Shown piece by piece: positions 1 through 64,000 of a DNA stretch of 64,000 nt (position 1 is its first letter; each line of letters begins with the position of its first letter). A program made the translations under genes and the position numbers. The stretch spans positions 558,001-622,000 of the forward strand of contig NC_081334.1 of NCBI RefSeq assembly GCF_022539665.2, in the 5' to 3' direction. Below the pieces are notes generated by a model, which saw only the letters and a program-made list of their open reading frames with translations, did no database searches and had not been told where the DNA came from. The DNA is from Daphnia carinata. Taxonomy: Eukaryota.

Positions 1-93
1 TAAATGCGTTTAATAGAGTAGTTTTAAGTTACTTGAACGTTAACGTTGCCGAAAGCCAATAAATCGTGTTCGAATGCGACCTGCCTCGGTAGA

Positions 94-131
94 AACTGAC
101 TAACAGGAAAGCAGCTGCGTCTGGTTTTATA
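94..131 (-). promoter_or_regulatory. Candidate core promoter (TATAAAA + Inr TCAGTT) of an off-window gelsolin copy; head-to-head with beta-galactosidase
   Basis: Minus strand TATAAAA at 131-125 and TCAGTT at 99-94. Bases 1-99 are homologous to 10218-10316, the gelsolin 5' UTR, so a gelsolin ATG is expected just left of the window. Confidence 0.5.
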
Positions 132-462
132 GGCAGCAACTTCTGGGAAACCCAAACCCTAGCCGCCGCCCCATTGATCGTCATAGAGAGAATGATGGCC
201 GCACAGATAGGAGTTGGGAGGCCTATGGGAGAAGAAAAGCAAAGTACTGTGAAAGCATCGTTTTAAACAAAGCTTTGCAAAGAAATAAAAAGGAAAAACA
301 AAAAATTACAAAATCACGTTATACTAGGCAATTGCAAATTGCTGATTGTTTGTGCTATTATTGTCTATTTCAACAGCATTTGGCAACTGCGCCCTTGTAT
401 TTATTTACATTCAACCTGCACATGTAAGTGGGCGGCGAACATTACAACATAGGAAAACCAAG

Positions 463-3400
463 ATGATGTGCAGTACTTTTGAACTGCTTTACAAAATGAT
501 TGTAAAGATTGTATTTGTATGCATAATTTGCGGCCTAACACACGCCTCTAATAATGGAAACAGTCTTGTAAGTTTATTTGAAATCCTTATTTTGTTATCG
601 TTAACCGAGACTTCCCCATGTTTTTAGACGGAAAGCCACAGTTTCTCAATTGATTACGCAAATAATCAGTTCGTCAAAGATGGAAAACCCTTTCGATATG
701 TTTCTGGAGCCATGCACTATTTTCGTGTTCCAGTCCATTATTGGCCTGATCGGATGAAAAAAATGAGGGCTGCTGGATTGAATGCATTGGAAACGTATGG
801 CTTAATAGCATTAATGTTTCTAGTTTGTCAACAATATGAACTCTGTTTATTACTATTTGCCTACTTGTTTCCTGTTTAGGTATGTGGAATGGGTGTCACA
901 TGAACCACAACCAGGGTCATATGTGTTTGAGGGGAATTTAGATATTGAATCCTATTTCCGTTTGGCTCAGAATTTCAACCTTAGTGTAATCCTGAGGCCA
1001 GGCCCATTCATTGATGCTGAAAGAGATATGGTAACATGAATTTATGGTTATAAATTTGTAGAATGCTCTTTATTATTTACAGAACACATTATTTGTTTTT
1101 ACCAGGGGGGTTTACCATTCTGGCTCATGACAGTTGATCCTTCCATCAAGTTGCGCACAATGGATAAAAGTAAGAAATTTTTTTTTTTAAAAGTAAAGTA
1201 GCAATAAAGTTTCATCAGATATAGTGAATTGTCAGCCTAGAAAGAAATTCAGGTAACTTTGTACAGTGAAATTTGACTGTAGGTATTGTTACATAATTTA
1301 AGCATACTACCCTCCCCCTTTACTTCTGGTTGCTTCTCTATTCCTTCTTTAATCTATACCAGTTGCTTCAGTTATTGAAAAAAAAAAATAGAAATTGAGT
1401 TTAGAGTATGGCAACAAACCTGCGATCTGTTAGTCTGTTAATGAAAGAAGTGAAGAATCCACGAAATTTTTAACGTAGAGTACCAATATCACCTAAGGTA
1501 GACAGAACCGGCGGTTCTTGTAGAAACATTAATGAAAGCCACATTTATAATACTTTAATTTGATCAGGTTGTAGGCCACTAGCTAACTGTGAACTGGTTT
1601 CTATTGAAAATGGTATGGGACACCAGTTCTATACCATTGCATTAAACGTAATTTCCAGGGATCCTTACGTCATGGTAGGTTGGGCAATTTGAAAAATCTG
1701 CGAATGCATACAGCAAAGATAATAGAACGCTCGATGCAATTAATTAATACTTTGCCAACTAATACTAATAAGTTGTTTCTTGATAGAACACAGCATGAAC
1801 ATTTATTCTTATTTTTAATTAAAAACAGGTTACGTGTCCCGCGTTGAGAAATGGTTTTCTGTGCTACTTCCTAGAATCAAACCTTACCTCTATAACAATG
1901 GAGGTCCAATTATCACTGTTCAAGTAGAAAACGAATATGGTAGGTGCGTGTCTTTTATTTACGTTTCCAGAACTACGTCACATAGTTTTTCAGGTAGCTA
2001 TTCGGCATGCGACAGAGACTACACAAATTGGCTGAGAGATCTAATTCGAAAACATCTCGGCAATAATGTTGTGCTCTTCTCTACTGATGGCGATGGCGAT
2101 GGTTATCTCCAGTGTGGAAAAATACCCGGAGTTTATGCAACTGTAGATTTTGGCGCTGGTATGTTTTGACGTACAGATTAGTTTTTCATTGCCGACGCTA
2201 TTTATTTCTTTATAATTATTCAAAGGTGCAAATGCACAGGAAGCTTTTAAGCCGCAACGTCATTTTGAGCTTGGCGGCCCAAGAGTGAATTCTGAGTTCT
2301 ACCCTGGATGGTTAGATTTGTGGGGAGAACCACATTCGAAGGTTGACAAACAAGATGTGGCTAAAACGCTGGACGATATGCTTGCGCTGAATGCATCAGT
2401 TTCAATGTACATGTTTCACGGAGGAACCTCGTTCGGATTTACCTCAGGTGCGGAAAAAAATTATGTGCTTTCATAAATTTCAGAATCTTTACGTGCCTTT
2501 ACTAAAGGTGCATTACCTTCCAATACCTACACACCTTGCATTACGTCGTACGACTATGATGCGCCATTAAGCGAAGCTGGAGATCCAACTGAAAAATATT
2601 TTAGCATAAGGGATGTAATATCCAAGGTAAATTTGAAAACTATCCATGCGAAAAGTGATTAACACTAACTGTTTCCTGTTCATTACAGTACTTGCCTTTA
2701 CCAGATTTTCCGTCTCCTGTTCCGAATGCTAAGGCAGCCTATGGATTTGTCCATTTGCATTACGTAGCAAATCTGTGGGATGTGTTGTCCACTCCAATCG
2801 CTGGTCCTTTTGTGCGTTCTGTTCATCCGTTGACGTTTGAAGCTTTAGGGCAAGCTAACGGCTACGTCTTATACTGCACAAAGTTGCACGGCCATTTTCC
2901 TGATCCAGCTCTTTTGGAAATGAAGGGCTTAGCCGATCGGGCTTATATCTATATTGACATGGTAAAGACAAAAAGAAATGTTTATTTTCATATTTTTTGT
3001 TAGCTAACGTTCAGGATATAGGAATTTGTCGCATTGTTATCTCGAAGCGGATCACTCTTTTCAATTCCAGTCCAAGCCGCTGACAGCCAGAAACTCTGCA
3101 TTTTGGTAGAAAATCAAGGAAGAATCGCCTACGGTTCCGGTATAAAAGACTTCAAGGTTAGTGTCTTCGTTTTTGTTCCGTGATTAAATGACACATTCTT
3201 ATATAAACATTGGTCATTTTGAAAAAGGGACTAACAAGCCAAGTGACAATTAATGGTCAAGTCCTGGTGGACTGGACTCATCACCCTTTGCCTTTTAACG
3301 AGACGGCCAGATTGGATTGGCTGAACAAGCTTGAAAAAAAAAAGGCTTTCCCAGCCAAAGGAACTTTGTCTTTGTTCAGGGGATCGTTTGCTATCCGACG

Positions 3401-3769
3401 CAATGAATCCGAGATGGCCGATACTTATCTTAGTTTATCAGGATGGCATAAGGTTGGTTGAAATAGGCTTTTAGGTTTAATAAAACTTCTTCTTTAATTC
3501 TTAAAAACCAATAGGGCGTCGTATTCTTGAACGGCGTTAATCTTGGTCGTTACTGGCCGGTGCAAGGCCCACAAGTAACTCTCTATGTTCCAAAATACTT
3601 TCTACGAGCCTGGCCGTCGAAGAATCGTCTGATTATCCTAGAACAGGATTACTCACCTTGTAATGAACATGCACTGGAATGCATAGTCGAATTTGTCGCA
3701 AAACCAGTTCTAGATGGCGACACGCCCGCCAAGAAAAGCTCTATCAAACTTTTTAAGAAGCACGTTTAA
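463..3769 (+). CDS. GLB1: Lysosomal-type beta-galactosidase (GH35, GLB1-like), multi-exon, apparently intact
   Basis: Spliced by eye with GT-AG introns: signal-like N-terminus, [45 protein letters not shown], catalytic QVENEYG and [38 protein letters not shown]; stop TAA at 3767-3769. Start could be ATG 463, 466 or 496. Confidence 0.95.
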
Positions 3770-5407
3770 AAAGAACGCAATTCCTTCGGTCAAAGTCATT
3801 GCTGAAATCAACGTTCCGGTTTGGGCATTTGCGAGTTCAACCAAAAATTTACTTCTGCCCTGGATTAAAGTCAAAAGTTTTTGATGCGTAAAGATAATGT
3901 AAAAATTTAAAAACTAACTTTCTTATCGTAGTGCTGTTCCTGGATTTATCCCATATCGTAAACTTTTAAAGATTTTGTTTAAACGTGAAAAATGCAATGC
4001 ACAGTTGAAAATTTCACTGTTTTCAAACCGGTTTTTGATTTCCGACGAATAATACTGATTGGAGTAGGAGATCCAGGAAATCCGTCAAGTTTGAGCCTTG
4101 GAGAAAAAAAAATGGTAAACAACAGAAAGTGATAAGGACACCCGCTAGGTTATGATTTCCGGTCGTCGTTACCCATGTTCGAGTCCCATTAACCGATACA
4201 ATCATATCCTTGTTACATTATGCATTTTCGTTGTCGCAGCTTCTTTTAAACGGCCAGCAATGGTTTCATCACAATTCATCCCTTTTTCTCTTTTTCATTC
4301 CTTTTTTTTGTAGAAAAATGATAAAAATTGGAAGAATGAAATTGATAGTAATAGAGAATGATAGAGTTTGGTAGAAAATGAGTGTAATAATCACAGGGTT
4401 CTTATTCACGAGATTCTGGTACTAAACGGTCTTATCTCTGCAAAAGGAATCTTTCGAGTTGAATCATTCAATGTGAAATCACAGCCAACATCGCTCTCCC
4501 CCGCAGGGCTCTCTGTATGCGAGTTTTTTTCTTTTCTTTCGCACCTGACTGTTCGTTGCTGCCTTCGAGAATGGATGACTAGATACTGTACAAGAGAAAT
4601 AAAATTAGTAGATAGACATTTTGCCTTCTTTTTGTGTATTTCCGGCCTCCGTTATTCTGATCTCGAAAAACCTTTGAACGCAACAGGGATCACCCAGGCC
4701 GCATGCCTGCTCCCGATTCATTGAAAAAGAAAAACCACATTATCTCATGATTCTACGCTATCCTTAACGTTTCCGCGTATGGCCCGACGGAACTAGAGAA
4801 ATGGATGTGATGAGCCGGAAAAGTGAAAACGTCTAGCAATACCATCTACCAATTATAGAAGCTAAACAGATAGACAGTAGCCAACATGTGTATCTGTCAG
4901 TAAAATGAGGGGGAAAGAATGGACAATGAGCAATAGACTTTTTGGTGTGCATCAATAGATGATCAAGAAAGAAGCTTTCTCCCCGGACCCAATACCCTGT
5001 TCTTCGATGAACGATCGACCAAATTGTAATTAGCAGGCGCCGGTTTTTTTTCGGAAAGAGATGTAAATGAAAACCAGCAAACTTTGGAAATGAAGCAAAA
5101 AATAATATGAACGAAGTTGGATAGAACTTATACCAAAAAGTGAGGCTCAGCTTAGAGAAAACCACAAACTGTTACACCCACCACTATAGGAACCCAAAAG
5201 ATCCACATAGTGTTTGTTGGTGGTGTCATGTAGCTTCCATTGGCACACACATTATTTTAGGGAAATGAAACTAAATTGAAAGTGGTTGCTGTATATGTGA
5301 ACTATAAGATTTACAAAGTGTCATAGATTAACGTGAAGAGAGAGCTGTAAACTGCTGTCGGCAAGGTATTTATTGGCAAAAAGTTTTAGTGGAATTTGCT
5401 TTTCTTG

Positions 5408-8400
5408 TTATTGTACCTTCCACATGTTTCTATTCCAGGTGGGGAAAACATCGGTAAAGCTTTCTGGCTCCTGACTTTGATGAATGATGAATATGAGTGT
5501 TGAGTCAACACTACGCTGAGATGGCTCGGTCTTCAAATATTCCTATACACCAGAAAATGAATTACAGCAAATGGTGGAATAATAGTGACATGTAGAGGTC
5601 TACTTGGGCCAACTTGAAACCAGCTGCCCGCTCTTCATCTGTAGAATGCAGCCCAATCCAAACGTAGATTTCATGACCTGAGTCCAGTACCATCACATCA
5701 TCATCAACCAAATCCTGTTGTGAAATTAAAATTTACATGGATTTATCAAGTGAGTTTTAAAATGAAAGCTAATGTCTCTTTTGATACTTCTTGCTTGAAG
5801 GGTCTGACTTCTTCCACTCTTAGACGTCCGGCTATGTTCAAGATGCAGTGGAAGAGACGGGCCTTCAACACTGGCGGTGGGTCAGGCTGAACAGTGGTGT
5901 ATGGACCTTTACCACCCAATGCATCCCAAAACTCTTGCGACTCTTCGCCTTCATTGACGGGTACCAATTCACGACCAGGGGACACAAGATTAGCAACCTC
6001 TACTCCAAGGCTCTTTTCATCATCAGACGATGCCTGTGAATCAGATGGAAATAAATGCCAAAACTATTGCAGATGTAATGAAACGAGACAAGCGTACAAC
6101 GCCATTCCATAGGTAAGTTTTTGATGGGGTTTCCAGAACAAATACGTCATCCGAATTGAGTGAAGAAGCGGTCTCGGCTACCTGTACAGCGCGCATATCA
6201 TCAGCTCCATAACCCCGAACCTATTTATTAAGAGACGCGGATAGAATAATTCGATATGGGCGATATGACCGGTGAAACTTACGTGGAACAGACGGGTTCC
6301 ATCCACGTCGTAACTGTCGTAATCGTGAACGTTGCGGAATGCACTGGCTTGGCCACCGGTGAAGATGATCATCTTACCTTTAAACATTTTAATGAAATGA
6401 CGGGGCTCGTTGCCTTGAGTGAGGCGAACCTGTACTGCCTTGCCGGCCAGTTCGTTATCTAATCTCATAGCATGAATTGCAGATGCAGCCTTTTCGTCTA
6501 GGCTGCTGTCATTACCCTGAATTCAGTAGAAAATGGGCATTTGACTGTTTTGTTTATTTTGCTGTCCCTTTATAATATTTACCTGCCAGAAGTAGATGAT
6601 GTAGCGAATTTTTGCACCAATATTGGAAGTGTATTTGATAACATAGGAGTCACCTCCAAAGAACATTCCGTGAGCAGAGGGATCAACTGGTACCAGTTCG
6701 AAATTCTCGACGCGATAAATTTCCTTTTGTCCTGAACCATCATCGGGTGAAAATCCTGGAGCTGCTCCGCCCTGTTTAAGTAACAGGCGAAGTTTGTCTC
6801 TATGCAGGGAGCTAACGGTGAACTCTAAAGCAGGAAAACAAATAGGTAATTCTTTTATAAATTTGTAAAATCCTAGAAACTAATTGTCTTACCTGCGATG
6901 CGATCATTTTTAGTGGGTACAGGGACAGGGAATTGGGATGTTGTATTTTCTTCTCTCCAGCTGGCAAAGTATTGCTTAAAGATCGTGGGTTCTCCGCCGT
7001 CCACGACGCGGTTAACCTGAAGTCACTTTGTTTCAAATAAATTCTTTGATTTCTAATTGGCAGATTTTTCACCTTAGTCCAAATTGGATAACCCTTTTCG
7101 GTCAAGAACCTTTGAGCCACGTTCATCGCTTCAAGTTTCTCAGCTTTAGTACACCCTCGGCCGATCCAAACAAAGAGTCCCGATCCTCCAGTATCGAGAA
7201 TAAAGCAATCCTATTAGAGAAGAAAAAATTTTCTCGATAAAACAATTCTTCTTTATCATTTAGGAGTTACAGTGCGAAAATGTGGATGCAATTTTGCGTA
7301 AAGCAGAACTTTACCGAATTTTTGCTTTCATCGTTCTTCCGGAATCAAACACTAAATTGTTGGCGTGTTAATGAAAGCAAAAAGCGTAACCAAAAAAATC
7401 AAACGGTTAATGCGTTTTGTGTGAGAAGCAAATTTCATGTAAAGTGAAAGTGTAAGTAGACAAGGCAAAAAATTATATTCAACAAATAATATGAGAAAAG
7501 TGATTGATAGCTAACCTCTCTTTTCAACATAGATTGCTGCAATGTTTTTTGCTTAATTTCTTCAATCACTAGTTGACCGCTAGCATCGCTCACGCGGAAC
7601 AATATCGCCGACGACTAGAATATTAAACAAGGATTACAAGGGATTTGCCTTGTGTATAAATACTAATTGAATGCCTGCCTGTTGTTGCTGTTCAAATAAG
7701 ATATCATCGTCCTCGTTAGACCCTTCCGGAACATCCATCGGCGAACCACTACCTAACTCTTTGAAAAACGTGGAAATATCACCCGCGCCACTGAATTCAT
7801 CTGCATTAGACAATTATGGTTATTAAAAATTGTGATTTTGAGTCTGTACACAAAGGCAACGGACCGAGAATAACAATCCTGGCTTTGCCAGCATGGTCCT
7901 GGTCACGGACTTGATTGGCAGCTTGAACAGCTTTCAAGCGTTCTATCTTTTTGCTGCCATTGCCCATATACACGTAAACGACCTTTCCAGCGTCCAAAAC
8001 GAAGCAGTCGCCTTTGTTCATGGAGGACACATCAAGGGGAACCTGCAGGAATTTCGATTCATTTCCTGTTTGAATATTCAACTGATACTGTCAGTGCAAA
8101 ATTTACCTGCCGGATGCGAACGTTTCGCTTGCCTTTAACGTGCAAAAGTTTCTTCTCCACTTGATCGGGATCAACGTGCTTAAAACCGCTGGTAACTCCG
8201 CCGTCAAGGTATCGTACACCTTCATCGTGATATTTTAGCGAATTATTACATTTTACAGTACTTTAAAAGGAAAAAGATCAGCAGTCAGTTACCTCCAGGG
8301 AAATTTGCCAGAAACATCGACGATTCATATTCTTGAACTTCGCGATATTGAACAGGAACTCCACCAAGATGGTCGTCTAACTCAACAGCGAAGATTGCCG

Positions 8401-10215
8401 CTGCACCCATTTCATCCTATATTCAATCACATTTTAACGCTTCAGTTGAAACGATCAGACAGTGACAGATCGAGATGATATTGCTAACGCTGAAAGAGGT
8501 TTGTTGTTATAAATGAAACCGATTATCTTTCTATCAAAGGGAACCAGTGGCAGATTCCATGGATTTTCGAAAACAAACCTGAGAAGTGTCTTTCCCGAGC
8601 CAAAAGTGAATGTCACGTTTCAGTTTGTTACCGGACAGGCGGGTCTATAAAAATAATAAACATTAATATTATTTCCCTGCAAACGGTGTGCTTCCAAAAA
8701 TACTCACACTCAGAACAATGTAAGAATCTCCACTGTAGAATTTCCCATACGACTTTTTGTCGTATGGAACTGGTGCGAAATTCTGTAAAGACATGTGGAT
8801 CGAAATAAGAAATTTCAACATATACTTGTCACGTTGATCACCAAATGTATATAACATTGATCTAATAAGTATTTCCATTTCGAAAGGAACGTGACTACGC
8901 TTTTTAGATACGTCGGCCAAGTCGAGCGCTTAAGTATTGCCAACGAATTTGGTAATGTAGAATTGACTTGGGAACAGTTTTGCCTTAGAAGAATCTTTTT
9001 TTGAGCTACTATAAGTTAGTTGGTTAGAATAATAAGAAAAATGCGGTTGGTGCAATACTTCAACTTTTTTAAAATCACCTTTGTGGTTTATGATCGACAT
9101 TTTCCGAGAGGGAAAATGTATACATCGCCTTGGCTGATTTTTTGTGACTTCATCGATGTAATGTGTTTTTTAGCAACGTAATTTCGCTGAAATGCTTCAA
9201 AAGTAGTTTATTTGCTCCAGTTTATCTGGTCGGGTACTTCCAGCATGAGTCAACAACTGTCTGAAAATTATTCAGACGATGCAGAAATATCAATGGCGTT
9301 TATGCTTCACGGCCAAAACTTGCATCATCCTGATACCGTGCTCTAAAACATTCAGTTGGGAATGAAGAAATCGGATGCATCGTGTGGTGATTCTTTACCA
9401 ATTGATGTTCCTTCTCCTGCCAGGGACTACGTGACAAAGAACTTACAGCTACTTACCTGCGACCATGTACAGGAAGAAACCGTTCGTTCGATAGTAGTGT
9501 CATCGGAAAAAAATAACCTCCTGCGAGGTGGGGTTTTGCTTAATGTTAACCAAGTTATCGTTTGGTACTCCCAGTTGCCAGTTTCTAAAACAGCCGTATA
9601 ATCGTTAGTGAATGTAACAGCTTGACGACAACGGCATTGCGTCCTTGTTTCGAAAAACATGCATCAGTTGTGCATGAAGCCCTATTCGCAAAGCGTGCGA
9701 GGGTTAAACAATTCTACCACTGCCTCAAGGTGTGCCAGACTTGCGCTCAATGTACCGTAACCTTTACACCTGTGTGCTCAACAGCCCTTGTTTCCTATGG
9801 AAACAGAATCGCTGCGGATTATTTTTGAATTCATAAAATCAAGTTTGTGCGAATATTATAGGATAAAGTTTGAAAATAATAGCAGTAGCATTCCGATAAT
9901 TTAGCAGGAGAATCGTTTAAATGACAATGAACATTTTTCCATTGGTACATTTTCTCGCAACCGGCACACAAAGATAGGCACGTACATTTTTCAAAAGAAT
10001 TTTGGAAACCTGGATCTGATAATGCAAAGGCGTGATATGCAAGCACCGCAAATTTTACGAATTTCCATGTCAACAATCGATGTCCCTGTTTTGTTATTTG
10101 TTTAATGTAAAAATTTCTTTGAAGTCAAGGATTGTTTTGCTATTCTTACCTCAATCCGCCAAATTTCCAGGCCAGGTTGTTTACCCACATCAGCACCAAA
10201 TGATGATTCCGGCAT
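5408..10215 (-). CDS. Gel: Gelsolin (six domains, 16 coding exons), reading frame apparently intact
   Basis: Exon 1 (10215-10150) reads [22 protein letters not shown], then [121 protein letters not shown] and [16 protein letters not shown]. The last AAG|GTACAA might instead splice to a further short exon. Confidence 0.93.
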
Positions 10216-11392
10216 TTTAAATGCGTTTAATAGAGTAGTTTTAAATTGCTTGAACGTTAACGTTGCCGAAAGCTAATAAATCGTGTTCGAATGGGACCTG
10301 CCTCGATAGAAACTGAAAAGCGTTAAGTGGTAACGACGTACGTAAGCCACGCAGGTGCCAAATTAGGAATGAGCGAATTCAAGTACGGAATGAGATATGA
10401 GCTAAGGTTTCTAACTGAATGCCACCTGCTGAGGATGAAAAGCTAAAAAGCTTATCACCTTCGAGAGGTCAAGATTTTACCACTTCGTCCACATTCCGAA
10501 CAAACTAAGCAAACATATACGATAATATACTAACAGAAAAATCATAAAAATAATGCTGACATTGTTATCTTGTTGCCGTAGCGATGGCTTAGCGATAATT
10601 CCCCGGGTTTGGACTTTTTGATAGTGCGATAAGGCACTGCCCCTTTAAAAATTCCAGCAGTTGGGGAGACATATAGGAAAGAGTTTTAAAATTTGAAATT
10701 GAACCTCTCGTCTTAGAAACAGAACAATATAGTGCTTAAAAATGACGACTGTCAAACCTCCGCAAAAAATTGTTTTATTCCTGGTCGCTTGATAAGATTG
10801 ATAAGAGATATTGCAACGTAAGTATAAAAATGTTCTGTCCCGACCACTGCCAGCAAACAAGGTTTGGTAATTTTTTCATAACATATGTGAATAAATAATG
10901 AATATTGCTTTTCTTATTAACAGCGGAACCTTTAGTTGCAACTATACTCCACCTCCAACTGTTGGTTCCGGAGCAATGAGTCCGGTCATGCATACTTTTA
11001 CGGAGAATTGTTATCCTGACGATGCCAGTAATCAAAGAGTAGTAATTTTTTTAGGTTACCTGTATCATTACTGAAAATTGCTTTTGTTTGTTAACAATGG
11101 ACCCTGCATACACATAACCAATGGTTTACCACCATTACCTCTACAGAACTGTATGAAAAGATAAGACAATTTTGGTAGGTGGTTTAACGCAGTGCATTTT
11201 CAGACTACAGCCAAAGTGTGATACACACAAACAACATTCATACACACACACACACACGTCATTCACAATAAGAATTTTGACTAGCTCATTCATACCAAAG
11301 GTACACACATTTGCACATACACATTCATACAGACATGCACACAATTTTGGGAATGCACGCTTCTACTAATTTAGGGTAATCAAAGGGGAAAT

Positions 11393-11995
11393 TCATATCC
11401 TTAAACGTTTCCCACCAGGAAGAGTACCTGGAACATCTTCTTCCCGTTTGCGCTTGGTCTTCAAATCATTTGGCCTTTCTTCGGATGGTAACTGGCGCAT
11501 CAAGTCTTTGGAATTTCTATCCTTGGATCGTTTCTCGACAGGGAGAGTTGCCGGGCCATCCTCTGTCCTCTTACGCTTAGCCGCTAGTTTGGCCGGTACC
11601 ACCGGACGGTCGACAGGTACCTGTGAAAGAAAAGGAGCTTTAGTCTTAAGCAAATTTTTGTCGTTACTTAGGTTTTGCGCAGCCTTGGCCTCAGCCAATA
11701 GTCTTTGGTGAGTCCGCTTCCGCTTAGACTCCAACTCGTTTTTCTCTTCCAGTGATTGTATTCTTGACACACGAACGGGTGGCTTAGGAACTATTTCTCC
11801 GCGTCTTTCCGCCACAGTTTGAAAATGTGGTCTATGGTTGTACAGCTTACACCTAGCCAACAAACTATCAAGCAATTTCCCAGGTGGTAACTGGAGCTTA
11901 GGATCAGGTTCTGGTTTCGGCAGCACAGGTATCCATATCCCTTGCAGCCGATTTAAATCAACCGACACTGCAAGACACGGTCGAAAGGTTGCCAT
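11393..11995 (-). CDS. Intronless 200-aa basic orphan protein with two bipartite NLS-like C-terminal repeats, copy 1
   Basis: Clean ATG-to-stop ORF with context AAGAAAATGG. Contains KRKRTEDGPATLPVEKRSK and KRKREEDVPGTLPGGKRLRI. No upstream AUG in the leader between the ribozyme P10 strand and this start. Confidence 0.65.
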   Translation of the reverse strand: MATFRPCLAVSVDLNRLQGIWIPVLPKPEPDPKLQLPPGKLLDSLLARCKLYNHRPHFQTVAERRGEIVPKPPVRVSRIQSLEEKNELESKRKRTHQRLLAEAKAAQNLSNDKNLLKTKAPFLSQVPVDRPVVPAKLAAKRKRTEDGPATLPVEKRSKDRNSKDLMRQLPSEERPNDLKTKRKREEDVPGTLPGGKRLRI

Positions 11996-12133
11996 TTTCT
12001 TGGTAGCTTGTGAATAGGTAATTTAGAATGTGAGTTTGAGTATGGGAAGTAGGAGAGGTCTGCCTAGCTATTGGTTAAATAGTTCAGCAATTAAACTTTG
12101 CTACTTTTCAAATTCAGATAGACGATTGTAGGT

Positions 12134-12381
12134 AATGCATTCCGCATGGCGCGCAGGCCACACGCGACTGTTCATCCTTGAGAAGGCCAATAAGCCCTTG
12201 CCCGTGCAGTCTGTACACCATCCGGCGACTTTAATTTAAATTTGCTCATAGTCCGCCTTGGCTCGGCTCTCCCGCCACTCGCTTCCCCGTCAATGGGGGG
12301 TGGGATGGCCTGCGTGAGCAAGCAGGCCACCATTTGGGCAATTTACACTCAAGAACGCATTGCAGACCAGGCAAAGCCTGG
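12134..12381 (-). ncRNA. Candidate lariat-capping (GIR1/LC) group I-like ribozyme, copy 1
   Basis: Hand-folded on the minus strand. P10 AAUGC(12361-57)/GCAUU(12138-34); G12356.U12174 wobble; P15 UUCUUGAG(12355-48)/CUCAAGGA(12182-75); P3 UUGCCC(12341-36)/GGGCAA(12203-198); P7 C-A-GACUG(12213-07)/CAGUCG(12170-65); P9 8-bp stem 12164-12143 directly followed by omega-G 12142 and trinucleotide AAU. Confidence 0.8.
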
Positions 12382-12562
12382 GTTGGGCATGCTGCAGCCA
12401 GTCTCACCTGAAGCGCACAGGTTCGTCTTGAGACTAGCCCCATGCCGCAGCATTAATGCTGCAGCCTAGGCCCATACCTTGGGGAAAAAAAATAGTTTTT
12501 TAATAATTTATCATGGGAATTTAGTCTATTTAAAAAGTACGGCTAATACTTCCCGTAAGATG

Positions 12563-12773
12563 GGCGGCAATCGCGCTTCTTCCCGCTTGATGTCTTCGGA
12601 AATCGCCACCGAAGCACTAGATGGCGGTATCGGCGGCAATCGTGCTTCTTCCCGCTTGATGTCTTCGGATATCGCCGCTACGGCACTAGATGGGGGTATC
12701 GGCGGCAACCGTGCTTCTTCCCGCTTGATGTCTTCGACTATCGCCGTCACAGCACTAGATGGGGGTATCGGCG
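12563..12773. repeat. 69-bp tandem repeat x3, each unit with a CACTAGATGG(C/G)G CTCF-like motif, copy 1
   Basis: Units start at 12563, 12632 and 12701, with a partial fourth at 12770. Confidence 0.9.
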
Positions 12774-12929
12774 ACTTCGGTCCTCCTAATATAGTAAAAG
12801 CAGTCGTGTAGTTACGATAACATCTTGGAAACTCCGTTTTTTGGCCACCAGGTGGCACCCTTCTAGTGAACTACATATTTGTCTGCTATTGTTTTCTGCT
12901 CATTTTCAATACATTATCAAGTATATTTT

Positions 12930-15325
12930 AGTTGCTTCAGTTATTGTAAATAATAAGTAGAAAGCGAATTAGCATAAGGCAACAAGCTTGCGATCTGTTA
13001 GTCTGTTAATGAAAGAAGTGAAATCGAAATTGTTTAACGAAAGAGTACCAATTTCATCCAAGGTAGACAGACCCGGTAGCTCTTGTTGAAACGTTAATGA
13101 AAAGCCATAATTATAATATTTTAATTTGATCGGGTTGTAGGCAACTAACTAACTGTGAACTGGTTGCAACTGAAAATGGTATCTGGAACCAGTTCGATAC
13201 GATTACAGGAAACATAATTTCCATGGACCTTTCTGTCAGGGTAGGTTGGGCAATTTGCAGAATCTGCCAATGCATACAGCAAATATAATAGAAAGCTGGA
13301 TGTGGTTAATTAATCGTTTGTTATCCAATACTAATAATTTGTTTTATTGGCAGGACATAGCATGAACATTTATCATTGTTTTTAATTAAAACAGCTTATG
13401 TGGCCCACGTCGAAAAATGGTTTTCTGTGCTGCTTCCTAGTTCCTAGAAACAAATTTTACCTCTATAACAATGGAGGCCCACTTATCACTGTTCACGTAG
13501 AAAACGAATATGGTACGTGCGTATCTATTCATTTACCTTTCCAGAATTATATAACATAGTTTTACGGGTAGCAGGTGTGTAGTCTCTGTCGGCATGCGAC
13601 AGAGACTACTCTTCTTACTGTATTTAGTGTTGTGCTCTTCTTTACTGACAGAGATGGAGATGGTTATCTCCAGTGTGAAAAAATGCCTGGAGTTTATGCA
13701 ACTGTAGATTTTGGTGCTAGTATGTTTTGACGTACTGATTAGTTTTCCATTGTCCACGCTATTGATTTCTATATATTATTCAAAGGCGGAAATGCAGGAG
13801 AAGCTTTTAAGTCACAACGTCATTTTGAAGTTAGTACCCCTAGATTGAATTTTGAGTTCTACGCAGAATGGTTAGATTTGTGAGAGAATTCAGTCGAAAT
13901 TTTACGATCAAGATGTCGCTAAAACGCTGGACGATATGCTTGCGCTGAATGCATCATTTTCAATGTCCATGTCTCACGGAGGAACTTCGTTTGGACTTAC
14001 CTCAGGTATAGATAAATTTATGCACTTTCATAAATTCGAGAATCTTAATGGGCGTTTACTAAAGGTGCATTGCCACCCAATACTTACAAACCTTGCATCA
14101 CGTCGTATGACTGTAATGCCCCGTTAAACGAAGCAGGAGATCCAAAGGAAAAATATTTTAGCAAAGGGATGTAATCTCCAAGGTGCTTTCGAAAACTAAC
14201 CGTGCAAAATGTGATTGAAACTAACTGTTTCCTGTTTATTACAGTACTTTCCTTTACCGTATTTTCCGTCTCCTGTTCCGATTCCCAAGGCAGCCTATGG
14301 ATTTGTCCATTTGCATTACGTAACAAATCTGTGGGATTTATTGACAACTCCAACCGCCGGTCCTTTTGTGCATTCTGTTTGTCCGTTTACGTTTGAAGCT
14401 TTAGGACAAACTAACGGCTACGTTTTATACTACACAAAGTTGCACGGCCATTTTTCTGATCCAGCTCTTTTGGAAATGAAGGGCTTAGCCGATCGGGCTT
14501 ATATCTATATTGACATGGTAAAGACAAAATAAAAATGTGTTTTTATTTTCATTTTTCCTTTTAGTTATTGTTCAGGATGTCGGAATTTGTCGCATTGTTA
14601 TCTCGAAGCGGATCGCTCTTTTCAATTCCAGTCCTAGCCGCTGACAACCAGAAACATTGCATGTTGGAAGAAAATTAAGGAAGAATTGCCTACGGCTGCG
14701 GAATAAAAGATTCCAAGGTTAGAGTCTTCCTTTGTCTTCCGTGAATAAATGACAGATTCTTAATATCAACATCGGTCATTTTGAAAAGAGACTAACAAGC
14801 CAAGTGACAATAATGGCCAAATCGTGGTGGGCTGGACTCATCACCCTTTTTCTTTTAACGAGGCGACCAGATTGGATTGGCTGAACAAGCATGAAAAAAA
14901 GGCTTTCTGAGCCAAAGAAAGGTTGCCTTTGTTCAGGGAATCGTTTGCTGTTCGACATAGCGAACCCGACATAGCTGATACTTATTCGTAATTTATTAGG
15001 ATGGCACAATGCTGGTTGAAATGGGCTGGTAGGTTTAAAAAAAACTTCTTTTAAAACACTTAAAAATCTATAGGGCGTCGCATCGTGAACGGCGTTATCT
15101 TGATCGTTACTGGCCTGTCCAAGGCCCCTAAGTAACTTTCTATGCTCCAAAATACTTTCTACGAGCTTGACGTCGAAGAATCGTCTGATTATCCTAGAAC
15201 AGGATCGCCCACCTTGTAATGAAAATGCTCTAGACTGCATAGTCGAATTTGTCTCAAATCCAGTTTTAGATGGCGACACGCCCGCCAAGAAAAGCTCTAT
15301 CAAGCTTTTTAAGAAGCGCGTTTAA
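12930..15325 (+). pseudogene. Beta-galactosidase pseudogene, 5'-truncated, copy 1
   Basis: Homologous to 1361-3769. Exons 1-4 are missing; 7-bp duplication TTCCTAG at 13434-13447; TGG>TGA at 13881; CAA>TAA at 14676; exon deletion near 13610. Confidence 0.93.
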
Positions 15326-18300
15326 AAAGAAAACACTTTCGTCGGTCAAAGTCATTGCCGAAGTTAACGTTCCGTTTTGGGCATTTACTAGTTCAACCAG
15401 AAATTCATTGCTGCCCTGGATTGGCAAAGCCTAAGGTTTGTTATACTAAAAGAACATGCAAACGATAATTTATTATGTAAACAAAAATTTGTTTATTAAA
15501 GAAAATGAAAAAACATAACACTATAACATTCTTGGGTCGTGCTGTTCCGGGATTTATCCCATATTGTAAACATTTAATGATGTTTAAACGTGAAAAATGC
15601 AATGTACAGTTGGAAATTTCACTGCCATATGCCTGGTTGTTTTCAAACCGGTTTTTAATTTTCGACGAATAATACTGATTGAAGTAGGAGATCCAGGAAA
15701 TCCAATCAAGTTTGACCTTTGGAAAAAAAAAACAAAAAATAAATTAATTAATTAATAAAAAAAAAAGTGGATAACGCCACTCGGTAGGTTATGATTTACG
15801 GTCGTGATTACCCATGTTCGAGTCCCATTAAACGATACAATCTTCTCCTTGTTACCTTATGCATTTTCCTTGTCCCAGCTTCTTTTAAATGGCCAGCAAT
15901 GATTTTATCGCGATTCATCCCTTTTTTTTCTCTTTTTCATTTCGTTTTTTTTTTTTTGTAGAAATATTTTTTGAGCAGGTGTTTGATTCAAAAGAAGAAG
16001 GCGGAAAGAATAGAAAGACCCTGAGGACACAATGTTATGACTTTCCCTTGGAATGTTTATCCAAAACCCGCTCCAGAAAGACATAAGATAGAAACGGTGT
16101 TGACCTTGTCGAAAGTTTCTCCCTCCACCGAACGTATCCATTAAGCCCCTCCGCCCTGTTCACTGGAAACCGACAGGGAGCCTTTTTTTTTTTAAATTTA
16201 TTTATTTTAAGTTTATCTTTGCCTACAAAATGAAAGGATTTGAAAAGTTCTTTTTACTGAATCGTTAACGGTCAAGATGTCAGCATGATTTGAGATGCAT
16301 TGGTGCAACAAAGCCAACAAATCCTAAAAAAAAAAGAGATGACTAATAACAAAAAGAGGTAATGACCAAATTTCATGAGAATGCGTTACATTGTGCTCTA
16401 TTCTTTATAGGAAACCGAGCCTTACGCAATAACATTTGGGGCCTAAACCAACAATGAATGGGACGCGACAGGTGGCGCATATCTTCTTACGTACCAACAA
16501 CTGAAGACCTTCCGTCGCAGAATAACCAAACAAAACAACACGCGTAATAACCACAGTATTTTTATTCACGAGATTCTGGTACTAAACGGTCTTATCTTTG
16601 CAAAAGGAATCCCTTTCGAGTTGAATCATTCAATGCGAAAGTACAGCCAACATCGCTCTCTCCCGCAGGGCTCTCTGTATGCGAGTTTTTTTTTCTTTTC
16701 TCTCGCACCTGACTGTCCGTTGCTGCCTTCAAGAACCTTGCTCAAGCCAACCGACTTCTACCTACGTGCAGTCAGTCAGTCGGTGCCGCTGCAACGCTCC
16801 AGTCGCATTCTTACGGACCGCGCTGCGCAGGTGTCTTTTGGAGTGGCCCCCCTCTCTCTCTCTCTCTCTCTTCTTGCTTCATTGTCGTTGAAACATCTAC
16901 TTCTCTTGACTGGATTCAAGACAACGGATGACATAACGCAATAATTAAGGATTATTTTTCGCCGTTCGAAACAGGTGAGATGATTTCAATTCGATTTGTC
17001 TTGTATATTCGATTAGATAAGACATTCCTTTGTGCGTGCGGGAAAGAAATTCTTGGCCCAGGCACAACGCACTAGACGAGTGAGGTATTCACTTTCTATT
17101 CTTCCTAAAGCGGATGAATCAAGCTCGTTCTTCTTTCACCTCTTTGGTGCGATTCAAAAAAAAAAAAAAAAAGTAGGAGACAGAAACAGCAGGCAACACT
17201 TTCTCTCTTCCAATTTTTTTTTTTTTTTTACGTGTGGTTCTCTTCGCAACGAATTTTATTGGCCGGAGAGAGCAAAAAAAAGAAAAGGAAACGATTGAGG
17301 TGAAGGTTTGGGTTGTATCCAGCAGAGCAACTTTCCCCGGGTATTACTTTTTTTTTGGGGTTCGCCTGTGTGTGTGTCTGTGTGTACAGAGATTTGAACG
17401 CTCCAACTTGTTGGCACCATCGTGATAACCAAATGGCAAAGTTAGAACCTTCTTTTCATGCTCTGCTAAAACTATTTTTCTAATGCTTCGATCGTTAAGT
17501 TATTAAACTCAGGAGAAATGAGAAAAGTGATGCATTTTTTTTTTGTTTTATGGACGGCCAGTAAGAGCCTTACGGGCCTACGGGGAAATTGCCTGGAAGG
17601 GCGGAAGCCATCTTCCCTATCTTTCTTTTATGTGGTCCCCCCAACTTATTTTTTTTTTATTTGTCTTCCTTTTTCATGTACTCGGTGTGTTAAGCGTCCA
17701 GTTACGTGAAGCGACGCCTCAGGCAGTGTTAAATAATATTTTATCCCCCAAGCCGCACGCTTGCTCCCGATTCCCCACCATTGAAAAAGAAAAAAAAACC
17801 CGCATTATCTCATGCTGATTGCCTTTCGAAATTTGAGAACGAATAATTGCTGCTCTGTAAAATCTCCATAGACTCTTTATCAAAGGCTAAAGGTGTTGTG
17901 ATTCTTTGACAGGTTGATGTCATAGTGGTGTGTCACCAGCAAATGAAAAGGTTCCTTTGTTTTCTTTCTTTTTCCTTCTTTACCTTGAGGCTTATGATGT
18001 TTGTTGTGCGTGAGAGGTGCGGCTGTTGCGTCTAGCTCCAACCGGATGATGATGATAACTCTTGGCTCGACTGTTGAAGGACAGGGCGGGGCATCGGTGA
18101 TGACGCCTACGCCAAGTCGCGAAAATTTAGGGCGGAGGTGATGACAGTGTTTTTTTTTTCGTGTTCGCTATGATACGTCATTGTTAATTGAGTGAATTTT
18201 TGCAGTGTCAGCCGCATTGCTCATATCTCAAGTATGGCTTTAAAAGGATCAAGGTATTTTTATGTCGACATTTCACTTCTGGATTTTTCGATTAAAGTCT

Positions 18301-18367
18301 GACCGTCCGACATTGAGTGATTTTGGTTTTTCTGCAAAACAAGAAGAAAGAAAAGCGAAAGGAACTT

Positions 18368-21300
18368 GATGCGACCATTTTTAGTGGGTACAGGGACAGG
18401 GAATTGGGATATTGTATTTTCTTCTCTCCAGCTGGCAAAGTATTGCTTAAAGATCGTGGGTTCTCCGCCGTCCACGACGCGGTTAACCTGAAGTCACTTT
18501 GTTTCAAATAAATTCTTTGATTTCTAATTGGCAGATTTTTCACCTTAGTCCAAATTGGATAACCCTTTTCGGTCAAGAACCTTTGAGCCACGTTCATCGC
18601 TTCAAGTTTCTCAGCTTTAGTACACCCTCGGCCGATCCAAACAAAGAGTCCCGATCCTCCAGTATCGAGAATAAAGCAATCCTATTAGAGAAGAAAAAAT
18701 TTTCTCGATAAAACAATTCTTCTTTATCATTTAGGAGTTACTGTGCGAAAATGTGGATGCAATTTTGCATAAAACAGAACTTTACCGAATTTTCGCTTTC
18801 ATCGTTCTTCCGAAATCAAACACTAAATTGTTGGCGTGTTAATGAAAGCAAAAAGCGTAACCAAAAAAATCAGGCGGTTAATGCGTTTCGCGTGAGAAGC
18901 TAATTTCATGTGAAGTGAAAGTGTAAGTAGACAAGGCAAAAAATTATATTCAACACATAATATGGGAAAAGTGACTGATAACTAACCTCTCTTTTCAACA
19001 TAGATTACTGCAATGGTTTTTGCTTAATTTCCTCAATCACTAGTTGACCGCTAGCATCGCTCACGCGGAACAATATCGCTGACGACTAGAATATTAAACA
19101 AGGATTACGAGGGATTTGCCTCGGTGTATCAATACTAATTGAATGCCTGCCTGTTGTTGCTGTTCAAATAAGATATCATCATCCTCGTTAGACCCTTCCG
19201 GACCATCCATCGGCGAACCACTACCTAACTGTTTGAAAAACGTGGTAATATCACCCGCGCTACTAAATTCATCTGCATTAGACAAATATGGTTATTAAAA
19301 TTGTGATTTTGAATCTGTACGCAAAGGCAACGGACCGAGAATAACAATCCTGGCTTTGCCAGCATGGTCCTGGTCACGGACTTGATTGGCAGCTTGAATA
19401 GCCTTCAAGCGTTCTACCTTTTTGCTGCCATTGCCCATGTACACGTAAACGACCTTTCCAGCGTCCAAAACGAAGCAGTCACCTTTGTTCATTGAGGACA
19501 CATCAAGGGGAACCTGCAGGAATTTCGATTCATTTCCTGTTTGAATATTCAACGGATACTGCCAGTGCAAAGTTTACCTGTCGGACGCGAACGTTTCGTT
19601 TGCCTTTCACTTGCAAAAGTTTCTTCTCCACTTGATCGGGATCAACGTGCTTAAAACCGCTGGTAACTCCGCCGTCAAGGTATCGTACACCTTCATCGTG
19701 ATATTTTAACGAATTATTACATTTCACAGCACTTTAAAAGGAAAAAGATCAGCAGTCAGTTACCCCCAGGGAAATTTGCCAGAAACATCGACGATTCATA
19801 TTCGTGAACTTCTCGATGTTGAACAGGAACTCCACCAAGATGATCGTCTAACTCAACAGCGAAAATTGCCGCTGCACCCATTTCATCATACATTCAATCA
19901 CATTTTAACGCTTCAGTTGAAACGATCAGACAGTGACAGATCGAGATGGTATTGCTAACGCTGAAAGAGGTTTATTGCTATAAATAATACCGATTATCTT
20001 TCTATCAAAGGGAACCAGTGGCAGATCCCGCGGATTTTCAAAAACAAACCTGAGAAGTGTCTTTCCCGAGCCAAAAGTGAATGTCACGTTTCAGTTTGTT
20101 ACCGGACAGGCGGGTCTATAAGAATAATTATCATTAATATTATTTCCTGGAAACGCTGTGCTTCCAAAAATACTCACGCTCAGAACAATGTAAGAATCTC
20201 CACTGTAGAATTTCCCATACGACTTTTTGTCGTATGGAACTGGTGCGAAATTCTGTAAAGACATGTGGATCGAAATTAGAAATTTCAACATATACTTGTC
20301 ACGTTGATCACCAAATGTATATTAACATTGTTCTAATAAGTATTTCCATTACGAAAGTAGCGGGACTACGCTTTTTAGATACCTCGGCCAAGTCGAGTGC
20401 TTCAGTATTACAAACGAATTTGGTACTGTACAATTGATTTGGTAACAGTTTTGCCGTTAGAAGAATCTCTTTTTGTGCTACTATAAGTTAGTTGGTTAGC
20501 ATAATAAGAAAAACGCAGTTGGTGCAATACTTCAACTTTTTAAAATCACCTTTGTGGTTTATGACCGACATTTTCCGAGAGGAAAAATGTATACATCGCC
20601 TTGGCTGATTTTTGTGACTTCATCGATGTAACCGTTTTTTTAGCAACGTGATTTCGCTGAAATGCTTCAAAAGTAGTTTATTTGCTCCAGTTGATCTGGT
20701 CGGGTGCTTCCAGCATGAGTCAACAACTGTCTGGAAATTATTCAGACGATGCAGAAATATCAATGGCGTTTATGCTTCACGGCCAAAACTTGCATCATCC
20801 TGATACCGTGCTCTAAAACATTCAGTTGGGAATGAAGAAATCGGATGCATCGTGTGGTGACTCTTTACCAATTGATCTTCCTTCTCCTGCCAGGGGCTAC
20901 GCGACAAAGAACTTACAGCTACTTACCTGCGACCATGTACAGGAAAGAACCGTTCGTCGATAGTAGTGCCATCGGAAAAAGAATAACCTCCTGCGAGATG
21001 GGGTTTTGCTTAATGTTAACCAAGTTATCGTTTGGTACTCCCAGTTGCCAGTTTCTAAAACAGCCGTATAATCGTTAGTGAATGTAACAGCTTGACGACA
21101 ACGGCATTGCGTCCTTGTTTCGAAAAACATGCATCAGTTGTGCATGATGCCCTATTCGCAAAGCGTGTGAGGGTTAAACAAGTCTGCCGTGGCCATCTAC
21201 CACTGTCTCAAGGTGTGCCAGACTTGCGCTCACTGTACCGTAACCTGTACACCTGTGTGCTCAACAGCCCATGTTTCCTTTTTAAACAGAATCGCTGCGG

Positions 21301-21831
21301 GTCATTTTTGAATTCATAAATTCAAGTTTGTGCGAATATGATGGGATAACGTTAGAAAATAATAACAGTAGCATTCCGATAATTTAGCAGGGGAATCGTT
21401 TAAATGGCAATGAACGTTTTTCCAATGATGATAGGCACGTACATTTTTCAAACGTTTTTCCACTGAAATGTTATTGCTAGAAAGAGTAGCTAATCGTGTA
21501 ACGTTTTTTACAGCACGTTCACTTTTGAAACTTTTTCAGTTTCGCGCCAGTACGAACGTTTCTCTAAAATTATGAATTTTCTTCAGTTAGTGACTGTGTT
21601 TGTGTACGCGGTCATTGGAAACCTGAATCTGATAATGCAAAGGCGTGATATGAAAGCACCGCAAATTTTACGTATTTCCATGTCAACAATTGATGTCCCT
21701 GTTTGTTATTTCTAGGTTTAATTTTAAAATTTCTTTGAAGTCAGGGCTTGTTTTGCTATTCCTACCTTAATCCGCCAAATTTCCAGGCCAGGTTGTTTAC
21801 CCACATCAGCACCAAATGATGATTCCGGCAT
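18368..21831 (-). pseudogene. Truncated gelsolin (domains G1-G3 only), probably a pseudogene
   Basis: Exons 1-10 are present and the gene is cut at the duplication junction in the G3-G4 linker. The exon-4 acceptor is AG>AT (19888 vs 8417). The frame runs on to a stop at 18260. Confidence 0.8.
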
Positions 21832-23003
21832 TTTAAATGCGTTTAATAGAGTAGTTTTAAATTGCTTGAACGTTAACGTTGGCTAATAAATCGTGTTCGA
21901 ATGGGACCTGCCTCGATAGAAACTGAAAAGCGTTAAGTGGTAACGACGTACGTAAGCCACGCAGGTGCCAAATTAGGAATGAGCGAATTCAAGTACGGAA
22001 TGAGATATGAGCTAAGGTTTCTAACTGAATGCCACCTGCTGAGGATGAAAAGCTAAAAAGCTTATCACCTTCGAGAGGTCAAGATTTTACCACTTCGTCC
22101 ACATTCCGAACAAACTAAGCAAACATATACGATAATATACTAACAGAAAAATCATAAAAATAATGCTGACATTGTTATCTTGTTGCCGTAGCGATGGCTT
22201 AGCGATAATTCCCCGGGTTTGGACTTTTTGATAGTGCGATAAGGCACTGCCCCTTTAAAAATTCCAGCAGTTGGGGAGACATATATATAAAGAGTTTTAA
22301 AATTTGAAATTGAACCTCTCGTCTTAGAAACAGAACAATATAGTGCTTAAAAATGACGACTGTCAAACCTCCGCAAAAAATTGTTTTATTCCTGGTCGCT
22401 TGATAAGATTGATAAGAGATATTGCAACGTAAGTATAAAAATGTTCTGTCCCGACCACTGCCAGCAAACAAGGTTTGGTAATTTTTTCATAACATATGTG
22501 AATAAATAATGAATATTGCTTTTCTTATTAACAGCGGAACCTTTAGTTGCAACTATACTCCACCTCCAACTGTTGGTTCCGGAGCAATGAGTCCGGTCAT
22601 GCATACTTTTACGGAGAATTGTTATCCTGACGATGCCAGTAATCAAAGAGTAGTAATTTTTTTAGGTTACCTGTATCATTACTGAAAATTGCTTTTGTTT
22701 GTTAACAATGGACCCTGCATACACATAACCAATGGTTTACCACCATTACCTCTACAGAACTGTATGAAAAGATAAGACAATTTTGGTAGGTGGTTTAACG
22801 CAGTGCATTTTCAGACTACAGCCAAAGTGTGATACACACAAACAACATTCATACACACACACACACACGTCATTCACAATAAGAATTTTGACTAGCTCAT
22901 TCATACCAAAGGTACACACATTTGCACATACACATTCATACAGACATGCACACAATTTTGGGAATGCACGCTTCTACTAATTTAGGGTAATCAAAGGGGA
23001 AAT

Positions 23004-23606
23004 TCATATCCTTAAACGTTTCCCACCAGGAAGAGTACCTGGAACATCTTCTTCCCGTTTGCGCTTGGTCTTCAAATCATTTGGCCTTTCTTCGGATGGT
23101 AACTGGCGCATCAAGTCTTTGGAATTTCTATCCTTGGATCGTTTCTCGACAGGGAGAGTTGCCGGGCCATCCTCTGTCCTCTTACGCTTAGCCGCTAGTT
23201 TGGCCGGTACCACCGGACGGTCGACAGGTACCTGTGAAAGAAAAGGAGCTTTAGTCTTAAGCAAATTTTTGTCGTTACTTAGGTTTTGCGCAGCCTTGGC
23301 CTCAGCCAATAGTCTTTGGTGAGTCCGCTTCCGCTTAGACTCCAACTCGTTTTTCTCTTCCAGTGATTGTATTCTTGACACACGAACGGGTGGCTTAGGA
23401 ACTATTTCTCCGCGTCTTTCCGCCACAGTTTGAAAATGTGGTCTATGGTTGTACAGCTTACACCTAGCCAACAAACTATCAAGCAATTTCCCAGGTGGTA
23501 ACTGGAGCTTAGGATCAGGTTCTGGTTTCGGCAGCACAGGTATCCATATCCCTTGCAGCCGATTTAAATCAACCGACACTGCAAGACACGGTCGAAAGGT
23601 TGCCAT
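23004..23606 (-). CDS. 200-aa basic orphan protein, copy 2
   Basis: Translation identical to 11393-11995. Confidence 0.65.
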   Translation of the reverse strand: MATFRPCLAVSVDLNRLQGIWIPVLPKPEPDPKLQLPPGKLLDSLLARCKLYNHRPHFQTVAERRGEIVPKPPVRVSRIQSLEEKNELESKRKRTHQRLLAEAKAAQNLSNDKNLLKTKAPFLSQVPVDRPVVPAKLAAKRKRTEDGPATLPVEKRSKDRNSKDLMRQLPSEERPNDLKTKRKREEDVPGTLPGGKRLRI

Positions 23607-23744
23607 TTTCTTGGTAGCTTGTGAATAGGTAATTTAGAATGTGAGTTTGAGTATGGGAAGTAGGAGAGGTCTGCCTAGCTATTGGTTAAATAGTTCAGCA
23701 ATTAAACTTTGCTACTTTTCAAATTCAGATAGACGATTGTAGGT

Positions 23745-23992
23745 AATGCATTCCGCATGGCGCGCAGGCCACACGCGACTGTTCATCCTTGAGAAGGCCA
23801 ATAAGCCCTTGCCCGTGCAGTCTGTACACCATCCGGCGACTTTAATTTAAATTTGCTCATAGTCCGCCTTGGCTCGGCTCTCCCGCCACTCGCTTCCCCG
23901 TCAATGGGGGGTGGGATGGCCTGCGTGAGCAAGCAGGCCACCATTTGGGCAATTTACACTCAAGAACGCATTGCAGACCAGGCAAAGCCTGG
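23745..23992 (-). ncRNA. Candidate lariat-capping (GIR1/LC) ribozyme, copy 2
   Basis: Same sequence as copy 1 at an offset of +11611; omega-G at 23753. Confidence 0.8.
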
Positions 23993-24173
23993 GTTGGGCA
24001 TGCTGCAGCCAGTCTCACCTGAAGCGCACAGGTTCGTCTTGAGACTAGCCCCATGCCGCAGCATTAATGCTGCAGCCTAGGCCCATACCTTGGGGAAAAA
24101 AAATAGTTTTTAAATAATTTATCATGGGAATTTAGTCTATTTAAAAAGTACGGCTAATACTTCCCGTAAGATG

Positions 24174-24384
24174 GGCGGCAATCGCGCTTCTTCCCGCTTG
24201 ATGTCTTCGGAAATCGCCACCGAAGCACTAGATGGCGGTATCGGCGGCAATCGTGCTTCTTCCCGCTTGATGTCTTCGGATATCGCCGCGACGGCACTAG
24301 ATGGGGGTATCGGCGGCAACCGTGCTTCTTCCCGCTTGATGTCTTCGACTATCGCCGTCACAGCACTAGATGGGGGTATCGGCG
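24174..24384. repeat. 69-bp tandem repeat x3, copy 2
   Basis: Matches 12563-12773. Confidence 0.9.
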
Positions 24385-24540
24385 ACTTCGGTCCTCCTAA
24401 TATAGTAAAAGCAGTCGTGTAGTTACGATAACATCTTGGAAACTCCGTTTTTTGGCCACCAGGTGGCACCCTTCTAGTGAACTACATATTTGTCTGCTAT
24501 TGTTTTCTGCTCATTTTCAATACATTATCAAGTATATTTT

Positions 24541-26942
24541 AGTTGCTTCAGTTATTGTAAATAATAAGTAGAAAGCGAATTTAGCATAAGGCAACAAGCT
24601 TGCGATCTGTTAGTCCGTTAATGAAAGAAGTGAAATCGAAATTGTTTAACGAAAGAGTACCAATTTCATCCAAGGTAGACAGACCCGGTAGCTCTTGTTG
24701 AAACGTTAATGAAAAGCCATAATTATAATATTTTAATTTGATCGGGTTGTAGGCAACTAACTAACTGTGAACTGGTTGCAACTGAAAATGGTATCTGGAA
24801 CCAGTTCGATACGATTACAGGAAACATAATTTCCATGGACCTTTCTGTCAGGGTAGGTTGGGCAATTTGCAGAATCTGCCAATGCATACAGCAAATATAA
24901 TAGAAAGCTGGATGTGGTTAATTAATCGTTTGTTATCCAATACTAATAATTTGTTTTATTGGCAGGACATAGCATGAACATTTATCATTTTTTTTAATTA
25001 AAACAGTTTATGTGGCCCACGTCGAAAAATGGTTTTCTGTGCTGCTTCCTAGTTCCTAGAAACAAATTTTACCTCTATAACAATGGAGGCCCACTTATCA
25101 CTGTTCACGTAGAAAACGAATATGGTACGTGCGTATCTATTCATTTACCTTTCCAGAATTATATAACATAGTTTTACGGGTAGCAGGTGTGTAGTCTCTG
25201 TCGGCATGCGACAGAGACTACTCTTCTTACTGTATTTAGTGTTGTGCTCTTCTTTACTGACAGAGATGGAGATGGTTATCTCCAGTGTGAAAAAATGCCT
25301 GGAGTTTATGCAACTGTAGATTTTGGTGCTAGTATGTTTTGACGTACTGATTAGTTTTCCATTGTCCACGCTATTGATTTCTATATATTATTCAAAGGCG
25401 GAAATGCAGGAGAAGCTTTTAAGTCACAACGTCATTTTGAAGTTAGTACCCCTAGATTGAATTTTGAGTTCTACGCAGAATGGTTAGATTTGTGAGAGAA
25501 TTCAGTCGAAATTTGACGATCAAGATGTCGCTAAATCGCTGGACGATATGCTTGCGCTGAATGCATCATTTTCAATGTCCATGTCTCACGGAGGAACTTC
25601 GTTTGGACTTACCTCAGGTATAGATAAATTTATGCACTTTCATAAATTCGAGAATCTTAATGGGCGTTTACTAAAGGTGCATTGCCATCCAATACTTACA
25701 AACCTTGCATCACGTCGTATGACTGTAATGCCCCGTTAAACGAAGCAGGAGATCCAAAGGAAAAATATTTTAGCAAAGGGATGTAATCTCCAAGGTGCTT
25801 TCGAAAACTAACCGTGCAAAATGTGATTGAAACTAACTGTTTCCTGTTTATTACAGTACTTTCCTTTACCGTATTTTCCGTCTCCTGTTCCGATTCCCAA
25901 GGCAGCCTATGGATTTGTCCATTTGCATTACGTAACAAATCTGTGGGATTTATTGACAACTCCAACCGCCGGTCCTTCTGTGCATTCGGTTTGTCCGTTT
26001 ACGTTTGAAGCTTTAGGACAAACTAACGGCTACGTTTTATACTACACAAAGTTGCACGGCCATTTTTCTGATCCAGCTCTTTTGGAAATGAAGGGCTTAG
26101 CCGATCGGGCTTATATCTATATTGACATGGTAAAGACAAAATAAAAATGTGTTTTTATTTTCATTTTTCCTTTTAGTTATTGTTCAGGATGTCGGAATTT
26201 GTCGCATTGTTATCTCGAAGCGGATCGCTCTTTTCAATTCCAGTCCTAGCCGCTGACAACCAGAAACATTGCATGTTGGAAGAAAATTAAGGAAGAATTG
26301 CCTACGGCTGCGGAATAAAAGATTCCAAGGTTAGAGTCTTCCTTTGTCTTCCGTGAATAAATGACAGATTCTTAATATCAACATCGGTCATTTTGAAAAG
26401 AGACTAACAAGCCAAGTGACAATTAATGGCCAAATCGTGGTGGGCTGGACTCATCACCCTTTTTCTTTTAACGAGGCGATCAAATTGGATTGGCTGAACA
26501 AGCATGAAAAAAAAAGCTTTCTCAGCCAAAGTAACGTTGCCTTTGTTCAGGGAATCGTTTACTGTTTGGCGTAGTGAATCCGAGATAGCTGATACTTATT
26601 CGTCTTTATTAGCATGGCATAAGGTTGGTTGAAATAGTCTGGTAGGTTTTAAAAAACTTCTTTTAAAACACTTAAATATCTATAGGGCGTCGTATTCTTG
26701 AACGGCGTTATCTTGGTCGTTACTGGCCTGTCCAAGGCCCCCAAGTAACTCTCGATGTTCCAAAATACTTTCTACGAGCCTGACCGTCGAAGAATCGTCT
26801 GATTATCCTAGAACAGGATCGCTCACCTTGTAATGAAAATGCTCTAGACTGCATAGCCAAATTTGTCTCAAATCCAGTTTTAGATGGCGACACGCACGCC
26901 AAGAAAAGCTCTTTCATCAAGCTTTTTCAGAAGCGTGTTTAA
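24541..26942 (+). pseudogene. Beta-galactosidase pseudogene, 5'-truncated, copy 2
   Basis: Shares the truncation, 7-bp duplication and nonsense changes of copy 1. It has a private TGG>TGA near 26781, and its 3' part diverges from copy 1. Confidence 0.93.
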
Positions 26943-27342
26943 AAAGAAAACACTTTCTTCGGTCAAAGTCATTGCTGAAGTTAACGTTCTGGTTTTGGCA
27001 TTTACTAGTTTAACCAGAAATTCATTGCTGCCCTGGATTAGCAAAGCCTAAGGTTTGTTATACTTAAAGAACATGCAAACAGTAATTTATTATATAAACA
27101 ATAATTTATTTATTAAAGAAAATGAAGAAAAGAAAAACTTAAATTCTTGGGCCGTGCTGTTCCGGGACTTATCCTATATTGTAAATATTTAATGATGTTT
27201 AAACGTGAACAATGTAGTGTACAGTTGGAAATTTCACTGCCAGATGTCTGGTTGTTTTCAAACCGGTTTTTGATTTTCGACGAATAATATTGATTGAAGT
27301 AGGAGATCCAGGAAATCCAATCAAGTTTGTCCTTTGGAAAAA

Positions 27343-27374
<32 letters not shown>

Positions 27375-28381
27375 AAAAAAAAAGTGGATAACGCCACTCG
27401 GTAGGTTATGATTTACGGTCGTGATTACCCATGTTCGAGTCCCATTAAACGATACAATCTTCTCCTTGTTACCTTATGCATTTTCCTTGTCCCAGCTTCT
27501 TTTAAATGGCCAGCAATGATTTTATCGCGATTCATCCCTTTTTCTCTTTTTCATTCCTTTTTTTTTTAGAAATATTTTTTGAGCAGGTGTTTGATTTAAA
27601 AGAAGAAGAAGGCGGAAAGAATAGAAAGACCCTGAGGACACAATGTTATGACTTTCCCTTGGAATGCTTATCTAAAACCCGCTCCAAAAAGGCATAAGAT
27701 AGAAACGGTGTTGACCTTGTCGAAAGTTTCTCCCTCCACCGAACGTATCCATCAAGCCCCTCCGCCCTGTTAACTGGAAACCAACAGGGAGCTTTTTTAA
27801 ATTTTTTATTTTAAGTCTACCTTTCCCTACAAAATGAAATGATTTGAAAAGTTCTTTTTACTGGATCGTTAACGGTCAAGATGGTCAGCACGATTTGAAA
27901 TGCATTGGTGCAACAAAGCCAACAAATCCTAAAAAAAAAAAGAGATGACTAACAACGAAATGAGGTAATGATCAAATTTCACGCGAATGCGCTTCATTGT
28001 GCTCTATTCTTTGTAGGAAACCGAGCCTTGCGCAATAACATTTGGGGCCTAAACCAACAATGAATGGGACGCGACAGGTGGCGGTTATCTTCTTACCGTA
28101 CCAACAACTGAAGACCTTCCTTCAAAGAATAACCAAACAAAACAAAACGAATATAATAACCACTGTATTTTTATTCACGTGATTCTGGTACTAAACGGTC
28201 TTATCTTTGCAAAAGGAATCCCTTTCGAGTTGAATCATTCAATGCGAAAGTACAGCCAACATCGCTCTCTCCCGCAGGGCTCTCTGTATGCGAGTTTTTT
28301 TTTTCTTTTCTCTCGCACCTGACTGTCCGTTGCTGCCTTCAAGAACCTTGCTCAAGCCAACCGACTTCTACCTACGTGCAG

Positions 28382-28588
28382 TCAGTCAGTCGGTGCCGCT
28401 GCAACGCTCCAGTCGCATTCTTACGGACCGCTCTGCGCAGGTGTCTTTTGGAGTGGCCCCCCCCCCCCTCTCTCTCTCTCTCTCTTCTTGCTTCATTGTC
28501 GTTGAAACATCTACTTCTCTTGACTGGATTCAAGACAACGGATGACATAACGCAATAATTAAGGATTATTTTTCGCCGTTCGAAACAG
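28382..28588 (+). promoter_or_regulatory. Candidate distal Inr and non-coding leader exon of papillote (duplicated at ~16771-16975)
   Basis: TCAGTCAGTC Inr-like start and a strong AACAG|GTGAGA donor; the papillote ATG is preceded by an acceptor TTTCAG at 32674. Confidence 0.4.
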
Positions 28589-31500
28589 GTGAGATGATTT
28601 CAATTCGATTTGTCTTGTATTTTCGATTAGATAAGACATTCCTTTGTGCGTGCGGGAAAGAAATTCTTCGCCCAGGCACAACGCACTAGACGAGTGAGGT
28701 ATTCACTTTCTATTCTTCCTAAAGCGGATGAATCAAGCTCGTTCTTCTTTCACCTCCTTGGTGCGATTCAAAAAAAAAGTAGGAGACAGAAACAGCAGGC
28801 AACACTTTCTCTCTTCCATTTTTCTACGTGTGGTTCCCTTCGCAACGAATTTTATTGGCCGAAGAGAGCAAAAAAAGAAAAGGAAACGATTGAGGTGAAG
28901 GTTTGGGTTGTATCCAGCAGAGCAACTTTCACCGGTTTTTTTTTTTTTGGGTTCGCCTCTGTGTGTGTGTGTGCAGAGCTTTGAACGCTCCAACTTGTTG
29001 GCACCATCGTGATAACCAAATGGCAAAGTTAGAACCTTCTTTCGAGCTCTGCTAAAACTATTTTTCTAATGCTTCGATCGTTAAGTTATTAAACTCAGGA
29101 GAAATGAGAAAAGTGATGCATTTTTTTTTTTTAATGGACGGCCAGTAAGAGCCTTACGGGCCTACGGGGAAATTGCCTGGAAGGGCGGAAGCCATCTTCC
29201 CTATCTCTCTTTTATATCGTCCCCCCAACTTATTTATTTATTTTTTATTTGTCTTCCTTTTTCATGTACTCGGTGTGTTAAGCATCCAGTCACGTGAAGC
29301 GACGCCTCAGGCATTGTTAAATAATATTTTAAAGAAAAAAAATCAAAATATTCTTCTTTTCAGCTCCAATTTTTTCTCGCAAGTCCCTCCGAGGGAAGGA
29401 ACAATGGATGGCTAGATAGTATCAAGAAAAAGCAAAAATTAGTAGGTAGACATTTTGCCTTCCTTTTGTGTGTTTCCGCCCTCCGTTATTCTGATCACGG
29501 ACTGCCCTTTGACCGCATCGGGATCACCCAACCCGCACGCTTGCTCCCGATTCCCCACCATTGAAAAAGAAAAACCGCATTATCTCATGCTGATTGCCTT
29601 TCGAAATTTGAGAACGAATCATTGTTGCTCTGTAATCTACATAGACTCTTTATCAAAGGCTAAAGGTGTTGTGATTCTTTGACAGGTTGATGTCATAGTG
29701 GTGTGTCACCAGCAAACGAAAAGGTTCCTTTGTTTTCCTTTTTACTTCTTTACCTTGAGGCTTATGATGTTTGTTGTGTGTGAGAGGTGCGGCTGTTGCT
29801 TCTAGCTCCAACCGGATGATGATGATAACTCTTGGCTCGACTGTTGAAGGACAGGGCGGGGCATCAGTGGTGACGCCTACGCCAAGTCGCGAAAATTTAG
29901 GGCGGAGGTGATGACTGCGTTGGTTTTTTAGTATTCGCTATGATACGTCATTGTTAATTGCGTGATTTTTGTAGTGTCAGCCGCATTGCTCGTGTCTCAA
30001 GTATGGCTTTAAAAGGATCAAGGTATTATCGTCAACATTTCACTTCTGGATTTTTCGATTAAGTTTGACCGTCGGACATTGAGTGATTTTGGTTTTTGTG
30101 CAAAACAAGAAAAAAGAAAAGCGAAAGGAACTTGTGTGTTTTGTTTTTTTTTTTTTTCTCTACGTTTTCGATTTTATGGTAAATTTCATTCGATGGGTGG
30201 TCGTTGTTCGTGCTGCGGTCAACCTCCGCTTGTGTTTTTAGAAAAAAAAAATGTGTTGTAGAAAAATCACACGATTTTTTCCAGGCGAATTCCAACCGGA
30301 ACGACGGCTCAAACAAAGAAATTTTTCCCTTGTATTTCTCTTTTCCTTCGATTTCTTTTCTAAACATGTTCACTTATAATATTTATCGTGTCCCTGACCA
30401 ATCTGGCGGAATGCAGGTGCATATCCTAATAATGTGCCTCCGGCACAGACTTGCGGATGTCATTATAAGAAGAAACCATAAACCGTTAGACATTTATCGA
30501 AAACGTTTTTGTTTTTTACACAACCGAACACAGTACGGTCCATCACCTCTTCACGTTTCCACACACGGCCCGACGTGGCAGGAAAAAAAAATGGATGTGA
30601 TGAGTTGGAGAGGTGAAAGCGTCTAGCAACACCATCAACCAATTATAGGAGCCAAACAGATAGACAGCAGCCAGCATGTTGAGTGTCTGTGTGTGCCAAT
30701 AAAATGAGGAAAAAAAACAACGGGGCGGTGAGCAATAGACTTTTTGTTGTGCGTCAGTCGATGATCAAGAGAGAAGCTTTCTCCCGACATCACGAACGTG
30801 CTGGGAGGCTTTGTCATCGTACATGACTGAGAACGATGCTGGAAAGAGTAGCTTAACGTCCTTTTTCTTTATTTTCGTTGGTGAACGACCGGATGCCACA
30901 AATGCACGTAGCCTATTTCCTCCTCTCCATCAGTCTCGCTCTCATTAAACGATGCGTACTACATCAGAATTAGAGAGATCACGAAACTGTTGAAATCATC
31001 TTCCTCGAAAAGGGCGTTTCATTTTTCTTTATCCATCATATTTTTATGGGGGCTTTTTTTGTCGTTGTTCGAAAAACTGAAACAAGGTCTTGAAATGAGG
31101 TAGAGTGGAACATACGCACGCAGAGCGACGCAAAAAAAAAAAACAGGCCACGATTCACTTTCTAATGCGGGTTTTTTTTTGCGGTTAGCTGCGATAATTG
31201 TCGTCTTCAATAGACCGGGATATGTGTGTACAACGTACGCATTTTATGTTTGATCCTTCTTCTTCTTTAGAAATAACAAAATCTGAATTCTTGAGAATAA
31301 TGTAAAGCCAGTGCGCGTGCGGCCTCACGGTAATGGCGTCGGTGATGCAGAGGAACTTTAAGGCCGTCGACCTTGAATTTGAATGAGCGTGACAGCTCAT
31401 TCGTTCCCCGAAACAGAAAAGAATTAAAAAAAAAAAGACTTGTATCTAATAAATAGATATAAGACCCTCCTTTTTTAGTATCCGCCCCAAAACCCTTTTT

Positions 31501-32683
31501 TAAAAAAATGTTTTTAGTTATTTTTTATTCTTTGAAAATAAAACAAAAAAAAAAAAAAACCACCCGCTAGTTTTGGTTGCATACTGCCATTGGGAAATAT
31601 GCTGGAACAAAATAGCTGCTGGCGTCAGTTTCGAATCGAGTCGGCTTGCCAAGTTTTTTTCGTACAGCACGCAAGCTGAACGAGGTGGTGGCAGTGGCCA
31701 GAAAAATCAAGGAAACTGAAATCTTTCTCTGCAGCAAAAAGAAAGAAGATGCTGTGCCCTTATATGTTAAGACCGAGGTTGATGACGCCACCGACCATGT
31801 ACGGTGGGACCAAGGCTGTTGCAACTTTTCTTTCCGACACGGCAGCAGTTTTCCACACTGCGACTGTTGAAACATTCGAAACTCTTTGCCACGTCCAGTC
31901 GGACAGTTTGTGCTGTGTTTGTCTGTAGCTCATTTCATATTCGTGCTCACCAACGTTGTTTTTTCTTTGTTTCTTGTTGCAAAAAAAGCTCCAGGTGGAT
32001 CAAGATGAAGAAGTAAGCGAGGAGAATCAAAACCGGTCTTGTGCGCAGCCAGTTTTGCTGATCTACCCAAAATAATAGCAAAAAAAAAAAAAGAAACAGA
32101 AATAGGTAAGCTATGACTTTCGTTTGTTTTTCTCAGCAATTATATTATTGTCGTTCGTAAAAACAACATAGAGAAAGTACAGTTATAATCGCATGTATTC
32201 ACGATATCGAGGGATTTGTATGCGGGTACTGAATGAAAGTTTCAAAAGGACGTCTGCGGGATTTTTCTATTTTTTTCCTGTTATCGTAAAAAGAAAACAA
32301 TTAGACGACAAACAAATTCTTGGTTCCCATTGTCTGGTGCGTCCGTTTTCACCGTTTCTCTTCCGTTTTTTTGTCTGCAGCTATTTTACTACAACGTTGG
32401 CATTTTTGCATAGCCAACCTGTATGAAAACGAAAGCGTTCAAGATGGCTGCGTTGGCTAATGAGTCACGCTACCCACCTATACCACGGAACGCACGCTGA
32501 AAATGGCTCTCACGTTCCCGCTAGATGGCCGAACGTGACTGGCAGCGTTAATTAGTAATAGTTGTTATTTTCCATTGATTTTCACGAGCAAACAACAACA
32601 AAAAAATTTTTCCCATGGATCACATGATACTTATCTCGTGCTGTTATTGTTTTGCCTCCATTCTCTCGTTTCAGTCTATCACG

Positions 32684-35600
32684 ATGCGTCTCCTAATGAC
32701 CGCATGGAGCGTGATTGTGATGGTCGCGCTCCACTCTCCGAGTTGGATCCCCGGCGCTTTGGCCCAGTCCAACTACGCCGAGCGTGGTGTCGACATTGAG
32801 TACCAAGGCAATGGCATACCACTGGAGGCCACGTTGGACGGTGTTGTCACGAAATTGGACGATCTCACCCACGTCATCCGCACCAACAGGTCTGCTTTAA
32901 AAAAAAAAAATGAATCGGGTTTTTCTTTTTTTTTTTCGTTTGGAAGAGAACCAGGTGAACTAAATTATTCAATGTCCGATTGTTGCAACATTTTACAGGT
33001 CAGCGGCCAGCTTGAGCTGCGCTTCGCGAGCCATGGAAGTCGATTTGGAATTCTCTGAGCCTTTTTACGGCATTGTTTATTCGAATTTCGACCGGCGGAG
33101 CGCTTGCTCTTTCGTCGGCAAAGGAGGCACCAAATATCATTACGAATTCCCGCTTTCCGGATGCGGAACCATCCAGGTATATTATAAATATGTCAAATAT
33201 GTTGCATTGAAGCAAAAAATCCCGCTTGGTTTAGATATATATATATTTTTGTCGGGCGGGAGAGATTGTGAATTTTTCGTTTTGAATCACGATAGCGGCA
33301 GATGTCTAATAAATACCCGCAGAGACATCTGTTGCCGACAAAGATGATTACGGGCGGTTTTTGTGTAAACGTTAAAAACAAAACACAAAAAAGAACCCTA
33401 ATCCGTTTTTTTTTCAAGGTAAACGTTTACCTGTGGGAGCCACTTGAAATCTAAATGACTTTGGCCTTGATTCCTAAAATGGACTAATTCAACATGAGAA
33501 TAGCAGTAGCAAATTGGGAAACCCAGTGAAATTCTAAAAATAACTAAAAAAAAACATTATTGACATCTGTTTTTTTCTTTTTGGTGTGAACAACAGGACC
33601 CGACACGCGTTTTCACCAACAATATTCTCGTCCGCTTCCACCCATCTTTGGAGTTGGAGGGTGACGAAGTTAAAACGATTGTTTGCCGCTACCCGGAGCC
33701 GGTAGTGCCCCCACCACTTGGCCCGCCTCTGCCAATTTCGGTGGCTAATGTTCCGGCTACGGATCCCGTGCCCAACCGGTTAGCCGAGCCGCAAATCTTG
33801 ATGATCATCTGCGCTTTACTCTTCCTGGCCATGATGCTCTTCGGCGTCGCCTGCTCTTACTTCTGCCTGAAGCAGCGCAACATCAGACTCATCCGGCGCA
33901 GCAGGCTCATTCCGTCATCCGGACTGGGTTCAGAAATTACCGGCATTACGGATCAAACGATATTCCCTCCGTTCGCTGGCCTTAAAATCCCGCGAGCTCA
34001 TGCTTCCAGCTCCGGATCCGATCAGCAACCGATCGTCGAATCCAGCGACACGCTGCCCAGCGATTATCCATCGGAATCGCGCAGCGGGAGCGAAATGGAA
34101 GAAGGCGGAGGTTGTTACCGCCGGGACAGCACAGTCAGTTCGATTCAGCGTGAGGAAGTACCTCCGCTTCGCCGCCAGCCACCTGATCCGGATTTGTCCA
34201 GCGTCTACTCCGACGCTCACAATCAATACGACGACGACACATTCCAATTGCCGACGACGATTCCTCGCGTCGATCCCACTTTCGACGTCGCATTCCGCGT
34301 TAAAGAACGCCATCGCAGTCCGGCGCCGTCGTCGGTGACTTCGGAGGAGAGCCGAGCGCCCAGCGTGGCCAACATCCTCACGGCCCAGGAGAGAGCCTTG
34401 ACCACCATCCTGGAACGCGAAGAATGGCGCCAATCGGAAATTCAAACAGCTTCGTCGGCCACTTTGTTGGAATCTCCGCCGTTAAACGCTCCAGCGGATG
34501 CTTCAGATGGCCCACCACCTGGCTACGCTCACGTCCAGCGCAAACCGCGGTACGTCAGCCCGGCACGATCGCTGGAGAGCCAAGCCCGCTCTGTGGGCGA
34601 GATGGTTCTGAAATCGAGCCGGCCGTACGTGCCGAAACCGGAAGCGAGTTTCCGCGTGACGACCGAGATCCCCGAACGGCACGAAACGGAACGCACCCTC
34701 GTCATCAACGAAGACATCCAATTGCACACCAGCACCTTCCGTCAACTGAAGGAGGACGAAGAGACGGAAACGATGATCGTGCCCACTCCCGAACGTCCGG
34801 TTCCTCCCCCGAAACTCAGCACGCAAGAAGTCGACGATTTGTACTTGCAGACCATCACCGAAACGCGCATCATCGACGAGGAGGAGCGCATCCGCCGCCA
34901 GAAGACGGAATATCTTCAACGTGCTAGGCCGGCTGCTTTGCCGCCCAATTGGGACGTGGCCATCCGCACTCATCCACCTGCCCAGCCGCCGCCACGATCG
35001 CCCAGCGACACCACCGTGTCCACCATGCCGGATTGGGACATCAAGATCCGGCAGTATCCGCCCGTTTACGAGCCGCGCACTCCTAGCGAGTCGACCAATT
35101 GGGACGGAATGAGTCACATGACTGAGCCACAACCCGCACCGGAATTCGACGTCACCATCCGTCAATATCCGCCTGTTTACGAGCCTCGCACTCCGAGTGA
35201 ATCCACCGTGTGGGACGTGATGAGCCAAGTTGATCCGCAACCGGTTCCTGATTTTGACGTCAAGATCCGCCAGTATCCACCAGCTTACGAGCCGCGCACT
35301 CCGAGCGAGTCGACCAATTGGGACGGAATGAGCCACGTAGAGCCGCAACCTCCTCCAGATTTCGATGTGACCATCCGCCAATATCCGCCCGTCTATCAGC
35401 CCCGCACTCCTAGCGAATCCACCGTCTGGGATGGAATGAGCCAAGCTGATCCGCAACCGCCACCGGATTGGGATGTGACCATCCGTCAATATCCGCCCGT
35501 CTACGAACCACGCAGCCCTAGCCAATCCACCAACTGGGACGGAATGAGCCAAGCCGAACCCAATCCACCGACGGAACAGCCTCCGGATTGGGACGTCAAG

Positions 35601-36617
35601 ATCCGTCAGTATCCACCCATCCATTCTCCTCGCGTGCCGAGCGAGAGCACAGACTGGGATCCTTCGGAGTACGCTCGATCCATCAGCGAACCTCCGCCTC
35701 CCAACTGGGACGTCCTGGTCCGTGTTTTGAATCCACCCGTGCCCGAATATATCACGGACGACGATGATGCAACCTCGATTTTGACTATTGAAGATCGTCA
35801 GAAATGGCAGCAGATTATCACGACGGAATCGACGCTTCGAACAATGCTGACGGAAGCTGTCGTCCGCGAAGATTTCGAACGCATCCGCCGCGACACCCGC
35901 TTCCAGCGCGTTTTCGAGCCCAAGAAATGGGATGTTATTATCCGCGTGTTATCCGCTCCGATTCATCCGAACAGAGACGATTCGAGCGACACTCGTTCCG
36001 AGACGACCGTCAACTCGGAGCCCATCCGGCCGCACCGCCGAGATCCGCGCAGCAGCCGCAGCAGTTCGTTAGCTCCCGTTCACGAAGCGGAGTTCATCCG
36101 GATGACTGCGTCTCACACAGTAACGAACCACGAATTCCGGTACCATCAGCGAGGCGATCCGGATGTGTGGAGCGAAGCTAGTGCCAATACGCATCGATCG
36201 AGCGCGTATCCGCGCAGCACGGCGGATCGATCGATGCACAGCGAAATGGTGGACCATCTCGATCGACGACCTCCGCACGAATGGGACGGCTACTCGGAAG
36301 ATGGAACGAGCCGTCCGTCTTTGGCTCGCAGCACTTCCGAGTTCACGGAGAATTGGCAACAGCGACTGCCTTACGATCGCGTATCGAACGCAAGCGAGAA
36401 TTTCTCCACGGCCTCCTCGTCCCGGCCGAATAACCGAGCTGGACGGAGGCCAGTGCTTGAACGCTCGTCAACCGAAGTGATGGAAGATGTGCCACAAAGC
36501 GAAGCCGGAAGAGACAGATCGAGCACGAACAGCAGCGATTCGTCGCGTGATTTCGCCCGCCGCGTCCCGTACGAACGCATTTCTTCCAGCGAATCGGAAT
36601 CCGGCGCCAGGGAATAG
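32684..36617 (+). CDS. pot: Papillote-like ZP-N transmembrane protein, ~1134 aa; exons 32684-32889, 32999-33176, 33597-36617
   Basis: Signal peptide, then QSNYA...PLEATLDGVVTKLDD, ZP-N cysteines (LSCAS, SACS, SGCGTIQDPTRVFTNNILVRFH, TIVCRYP), TM ILMIICALLFLAMMLFGVACSYFCL and a long Pro/Ser-rich tail with WDV.IR motifs. Splice phases are consistent. Confidence 0.88.
35028..35660 (+). repeat. Coding tandem repeat, ~6 x 36-40 aa, in the papillote cytoplasmic tail
   Basis: Unit P(D/E)(W/F)DV(K/T)IRQYPPVYEPRTPSEST(N/V)WDGMS..PQP. Confidence 0.95.
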
Positions 36618-39600
36618 GAAACAGTGGCCATTGTTTTTTTTTTGGAAAAAGTATAAAACACGATTCTTCTTCTCTAAGGGGTTTTTACTTATTAACTATA
36701 GGCAAGTTTGGGCTCTTTTCTTTTGATTTATTGAACTAAAAAGCATTCCGGCCCCCGGAAATTTGTACAGTTTGTCTTTCCGCCCCTTTTTTTTTTTTTT
36801 TTGATGCATGACGCAAATTCTAAATGTGCCACAATAACAACAAAAAAGTCATGTCGTTAAATGGGGTGGAAGTTGAGCCGAGTGACGGGATGCAATTTTC
36901 ATTTCTTCCTTCAACCTCTTCTTTTGTTCGTTTGATTTCTTATTGGACTTCCCAAGTCTTTAGTAAGACTACATCTTTTGCATCTAAAATTAGAAACAAT
37001 GGCTTAGCAGTCATCCTCCGTTAAAAGGCGAAGGGGAACGAATAAGAAAAGATTTTTTTTAAAATCACAGACGGGAACTGAGTGACATAGAAATTCATTG
37101 TAGCGGAACTGGAGTTACGGGAGTTGTCACGTCATTTTCGTCTACTAATAATCGGCCGTCATTCTTTTTTTTTTTTATTATTATTATTTTTGCTACGTTT
37201 TTTTTTATTATTATTATTCGCTTCGGTATACATGTAACGAGGTGGCTTTTTTTTTTCTTTCTAATTGCTAAACCTTTCTAACCGGGAAACGGGAAACAAA
37301 TTGATGATGCAGTTCTGGGACTTGGTTGCAATATTTTCGTGCCACGCAGCAGCGGCGTTGGCTCTGTCGTACGACGTGTATTAAAATATGTGACTTGTAC
37401 TAATGTTCTCATTAAGTTTTGTTATTGCCAGGTATAAAGAGAGGGACCAACTGTAGGCAACTCTCTTTCCCTATGCTTCGACATACATTCCAAACGCACA
37501 CGAAAAAATTGGCTAAATGTTGATGATGATAATCGCGTTTCTATAAAAATGGAAACTCTTCCATGTATAACAAAGAACCTATTCGTTTTAATTCGAAATT
37601 TAATGAACTAATTATTTTTTTTTTTGATCTTTTACGCCACTCACACTGCGTGCTGGAGATTTCTCTATATCTTTTTTATATACATATTGGCCGTGATTTG
37701 AATTACCTGTTGTAACCCCTCTACTTGAGAAACAGAGAAACGAAGAAAAAAAAAACATTATTAATAATAATTCTATGTTTTTATTTTTGGGATCCTCAAA
37801 GTGAAAACAAAAGACGGGAAAAAAAAATGAGTTTCCTGCTATAGTGTTTCACGACTTGTGTGCCTCCGTCTTCTTCCAACAAATCGGGTTAAGCAAACTT
37901 GATTGTCTGAAGCATTTTGTTGACGGGATTACGGACGCGCATTTACCGTGCGGAGTTTTGAAAATATACGCAGGGCAGGAAATGCTTTGACCTACATGTC
38001 AAGTTCTCCAAATTTGATGTCAATTACTCTCCACCCAGAAGAAATAAAGGGAATGAGGCTATAATAATTGTCAAAGAATCCCAGACGTGGATGGCCTTAT
38101 TGTCAGTGCAGATTATTTTGGCCGGCATTGTCGGTTTTGCTGTAAATTGAGGACGAGCTCCACGTGTTCTTTTTGCAATTGTGCCGAGACATTTCTGCAC
38201 CACCGGTGTAGCTAAAAATACAACAACAATACGATGTCCACCGAGATACGAGAGCTAATAAATAACAATAGCCACAGCATCTATTACAAATTTATTTGAT
38301 TTAACATTCCATTGAGGATTGAATAGAGTCTGCGGTGGAAGCCTGCACCGTGATCTCGTTATCTTCTCACTTCGGTCGATGCGTGTAACTTGCGAAGAAG
38401 CCCGGATTTAGGTCACAGCAGGAGGTATCGAAGACGTCCAACGGATTTCACAGGTATTTTATGTGTTCTTCTTCCAAAAAAAAAAAAAAAAAAATGAAAT
38501 CGACGATAGAAATAGTCAAAAGTCATTTGCGTCAATTATTGCACAGTAAATTGAGCTCAGTTAGAGAAAATTCACAAATAACTGCTGTACCACATATGAA
38601 AAAAGGCATGCGTGCACCAAATCGAGCCGAATGGTGGCACCTTTAATTGAATAGAATCTCTTTTCCTCTTTAAAAACGATGATCATTTCCTTTTGACTAC
38701 GTACTAAACTAATATCAAAATGGTGTGTCTTTCTTACTCCCTTCAGCAGATGTTTGGGACCAATGCAACGCGATGCCGCGTGTATATAGAAGTGAGTCAT
38801 CCGTTGTACCTGCTGGTATCTCAAGAACAAAAATGAAATGACTCGTTTTTATTAAAGAAAATGTCTTCGTCGTGGATAATGCAACAATTTCTTGGCTCGT
38901 ATAACGTTACAGGAACCCCACGTTTTGTTTCGCTCGAGAAGGACATCTTTCACCTGGGAAACCGTCAACATAATTTACACACCACGCAGACAAGGATGGA
39001 GTTTCACGCTCCAGCGACGACAAAGCACTCACAAATTTCGACACATCCTGTGGAAGGGAAATAATGAAATTCTTTTAAAACGTGAAGGTAAAAGAAAAAA
39101 AAAATACTGATTAGGTATAGTTTTGCTTCAGCTTCTTTCTTTATGCGCAGAGAAAAGCCAAGAAAATTGAAAGAAATCAAGGCCGAAACCTTCCATCCGT
39201 TAGCCAGCCACTGATTGAATTAAGATGAGTGTGTATTACGCATTCAAACTGTATTACACTTCTACCTGGCTGGCTCTTGCCTACACTAGCGTGACCAGAA
39301 CGTTTCTTCTAAATCGCATTTTTTTTTGTTTTCGTTGCTCGATTGCGTCGTGATCCGGATGCCATTGGACGTGGGGAAATTGAAGTTAGTGAAAATCGGG
39401 TCCAAAATTTTCCTTATTTGGGTTCTCTCTTTTTTTTTTTTTTAATCCAGCAAGGCAAAGTCACGTCATAGCTAGCAAACCGAAGTGCGTTATAAAAAGA
39501 GAGAATAAGAAAACACGCATATCTAATTGGATCATCCCGTACGTCGTACCCTTCGCAGTCCACCCTATTACCACCACCGGATTCTTGTAGTTTCTTTTTT

Positions 39601-42600
39601 TTTTTTTTTTTTAGATTCCGAGAGACTCTAAAGACAAGAATTTCTCACGATGCTACGATTCAGAAGCCCGATGCGAACGTAAGACGATACCTGACCGCAG
39701 AAAAATAAGGCAACGGATGGAAGCGGGAATATTTAATATGTATATAGGGGAAGAGTCGATGACATTTTCATGGGTATCACATCGCACTGGAGCGCGGGAA
39801 CAGAGAACCGTTTGCTCTTGTTTGAATTTCGTTGTTGTTGTGTTTCAAAACAGAAAGGAAAAACCTTTTTTTTTTTTTTTTCTATTTTCAGAGGGAACAA
39901 AAGGGAGGAAATTTCGGGCTTGATGAGATGAGCGTGTTAGAATGACAACCGCAAACACACGCTCTTGCGCCGTGTAAATAACAATCAAGTGATGCGCGAT
40001 CATCATTCGTGAAAGAAAAAAAAAAAAAAAAAAGGGAAGAACTCGATTCAGCTGGGCGATTGATGAGAATAAAAAAGAATGGTTTACGTTTGTTATAATT
40101 TCTCAACCAACAAGCCGATTAGGTGGAACCTCATTTCCCCAAACACGAAATGTAACTGCGAACCGGTGCTGATTGTGATATCGTTCAATCTCCTTTCTCC
40201 GATGTGCGGCGATAATTCAAAAGAAAAATCATTTCAAGTTCGTTTTTTTTTTTTTTTAATGATTTTTATCATTGTTCACCCTTTCCCCTGACGACCTTTT
40301 GGATTTCTTATTTGGAGGCGTGACTCACGCCTCATCGTGAATCAAGCGGTTTTCTTTTTTCGGCATCGTAACTCTTTACTTGTCTATACGTTCTAGAAAA
40401 CGAATTGTTTTTTCCAGTCGGTCGTGACCTATCGGTTGTTGCACGTTTTGTTGCTCCCGTGATGATGATCGGTCCTGGCGCTTATTTGAAACGAAAAAAA
40501 AAAATTTTATAAGATGGTATCACGTGAGCCGGTTATGATTTCAATTTCTAAAAATAAAGAAAGGCTGGGATAAAAAGCAAAACAAATGCCGATGGTGAAG
40601 CTCAGCGGATCACGGCTGGTTCTGGAATTGAAACACCACCACCGGTATTTTTTTTTTTTTTCGAAAAAACAAAACAAATAAAAATGAAGTAGAAAAACCC
40701 TCAACGGTGAATGTAATCCGGCAAGGAGAGACATCACCGCGTCCGGTCTGTTTTCAAAACTGGTTAAACACATTGTGCATATCACCAACCGTGAAATGCT
40801 AACTCGGACGCGCTTATCGGTTAAAACGGACTCGTCTGGTAGTCGATTTCCGCAATTTTTAATTTTTTTTTCTCATTTTCAAAGATTCCAAAGTTCACAT
40901 TTTTCTGCTCCCCCCCCTTGCCTTCGTGTCAACAGATTAAAATGGATGAAAAGCGGCGTTTGTCACGGCTGTTGGAGCTGTCCGGTTCCTATTGCAGCGG
41001 CAGGTTTTTCTGCTTAACTGATAACAACCGTTAGATTTCACTTTAAATGGTGTCATGTTGAATACAGCCGTTCTTATAGACGCAAAACGCTATTATTGTT
41101 ACGCTACAAAAAAAAAAAAAAGAAAAAAATTATAATCATTTCCCCCTTTTATTCGTGCTTAACAGCGCGTCGTAACTGTACGATCGCTGTTTTGTTATTC
41201 AAATGATATTCATTTTCCCCGGCTTATGTGTCCATCTAAATCTGTCGAGAGGATGCAGCGTGCTACTTATTCCCCCACACCCATTGTGATATCCGCACCG
41301 GATGATTGGCATAGCGGGAGCTTGTCATGTTCTGTCTTTTGTCTGTACGTGTATGAATAATGTCAATATTTTTCACCACCGTTGGCATTGCAACGGAAAA
41401 AAAAAATCATCGTGTCCCGATTTCTTCCACCGCGTGCTTGTCATTGACTCTTCCTTCTTTGATTGATTAATATAATCCGAATCAATGTGATACTTTTTTT
41501 TTCCCATTTGATTGAAAGTCTTGTTCGCGATTGTTGCTGATTTTCGGATAGTGTTTTATGGTGAATGGGTAAAAAAAAACAAGAACTTTTTTTTTTTTTT
41601 GCGTCGTGTAGCCCCGGGAAGTAGCCCCCGCAGCGGCTGAAGCACCAAACGTTCGGGACATGCAGATGAATAAAGAGAAAAGTGAGGGAACTGAAGAAAG
41701 AGAAAGATAAAAAAAAAAGGAAATAAGTAAGAATGAGAGTAGAAAGGGAGAGAAAAATAAAAAAGAGACTTAAAAAAAAAAAAAAAAGCTACAGGGTGGG
41801 GAGGAGGAGCAGGTGGATGAACTCCCTCCCTTTCTCGTATTCTACCTGCGCTGCTTCGCACCTGGCGCTAAGGGAAGGGATAGAAAAAAGAGATGGTGGT
41901 GCCCTCTTGATTTTTCTTTCCACTGAAAATCGTAATAGACCGAAAGGGGAGGAAAGAATGCGCTTTACTACTCGCAACTGAGAGAAAAAATACAAGTTCT
42001 CCCGGTTGTTGTCTTGAATTCTCTCCCTTTTGGCTTATTCCCATCGCGCGACGGTTATTTCAACCGTGGAATCAAACAGAAAACAGCAGAAGGGGCCCGC
42101 CGCTTGGTTCTTTCCCTCTGTGTGTGTGTGTGTGAGTGTGTGTGTCGTGCACACACACGTAAGAGAACGAAACGATGACGACGTCGTTATTCGGCTACGC
42201 ATTCCGGTCGCCCGTTTGTCATTCGAGCGGGTAGAAACACGGCGTTCGGGAGTGTGTCTCGTCTTCTCTCCGTTCACAATTTTTTGTTGAAAAGAAGAGG
42301 GCCAATCGTGACTCTATTCGTGCGAGCAAAAGAAAAACTATTGTTGTTTGGCTTCGCGTGCGTACATTTTGTGTGCTGATTGACATTAACAACAGCTCGG
42401 TGCTTGAGGAGTCGGATGTCACCTCAAAGTTCAACACGAGAACAAAATAGCTAAACTGTGGGATGTATGCAAATCGGTGAAAAAGGAGACGGCACAAGAG
42501 ATAGAAGTAGAGAAACGTCATTTTCTTTTCTTTTTGTAAACTATCGATTTTTTCTTGCAACTCTTTTTTTTTTTTTGTGTGTGTCTTTGTGTGTCGGTGT

Positions 42601-43017
42601 GTGAGCAGGTTATGAATCGACCGGATGTTTGGTTGAAGGGGGTGAAATAGGTAAAGAGAACTCTGGGAGGGCCGTGAGCCTCCAGCTTTTTTCTTTTGTT
42701 AGTTGGAAAGAAATTCGTAATACCTGAGAAATTTCTCCAGTAGTGATCCAACCGGCCACCTAGACGGACGCAACAAACTACACACCCAGACCGGATGTCA
42801 GGGATAACAAAAGTGCCAGCGATGCTGTTGCAGCAACAACAGCTAAGTGGTCATCATTGTCTGTTATAGCGGGTGATGTTTTGGTGAAAAACAATTCCGA
42901 TCGACATCGATGGAGACATTCAAAACAGGAAACGTTTTCAAAAAGGAACACAGAACAATAAGTTGAAACTTTAAAAAAAAAAATTTGCGTATCAAAAGTG
43001 TTGCATAGACCAGCGTC

Positions 43018-46000
43018 ATGTGGAATAATTCGGTGCTGATGGATGGGGTCAAGTGGTCGTTTGACCGGTCGTCTCCCCCGTTGACGGATGGCACTCATCC
43101 AGATTTCAGCCTAGAAGAAACCCAATTCCGTAGTTGGCATTTCGAAGCACACCAACAAACCAATTACTCCGACTGGACAAACAGGCTTCACCCCGGCGAA
43201 GAGGACGAGGATGCCGAAGACTTGTTCGTCCGTCACGATCCGGCCGATTGCAGCCGAAGAAATTACCCGTCAGCCGCCGAACTGTTTCGCAATTTCGTCG
43301 GTGAGTTATTGCTATTGCCAAACGTTTTTCTCCCCTTCTGCCTTATTTTATTTCGAAACAAAAAAACATGTGCCGTTGTATTTCCGCACTGACATTTTAA
43401 TTGCCTGTCTCCACTACCGACTACTTCTTCGTGTTGTTACCCCGACGTTTTTACAAATGATTAGCCCCCGCTGGTTACCAGTGCGCTAAAACTTGACGCA
43501 AACCAGCCGGAACACGGATACGCTTACATACTAGTTGTGTGTACGTGTATTTCGTGCAAAAATATACTTACGATCAGGTTATATATTTTACACACAGTCG
43601 CCAGTACGGTACTGTGGACCCAAAGGAATTTTTGGAATTCTTTTGTTATTGTCGGTTTTTTTTTTTTTGGTGGGTGTTCTTTCTTTCTTCTTCTGTTATT
43701 GGAGGCTTTTCTTCTGTGTTACGTATAGCGAGGTTCAATTAGACGCTCCGCGGTGGGCCACGGATAGCTGTCACACACTTGCCCGTTATGTCGCCTGTTG
43801 CTTCTGCCTTTATTTCACGTACATGGCCAACAGAAATGAAAACCTACGCTTCGTTGGCGTTAGCAACGAATTTATTATTCCCTCCTCCCCCCCCCTACCT
43901 GCATGCGCGTGTGGGAAAAAAAAATGTTTGACTCTTGTCGGTGGATGTTTCGTGTTGCTTTTTTTTTATAATCTCTATTTTTGTTCTGCGTCGTTCTACC
44001 TGGAAGGAATGCGATCGCCCGCAAATTGAGTCGTATAACAATTTCGTCAAGTTCAAATTCCCGCTAGATATGCTACACCTAGGCAATCATCGTGCGGTCA
44101 AATCAGATTGCTTTTCGCGTCTAAACTTGTGCACAGTCTTTCATTACGTTATTTGAGAAAAAAAAAAAAAAAAAAAATAAAAATCATGACGGGCATTGCA
44201 ATCATTCCCGAATGAATAGGAAGTAGATTTCGAGGTGATGCATCATGGTGGCCCGCATAGTCACCGCATATTTTTAGTGCACTTGTTTCTTCTTAGTTTT
44301 GACGGCACGTTGTCGATGCCTTGAGGTCCAGGAATTTGATTTCCAATCCCTTTTTTTTTTTTTCCTTCATTTTCATATAGGTCGCGTCAAGCCACATATC
44401 CGGATTTTGTGCTTGTGTCAGTGTGTTACACAAGTTTGATCTACATTTTGATGGAACACTAGAAAATTGACACTCTTTTATTGAAGCGTGAATTTTTTTT
44501 TTCAAAGAGTAAAAAAAAGGTATGAACGTGAGTAAGTGGGAGGGGTTAGTTTTTCGTGATTGTATCATTTAATAATAATTTCAAAAAAGTTCGTTTTTTT
44601 TTTTAGGCCGGAACCTCTGTGAAAAGTATAGTGAAGTGGTAGAACAATAACGCCCTAGGTAACGCGTTACGTTTTGTTGATTTCGATCGTCGTTTCCAAG
44701 ATGCGGTGATGGGTGACGAAAAAGTTAAAGAGTAGAGGGAACGACTGATAGAGAAGAGCGAAGGGGGAGGATATAGAGAGAAGAATAAAGAGTCATTTCT
44801 GGCCTCGTGACCCGTGACGTCACGCACAGACAAGTTTCCAGGGTTTGAAGGGAGCGGCTTGGAAACATCGTTCTTTTGTTTTCTGGACGATAAAATCATG
44901 AAAAACTAAAAAAAACAAAAAACGAAACCAACGAATAAGAATGTTATTTTTCTTTTGAAAGAGCAGGAGGGGATATATAGAAAAGTTTCTGCTCAGTTTA
45001 GCGTCACGCGGACGCGCCTTCATGGCCGGAAGCCCCAATACCGGAATCCGGATCGACAAAAAAAAAAAAAAGAAACAAGGTGTACACAAGCCTTTGCGCC
45101 GATACGTTGGGCTGACGTCACACGTCAGTTACCTCCAACACACTCGCCAAAAGGACTAATAGGATTTTCCTTGAGCAAGAGTCACACAAAACAAAAAATG
45201 AAATTGCCAATTATAAGCGCCAGACGGTGAAAGAAATTATTGTTTTTTTTTTCTATATTTCTGCGACGTCCGTACAAAAACCAAATTGCCTAACGATACA
45301 CGTGTAAAAGTAATAACGTTACCCCAACAGCTTTTCTCGGCTGTGTGTAGAAGAAGACGAACTGCATTGTGTGCGATGGCAGATTCGTCAGTGATTTATG
45401 GTGCAGTCCATACTAGGAAGTCATTTTCCTTTTCTTTCGAAACTTATTGTTCGTTGAAGAAAGAATCATACTTTGTGTTTCGGAGAGTTTTTTTTTTTTC
45501 TGCTGTATTTTTGGTTTAGAATTGAAGAGTAAAGACGGTAACAGCTGAGCATCAAAAGCCCTGTGTGGCAGAAATTCTTTTCATCGCCCGAAACGCGAAG
45601 CAGGAAGGTATTTTCGTCGTTTCCCTTCATCAGTTATTTTTTTTCTTTTTTTTTTTCCTCAAAGTTTTGGGGCATTTCCCCTCCATTATTACCAAGTGGA
45701 TGGAAAACTCACAAACAATCTTGGGAATCTTTTTTTAAAAATATTTTACATGAAGCATAGCTGTCTGGTGGGCGAAAATAAACATGTAAAGAAACGGTTG
45801 ACTTCCTGATTCCCTGACATCATCAGTCTCCGGTTACATTTCCTTTGTTTTGTTCTGAAAAAATATAGGCTGGTATACATATATACATGTTAAAGTAGCA
45901 GAATAGTTATTTCTACCTGGGGGACATGGGAACAAAAATGGCTGGCATTTGAGAAAGGTTTCTTGGATGAAATGTCGCAGTTGCGGCGATTTGCCTTTTC

Positions 46001-49000
46001 AAACATTCCGTTCATGCATCCGGAAAACGGTGACAGAGTTATGCAAGGATAACAAAAAAATGGAACATCTAGAGATTTCCTTATCTGAAAGTCTAACAGT
46101 TTTCACTCATTGTCAACCAGTCGATGTGATAACTGCCATTTTGATTTTTGGCCAGACAGGTTAAAGTAATATTTTGGCTGATAAAACAGCCAAGACGAAC
46201 AATCCTGAATTGAGATAAATTGTGTTTGCGTAGAGTGATGTCTGTTGTTTACTTAGTCCTCAATTCATTTCCAAATCAAGCATTGGAAACACTGACAAAA
46301 CGTCCTGCCAAACCATGCTGCCATGTGCCAACCGAGCTTAGTCGTGGGCGGAGCAATGCACATTTCGAGGTTTGGCAACTAAACAGTTATTTTATCAACC
46401 GAAAAAAAAGCTATTAGCGAATAAATTGGGATTGTTGTATTTATTTTTTTAAAAATTCGTAATGAATTCAATTGTTTTGCATACAGACTTTTGGCGCCAG
46501 TTAATTATTCATTTATTCAGTCAAATCTTGCAACGGGGGGCGGGAGCTAAGTGATATTTCAGAGTTATTCGAGGAAAACATGTGGCGCGCGGTTACCATG
46601 CTGTTATTATTGTTGTTTGTTGCCAACCGTGTGAGGCCTGTGGGGTCAAGTTTGATTACTATCCACTTTACCAGTCATTAGCCGTGTGCGTTTTTTCCCA
46701 AGTGGACCACGTCGTGACGATGTGCGTCGTGAACGATCGGCTTCGACGTCCTCTAAAGAAACCATTTCTCGCATTAAACGATCTTAGTATATTGGAAAAC
46801 TTCACGAAGTGGGCAGTCGTCAGACCGGATCCAATTGTTTTGAAAGCTTCCATCGATTCTTCATCGAATAAAGACAAAACCTAACATATAGTCCAGAAAC
46901 TACTTTATGTGTTTTTGCTAGGTAATTCCTTGACCAGACATAGCCACTATTTATTACGGTACTAAACTATTTTTGTTCTTGTGGCCATTTTTCTCGTAAT
47001 TGTCAGCAAACTTTTTGCAGTCCAACAAATTGGTTCACTCCTTTTTGTTCTGTGAATGGGTATCCTGGGCAGAAAGGGAGTCTAATAGATTGCCAACCTT
47101 GACTTTGTCGAGGAATGATGAGAAAAAATTCACACAAATGGAATAATATATTTATGAAAATTGGGCAGTAAGAAAACCATTGTTTGCATTCATCTTCTCT
47201 TCCATTTTGATGAGTCATTTTCTTTTACAGCTTCTCCTCTATCCATCTGCTGATTTTCAAGCCACAGCACTAAGGGCATGTAGTTTATGTTAACGACATC
47301 AAACCCCCTCCTCCCATTTGAAATAGATAAAAAAACACAGATAAATTACGGTCAATCGTATGCTGTCCACGTTTTCGACAGAGGACCGAGGTTCTGCACG
47401 CAACGGCAGAAAACTTTGTTAAAGACAAGTATTTTTACTTAAAACGTTCAGATTCCGAAACAAAAGTGACCGAAATTCTGCATTTTCTTTTTTCCCAACT
47501 CACGAAGTAACCTGTTGCCAACTAACGAAACCCAGTTTTTCCTGTTTTATTCCTGTTATATTGACAAGATATCTGCCATCGGCGTTTTCCAAAATTCCAC
47601 CTAAATGTCACGCACTGGTTGTTGATTTTGGGAAACGTTGATTGTGCTGGTACGTTGAACTTTTATTTCTTATTTTTTTTTTTTGGTTTCCATTCCCGCC
47701 CTTTTTTCTTTTCTTTATCAAAACCCATTTAATTTTACTTGATTTTTTCTTTCTTGGGTACGGTATAAATATACTATTGTGGCTTTCGATTGTTCCAAAT
47801 CGAACGGACGACTTGACATTGCTAGCAGGAAGGTATTTAGAAATCCAGTTGGTGGGTCTACCCCCGGAAGTTAATTCGTCGCGGGACTCCCGCTGTTTAA
47901 AAAACGATGGTCAAGCCCTAAGGCTCAGTAATCACGCCGCCGTGATTCTTTTGTCTGGGAACCCGCAATTTATGATCATTATAAATATACTGTATATATT
48001 TTTTTTTCTTTGCTGTAAACTCCTAAAACTTCCACTTTGTCTATGTCACACCTTAGTTGGGTCGTTCGTGAGAGTCGATGACGTTGTCGGAATTCAAGGA
48101 TTTATGGCATAATAAGATAACGGAAGTCATGAAGATGTACATTTTTAGCAAATCTTTATGTCTTTACGTTTTTTTGTTTTTTGTTTTTCCATGTTTTAGG
48201 TGATGAAGGTGCGGACCGTATGGAGTTCTACATCAACCACCTGACGATGGAAGGCTGCGATGCCAACAATATATCCGCGGCTTTAATGGCCGACGCCGAA
48301 ACGACCGCCGTGGAAGAATCCGCCCCCGATGTTGCCTATCGACCGCCATTTCCTCTGCTGGACACGATCGTCGAAGAGACGCTGGAAGAATTGCTATTGG
48401 ACATGTCCGATTCGTCACCGTCGCCGCCGTTAGCCGCCGATGAAAGCTCCGAGAGTCCCAGTTCCAATTCGGGCCGGTGGGGCTGGGGCTGGGGTTGGCT
48501 CAACACCAGCGACGATGATTCATCCAGCGTGATACACGTTCCGGTTGGCGATGCAGGATCCTCAGCCGCAATCACATCTGGATCGCTTGTACGCCATTCC
48601 GAGCTGACTGATGTCAATTCAGGTAAGTCTAATTATACACTTGATGGTTAGACGTCAAAGCAACGCCCATATGGCGTTGTTCTTTTTTCGGGTTTGTTTA
48701 ACTAACGGGCTTGTTTTCGTTTGTTTTTTTTTGTTTTTTTCCTCGGCAGGAATTTATCGGGCAGACGGGCTTGACGATGATTTTGATTTGGGTAATGACG
48801 ATGACGATTTCGAGGAAAACGACGGCGAAGGCAGCGAGCGTGATCAAGAGGTACCCAAAAAGAAGCGTCGCATCAGCTGCGCAATGGACGAAGACGACAG
48901 AGAATCAGCCCCGTCACGTAGCCCCTCCGTGACCGATAGCTTAATTCAATTTGAGGCGCTCGAGAAAGAACTGGACAGTACGGAGGAGTCGTTTGCCGAA

Positions 49001-52000
49001 GAATCGACGGCCGTCGTTTTCCGTACAAGCGCCACGACGTTGCCTTTCGAAGACGCCGATGACGGCATCATGTCTCCTGAACTGGACCCGGAAGTTTTCC
49101 TCGATTGCCACGAGCATTTAGAAAGTCCTGCGAGCGCTACGCAAAACGGGAGGACTCGGCAGGTTGCGACACCTAGCGCCAATTTCTTCAACTTTTTGGA
49201 TGATTTCCAAGATCCGTCCATCAGCCAGGAATTTTACACCACGTGCGGCTGGTTCTCTCCGCCAGCGCGTTCCTGGTCTTCGATGCCGTCGTTGCATTGG
49301 AATGCAGAAGAAAAAACGGAGATGAGGAGCAGCAGGAGTGCGTGCGACGTTTCAAAGTGCGATAGCGTCACGGGAATAGGCGCTTCCGGCTGTGTTGAAC
49401 AGACGTACGAAGGGCGAAGAGCGGCTCTCAGACCCACACATCCGTGGGGTATCACCTTTGATCCATCGCAAGAGATTGATGAAGAAGGGGCGGTGGAAGA
49501 CGAGGACGACGATCAGGTTAATGATAATGATGATGATCATTGGGAGCCGGATGGATTCCTCAACTCCGACATTGAGGAATACGACACGGGAAGTAATTCC
49601 GACGATGACGAGTACAGCACGGAACGCTGCGACCGTTTCGACGAATTCGGACTGGGATTCATCTCGGGCAGGTCCCAGAGAATGCGTTCCTTCCGCAGTT
49701 ACGGCGACAGTCTCAACCTGCTGGACACGGCCGACGACCCGGTGACTCATTCGACGAGCAGCAGCAGCAGCAGCAGCAGCAGTTCCAGTTGCAGTCCGGA
49801 TCGATCCAGTCCGGAGGAAGACCTTCGTCATCCGTCGTCTTCTCGATCAAGACATTCGGTGGAGGCGCTGAGCGAGGACAGCGGTTACGGTGACGCTTCC
49901 GGATCTCTCCCCCTGATGCAACAGCAGCAAAGCAAGCCTGACAATAACAAACGTGCAATCGCGAGCATCGAGGAAGTACGGATGGCCGACGCGTCAACAC
50001 CCCCCGCCAAGTGCTTGCACGCGCTCGAATTACCCAACAGCCTTAGCCTAACCATCTGCCTTCCAGATGGATCACCCCCTAGTTGCAGCCACGACGATTG
50101 TCAATGGCCTCCGGAAGTAGAAAGAGCAACAAGGGAGAAAGAGGACGACGCATACGGCGAAGGTTGGGACGAAGAAGAAGAAGAGAAAGCGGATGAATGG
50201 CGCGGGCAGAGCGAGGTGAAGGATAAGACAACGATGGCACTTTCGGCGTTGCTGTTGCGCCGCCAGCCGCGCTGCCGACCTACTCCGCTCACGTTGAAAG
50301 AAGCGGAAGAGTTTCTAATTGACGACGGGTCACCGGAAGTCGTAAATGATGGCGAATCCAGGTGTGGCGTGTCAGGGATTTGCATAGACCTTGAATCGAA
50401 GATGAGCCACACCTCTAACGGCAACGTCGCCGCCACCGCCGCCGCCACCACCACCAATGACGACATCCTGCATCGCCCTGGAACCGATTTAGAAGCGTCT
50501 AAATTTAACCCCCAAATTGGAAGCAGCGGATGGGAGGTTCCAGACGGAATGGGGGAGGCAGTAAAGGCTGCAGCGCATCACCAGCATTCACAGGCAGCGG
50601 ACGAGGAGGAGGAGAAGGAGCAACAGCAACACAGCCTCCACTCGGCTGACGGATCGGATTTCATACGGCCGCCAGACGCCTCTAAACACCAAAACTGTTC
50701 AGACCTTGGCCACAATGTGACGTGCCCACAATCGATCCCCTCCGCCATGGATTCGGCATTTTATCCAGCTCCAGTTGTCTTGAAACGATACGGACCTCGT
50801 CAGGAAGTCGAAGTGTACATCAGTCAGCAACAGTTACCCGTCGGAGCGGAAGCCGCAGATCCTGCAGTGTCCACACCGACGGCCAACGTCTCGTCCACGT
50901 CCATTCGCGGAGTCCACTTCTCGCCCGTCGTTTCGGCCGTCAATTGGCGAGAGAGTTACCTGAACCAGAGTGAAGATGATTGCGACGATAACACCTCTAA
51001 CGGTTCTAGCGCGGCCGAGGCTAACCGAATTCCGGAGGACGAAGAGAAGGAGAACAATTGCGATGCGCCGGAATCGGCTGTGAAAGTTGGACAGAGCGAA
51101 CAATCGCCATCTATGGTCGAAAAAGTGAAACTAGTGCCTGACTCGCCAATAGATGGCGTTGCGGCTGTCGAGCCGATCGCATGCGGAATACAAGATTCCG
51201 GCCGGAACGGTAGCAGCAACAGTTGCACGACGACAAGCAATAGTGCCACAACTGCTACCACTCCTACTACTACCACCAGTCATACTGGGACGACAACAAC
51301 AACAACATCGTCGAATAGTAAGAAGCCTCCCCTATTCCAACGTTTCTCCTTGTCGCGGCTGAGTGCGCGCATGTCGGCCACGTTCAGCCGTTCCGAATCG
51401 AAACGGGAATCGGGCAAGAAAGCAATCGTATCAGATGGTGCGATTCCCACCGAATCGAAGGATGCGCCGACAGAAACAACAGCGCCCGTCGCCAAGGGCA
51501 ATGGCAAGAAGAACAAGAACAAACAACAAACGGACGCCAGTGCCGAAGTCAAGCCAACTTCCAAGAAAATTGATGACTTCAAAGTTGTCAAAGAGCCAAA
51601 GAAGAGATTCTTCAGTCGACCGTTCCAGCGCTCTTCGTCCACTCCGCCGATGAGCTCATCGGGCACACCGGAAACCGGCGTTCAAACGCGCGCCACCTTG
51701 ACGCCGGTGAGCCCATCAGCGGCGGTGGCCTCCGGCAAAGAGAGCAGCAGCAGCGATGCCACTTTGGCATCCAACGTTTCGTGTCGTCCGACTGAAAAAT
51801 CGCAATCGCATCAGGAGTCGGTTGCTAAGCAACCGATCACAACATCATCCAACGACGAGAATACACCCCCCAAAAGCGAATCGATAGGTGCCGCCATTGA
51901 GGCTAGTCGTACGTCAGTCGTCACCTCGATTAGTCCTTCGGCCTGTGCTGGAAGTGGGCCGCCAATTCCTTCGCCACGCAATAAAGTTCACGCCAAACCG

Positions 52001-55000
52001 CCCCTGCCGCCCCAGACGAAGCCTCGAACGATTCACGCCCGCAAAAATTACCTGGTGCCAGTGGAGCCAGCGCCGCCCGTTCCGATGGTGTCGTCGGCCG
52101 GTCTGCAGCACGCGCTGCAGCATTTCAAAGAAACGGCGCGAATGGAGCGAGAACGACTAGCCAATTCGGTGCCGGATCTGGCTGCACCACCGACGCCGAC
52201 GCCGAGACCCACATCCGATTGTATTGATCCGCGAGGAAATGAGATGATGGCGTCGTCAGCGCCGGCGCCCTCACGACCTACGACGACGGCCACGACAGTT
52301 TATCCTGGCAGTCGTGAACGAGCTCGTCAGGCTGTCTTGAGTCGTGCGTCGTCCGTCGAGACCGCTTGGAATGCCACGGCATCGCGGGCGGTTTTGAATC
52401 TATCACGCCGAAATATTGCCTGCAGCACTCAAGAGTTTGTTGGTGCTGGTGGCATCAGTACTCAAGGTCATGGTCCGACCAAATCCCGTCCAGTCGTGCC
52501 CGGACTCTTGGAGACTAACCTGGACTCTGTTGTGCCATCATCCTCATCATCGCAGCAACAGCGCCATCCGCAGTCGTACAGCAACCGCAACGGCAGCCCG
52601 TCCGATGAAACGAATCTGGACGAGCTGATTCAAAACTTGCAACTCTTTTGCAACAGCAAACGTGTCGTGGAATATTCACCGCAGCCGCTGTCGGTCGACT
52701 CTGGCAGCGCCACCGCCACCACAACTGATAAGAGATTTAAGAGCATGCTCAATTTGGGATCGTCCAGTGCCCCGGTCAGTGTCCAGCCGGATATCGACAT
52801 GATGACCGACCCAACTTCGTCTTCCGTGCGTGTGCCCGACACTAACCGGGCGAAATCTATGGAATTTTTACTCGATGAGGACAACAAATCGGCCGTACAA
52901 GTAAGTCGTTTTTTTTTTCTATTTTCCTATTTTATTGTTTGAGAAGAGGATGTTTAAATCTAAAAAAATCCCCTGATTTAATATTGATGTTGAAGCCGTA
53001 AATCGATTAGCCCCGATCCTGCAATCTTGATATGCAAACTAAATGTGATGAATCGTTTTCGATTAAGGCTAACGCACAGATTCCTTTTGGGTTTTTCCCA
53101 AGGAATGCCGTCCGACCAAGTGAATTCCACTTGTTTTCGTGTTATTCCTTCTTCTTTTTTCTTACCTTGAAAAAAAAAAAGTGAACACACCCAGTCGAAG
53201 AGAGAGAGGGGAAAAAAGTTGGGTGAAGAGGGAGACGAGCCTGCCGCGGGCCTTTTAAAAAAAAGCTGATTTTTTTTTTCTTTTTTTTTTTCTATTCTTT
53301 TTTTATGTGTATATATATACCCCTCTTGTAAAAATACTTTCCAGCAAAAACAAATGCCGAGCGGCAAGGAAAGAACGGTCATGGTTGATTTATTTAACAG
53401 AAGAAGAGAAAAATAAACTCAAAAAAAAAAGGGGGGAAGAAGGCAAAAAGTTGGATGAATAGATGGAGAAAGACCCTGAAAGTGATGATAATAAGTCTGG
53501 AACTATTACACAGACACACACACATTTTCTTGACACAAGCTCTTTCATCCCGTCTTGTGTACCCTTCTTTTTTTCTTTAATATTTATCCGCTCTCACTCT
53601 CTCTGTGGGCCATGCATCACAAAGAAGTCAAGTGAGTTTTTTGAAGCGAAAAGTATCGATTTCTTTGAATGAATGCGCTGGGCCTGTGTTGCCTACTCGA
53701 CTGTTAACTCCGCACCATAATCAAGAGGAGGGGGGGGGAGTCTGAAAGAAACTTCTTTAATCCAGCGCTGTCGTAAAAAGGAAGAGACCGTGTCCGTAAT
53801 ATCTGTAAAGCTGGACTTGATTTAAAATCGTCATAGCTGGTATTTACTGTCCGTGGCCCCCCTCCCCACTTTTTTTCTGTTAATGGACTTTGGACGCTCC
53901 GGCTGTATCTAATCAATAGGGATCTTGACTTTCTCTTTATGTTCCATACTTTTTTTTCTCGGCTCGCGAACCGGTCGATAGAAATCGATCGCTTGTCATA
54001 CATCTGGTAGACGTCATTACGTGGGCAGGGCGCTTTGGTTGGTTCTTTACGGTTAGAATGGAATCTGGGTCGTGTGTAAATTTAAATTTGAAAAAATCTA
54101 AAAAAAAAAAGAAGGAAAAATCTGATTGCATACCGACGGATAACGTCAATCATCGAGACACTCAGTCACGCAGAAAGGGGGCAAAGTAAAACAGCCGTTT
54201 TTGCCCTCCAAAACAAGTACATGATAATATCGCTTATTATTACGATCGGCTTCGACCTTGGTTGCTTGGAAAAGACTAGCTCGTTCTTCTACGATCCATC
54301 ACAGTCAACAGCAGCCACGCAACATCCAGCGATGCGCAAAATCTAAAAAAAAAAAAGGCAGAAATAAACAAGGAACATGCTGAATCAAAGACTAGACTCT
54401 GTTATTGTTAATCTCTCCTCTCTCTCTCTCTATATATATATATATTCTTTCTGTGTGTTCCACATTCAGCCTCATATTGTAAGGTTTCAAGCTACAATGG
54501 CCACCGGACATATTAATGAGTTCCAATTCCAAGGCCGACAAGGCCTGAACCGCCTATTTTTCTCCCTCCCGCCGACGTTCCAACTCATAAATTTTTGACA
54601 ATAACCTTCGTATGCATGATCCATGATGTTGGCCGCGTTCAGACTTTGTCGCTTCTTTTCATTTTTTTGTTGGCCTGGTTTTGTTGTAGGTCCCTGAGAA
54701 TCAGCTGAAAAAGTGCGGCGAGAGGAAAATGTCGGAACACGAACTGCGCATCCAGCGCTCGCTGCAGAAGCTCAACGTGCCTGAATGGTATAAAAACAAT
54801 GCCCGTTCGGGGAGCAGCGGAGACGCGACATCTGGTGCCGCTCTTAATAGCGCCACCAACAACAATGGTACGGACGGATCGAACAGCGGGACCACAACTG
54901 GGGTCCTCCGTCGTCGGGATTATCACGGCGGAAGCGTCTGCTTGCGCAATGGTGGATGGACCGGCTTGAGCAGTGCCAATCGCGAGGCTGGAACGGCTTC

Positions 55001-57797
55001 GTCCATGACCAGTTTAGGTTCAGCGCTGAGCCGGTCAGGGACGCCTACGCGCGTAGTCATTCCCACGCGAGTGCGTCCGGATTGGCGGAGTATCAAATCG
55101 TCGCGTGAGTCACTGACCAGCCCAGCGGAGACGTGCCATGCCACCAGCTGGAATGGGCCGGCGTCGCTCAGTTCGAACCAGCAATCGTTCTCCAGATGGG
55201 GAAGCGGACGATCGAGTTACAGTACCTGCCCTTCTCCAGCGCCGAGCGCGTCCTCATCCGCCTCGTCCTACCGGACATCGTTGCTGAATCAGCACGGCCG
55301 GGCGCCCTACTTGGGCTGGCGATCGCAAGAGAGGCTCAATGCCAGTCCAGCACCGCTATCGCTCTACCAGTCGCCGGCCCAAAGACTTGCCTCCAGCCTT
55401 TTGACAAAGACGAGCTGTAACGATGTCAGCGACGCTGGCGAAAATCGTGTGGAAGTCGAACCCACCGCAGAGGGCGAGCAGCGCCAACAGCACGAAACCG
55501 ATGAAGTGGTTCGGTCCAGCATCCGCCAAGTGACTTCAGCCATCGTCCATTACGTCAGCGAGAGCAGTGATGGAGATCAGCCACCTTCTCCGGCAAGTCG
55601 CAACGGATTGTCACGCAGTCCCGAAAGGCATCCGCTGGAAGCCCTCTCCAGATCTCCCTCACCTCGTCGACAACGCTGTCTTTGGGTGGAGAGTTCGTTT
55701 GTCGGCGGAGGAGCCAGCCCGACCAGCCATCAGCGACCGGTTGACCCGGCACCGGCCGTTTCGCCCCTCCGTCCTGAATCGCCACCGTCTTCTTCTTCGG
55801 GATCGAGCCATCATTTGCATCGTCATCGATCGACGGGCACTACGGCCAACAATGGACGGCCAGGTGAGTTGATGCTGGCTTGAAAAAAAAGTCGAGCAAG
55901 AGGAGAAACGAAAGCCCCGCCCCCTTGACAAATTTTAGTCCACCCCCCCCCCCCATCCCAATTTCGGCCATTCTATTCATTCATGCAAAAAAATCTGAAT
56001 CGATTTTTTAAGCATTGGCGCTCGTCAAAAAAACAGAAAGAGTCAAAAAAAAGAAAAAGAAAGAAAGTAGACACATTTATTTTTGTCAGTTTAGAAAAAG
56101 TTTAATTGATGCCCATCCGCCTTACGTTTGACGTTTTTTAATGCGAAAGATTCATCGAACTCGCCGCGTCCAAAGCTACGATTTTGGCCGTTAATCGGAT
56201 TGACGTTCCATAATCTTGTTTTTTTTTTCTTCCTTTTAACCAAATTTTGACTTCCAGTTTCGCTTTTTAATTGTTACCATCACCTACGAACGAAAAACAA
56301 AACAAAAAAAAAAGTCTAGTGCCTTTGTTTCCCCCCTAAATCTGGGAAAACCGAACGGATTATTGTCTTCTTTTGAATCTCTTTTTGATATTTTCTCGAA
56401 AACGATCGAAACTCTTTGACGTCAGTTTGTACATAGTTTTAATAATTGGGCTTCAATTCGCATATTTATACATGGACAAATTTTACCGCTATTTCCTTTT
56501 TGCATCACTATTCTTCTTTCTTTTCCTTTCACTCGCTGCGTGTCTGTTTGTACAACACACACACACACACACACATACCCATGACGACTTTGTCCATCTC
56601 CGTGTAGTTTGTACCGTACCATCCCTGCGCCTCTGGTCCGCAAAACAAACAAACAGAAAAAAACATTAATCTAATTTCAATACTAGTTCCTTTTTTTTTT
56701 GTTGCCTTTTTCCTACATACCGCCTGACTTATACAATATTAGAAATGTTAGTTCGACTACGGCCCAAGCCATGTTATATTCTCAGTGTATAGTACTTTTT
56801 CCTTATCCCATTTTTCCCTTATTTTTTACAGCTTGATGTCTTTTACTTAGCATGGAATTTCTCCATTTTTTTTTCCTTTTGTTTGTTCGTTTCAACAAAC
56901 ATTTCGTGTACGTTTTCTGTGCGTGTTTGCTGTATGTGTCTTTTTTTTTTTTGTTTCCTTTTTGTTCTTTATTTCCTCCCTTATCCTACACTTTCATTGG
57001 AAAATGTTCGATTATCCCCTCGCTCTTTTTACTATTCAAAAAAATTATTAATTAATATCTCATCCGCCTCTCGCTGCGGCTGTAAAAGTTGCAATACAAA
57101 CAGCTTGATTAGTCCGGCCGATGTGTGTGTTGTGTTTTGTTATGGTGTTTCGTTTTTTTCCTTTTTTTTTTTTTTTTTTTTGATGGGTCTAAAAGCTGTC
57201 CGTCTTGACTCGGTTTCAAAAGTTGACGACCAGTAGATGACGTTTTCGTTATGATTCGTGCGTGCTCCTTTCACCATTCTTTTTAGAAATGATTTAGACA
57301 GTAAAGCAAACAAACAAACAGAAAACGGAGAGCGAAAGAAAGTGCCTATAGACAAAGAAAAACAAATACTAGTTAATGAGTTATGACTTAATTGGACCCT
57401 TGGTGCTTGTGGTGGTTCAGGGCTGAGTGATAGAACCGTCGCCGGGCCGCTGTCGGCCGCGGAAAGAGATGACGGCGGTACGTCGCCACAGCTGGGCATC
57501 TCACCGCCCGTCTCGGCCACCCTGGACGATGTCCTAAATTCATTGCTGGGCCTAACGCCTCCACAGAGGCACGGGCTGCTGAGACGGCCCGTCTCGCAGC
57601 CGACCATTCACAACAAACAAGCTCATCATCAACAACAACAAGATGGACAGCAGCACGGCCAGCAGCAGCCATATCAGAGTCAACATCAACAGCAGATGCG
57701 GGGAAACAACAACAATAACAGTATGGCTATCCATGAAGCCGCATCCCGGAGCTTCAACGATCTCCGTTCATCCACCACCTCGACATCCATCAAATAA
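43018..57797 (+). CDS. Large low-complexity (S/D/E/T-rich) uncharacterised protein, ~2135 aa; exons 43018-43300, 48200-48622, 48750-52900, 54690-55863, 57421-57797
   Basis: All four GT-AG junctions are phase-compatible (total 6408 nt). Motif-like islands: PLLDTIVEETLEEL, RGVHFSPVVSAVNW, AKSMEFLLDEDNK..VPENQL, SEHELRIQRSLQKLNVPEWYK, PYLGWRSQE, LWVESSFVG, TLDDVLNSLLGL. The first and last exons are less certain. Confidence 0.8.
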
Positions 57798-60700
57798 AAA
57801 AACAAAAACATAACAAAAATCTTAAACAAATCACATAGAAAACACGACGATGATGACAATGTAGTGATGAAGAAACATACGCCATTTCCTCCCCCGCCCT
57901 CCGCCCTAAATTTAATTAACCAAAGTTACGAATTATTTCCGTTCCAAGGGGCGCGCACACTCACAATCAGGACGTTCTCATCGTCGCTAGTTGCTCGTGA
58001 GGCTATAGCCGGCAAGAGAGAGTGTGTTGCCCGGGAGACATATTGCTATTGTAAAAAGAAAAAAAGGGCCAGCAATATATCAACGGAACTATTTGTCTAT
58101 TGTAAAACATACTGAAACGAGCGTGACGTACACAACATTGTATTCAATTTACAATTTCAGGAAGAACGCCAGTAGTTCGAAAGTGTGATTAGAGATTAGA
58201 AACCAGACCGACTATGACAATGACGAATAATAATCGAGGGCGTATAGGCAGTTAGTTGAGTGATGCGCGAACGGGATCCGTTTTCACTTGTTACTAAAGC
58301 TGTTCACGTTGTTCTGCTTTGTTGAAATTTTTCTAATGAATTCTATCCACGTTTCTGCGCAGTTCTTTAACCTTTCATCTCATATGATTCAAGTTTTAAC
58401 AATTATTGTACATTTTAGACATTCTTTAAACCATTGTTGTTGTTCTGCCTCGCTCTGAGATGTAAAGAATGATTCTCTTACTGAAATGTACCAAAAATCA
58501 ATCGAAATGCGGTTACGTCATCATTGTAATGATAACATTTTCTTCTTTTTACTACTGTTGGTCTATTTTCAGTTGGGATTACACAAAAGATTTGGGAAGT
58601 GGTTTACAGAATTTGGAAAAGTCTATTGGCTTCCGATAGTTCGTTTGCAAATAAGGTCCCTGGAAGGCTGGAATCCCCTGTTACTCTCAATAATCCAATT
58701 TTTGTTTCAAATGTTTACTATTTGAAAGTTATCATTGTCGTAGCCATCTAGCGGCTTCTTGGTGTACGAATTTTCACTTTACGCATGGCGTTACATTTTG
58801 AACAAGATATAACGAAAACGAACTAACTGTGTTAATAAACTTAACGATATTTTCACTTTCACTCGTCATTCTTTGTGCTTAAAAGAACAAATATCATGTC
58901 TGAACTCTTAATCTATGGCGAAAACGATTTTTTTTGTATGGTGCATTCCAGTGCTGTCAAGTGCCATTGCAAGAGTAGCAGCACAGCCTATACCACTTGA
59001 AAAACTGTTTTAGAAAAAATAGTTTACCGTCATATTATCTGGATGACGTGGACCTAAACAAGCTGGTTGTGGCTGCAGGATTTGGCAGGCTTCTACATGT
59101 CCTCTCTAAGGTAAGCCAAAATATGGTCAATTTGTATGGTTTTCTTGCATTGCACAGTAGGTATCTCAAGGTTAGCTAACACCTGACACCTAGCAGGGTT
59201 TCTTTATATCTCATTTAAAGAATAATAGTATCGGCATATGGATATTCTGTCTACTAAGTAAGTTTGATTTGTTAAGAAATTACCCAAATGCTTCGTCATG
59301 CAATTATGAGGACCTCATCAAGTTGATAGGATTATTCTAGAATAGCAGACATTGAATAGGCCTGGCTGTTTGGGGGGCAGCCAATATCTCCAAGTACAGT
59401 TATTCCAAACAATTGAAAAGGAGAAAGATGCATCTTCAGTATCACTCTGGCAGACAGCTAGTTGAGAGCAATATGTTCGTTTTCATTCAAGGAGAAGTAG
59501 GCTTTTACGATCGTTCTCTCGGCTTTTGTCCATTTTCTGATCGATCCGTTCTGCACAGTTCTGCAGCGAAGGTGGGACCTTCTGACGCAGTATGTACGTC
59601 ACTATACATTTCCAATGATTTAGTCAAACTCAAGAAAAGTGTTTATGCATATCTGATCTGAAGCCTTTCTAGATATCAAAAGGGGGGCGAACAGCAAATC
59701 AGTGGGATCAACACGAAAGAATGTTTGTTGTGAACAACTTGGATTATTGAAACATTTTTCTCATTCCTGTTTCGCAAATTCCAGGATTGTACTTTTGCCC
59801 TTGCAGAAAAATGTCAAGGGTATTGTGGCTAAAACTGAAAGTCTTACGTCAATTTCTCAGCTGATTGACGTTGTATATTTCTTCTTCCCCTTTTCATTAG
59901 TCCATCAGTTGCAATATTAATGGACTACACACTGCACGCCCCTTATTGCGGCACTCTGCATAATGAAAAGCCGTGCTAGATCGAGCTTCGATGTGGTTTT
60001 TTGTTCTTTTATCTAAGCTTTCTGAGTACTAGCAAAAGCAATCTTAGATGAATCAAGTTTTAATGCATACTTTCTGCTTCTACCGCTAGTATAGATTTTT
60101 TTTCGTCACGAAATAAGATCCCTGTCTGATGTTTTTCCTCGGCTTTCTTAAGAAAAACATTTCCTCGTTTTTTCGTATCCATAACATTGCTGCATTTATG
60201 ACTTCCCATGGCTGATAGCTGTCACGAAAGCAATATGTTGGCCGTTTTTTTTTCTCCATTTTTTCAAGCACAAATTCATGCGACGTCATGCAACATAATT
60301 TCCATTTTGGCGTGCATCAGCCACTCCCTTTTTATCTTCAGTTTCAGAATGGTGACATTAAATATGCTATCCATCGACCAAAACATCCGGCGAATAGTGC
60401 CTTAGTCGTTTCTGCGGTATAAGCGATTACCTTAAAATTTCTCATATTTCATAGTTGCTGGCTGGTATTGCTATACGAATCCAACTAATATCTATTATTT
60501 CTACTTTTTTAAAAAATAACTGATGCAATAGTCATCCCCTTGGCGTTTAAACTCCCATGCAAGAAAATGTTCCTCTTTATCGTTTTCAAATTGATATTAG
60601 TACGCCATCTCTTGAGCTTCCATCCATTTAGCATTCAAATAGCGCCATCAGCGGATGGATTAGAAAATAACAATGGCGCGAATATTTTTCGTCTGTTACG

Positions 60701-63392
60701 TTTTGAGCCTTAATAATTTCATTCTCGTGAATTAATTGAATGCCTACAGGGACGTATCGATCAGGTTTCCGCATGGGGCATTGTCACATTCCTAAATTAA
60801 GATTCAGTACTAATTCATTGTTCGCCAATAAAGCTTCTTCAGTCGCCATTGAGAACTATTTAATATTGTTCCACGAATGGCAAAAAAACGAACTTCCAAT
60901 TTTGCAAGCAAATCTCAACCTAAATCTAAACCAAAACTCCCGAACAGGTAAATATCTTATTTTCCTATGTATTATAAAGACAGAAAACCTATTAGAGCTT
61001 ACTTCGGCCAAAGCAGCCATATTGGTTCATTGGAAATCAAACTTACTTGAATAGGAATTAATAGTTTTTTGTTTTGTTTTATTAAGGAAAGGAAGAAACA
61101 AGTCTGTTGTAACTTACAATAGGACAAAAGGATCTACAAAGGGCATACATAGTAATAGCTCTTCATGCAAAGTGAAGACAAAGTATCAAGAGAAACAGAA
61201 TACTGCCAGAATAGCCACAAAATGTCGAGAAGTGGATGACTCAAGCAACCACAATTCTGGGCTAATATATGAAAGTGAATTAGAAAGAACATTAAGGTTG
61301 GGCATGGCTAAACTAAAGCCATCCAATAAAAACCATACTAGTTTCAAGAGAAATACTACATCATCTAATGGAAGCCTCAGACAAGTCTCTGCAATCAGCG
61401 AAACAGCCTATGCAAGTAATAATCCTTTTCACTCAAACTTAAACACTTGCAATCTAAATTCCGAGAATGGAAACTTACTTGTTGACAGTCTGACGTCATC
61501 TAAACCTAAAACTGTTAATATTTGGAAATTTAATGATGGGACTACTGTAAAAAAAATTTATTAGACTACAGTTTATACATTGATAGTTATAGTTATGGCA
61601 GCATGTTTTATTGCTCTTTGAATTCCAATCTTCATTGATACCCAAACAAATGTAAATTAGTTTTGAATCCAAGAACTTTGTGTCCTCTTATGTTACATGC
61701 ACGTAAATTATGTAGAAGGAATAATTTCTTTCGTTTCCCCCGACTAAAAGTTTGCTCGTTTGTAAAGGCTATCAAATCACTATTTTTGGTGGCGAAACAA
61801 GATTCCTTGTTTATTTGTTTATTTTTTAATTTTTTTTTCACGTTTTTCGTGTATCATCATGAGCTGTGCTTCAGCCAAGAATTTCATCCTGGTTAGGGAT
61901 TTACATTAGAAAAATAACCTACTTTCAAGGTTTATGCAATGAATGGTGCCTTGTACTTGTTCTAATTTGTGTTTATTACTGTTCAAGAACCCTTACTGAA
62001 CTTGTATAACATCAGACGAATATCTAGGTTATCAATAACTATAGTTATCCACGTCCAATACTCGAAAACTCGATGTTCTTGTACAATTCGTCCAGTGTTA
62101 CATGCGAATGCCGCTCGGTTTTGCCCAAATTTGCTTATGAGAGAAAAGCGGGATAATCTTTTGCCTGAGGATATATTTCTTGGCAGTTTCTGTTGGCTGT
62201 TAGTATTTTCGTTTTGCCTCACGACAGTTGGAGACATATAAGCTCTATGCGTCGGTTGTTTACGCATGCCTTTTTCACAAACTCTCCTGGCCAACGTGCG
62301 TTAATGAAATAGAATGAACAAAACATGGGCTTAAAAAAAAGTTTTCAGCCATAACTGTTTAAGCACACATGTTGGTTGTCATTTTTCTTATTCAATTGGT
62401 GCTGTAGTACGGTACAGTATTGCACTATTCTCAGTTTGCGCATGTCTTTGTGAAAAAGAGAATACTTTTGCAAGAAAAACTCTTGTTATCGTAGCATCCA
62501 GTGATACTTGGATGACACGCTGGCAAGCAATTTGGGAACTCGATACATTTTCATCTTGATATCGCACAAATCCTTAGAGAGCTAGAGAGCTCCCCAGTGT
62601 TCCACAATTATTCATTGAAACTCTTCTTTCGTGAAAGACCTCATGTTCATGGTTTTTCGTACTGTAAAACTTGGATTGCACTGGGAAGTCTGATACAGTC
62701 GTAAATGTGGATTAAGTTTCCCTTTCGTTTTTCACGGTCAGAGGTATTACAAAGTGCCATTCTTTTCTACAGAACAACCTTATTCATTGTTTCTTGGTGA
62801 TGCACTTTTGATTACTTTTCATTTGCGGCGTATCACGTGTCAATTGAAGGCACTGTACTTTGTCTCGAGTCACGTAGTACAGTGACGTTCTTAACGAACC
62901 AAACTGTAAGGACAGTCTTATCTGCTTCGTCGCCATGCGACATGATTCACATAATCAACGATTTCGACCGGTTGACTATTAATTGACAGGTGTATCTCTA
63001 TAAAGTGTAAAATCCCTTGTGAGCTTAAGCAGGTGAAGGCCATTTGGGTTTTTCTGTTGTTGGGATACCAATTCTTGATTACTTACCTTATTTACTACGC
63101 TATAACGTATGTCATCTTCACTTGCATGTTTCAAAGACAAATTTCACTGTTTACTGTTACGTTCCAAACTTTGTCAAGTCTAGACATATTTATGCAACAA
63201 AGAAAGTGATAAAACATGCGTCAAACTCGCATCTATCTCTGAACAAACTTATCCCGATACACACGATAACAATGCTTTTAAAACGGATGCCAATAAAATC
63301 TTTTATTATTACTTTTTGTTTTTTCGTCAATTACATGGATTGCATTTATCAGTTCAAACAAGTAGTTGAAATGAATCGTCCTAAAGATGTGT

Positions 63393-64000
63393 TTACAGAA
63401 CCAAGCCGGTGATGCTGCTGATCCAGGACAGGTAGCTGGAAACGCGAGCCTGTTGTATGCGAAAAAAAAAAGTATTGTTTAATAACAGGTCGTAAGTCAG
63501 GAAAACATCAGTAAATCCCGTACATATCCGTCGGGGTTTCCGGATTCGCATCCAGCAGAGGAAACAAAGGAGGTGACACCGATCTGGGTGTATTGTCCGT
63601 TGCTGTTAATGACGCTCATAGCAGAGCCGCTGTCTCCCTGTTTAAACATTTTTGAATTCATAAAAAATTACTTCTTTTCCAGCTCAGTTTAAAATTGTAT
63701 CCTCTTACGTTGCAAGTGCCAGAGTTGGTGGCAGTGAAAGATGTGCAAATCTAAAAATTAAATCGTGAAAGCTTAAGTTACAAAAAGAATTGACATGACT
63801 TAAAACTTGTGTAAATCTTACGGTGCTTGGCCTGATGATGAGGCCGTAGGTCTAAAAACATGAGATAAACAAGAAGAAAATTTCCGTTAGTAATGACAGA
63901 GCTTTTGACATTTTTAGAGGGAAAAGTCATACGTTTTGGCATTCTGCGTTGCTGATAACGGTGACGGTAGATTTCTGCAAAGTCGGGCTGATTCCACCGG
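63393..64000 (-). CDS. 3' part of a chymotrypsin/brachyurin-like S1 serine protease (5' end off-window)
   Basis: Exons give GGISPTLQKSTVTVISNAECQN|TYGLIIRPST|ICTSFTATNSGTCN|GDSGSAM...QIGVTSFVSSAGCESGNPDGY|ARVSSYLSWISSITGLVL*. Confidence 0.92.

What the first reader, a model, noticed from the sequence alone, without database searches (positions are those of the whole stretch)
12134..12381. Candidate lariat-capping (GIR1/LC) ribozyme in an animal genome
Seen in sequence (minus strand): a GC-rich island whose pairings appear in LC-ribozyme order. They are P2.1-like CCAGGC/GCCUGG; P10 AAUGC/GCAUU; a G.U wobble (12356/12174) on P15 UUCUUGAG/CUCAAGGA; P3 UUGCCC/GGGCAA; J3/4 AAAU; P4-P5 GGUGGCCUGC/GCAGGCCAUC; P7 G-binding site C(A)GACUG/CAGUCG; P8; J15/7 GAA; and P9 CGUGUGGC/GCCAUGCG. 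P9 is immediately followed by omega-G (12142), three nucleotides AAU (12141-12139) and the P10 3' strand. G.U pairs in the main stems work on this strand only. Established knowledge: the P3/P7/P15 double pseudoknot with P9-omegaG-NNU-P10 defines the LC ribozymes of Didymium, Naegleria and Allovahlkampfia twin-ribozyme rDNA introns, which cap the downstream mRNA with a 3-nt 2',5' lariat. ACAGACUGCACGG (12214-12202) and AUGAACAGUCG (12175-12165) match the Didymium iridis core as I recall it (not checked). Inference: cleavage after 12142 with branch U at 12139. Differences from the known ribozyme: AAU instead of CAU, a ~80-nt P6 expansion, no obvious J5/4 bulge and no GNRA in L9.
Basis: partly seen in the sequence, partly recalled or inferred. 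Interest (0 to 1): 0.97.

Follow-up and report, generated by a model that had tools for sequence, protein, structure and literature searches.

The report
Lariat-capping ribozyme in water fleas, viruses
This genome, likely a water flea's, carries in front of a small gene family the RNA fold of the rare lariat-capping ribozyme known only from amoebae and a slime mould, which likely cuts its own transcript and seals the message's front end in a three-base loop, and the same fold sits just before a protein-coding gene in dozens of RNA-virus sequences.

Summary
The feature is real. Every stem listed is present, twice (12134-12361 and 23745-23972, minus strand). The 13- and 11-nt core motifs equal the Didymium sequence printed in PMC4436661. 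Rfam GIR1 misses the window. A motif scan, however, found a large family in RNA-virus contigs (110 of 121 loci carry the extended core), typically between a polymerase and a capsid gene. Six such loci hit Rfam GIR1 (39-64 bits, below threshold). A model built from viral members alone hits the window (53 bits, E 3e-9). The family keeps a 4-nt G-N-N-U spacer between P9 and P10 without my requiring it. The ribozyme precedes a 146-nt leader and a 200-aa ORF whose named homologues are all Daphnia proteins, and the cassette is multicopy in related species. Best reading: an active lariat-capping ribozyme, probably virus-derived, serving a Daphnia gene family. No cleavage was measured, and the canonical J5/4 is missing. 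Ten literature searches and three scan look-ups found no earlier report.

The parts
12134..12361 (-). LC/GIR1-type ribozyme core, copy 1 (P10 to P10)
23745..23972 (-). identical ribozyme core, copy 2 (tandem segmental duplicate, +11,611)
12357..12361 (-). P10 5' strand (pairs with 12138-12134)
12348..12356 (-). P15 5' strand, first pair G12356.U12174 (pairs with 12182-12174; 9 bp)
   Evidence: both-side change in L167
12336..12341 (-). P3 5' strand (pairs with 12203-12198), followed by J3/4 AAA
12263..12332 (-). split P4: U12332-A12263 stacked on CGG/CCG with a GAGAG loop, interrupted by hairpin A (12331-12304) and hairpin B (12303-12275; loop CAUUGAC, 3' bulge AAGCGA)
12217..12262 (-). P6 and P6a; J6/7 GUA at 12216-12214
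12165..12213 (-). P7 G-binding site (12213-12207 with 12170-12165), P3 3' strand, P8 (12197-12184), P15 3' strand, J15/7 GAA
12143..12164 (-). P9, 8 bp, joined directly to P7
   Evidence: two both-side changes in L167
12139..12142 (-). omega-G 12142 and predicted lariat AAU; predicted cut between 12142 and 12141, predicted branch U12139
   Evidence: sequence; family G-N-N-U bias; chemistry inferred from PMC2219692
12367..12381 (-). P2.1-like hairpin next to P10; longer but kept in L167
12388..12480 (-). conserved 5' hairpin domain, candidate regulatory region
11996..12138 (-). G-poor leader left on the predicted 3' product (10% G over 12141-11996; no AUG after 12140 until the ORF)
   Evidence: covered at >=80% identity in runs X2, X8, X11
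11393..11995 (-). intronless 200-aa K/R/P-rich ORF, member of a Daphnia multigene family, no Pfam match; copy 2 at 23004-23606
11156..11392 (-). GT-rich 3' region shared with a paralogue in run X1; approximate 3' end of the cassette
12480..12773 (-). upstream region: conserved to about 12600 in related runs, overlapping 3.1 copies of a 69-nt repeat (12563-12773); candidate promoter region
10317..12929 (.). segment that carries the cassette and replaces about 1.25 kb of unrelated intergenic DNA found in the older paralogue (window 100-1360) and in runs X2 and X8

Best explanation
This is a lariat-capping (GIR1-type) ribozyme fold standing alone in the 5' region of a small multicopy gene family of a likely Daphnia genome, and it likely cuts the transcript after G12142 and caps the downstream message with a three-base 2',5' lariat. 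Shown: the full P10/P15/P3/P7/P8/P9 topology, two copies, a 146-nt leader, the ORF, conservation in related genomes and kinship to a viral family. Inferred steps: (1) a minus-strand transcript starts upstream of about 12480; (2) G12142 docks in P7 and the 2'-OH of U12139 attacks the bond after it; (3) this removes a 57%-GC leader holding 10 upstream AUGs, and buries an eleventh (12140) in the lariat, so the first free AUG is the ORF start at 11995; (4) the capped message is long-lived and is translated weakly, or through its G-poor leader without an m7G cap. The ribozyme probably came from the 5' leader of a toti-like dsRNA virus and then spread by DNA-level duplication.
For: Core motifs identical to Didymium. 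All LC junction features of PMC2219692 except J5/4 are present. The viral-only model scores 53 bits against a next-best 14.5 in the window. Five of six chance-looking motif matches tested give no hit and the sixth 23 bits. The same model recovers a genuine twin-ribozyme intron (L173: LSU rRNA, group I intron, GIR1 and His-Cys endonuclease). Family covariation: 27 of 39 pairs change on both sides, score 0.542 against 0.179 shuffled and at most 0.139 slid. The spacer is 4 nt in 43 of 59 non-redundant members, with first base G in 40 of 43 and last base U in 37 of 43, neither required. Window versus L167: of 78 pairs, 54 same, 7 one-side, 6 both-side, 3 broken, 8 not covered. The ribozyme region is about 87-98% identical in related runs while the ORF is 31-43% identical to its named homologues. 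In run X2 the conserved leader runs into codons for SFKDLIKG, the start of the named family proteins. The split-P4 signature occurs in 12 of 165 motif matches: three virus lineages and L167. Two of these lineages encode RdRP_4. The core tree groups window, L167, L073 (99) and L003 (98).
Against: No cleavage or branching was measured. There is no Rfam GIR1 hit for the window or L167. With the 19 search-pattern letters masked, a sequence profile no longer finds the window, so the sequence-level match rests on the motifs I searched with. The canonical J5/4 bulge is absent, and its deletion abolishes activity in Didymium. The 26 covariation sequences were chosen because they paired well. With P9 capped at 4 bp the script preferred a 2-nt-slipped register for the window. 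Five of 22 listed variants at paired sites break a pair as single changes, so some copies may be decaying. Lariat-capped mRNA gave under 1% of control protein in yeast, which is awkward for a protein-coding gene. L013, the third split-P4 lineage, falls outside the tree clade, and bootstrap values on 112 columns are overconfident. No viral protein homology was found for the ORF.
Confidence: 0.62

Rival explanations
1. The ribozyme is active but cuts after G12142 mainly by hydrolysis, leaving an uncapped 5' end. It trims or destabilises the message instead of capping it.
For: The canonical J5/4 is missing. [quoted passage not shown] The first lariat base is A, not C.
Against: The G.U pair, the next U-A pair, the middle A and the branch U are all kept. 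U at the branch position is kept in 37 of 43 family members, which hydrolysis alone would not need. About ten viral members also lack P5 and J5/4.
Confidence: 0.15
2. The RNA is a catalytically silent relic of a virus-derived ribozyme, kept as a structured 5' UTR or simply carried along by recent duplications.
For: Some copies in run X8 break P3, P8 or P4 pairs, and one skips 216 nt. The cassette is absent at this site in the older paralogue and in runs X2 and X8. Lariat-capped mRNA translates poorly in yeast.
Against: No listed variant touches P7, J15/7, omega-G or the lariat triplet (tables show only the best-supported rows). L167 keeps the core at 82% identity with compensatory changes. The ribozyme is far better conserved than the ORF behind it.
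Confidence: 0.13
3. The cassette is a non-autonomous retro-mobile element whose ribozyme defines its 5' end by cutting it out of read-through transcripts, as 5' ribozymes do in R2-type retrotransposons (recalled, not checked here).
For: It is multicopy, with many distinct contigs per run (16 in X11 and 26 in X8 on 441 nt), present at some sites and absent at others, intronless, and has a GT-rich 3' end. L167 has a tRNA-like Pol III box just upstream.
Against: Copies keep about 450 nt upstream of the predicted cut, which a retro-copy of the cut product would lose. No poly(A) tail, target-site duplication or reverse transcriptase was seen. The co-inserted flank keeps a GT..AG intron that is spliced out in run X1, which points to DNA-level duplication.
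Confidence: 0.08
4. The stems are a chance resemblance in a GC-rich hairpin island.
For: No Rfam hit; folding z-score only -1.62; the masked profile fails.
Against: 0 of 78,566 anchored shuffles meet the descriptor; model E 3e-9; compensatory changes in L167; 24 core letters equal to Didymium.
Confidence: 0.02

Closest known systems
Didymium iridis lariat-capping ribozyme (DirLC/DiGIR1, intron Dir.S956-1; PMC2219692, sequence printed in PMC4436661)
   Same: Identical 13-nt J6/7-P7-P3 and 11-nt J15/7-P7 motifs; 9-bp P15 opening with G.U then U-A; GAA J15/7; P7 joined directly to P9; omega-G, three nucleotides ending in AU, P10; a hairpin at the P2.1 position; a coding sequence downstream.
   Different: Not inside a group I intron, rDNA or next to a homing endonuclease. 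P4 is split by a 57-nt two-hairpin insertion, with no canonical P5 or J5/4. It has P6a, an 8-bp P9 without a GNRA loop, AAU instead of CAU, and a 146-nt leader.
Naegleria and Allovahlkampfia LC ribozymes (Nae.S516, Asp.S516; PMC4167309; Rfam RF01807 GIR1)
   Same: P3/P15/P7 topology, P6 with an internal A-rich loop, cut site shortly upstream of a start codon.
   Different: No RF01807 hit for the window at E<=10. The protist start codon is about 10 nt from the branch point, here 144 nt. Their P2.1 is formed with the coding sequence; here it is a local hairpin.
Undescribed LC-like family in RNA-virus contigs found here (L001-L172), closest L073/L134 and L003/L170
   Same: Same core; same split P4 with hairpin-B loop and 3' bulge; position upstream of an ORF.
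   Different: The viral copies sit 300-390 nt from the contig end before a roughly 950-1000-aa ORF (toti-like) or between polymerase and capsid genes. The window copy is in a nuclear genome before an unrelated short ORF.
Group I self-splicing introns (Rfam RF00028)
   Same: P3-P7 pseudoknot and G-binding site, J3/4 and J6/7.
   Different: No P1 or 5' splice site, no J8/7 (replaced by P15 and J15/7), no exon to be joined, and no RF00028 hit.
5' self-cleaving ribozymes of R2-type retrotransposons and genomic HDV-like or hammerhead ribozymes in animals (recalled, no call)
   Same: A ribozyme that would set the 5' end of an animal RNA upstream of an ORF.
   Different: Different fold and chemistry: those leave a 5'-OH end, not a 2',5' lariat. 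No reverse transcriptase is encoded here.

Membership tests
LC/GIR1 ribozyme | P3-P7 pseudoknot with an omega-G binding site (second G-C pair of P7, bulged A, last A of J6/7) | tested here: met
   C12213-G12165, A12212 bulge, G12211-C12166, A12214; feature
LC/GIR1 ribozyme | 9-bp P15 beginning with G.U, then U-A, stacked on P10 | tested here: met
   9 of 9 pairs; a both-side change in L167
LC/GIR1 ribozyme | Short J15/7 in place of J8/7, and P7 joined to P9 without an intervening A | tested here: met
   GAA at 12173-12171 as in the Didymium sequence; G12165 followed directly by C12164
LC/GIR1 ribozyme | P9, omega-G, three nucleotides ending in the branch U, then P10 | tested here: met
   8-bp P9, G12142, AAU, 5-bp P10. 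A slipped register scored higher only when P9 was capped at 4 bp; L167 supports the 8-bp register.
LC/GIR1 ribozyme | A-containing J15/3 and two G-C pairs in P8 as its receptor | tested here: met
   J15/3 UGUAAA at 12347-12342; G12196-C12185 and G12195-C12186. The contact itself was not tested.
LC/GIR1 ribozyme | Asymmetric J5/4 bulge with the key A between P4 and P5 | tested here: not met
   No canonical P5 or J5/4. P4 is capped by GAGAG and carries a two-hairpin insertion with an AAGCGA bulge, either of which might substitute (inference).
LC/GIR1 ribozyme | Score at or above the Rfam RF01807 gathering threshold (100 bits) | tested here: not met
   No hit at E<=10. Viral relatives score 39-64 bits and a genuine twin-ribozyme intron 42.5 bits, also below threshold, so the threshold is narrow.
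LC/GIR1 ribozyme | Branching reaction giving a 3-nt 2',5' lariat | not testable with these tools
   Needs in vitro cleavage and primer extension
Twin-ribozyme intron | LC ribozyme plus homing endonuclease gene inside a splicing group I intron in rDNA | tested here: not met
   No rRNA or group I hit in the window; no Pfam match for the ORF
Group I self-splicing intron | P1 with 5' splice site, J8/7, RF00028 match | tested here: not met
   No RF00028 hit; P15 occupies the J8/7 segment
Retro-mobile element with a 5' ribozyme | Copies begin at the cleavage site and have a poly(A) or repeat tail and target-site duplication | tested here: inconclusive
   Copies extend about 450 nt upstream of the cut and no tail or duplication was seen, but no whole Daphnia genome could be searched
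Endogenous viral element | Flanking sequence homologous to viral proteins | tested here: not met
   10 family proteins gave no tblastn hit at E<=0.01 to any fetched locus; only the RNA fold is shared

The most novel reading that the evidence does not exclude
Lariat capping is not a curiosity of three protist rDNA introns but a widespread gene-expression device of RNA viruses. Positive-strand viruses of the tombus-like and noda-like kind would release a capped capsid message by self-cleavage between polymerase and capsid genes, and toti-like dsRNA viruses would cap their message from the 5' leader. Water fleas captured one such ribozyme from a toti-like virus and use it to make the first known animal mRNAs with a natural 2',5' lariat cap.
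Probability: 0.45. Interest if true: 0.97.

Novelty: new variant of a known kind. Interest (0 to 1): 0.91.

Why it matters
The LC ribozyme is a natural ribozyme family whose product is an mRNA cap. The papers read here place it only in rDNA twin-ribozyme introns of Didymium, Naegleria and Allovahlkampfia. A free-standing member in an animal nuclear gene family would make open questions testable in a tractable animal: how lariat-capped messages are translated or stored, and whether an m7G-independent cap can serve host genes. The viral family supplies dozens of natural variants for a ribozyme known from few sequences. It includes forms without P5 and J5/4, which challenge the current active-site model, and it suggests an unrecognised way for RNA viruses to make capped capsid messages. 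Compact new variants could also serve as RNA-stabilising tools.

Tried and rejected
Rfam scans of the region, the core and the whole window found no GIR1 or group I hit. Linkage of ribozyme and ORF in other species therefore rests on contig pieces. Searching viral records by handle failed because they are not held. The run search listed no RNA holder; small-share runs that I did not lay (17 of 24 rows) are not used. Contig depth cannot give copy number or expression. Weak hint only: contigs of guessed-RNA runs X19 and X21 end at 12135 and 12139, and summed depth in X1 is 19 at 12162, 5 at 12113-12128 and 24 at 12078. Runs X2, X8 and X11 continue across. But these ends lie 3-7 nt past the predicted cut, depths are 3-4, and paralogue branching ends other contigs at 12132 too. 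A sequence profile with the search motifs masked did not find the window. The ORF has no match in Pfam, no usable ESM Atlas hit, and only 3 representatives at E<=0.001. The first ORFs of the toti-like contigs have no solved relative. In prokaryote genomes the motif occurred twice: one is eukaryotic rDNA inside a bacterial assembly and one gave no model hit. The first full-length model was too slow to calibrate, so the model used omits P9 and P10. The upstream 23-aa repeat frame is not significantly similar to the ORF family (best E 0.09). ARAGORN found no tRNA in L167. The crystal-structure paper (PMC4040574) is not held. Three look-ups of earlier scan findings gave nothing relevant.

Full report
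1. Observation. I held those motifs fixed and shuffled the rest. None of 78,566 shuffles met the strict descriptor (P15 >=9, P3 >=6 followed by AA, P9 >=4, 4-nt spacer, P10 >=5), and 1 met a relaxed descriptor including G..U. Rfam gave no GIR1 or group I match, and the folding z-score was only -1.62.

2. A viral family. A stricter pattern found 45 loci in metagenomes. These sets are redundant: 119 were distinct, 94 parsed into the LC order, 21 failed my parser and 4 were truncated. Among loci L001-L080 with enough flank, 55 of 60 have an ORF of at least 150 aa starting within 200 nt downstream (median 39 nt), and 61 of 63 have an open frame of at least 200 aa ending upstream. Pfam named 11 of 33 tested upstream frames as viral RdRp and 15 of 39 downstream frames as capsid (S domain, VNN or A6); the rest had no match. 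Of 79 parsed members with P15 >=7 bp, 77 had joint P9/P10 pairing and 59 were non-redundant. With spacer length free from 0 to 8 and no base identity required, the spacer was 4 nt in 43 of 59, beginning with G in 40 of 43 and ending with U in 37 of 43. The window itself fell into a 6-nt register in that script because P9 was capped at 4 bp; uncapped it gives an 8-bp P9, G, AAU. On 26 well-parsed members, 27 of 39 pairs change on both sides (score 0.542; shuffled 0.179; slid at most 0.139), with the caveat that they were chosen for pairing. Six of 6 viral members scanned hit Rfam GIR1 at 39.5-64.3 bits, below the 100-bit threshold; L167 did not hit.

3. The window belongs to it. A covariance model from 20 members (no window, no L167, no toti-like member) hits both copies at 53 bits, E 3.3e-9, next best 14.5 bits. 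Of six motif matches that looked like chance, five gave no hit and one 23 bits. Across 93 sources it made 88 matches. As a positive control it recovered L173, which proved to be a twin-ribozyme intron in eukaryotic LSU rDNA with a His-Cys endonuclease gene. Against: an unmasked sequence profile finds the window (E 4e-11), but with the 19 pattern letters masked it does not. The independent support is therefore the pairing, not further sequence likeness.

4. Corrected anatomy. P6 is G12262/C12261 with G12218/U12217, extended by P6a. P4 is U12332-A12263 stacked on CGG/CCG with a GAGAG loop, and two hairpins (12331-12275) are inserted after its first base. This signature occurs in 12 of 165 motif matches, which reduce to three virus lineages (L003, L013, L073 types) and L167. 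Across these and the window, 6 of 11 predicted pairs show both-side changes. L170 and L171 are 7.1-7.2-kb two-ORF contigs with RdRP_4 (toti-like), and carry the ribozyme 375-390 nt from the end, before ORF1. The L073/L134 lineage has the same layout, but its polymerase was not in hand. A tree on 112 core columns of all 88 matches groups window, L167, L073 (99) and L003 (98) and leaves L013 elsewhere. It is midpoint-rooted and short, so viral origin and direction are inferred, not shown. The canonical J5/4, essential in Didymium, has no counterpart; about ten viral members lack it too.

5. Genomic setting. The predicted 3' product has a 146-nt leader with 10% G and no AUG after 12140, whereas 12490-12142 holds 10 AUGs. 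The ORF (11995-11393, 200 aa, K/R/P-rich) has 4 homologues at E<=0.01 among 386 candidates, all named Daphnia magna or D. sinensis proteins at 31-43% identity. Their clusters list 8 proteins, 4 per species. The organism is thus inferred to be a Daphnia; no genome is held. In laid runs of other organisms, 12020-12600 is covered by many distinct contigs at about 87-98% identity while most of the ORF is not. Single contigs of X2 and X8 join 10316 to about 12929-12987 through 1.24-1.34 kb of other sequence, so this site lacks the cassette there, as does the older paralogue in the window. In X2 the leader leads into codons for SFKDLIKG, like the starts of P0002 and P0004. L167 is 82% identical over 315 nt; of 78 pairs, 54 are the same, 7 change on one side, 6 on both, 3 break and 8 are uncovered. 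Of 37 variants listed within 12134-12381 (the tables show 40 of 271 and 40 of 83 rows), 15 are unpaired, 17 keep pairing and 5 break it as single changes. One of the five has its partner changed in the same run, and four are in X8. Random transitions would keep 55% of pairs against 77% seen, a modest excess. Run X1 shows three GT..AG joints and so behaves like RNA, although it is not on record as such; one of its contigs matches 11257-12076 without a difference. This suggests, but does not show, transcription of the ORF.

6. Mechanism. By the model of PMC2219692 (parts 1-3 of 6 read), omega-G binds P7 and the U three bases downstream attacks the bond after it. Mapped here, the cut is 12142/12141 and the branch U12139. 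The consequence would be exchange of a structured, AUG-rich 5' region for a lariat cap on a simple leader. In yeast such a message had a threefold longer half-life but gave under 1% of the protein (PMC5393178; abstract and part 1 of 2 of the discussion). The Daphnia message would therefore be stored, weakly translated, or dependent on its leader. I put lariat capping at 0.62, hydrolytic cutting at 0.15, a silent relic at 0.13, a retro-mobile element at 0.08 and chance at 0.02. In positive-strand viruses the cut would destroy the genome copy, so it must be partial or switched; this is untested.

7. Literature. PMC4167309 (parts 1-3 of 5 read) confines LC ribozymes to Didymium, Naegleria and Allovahlkampfia rDNA introns. 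The passages of a 2026 Didymium paper (PMC13182076) add no other host. Ten full-text searches (listings and abstract openings only) showed no report in viruses or animals. The library lacks most subscription journals, PMC4040574 is not held, and no supplements were read, so prior description cannot be excluded. Earlier scan findings had nothing on this.

8. Verdict. A real LC-type ribozyme fold in a new setting and with a new P4 architecture: a new variant of a known kind. It works like an LC ribozyme on all tested core features but J5/4, and it is not a twin-ribozyme intron. Interest 0.91.

Noticed in passing
L173:2163-624 (minus strand): A complete twin-ribozyme intron (group I hit 59 bits, GIR1 hit 42.5 bits, 257-aa His-Cys endonuclease ORF) in eukaryotic LARGE-subunit rDNA, inside a Nostoc assembly, so probably contamination. 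The papers read place twin-ribozyme introns only in small-subunit rDNA.
   Followed up: partly
L167:833-892: tRNA-like A-box and B-box sequence (motif recalled) ending about 45 nt upstream of the conserved hairpin domain in the 82%-identical relative; ARAGORN calls no tRNA. It could be a Pol III promoter or a SINE.
   Followed up: partly
L014, L031, L036, L046, L050, L063, L071, L072, L094, L001: About ten viral members have only an 11-14-nt P4 hairpin, with no P5 or J5/4 (13 segments of 16 nt or less among 59, three of them misparsed). They would be the smallest LC-like ribozymes.
   Followed up: partly
window 1-4983, 6897-18368, 18368-30134: Three tandem copies of a unit with a gelsolin-like gene on the minus strand and a divergent gene on the plus strand. 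The two young copies (93-97% identical) carry the cassette; the older one (82%) does not.
   Followed up: partly
window 10294-11192: Nearly identical to a contig of run X1 that lacks a plus-strand GT..AG intron (10862-10923) and continues into sequence not found in the window. It may be the duplicated 3' end of another gene lying tail to tail with the cassette.
   Followed up: partly
window 12563-12773 and 24174-24384: 3.1 copies of a 69-nt unit with an open minus-strand frame of 23-aa repeats, weakly like the ORF family (E 0.09, not significant). It contains CTCF-like and E2F-like words (motifs recalled, not tested).
   Followed up: partly
window 12140-12138 (minus): An AUG overlaps the predicted lariat and branch point and opens an 8-codon frame; branching would disable it.
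   Followed up: partly
window 33564-36617 and 48608-52942 (plus): Long GC-rich open frames (1017 aa with 36-aa repeats; 1444 aa) without Pfam match.
   Followed up: no
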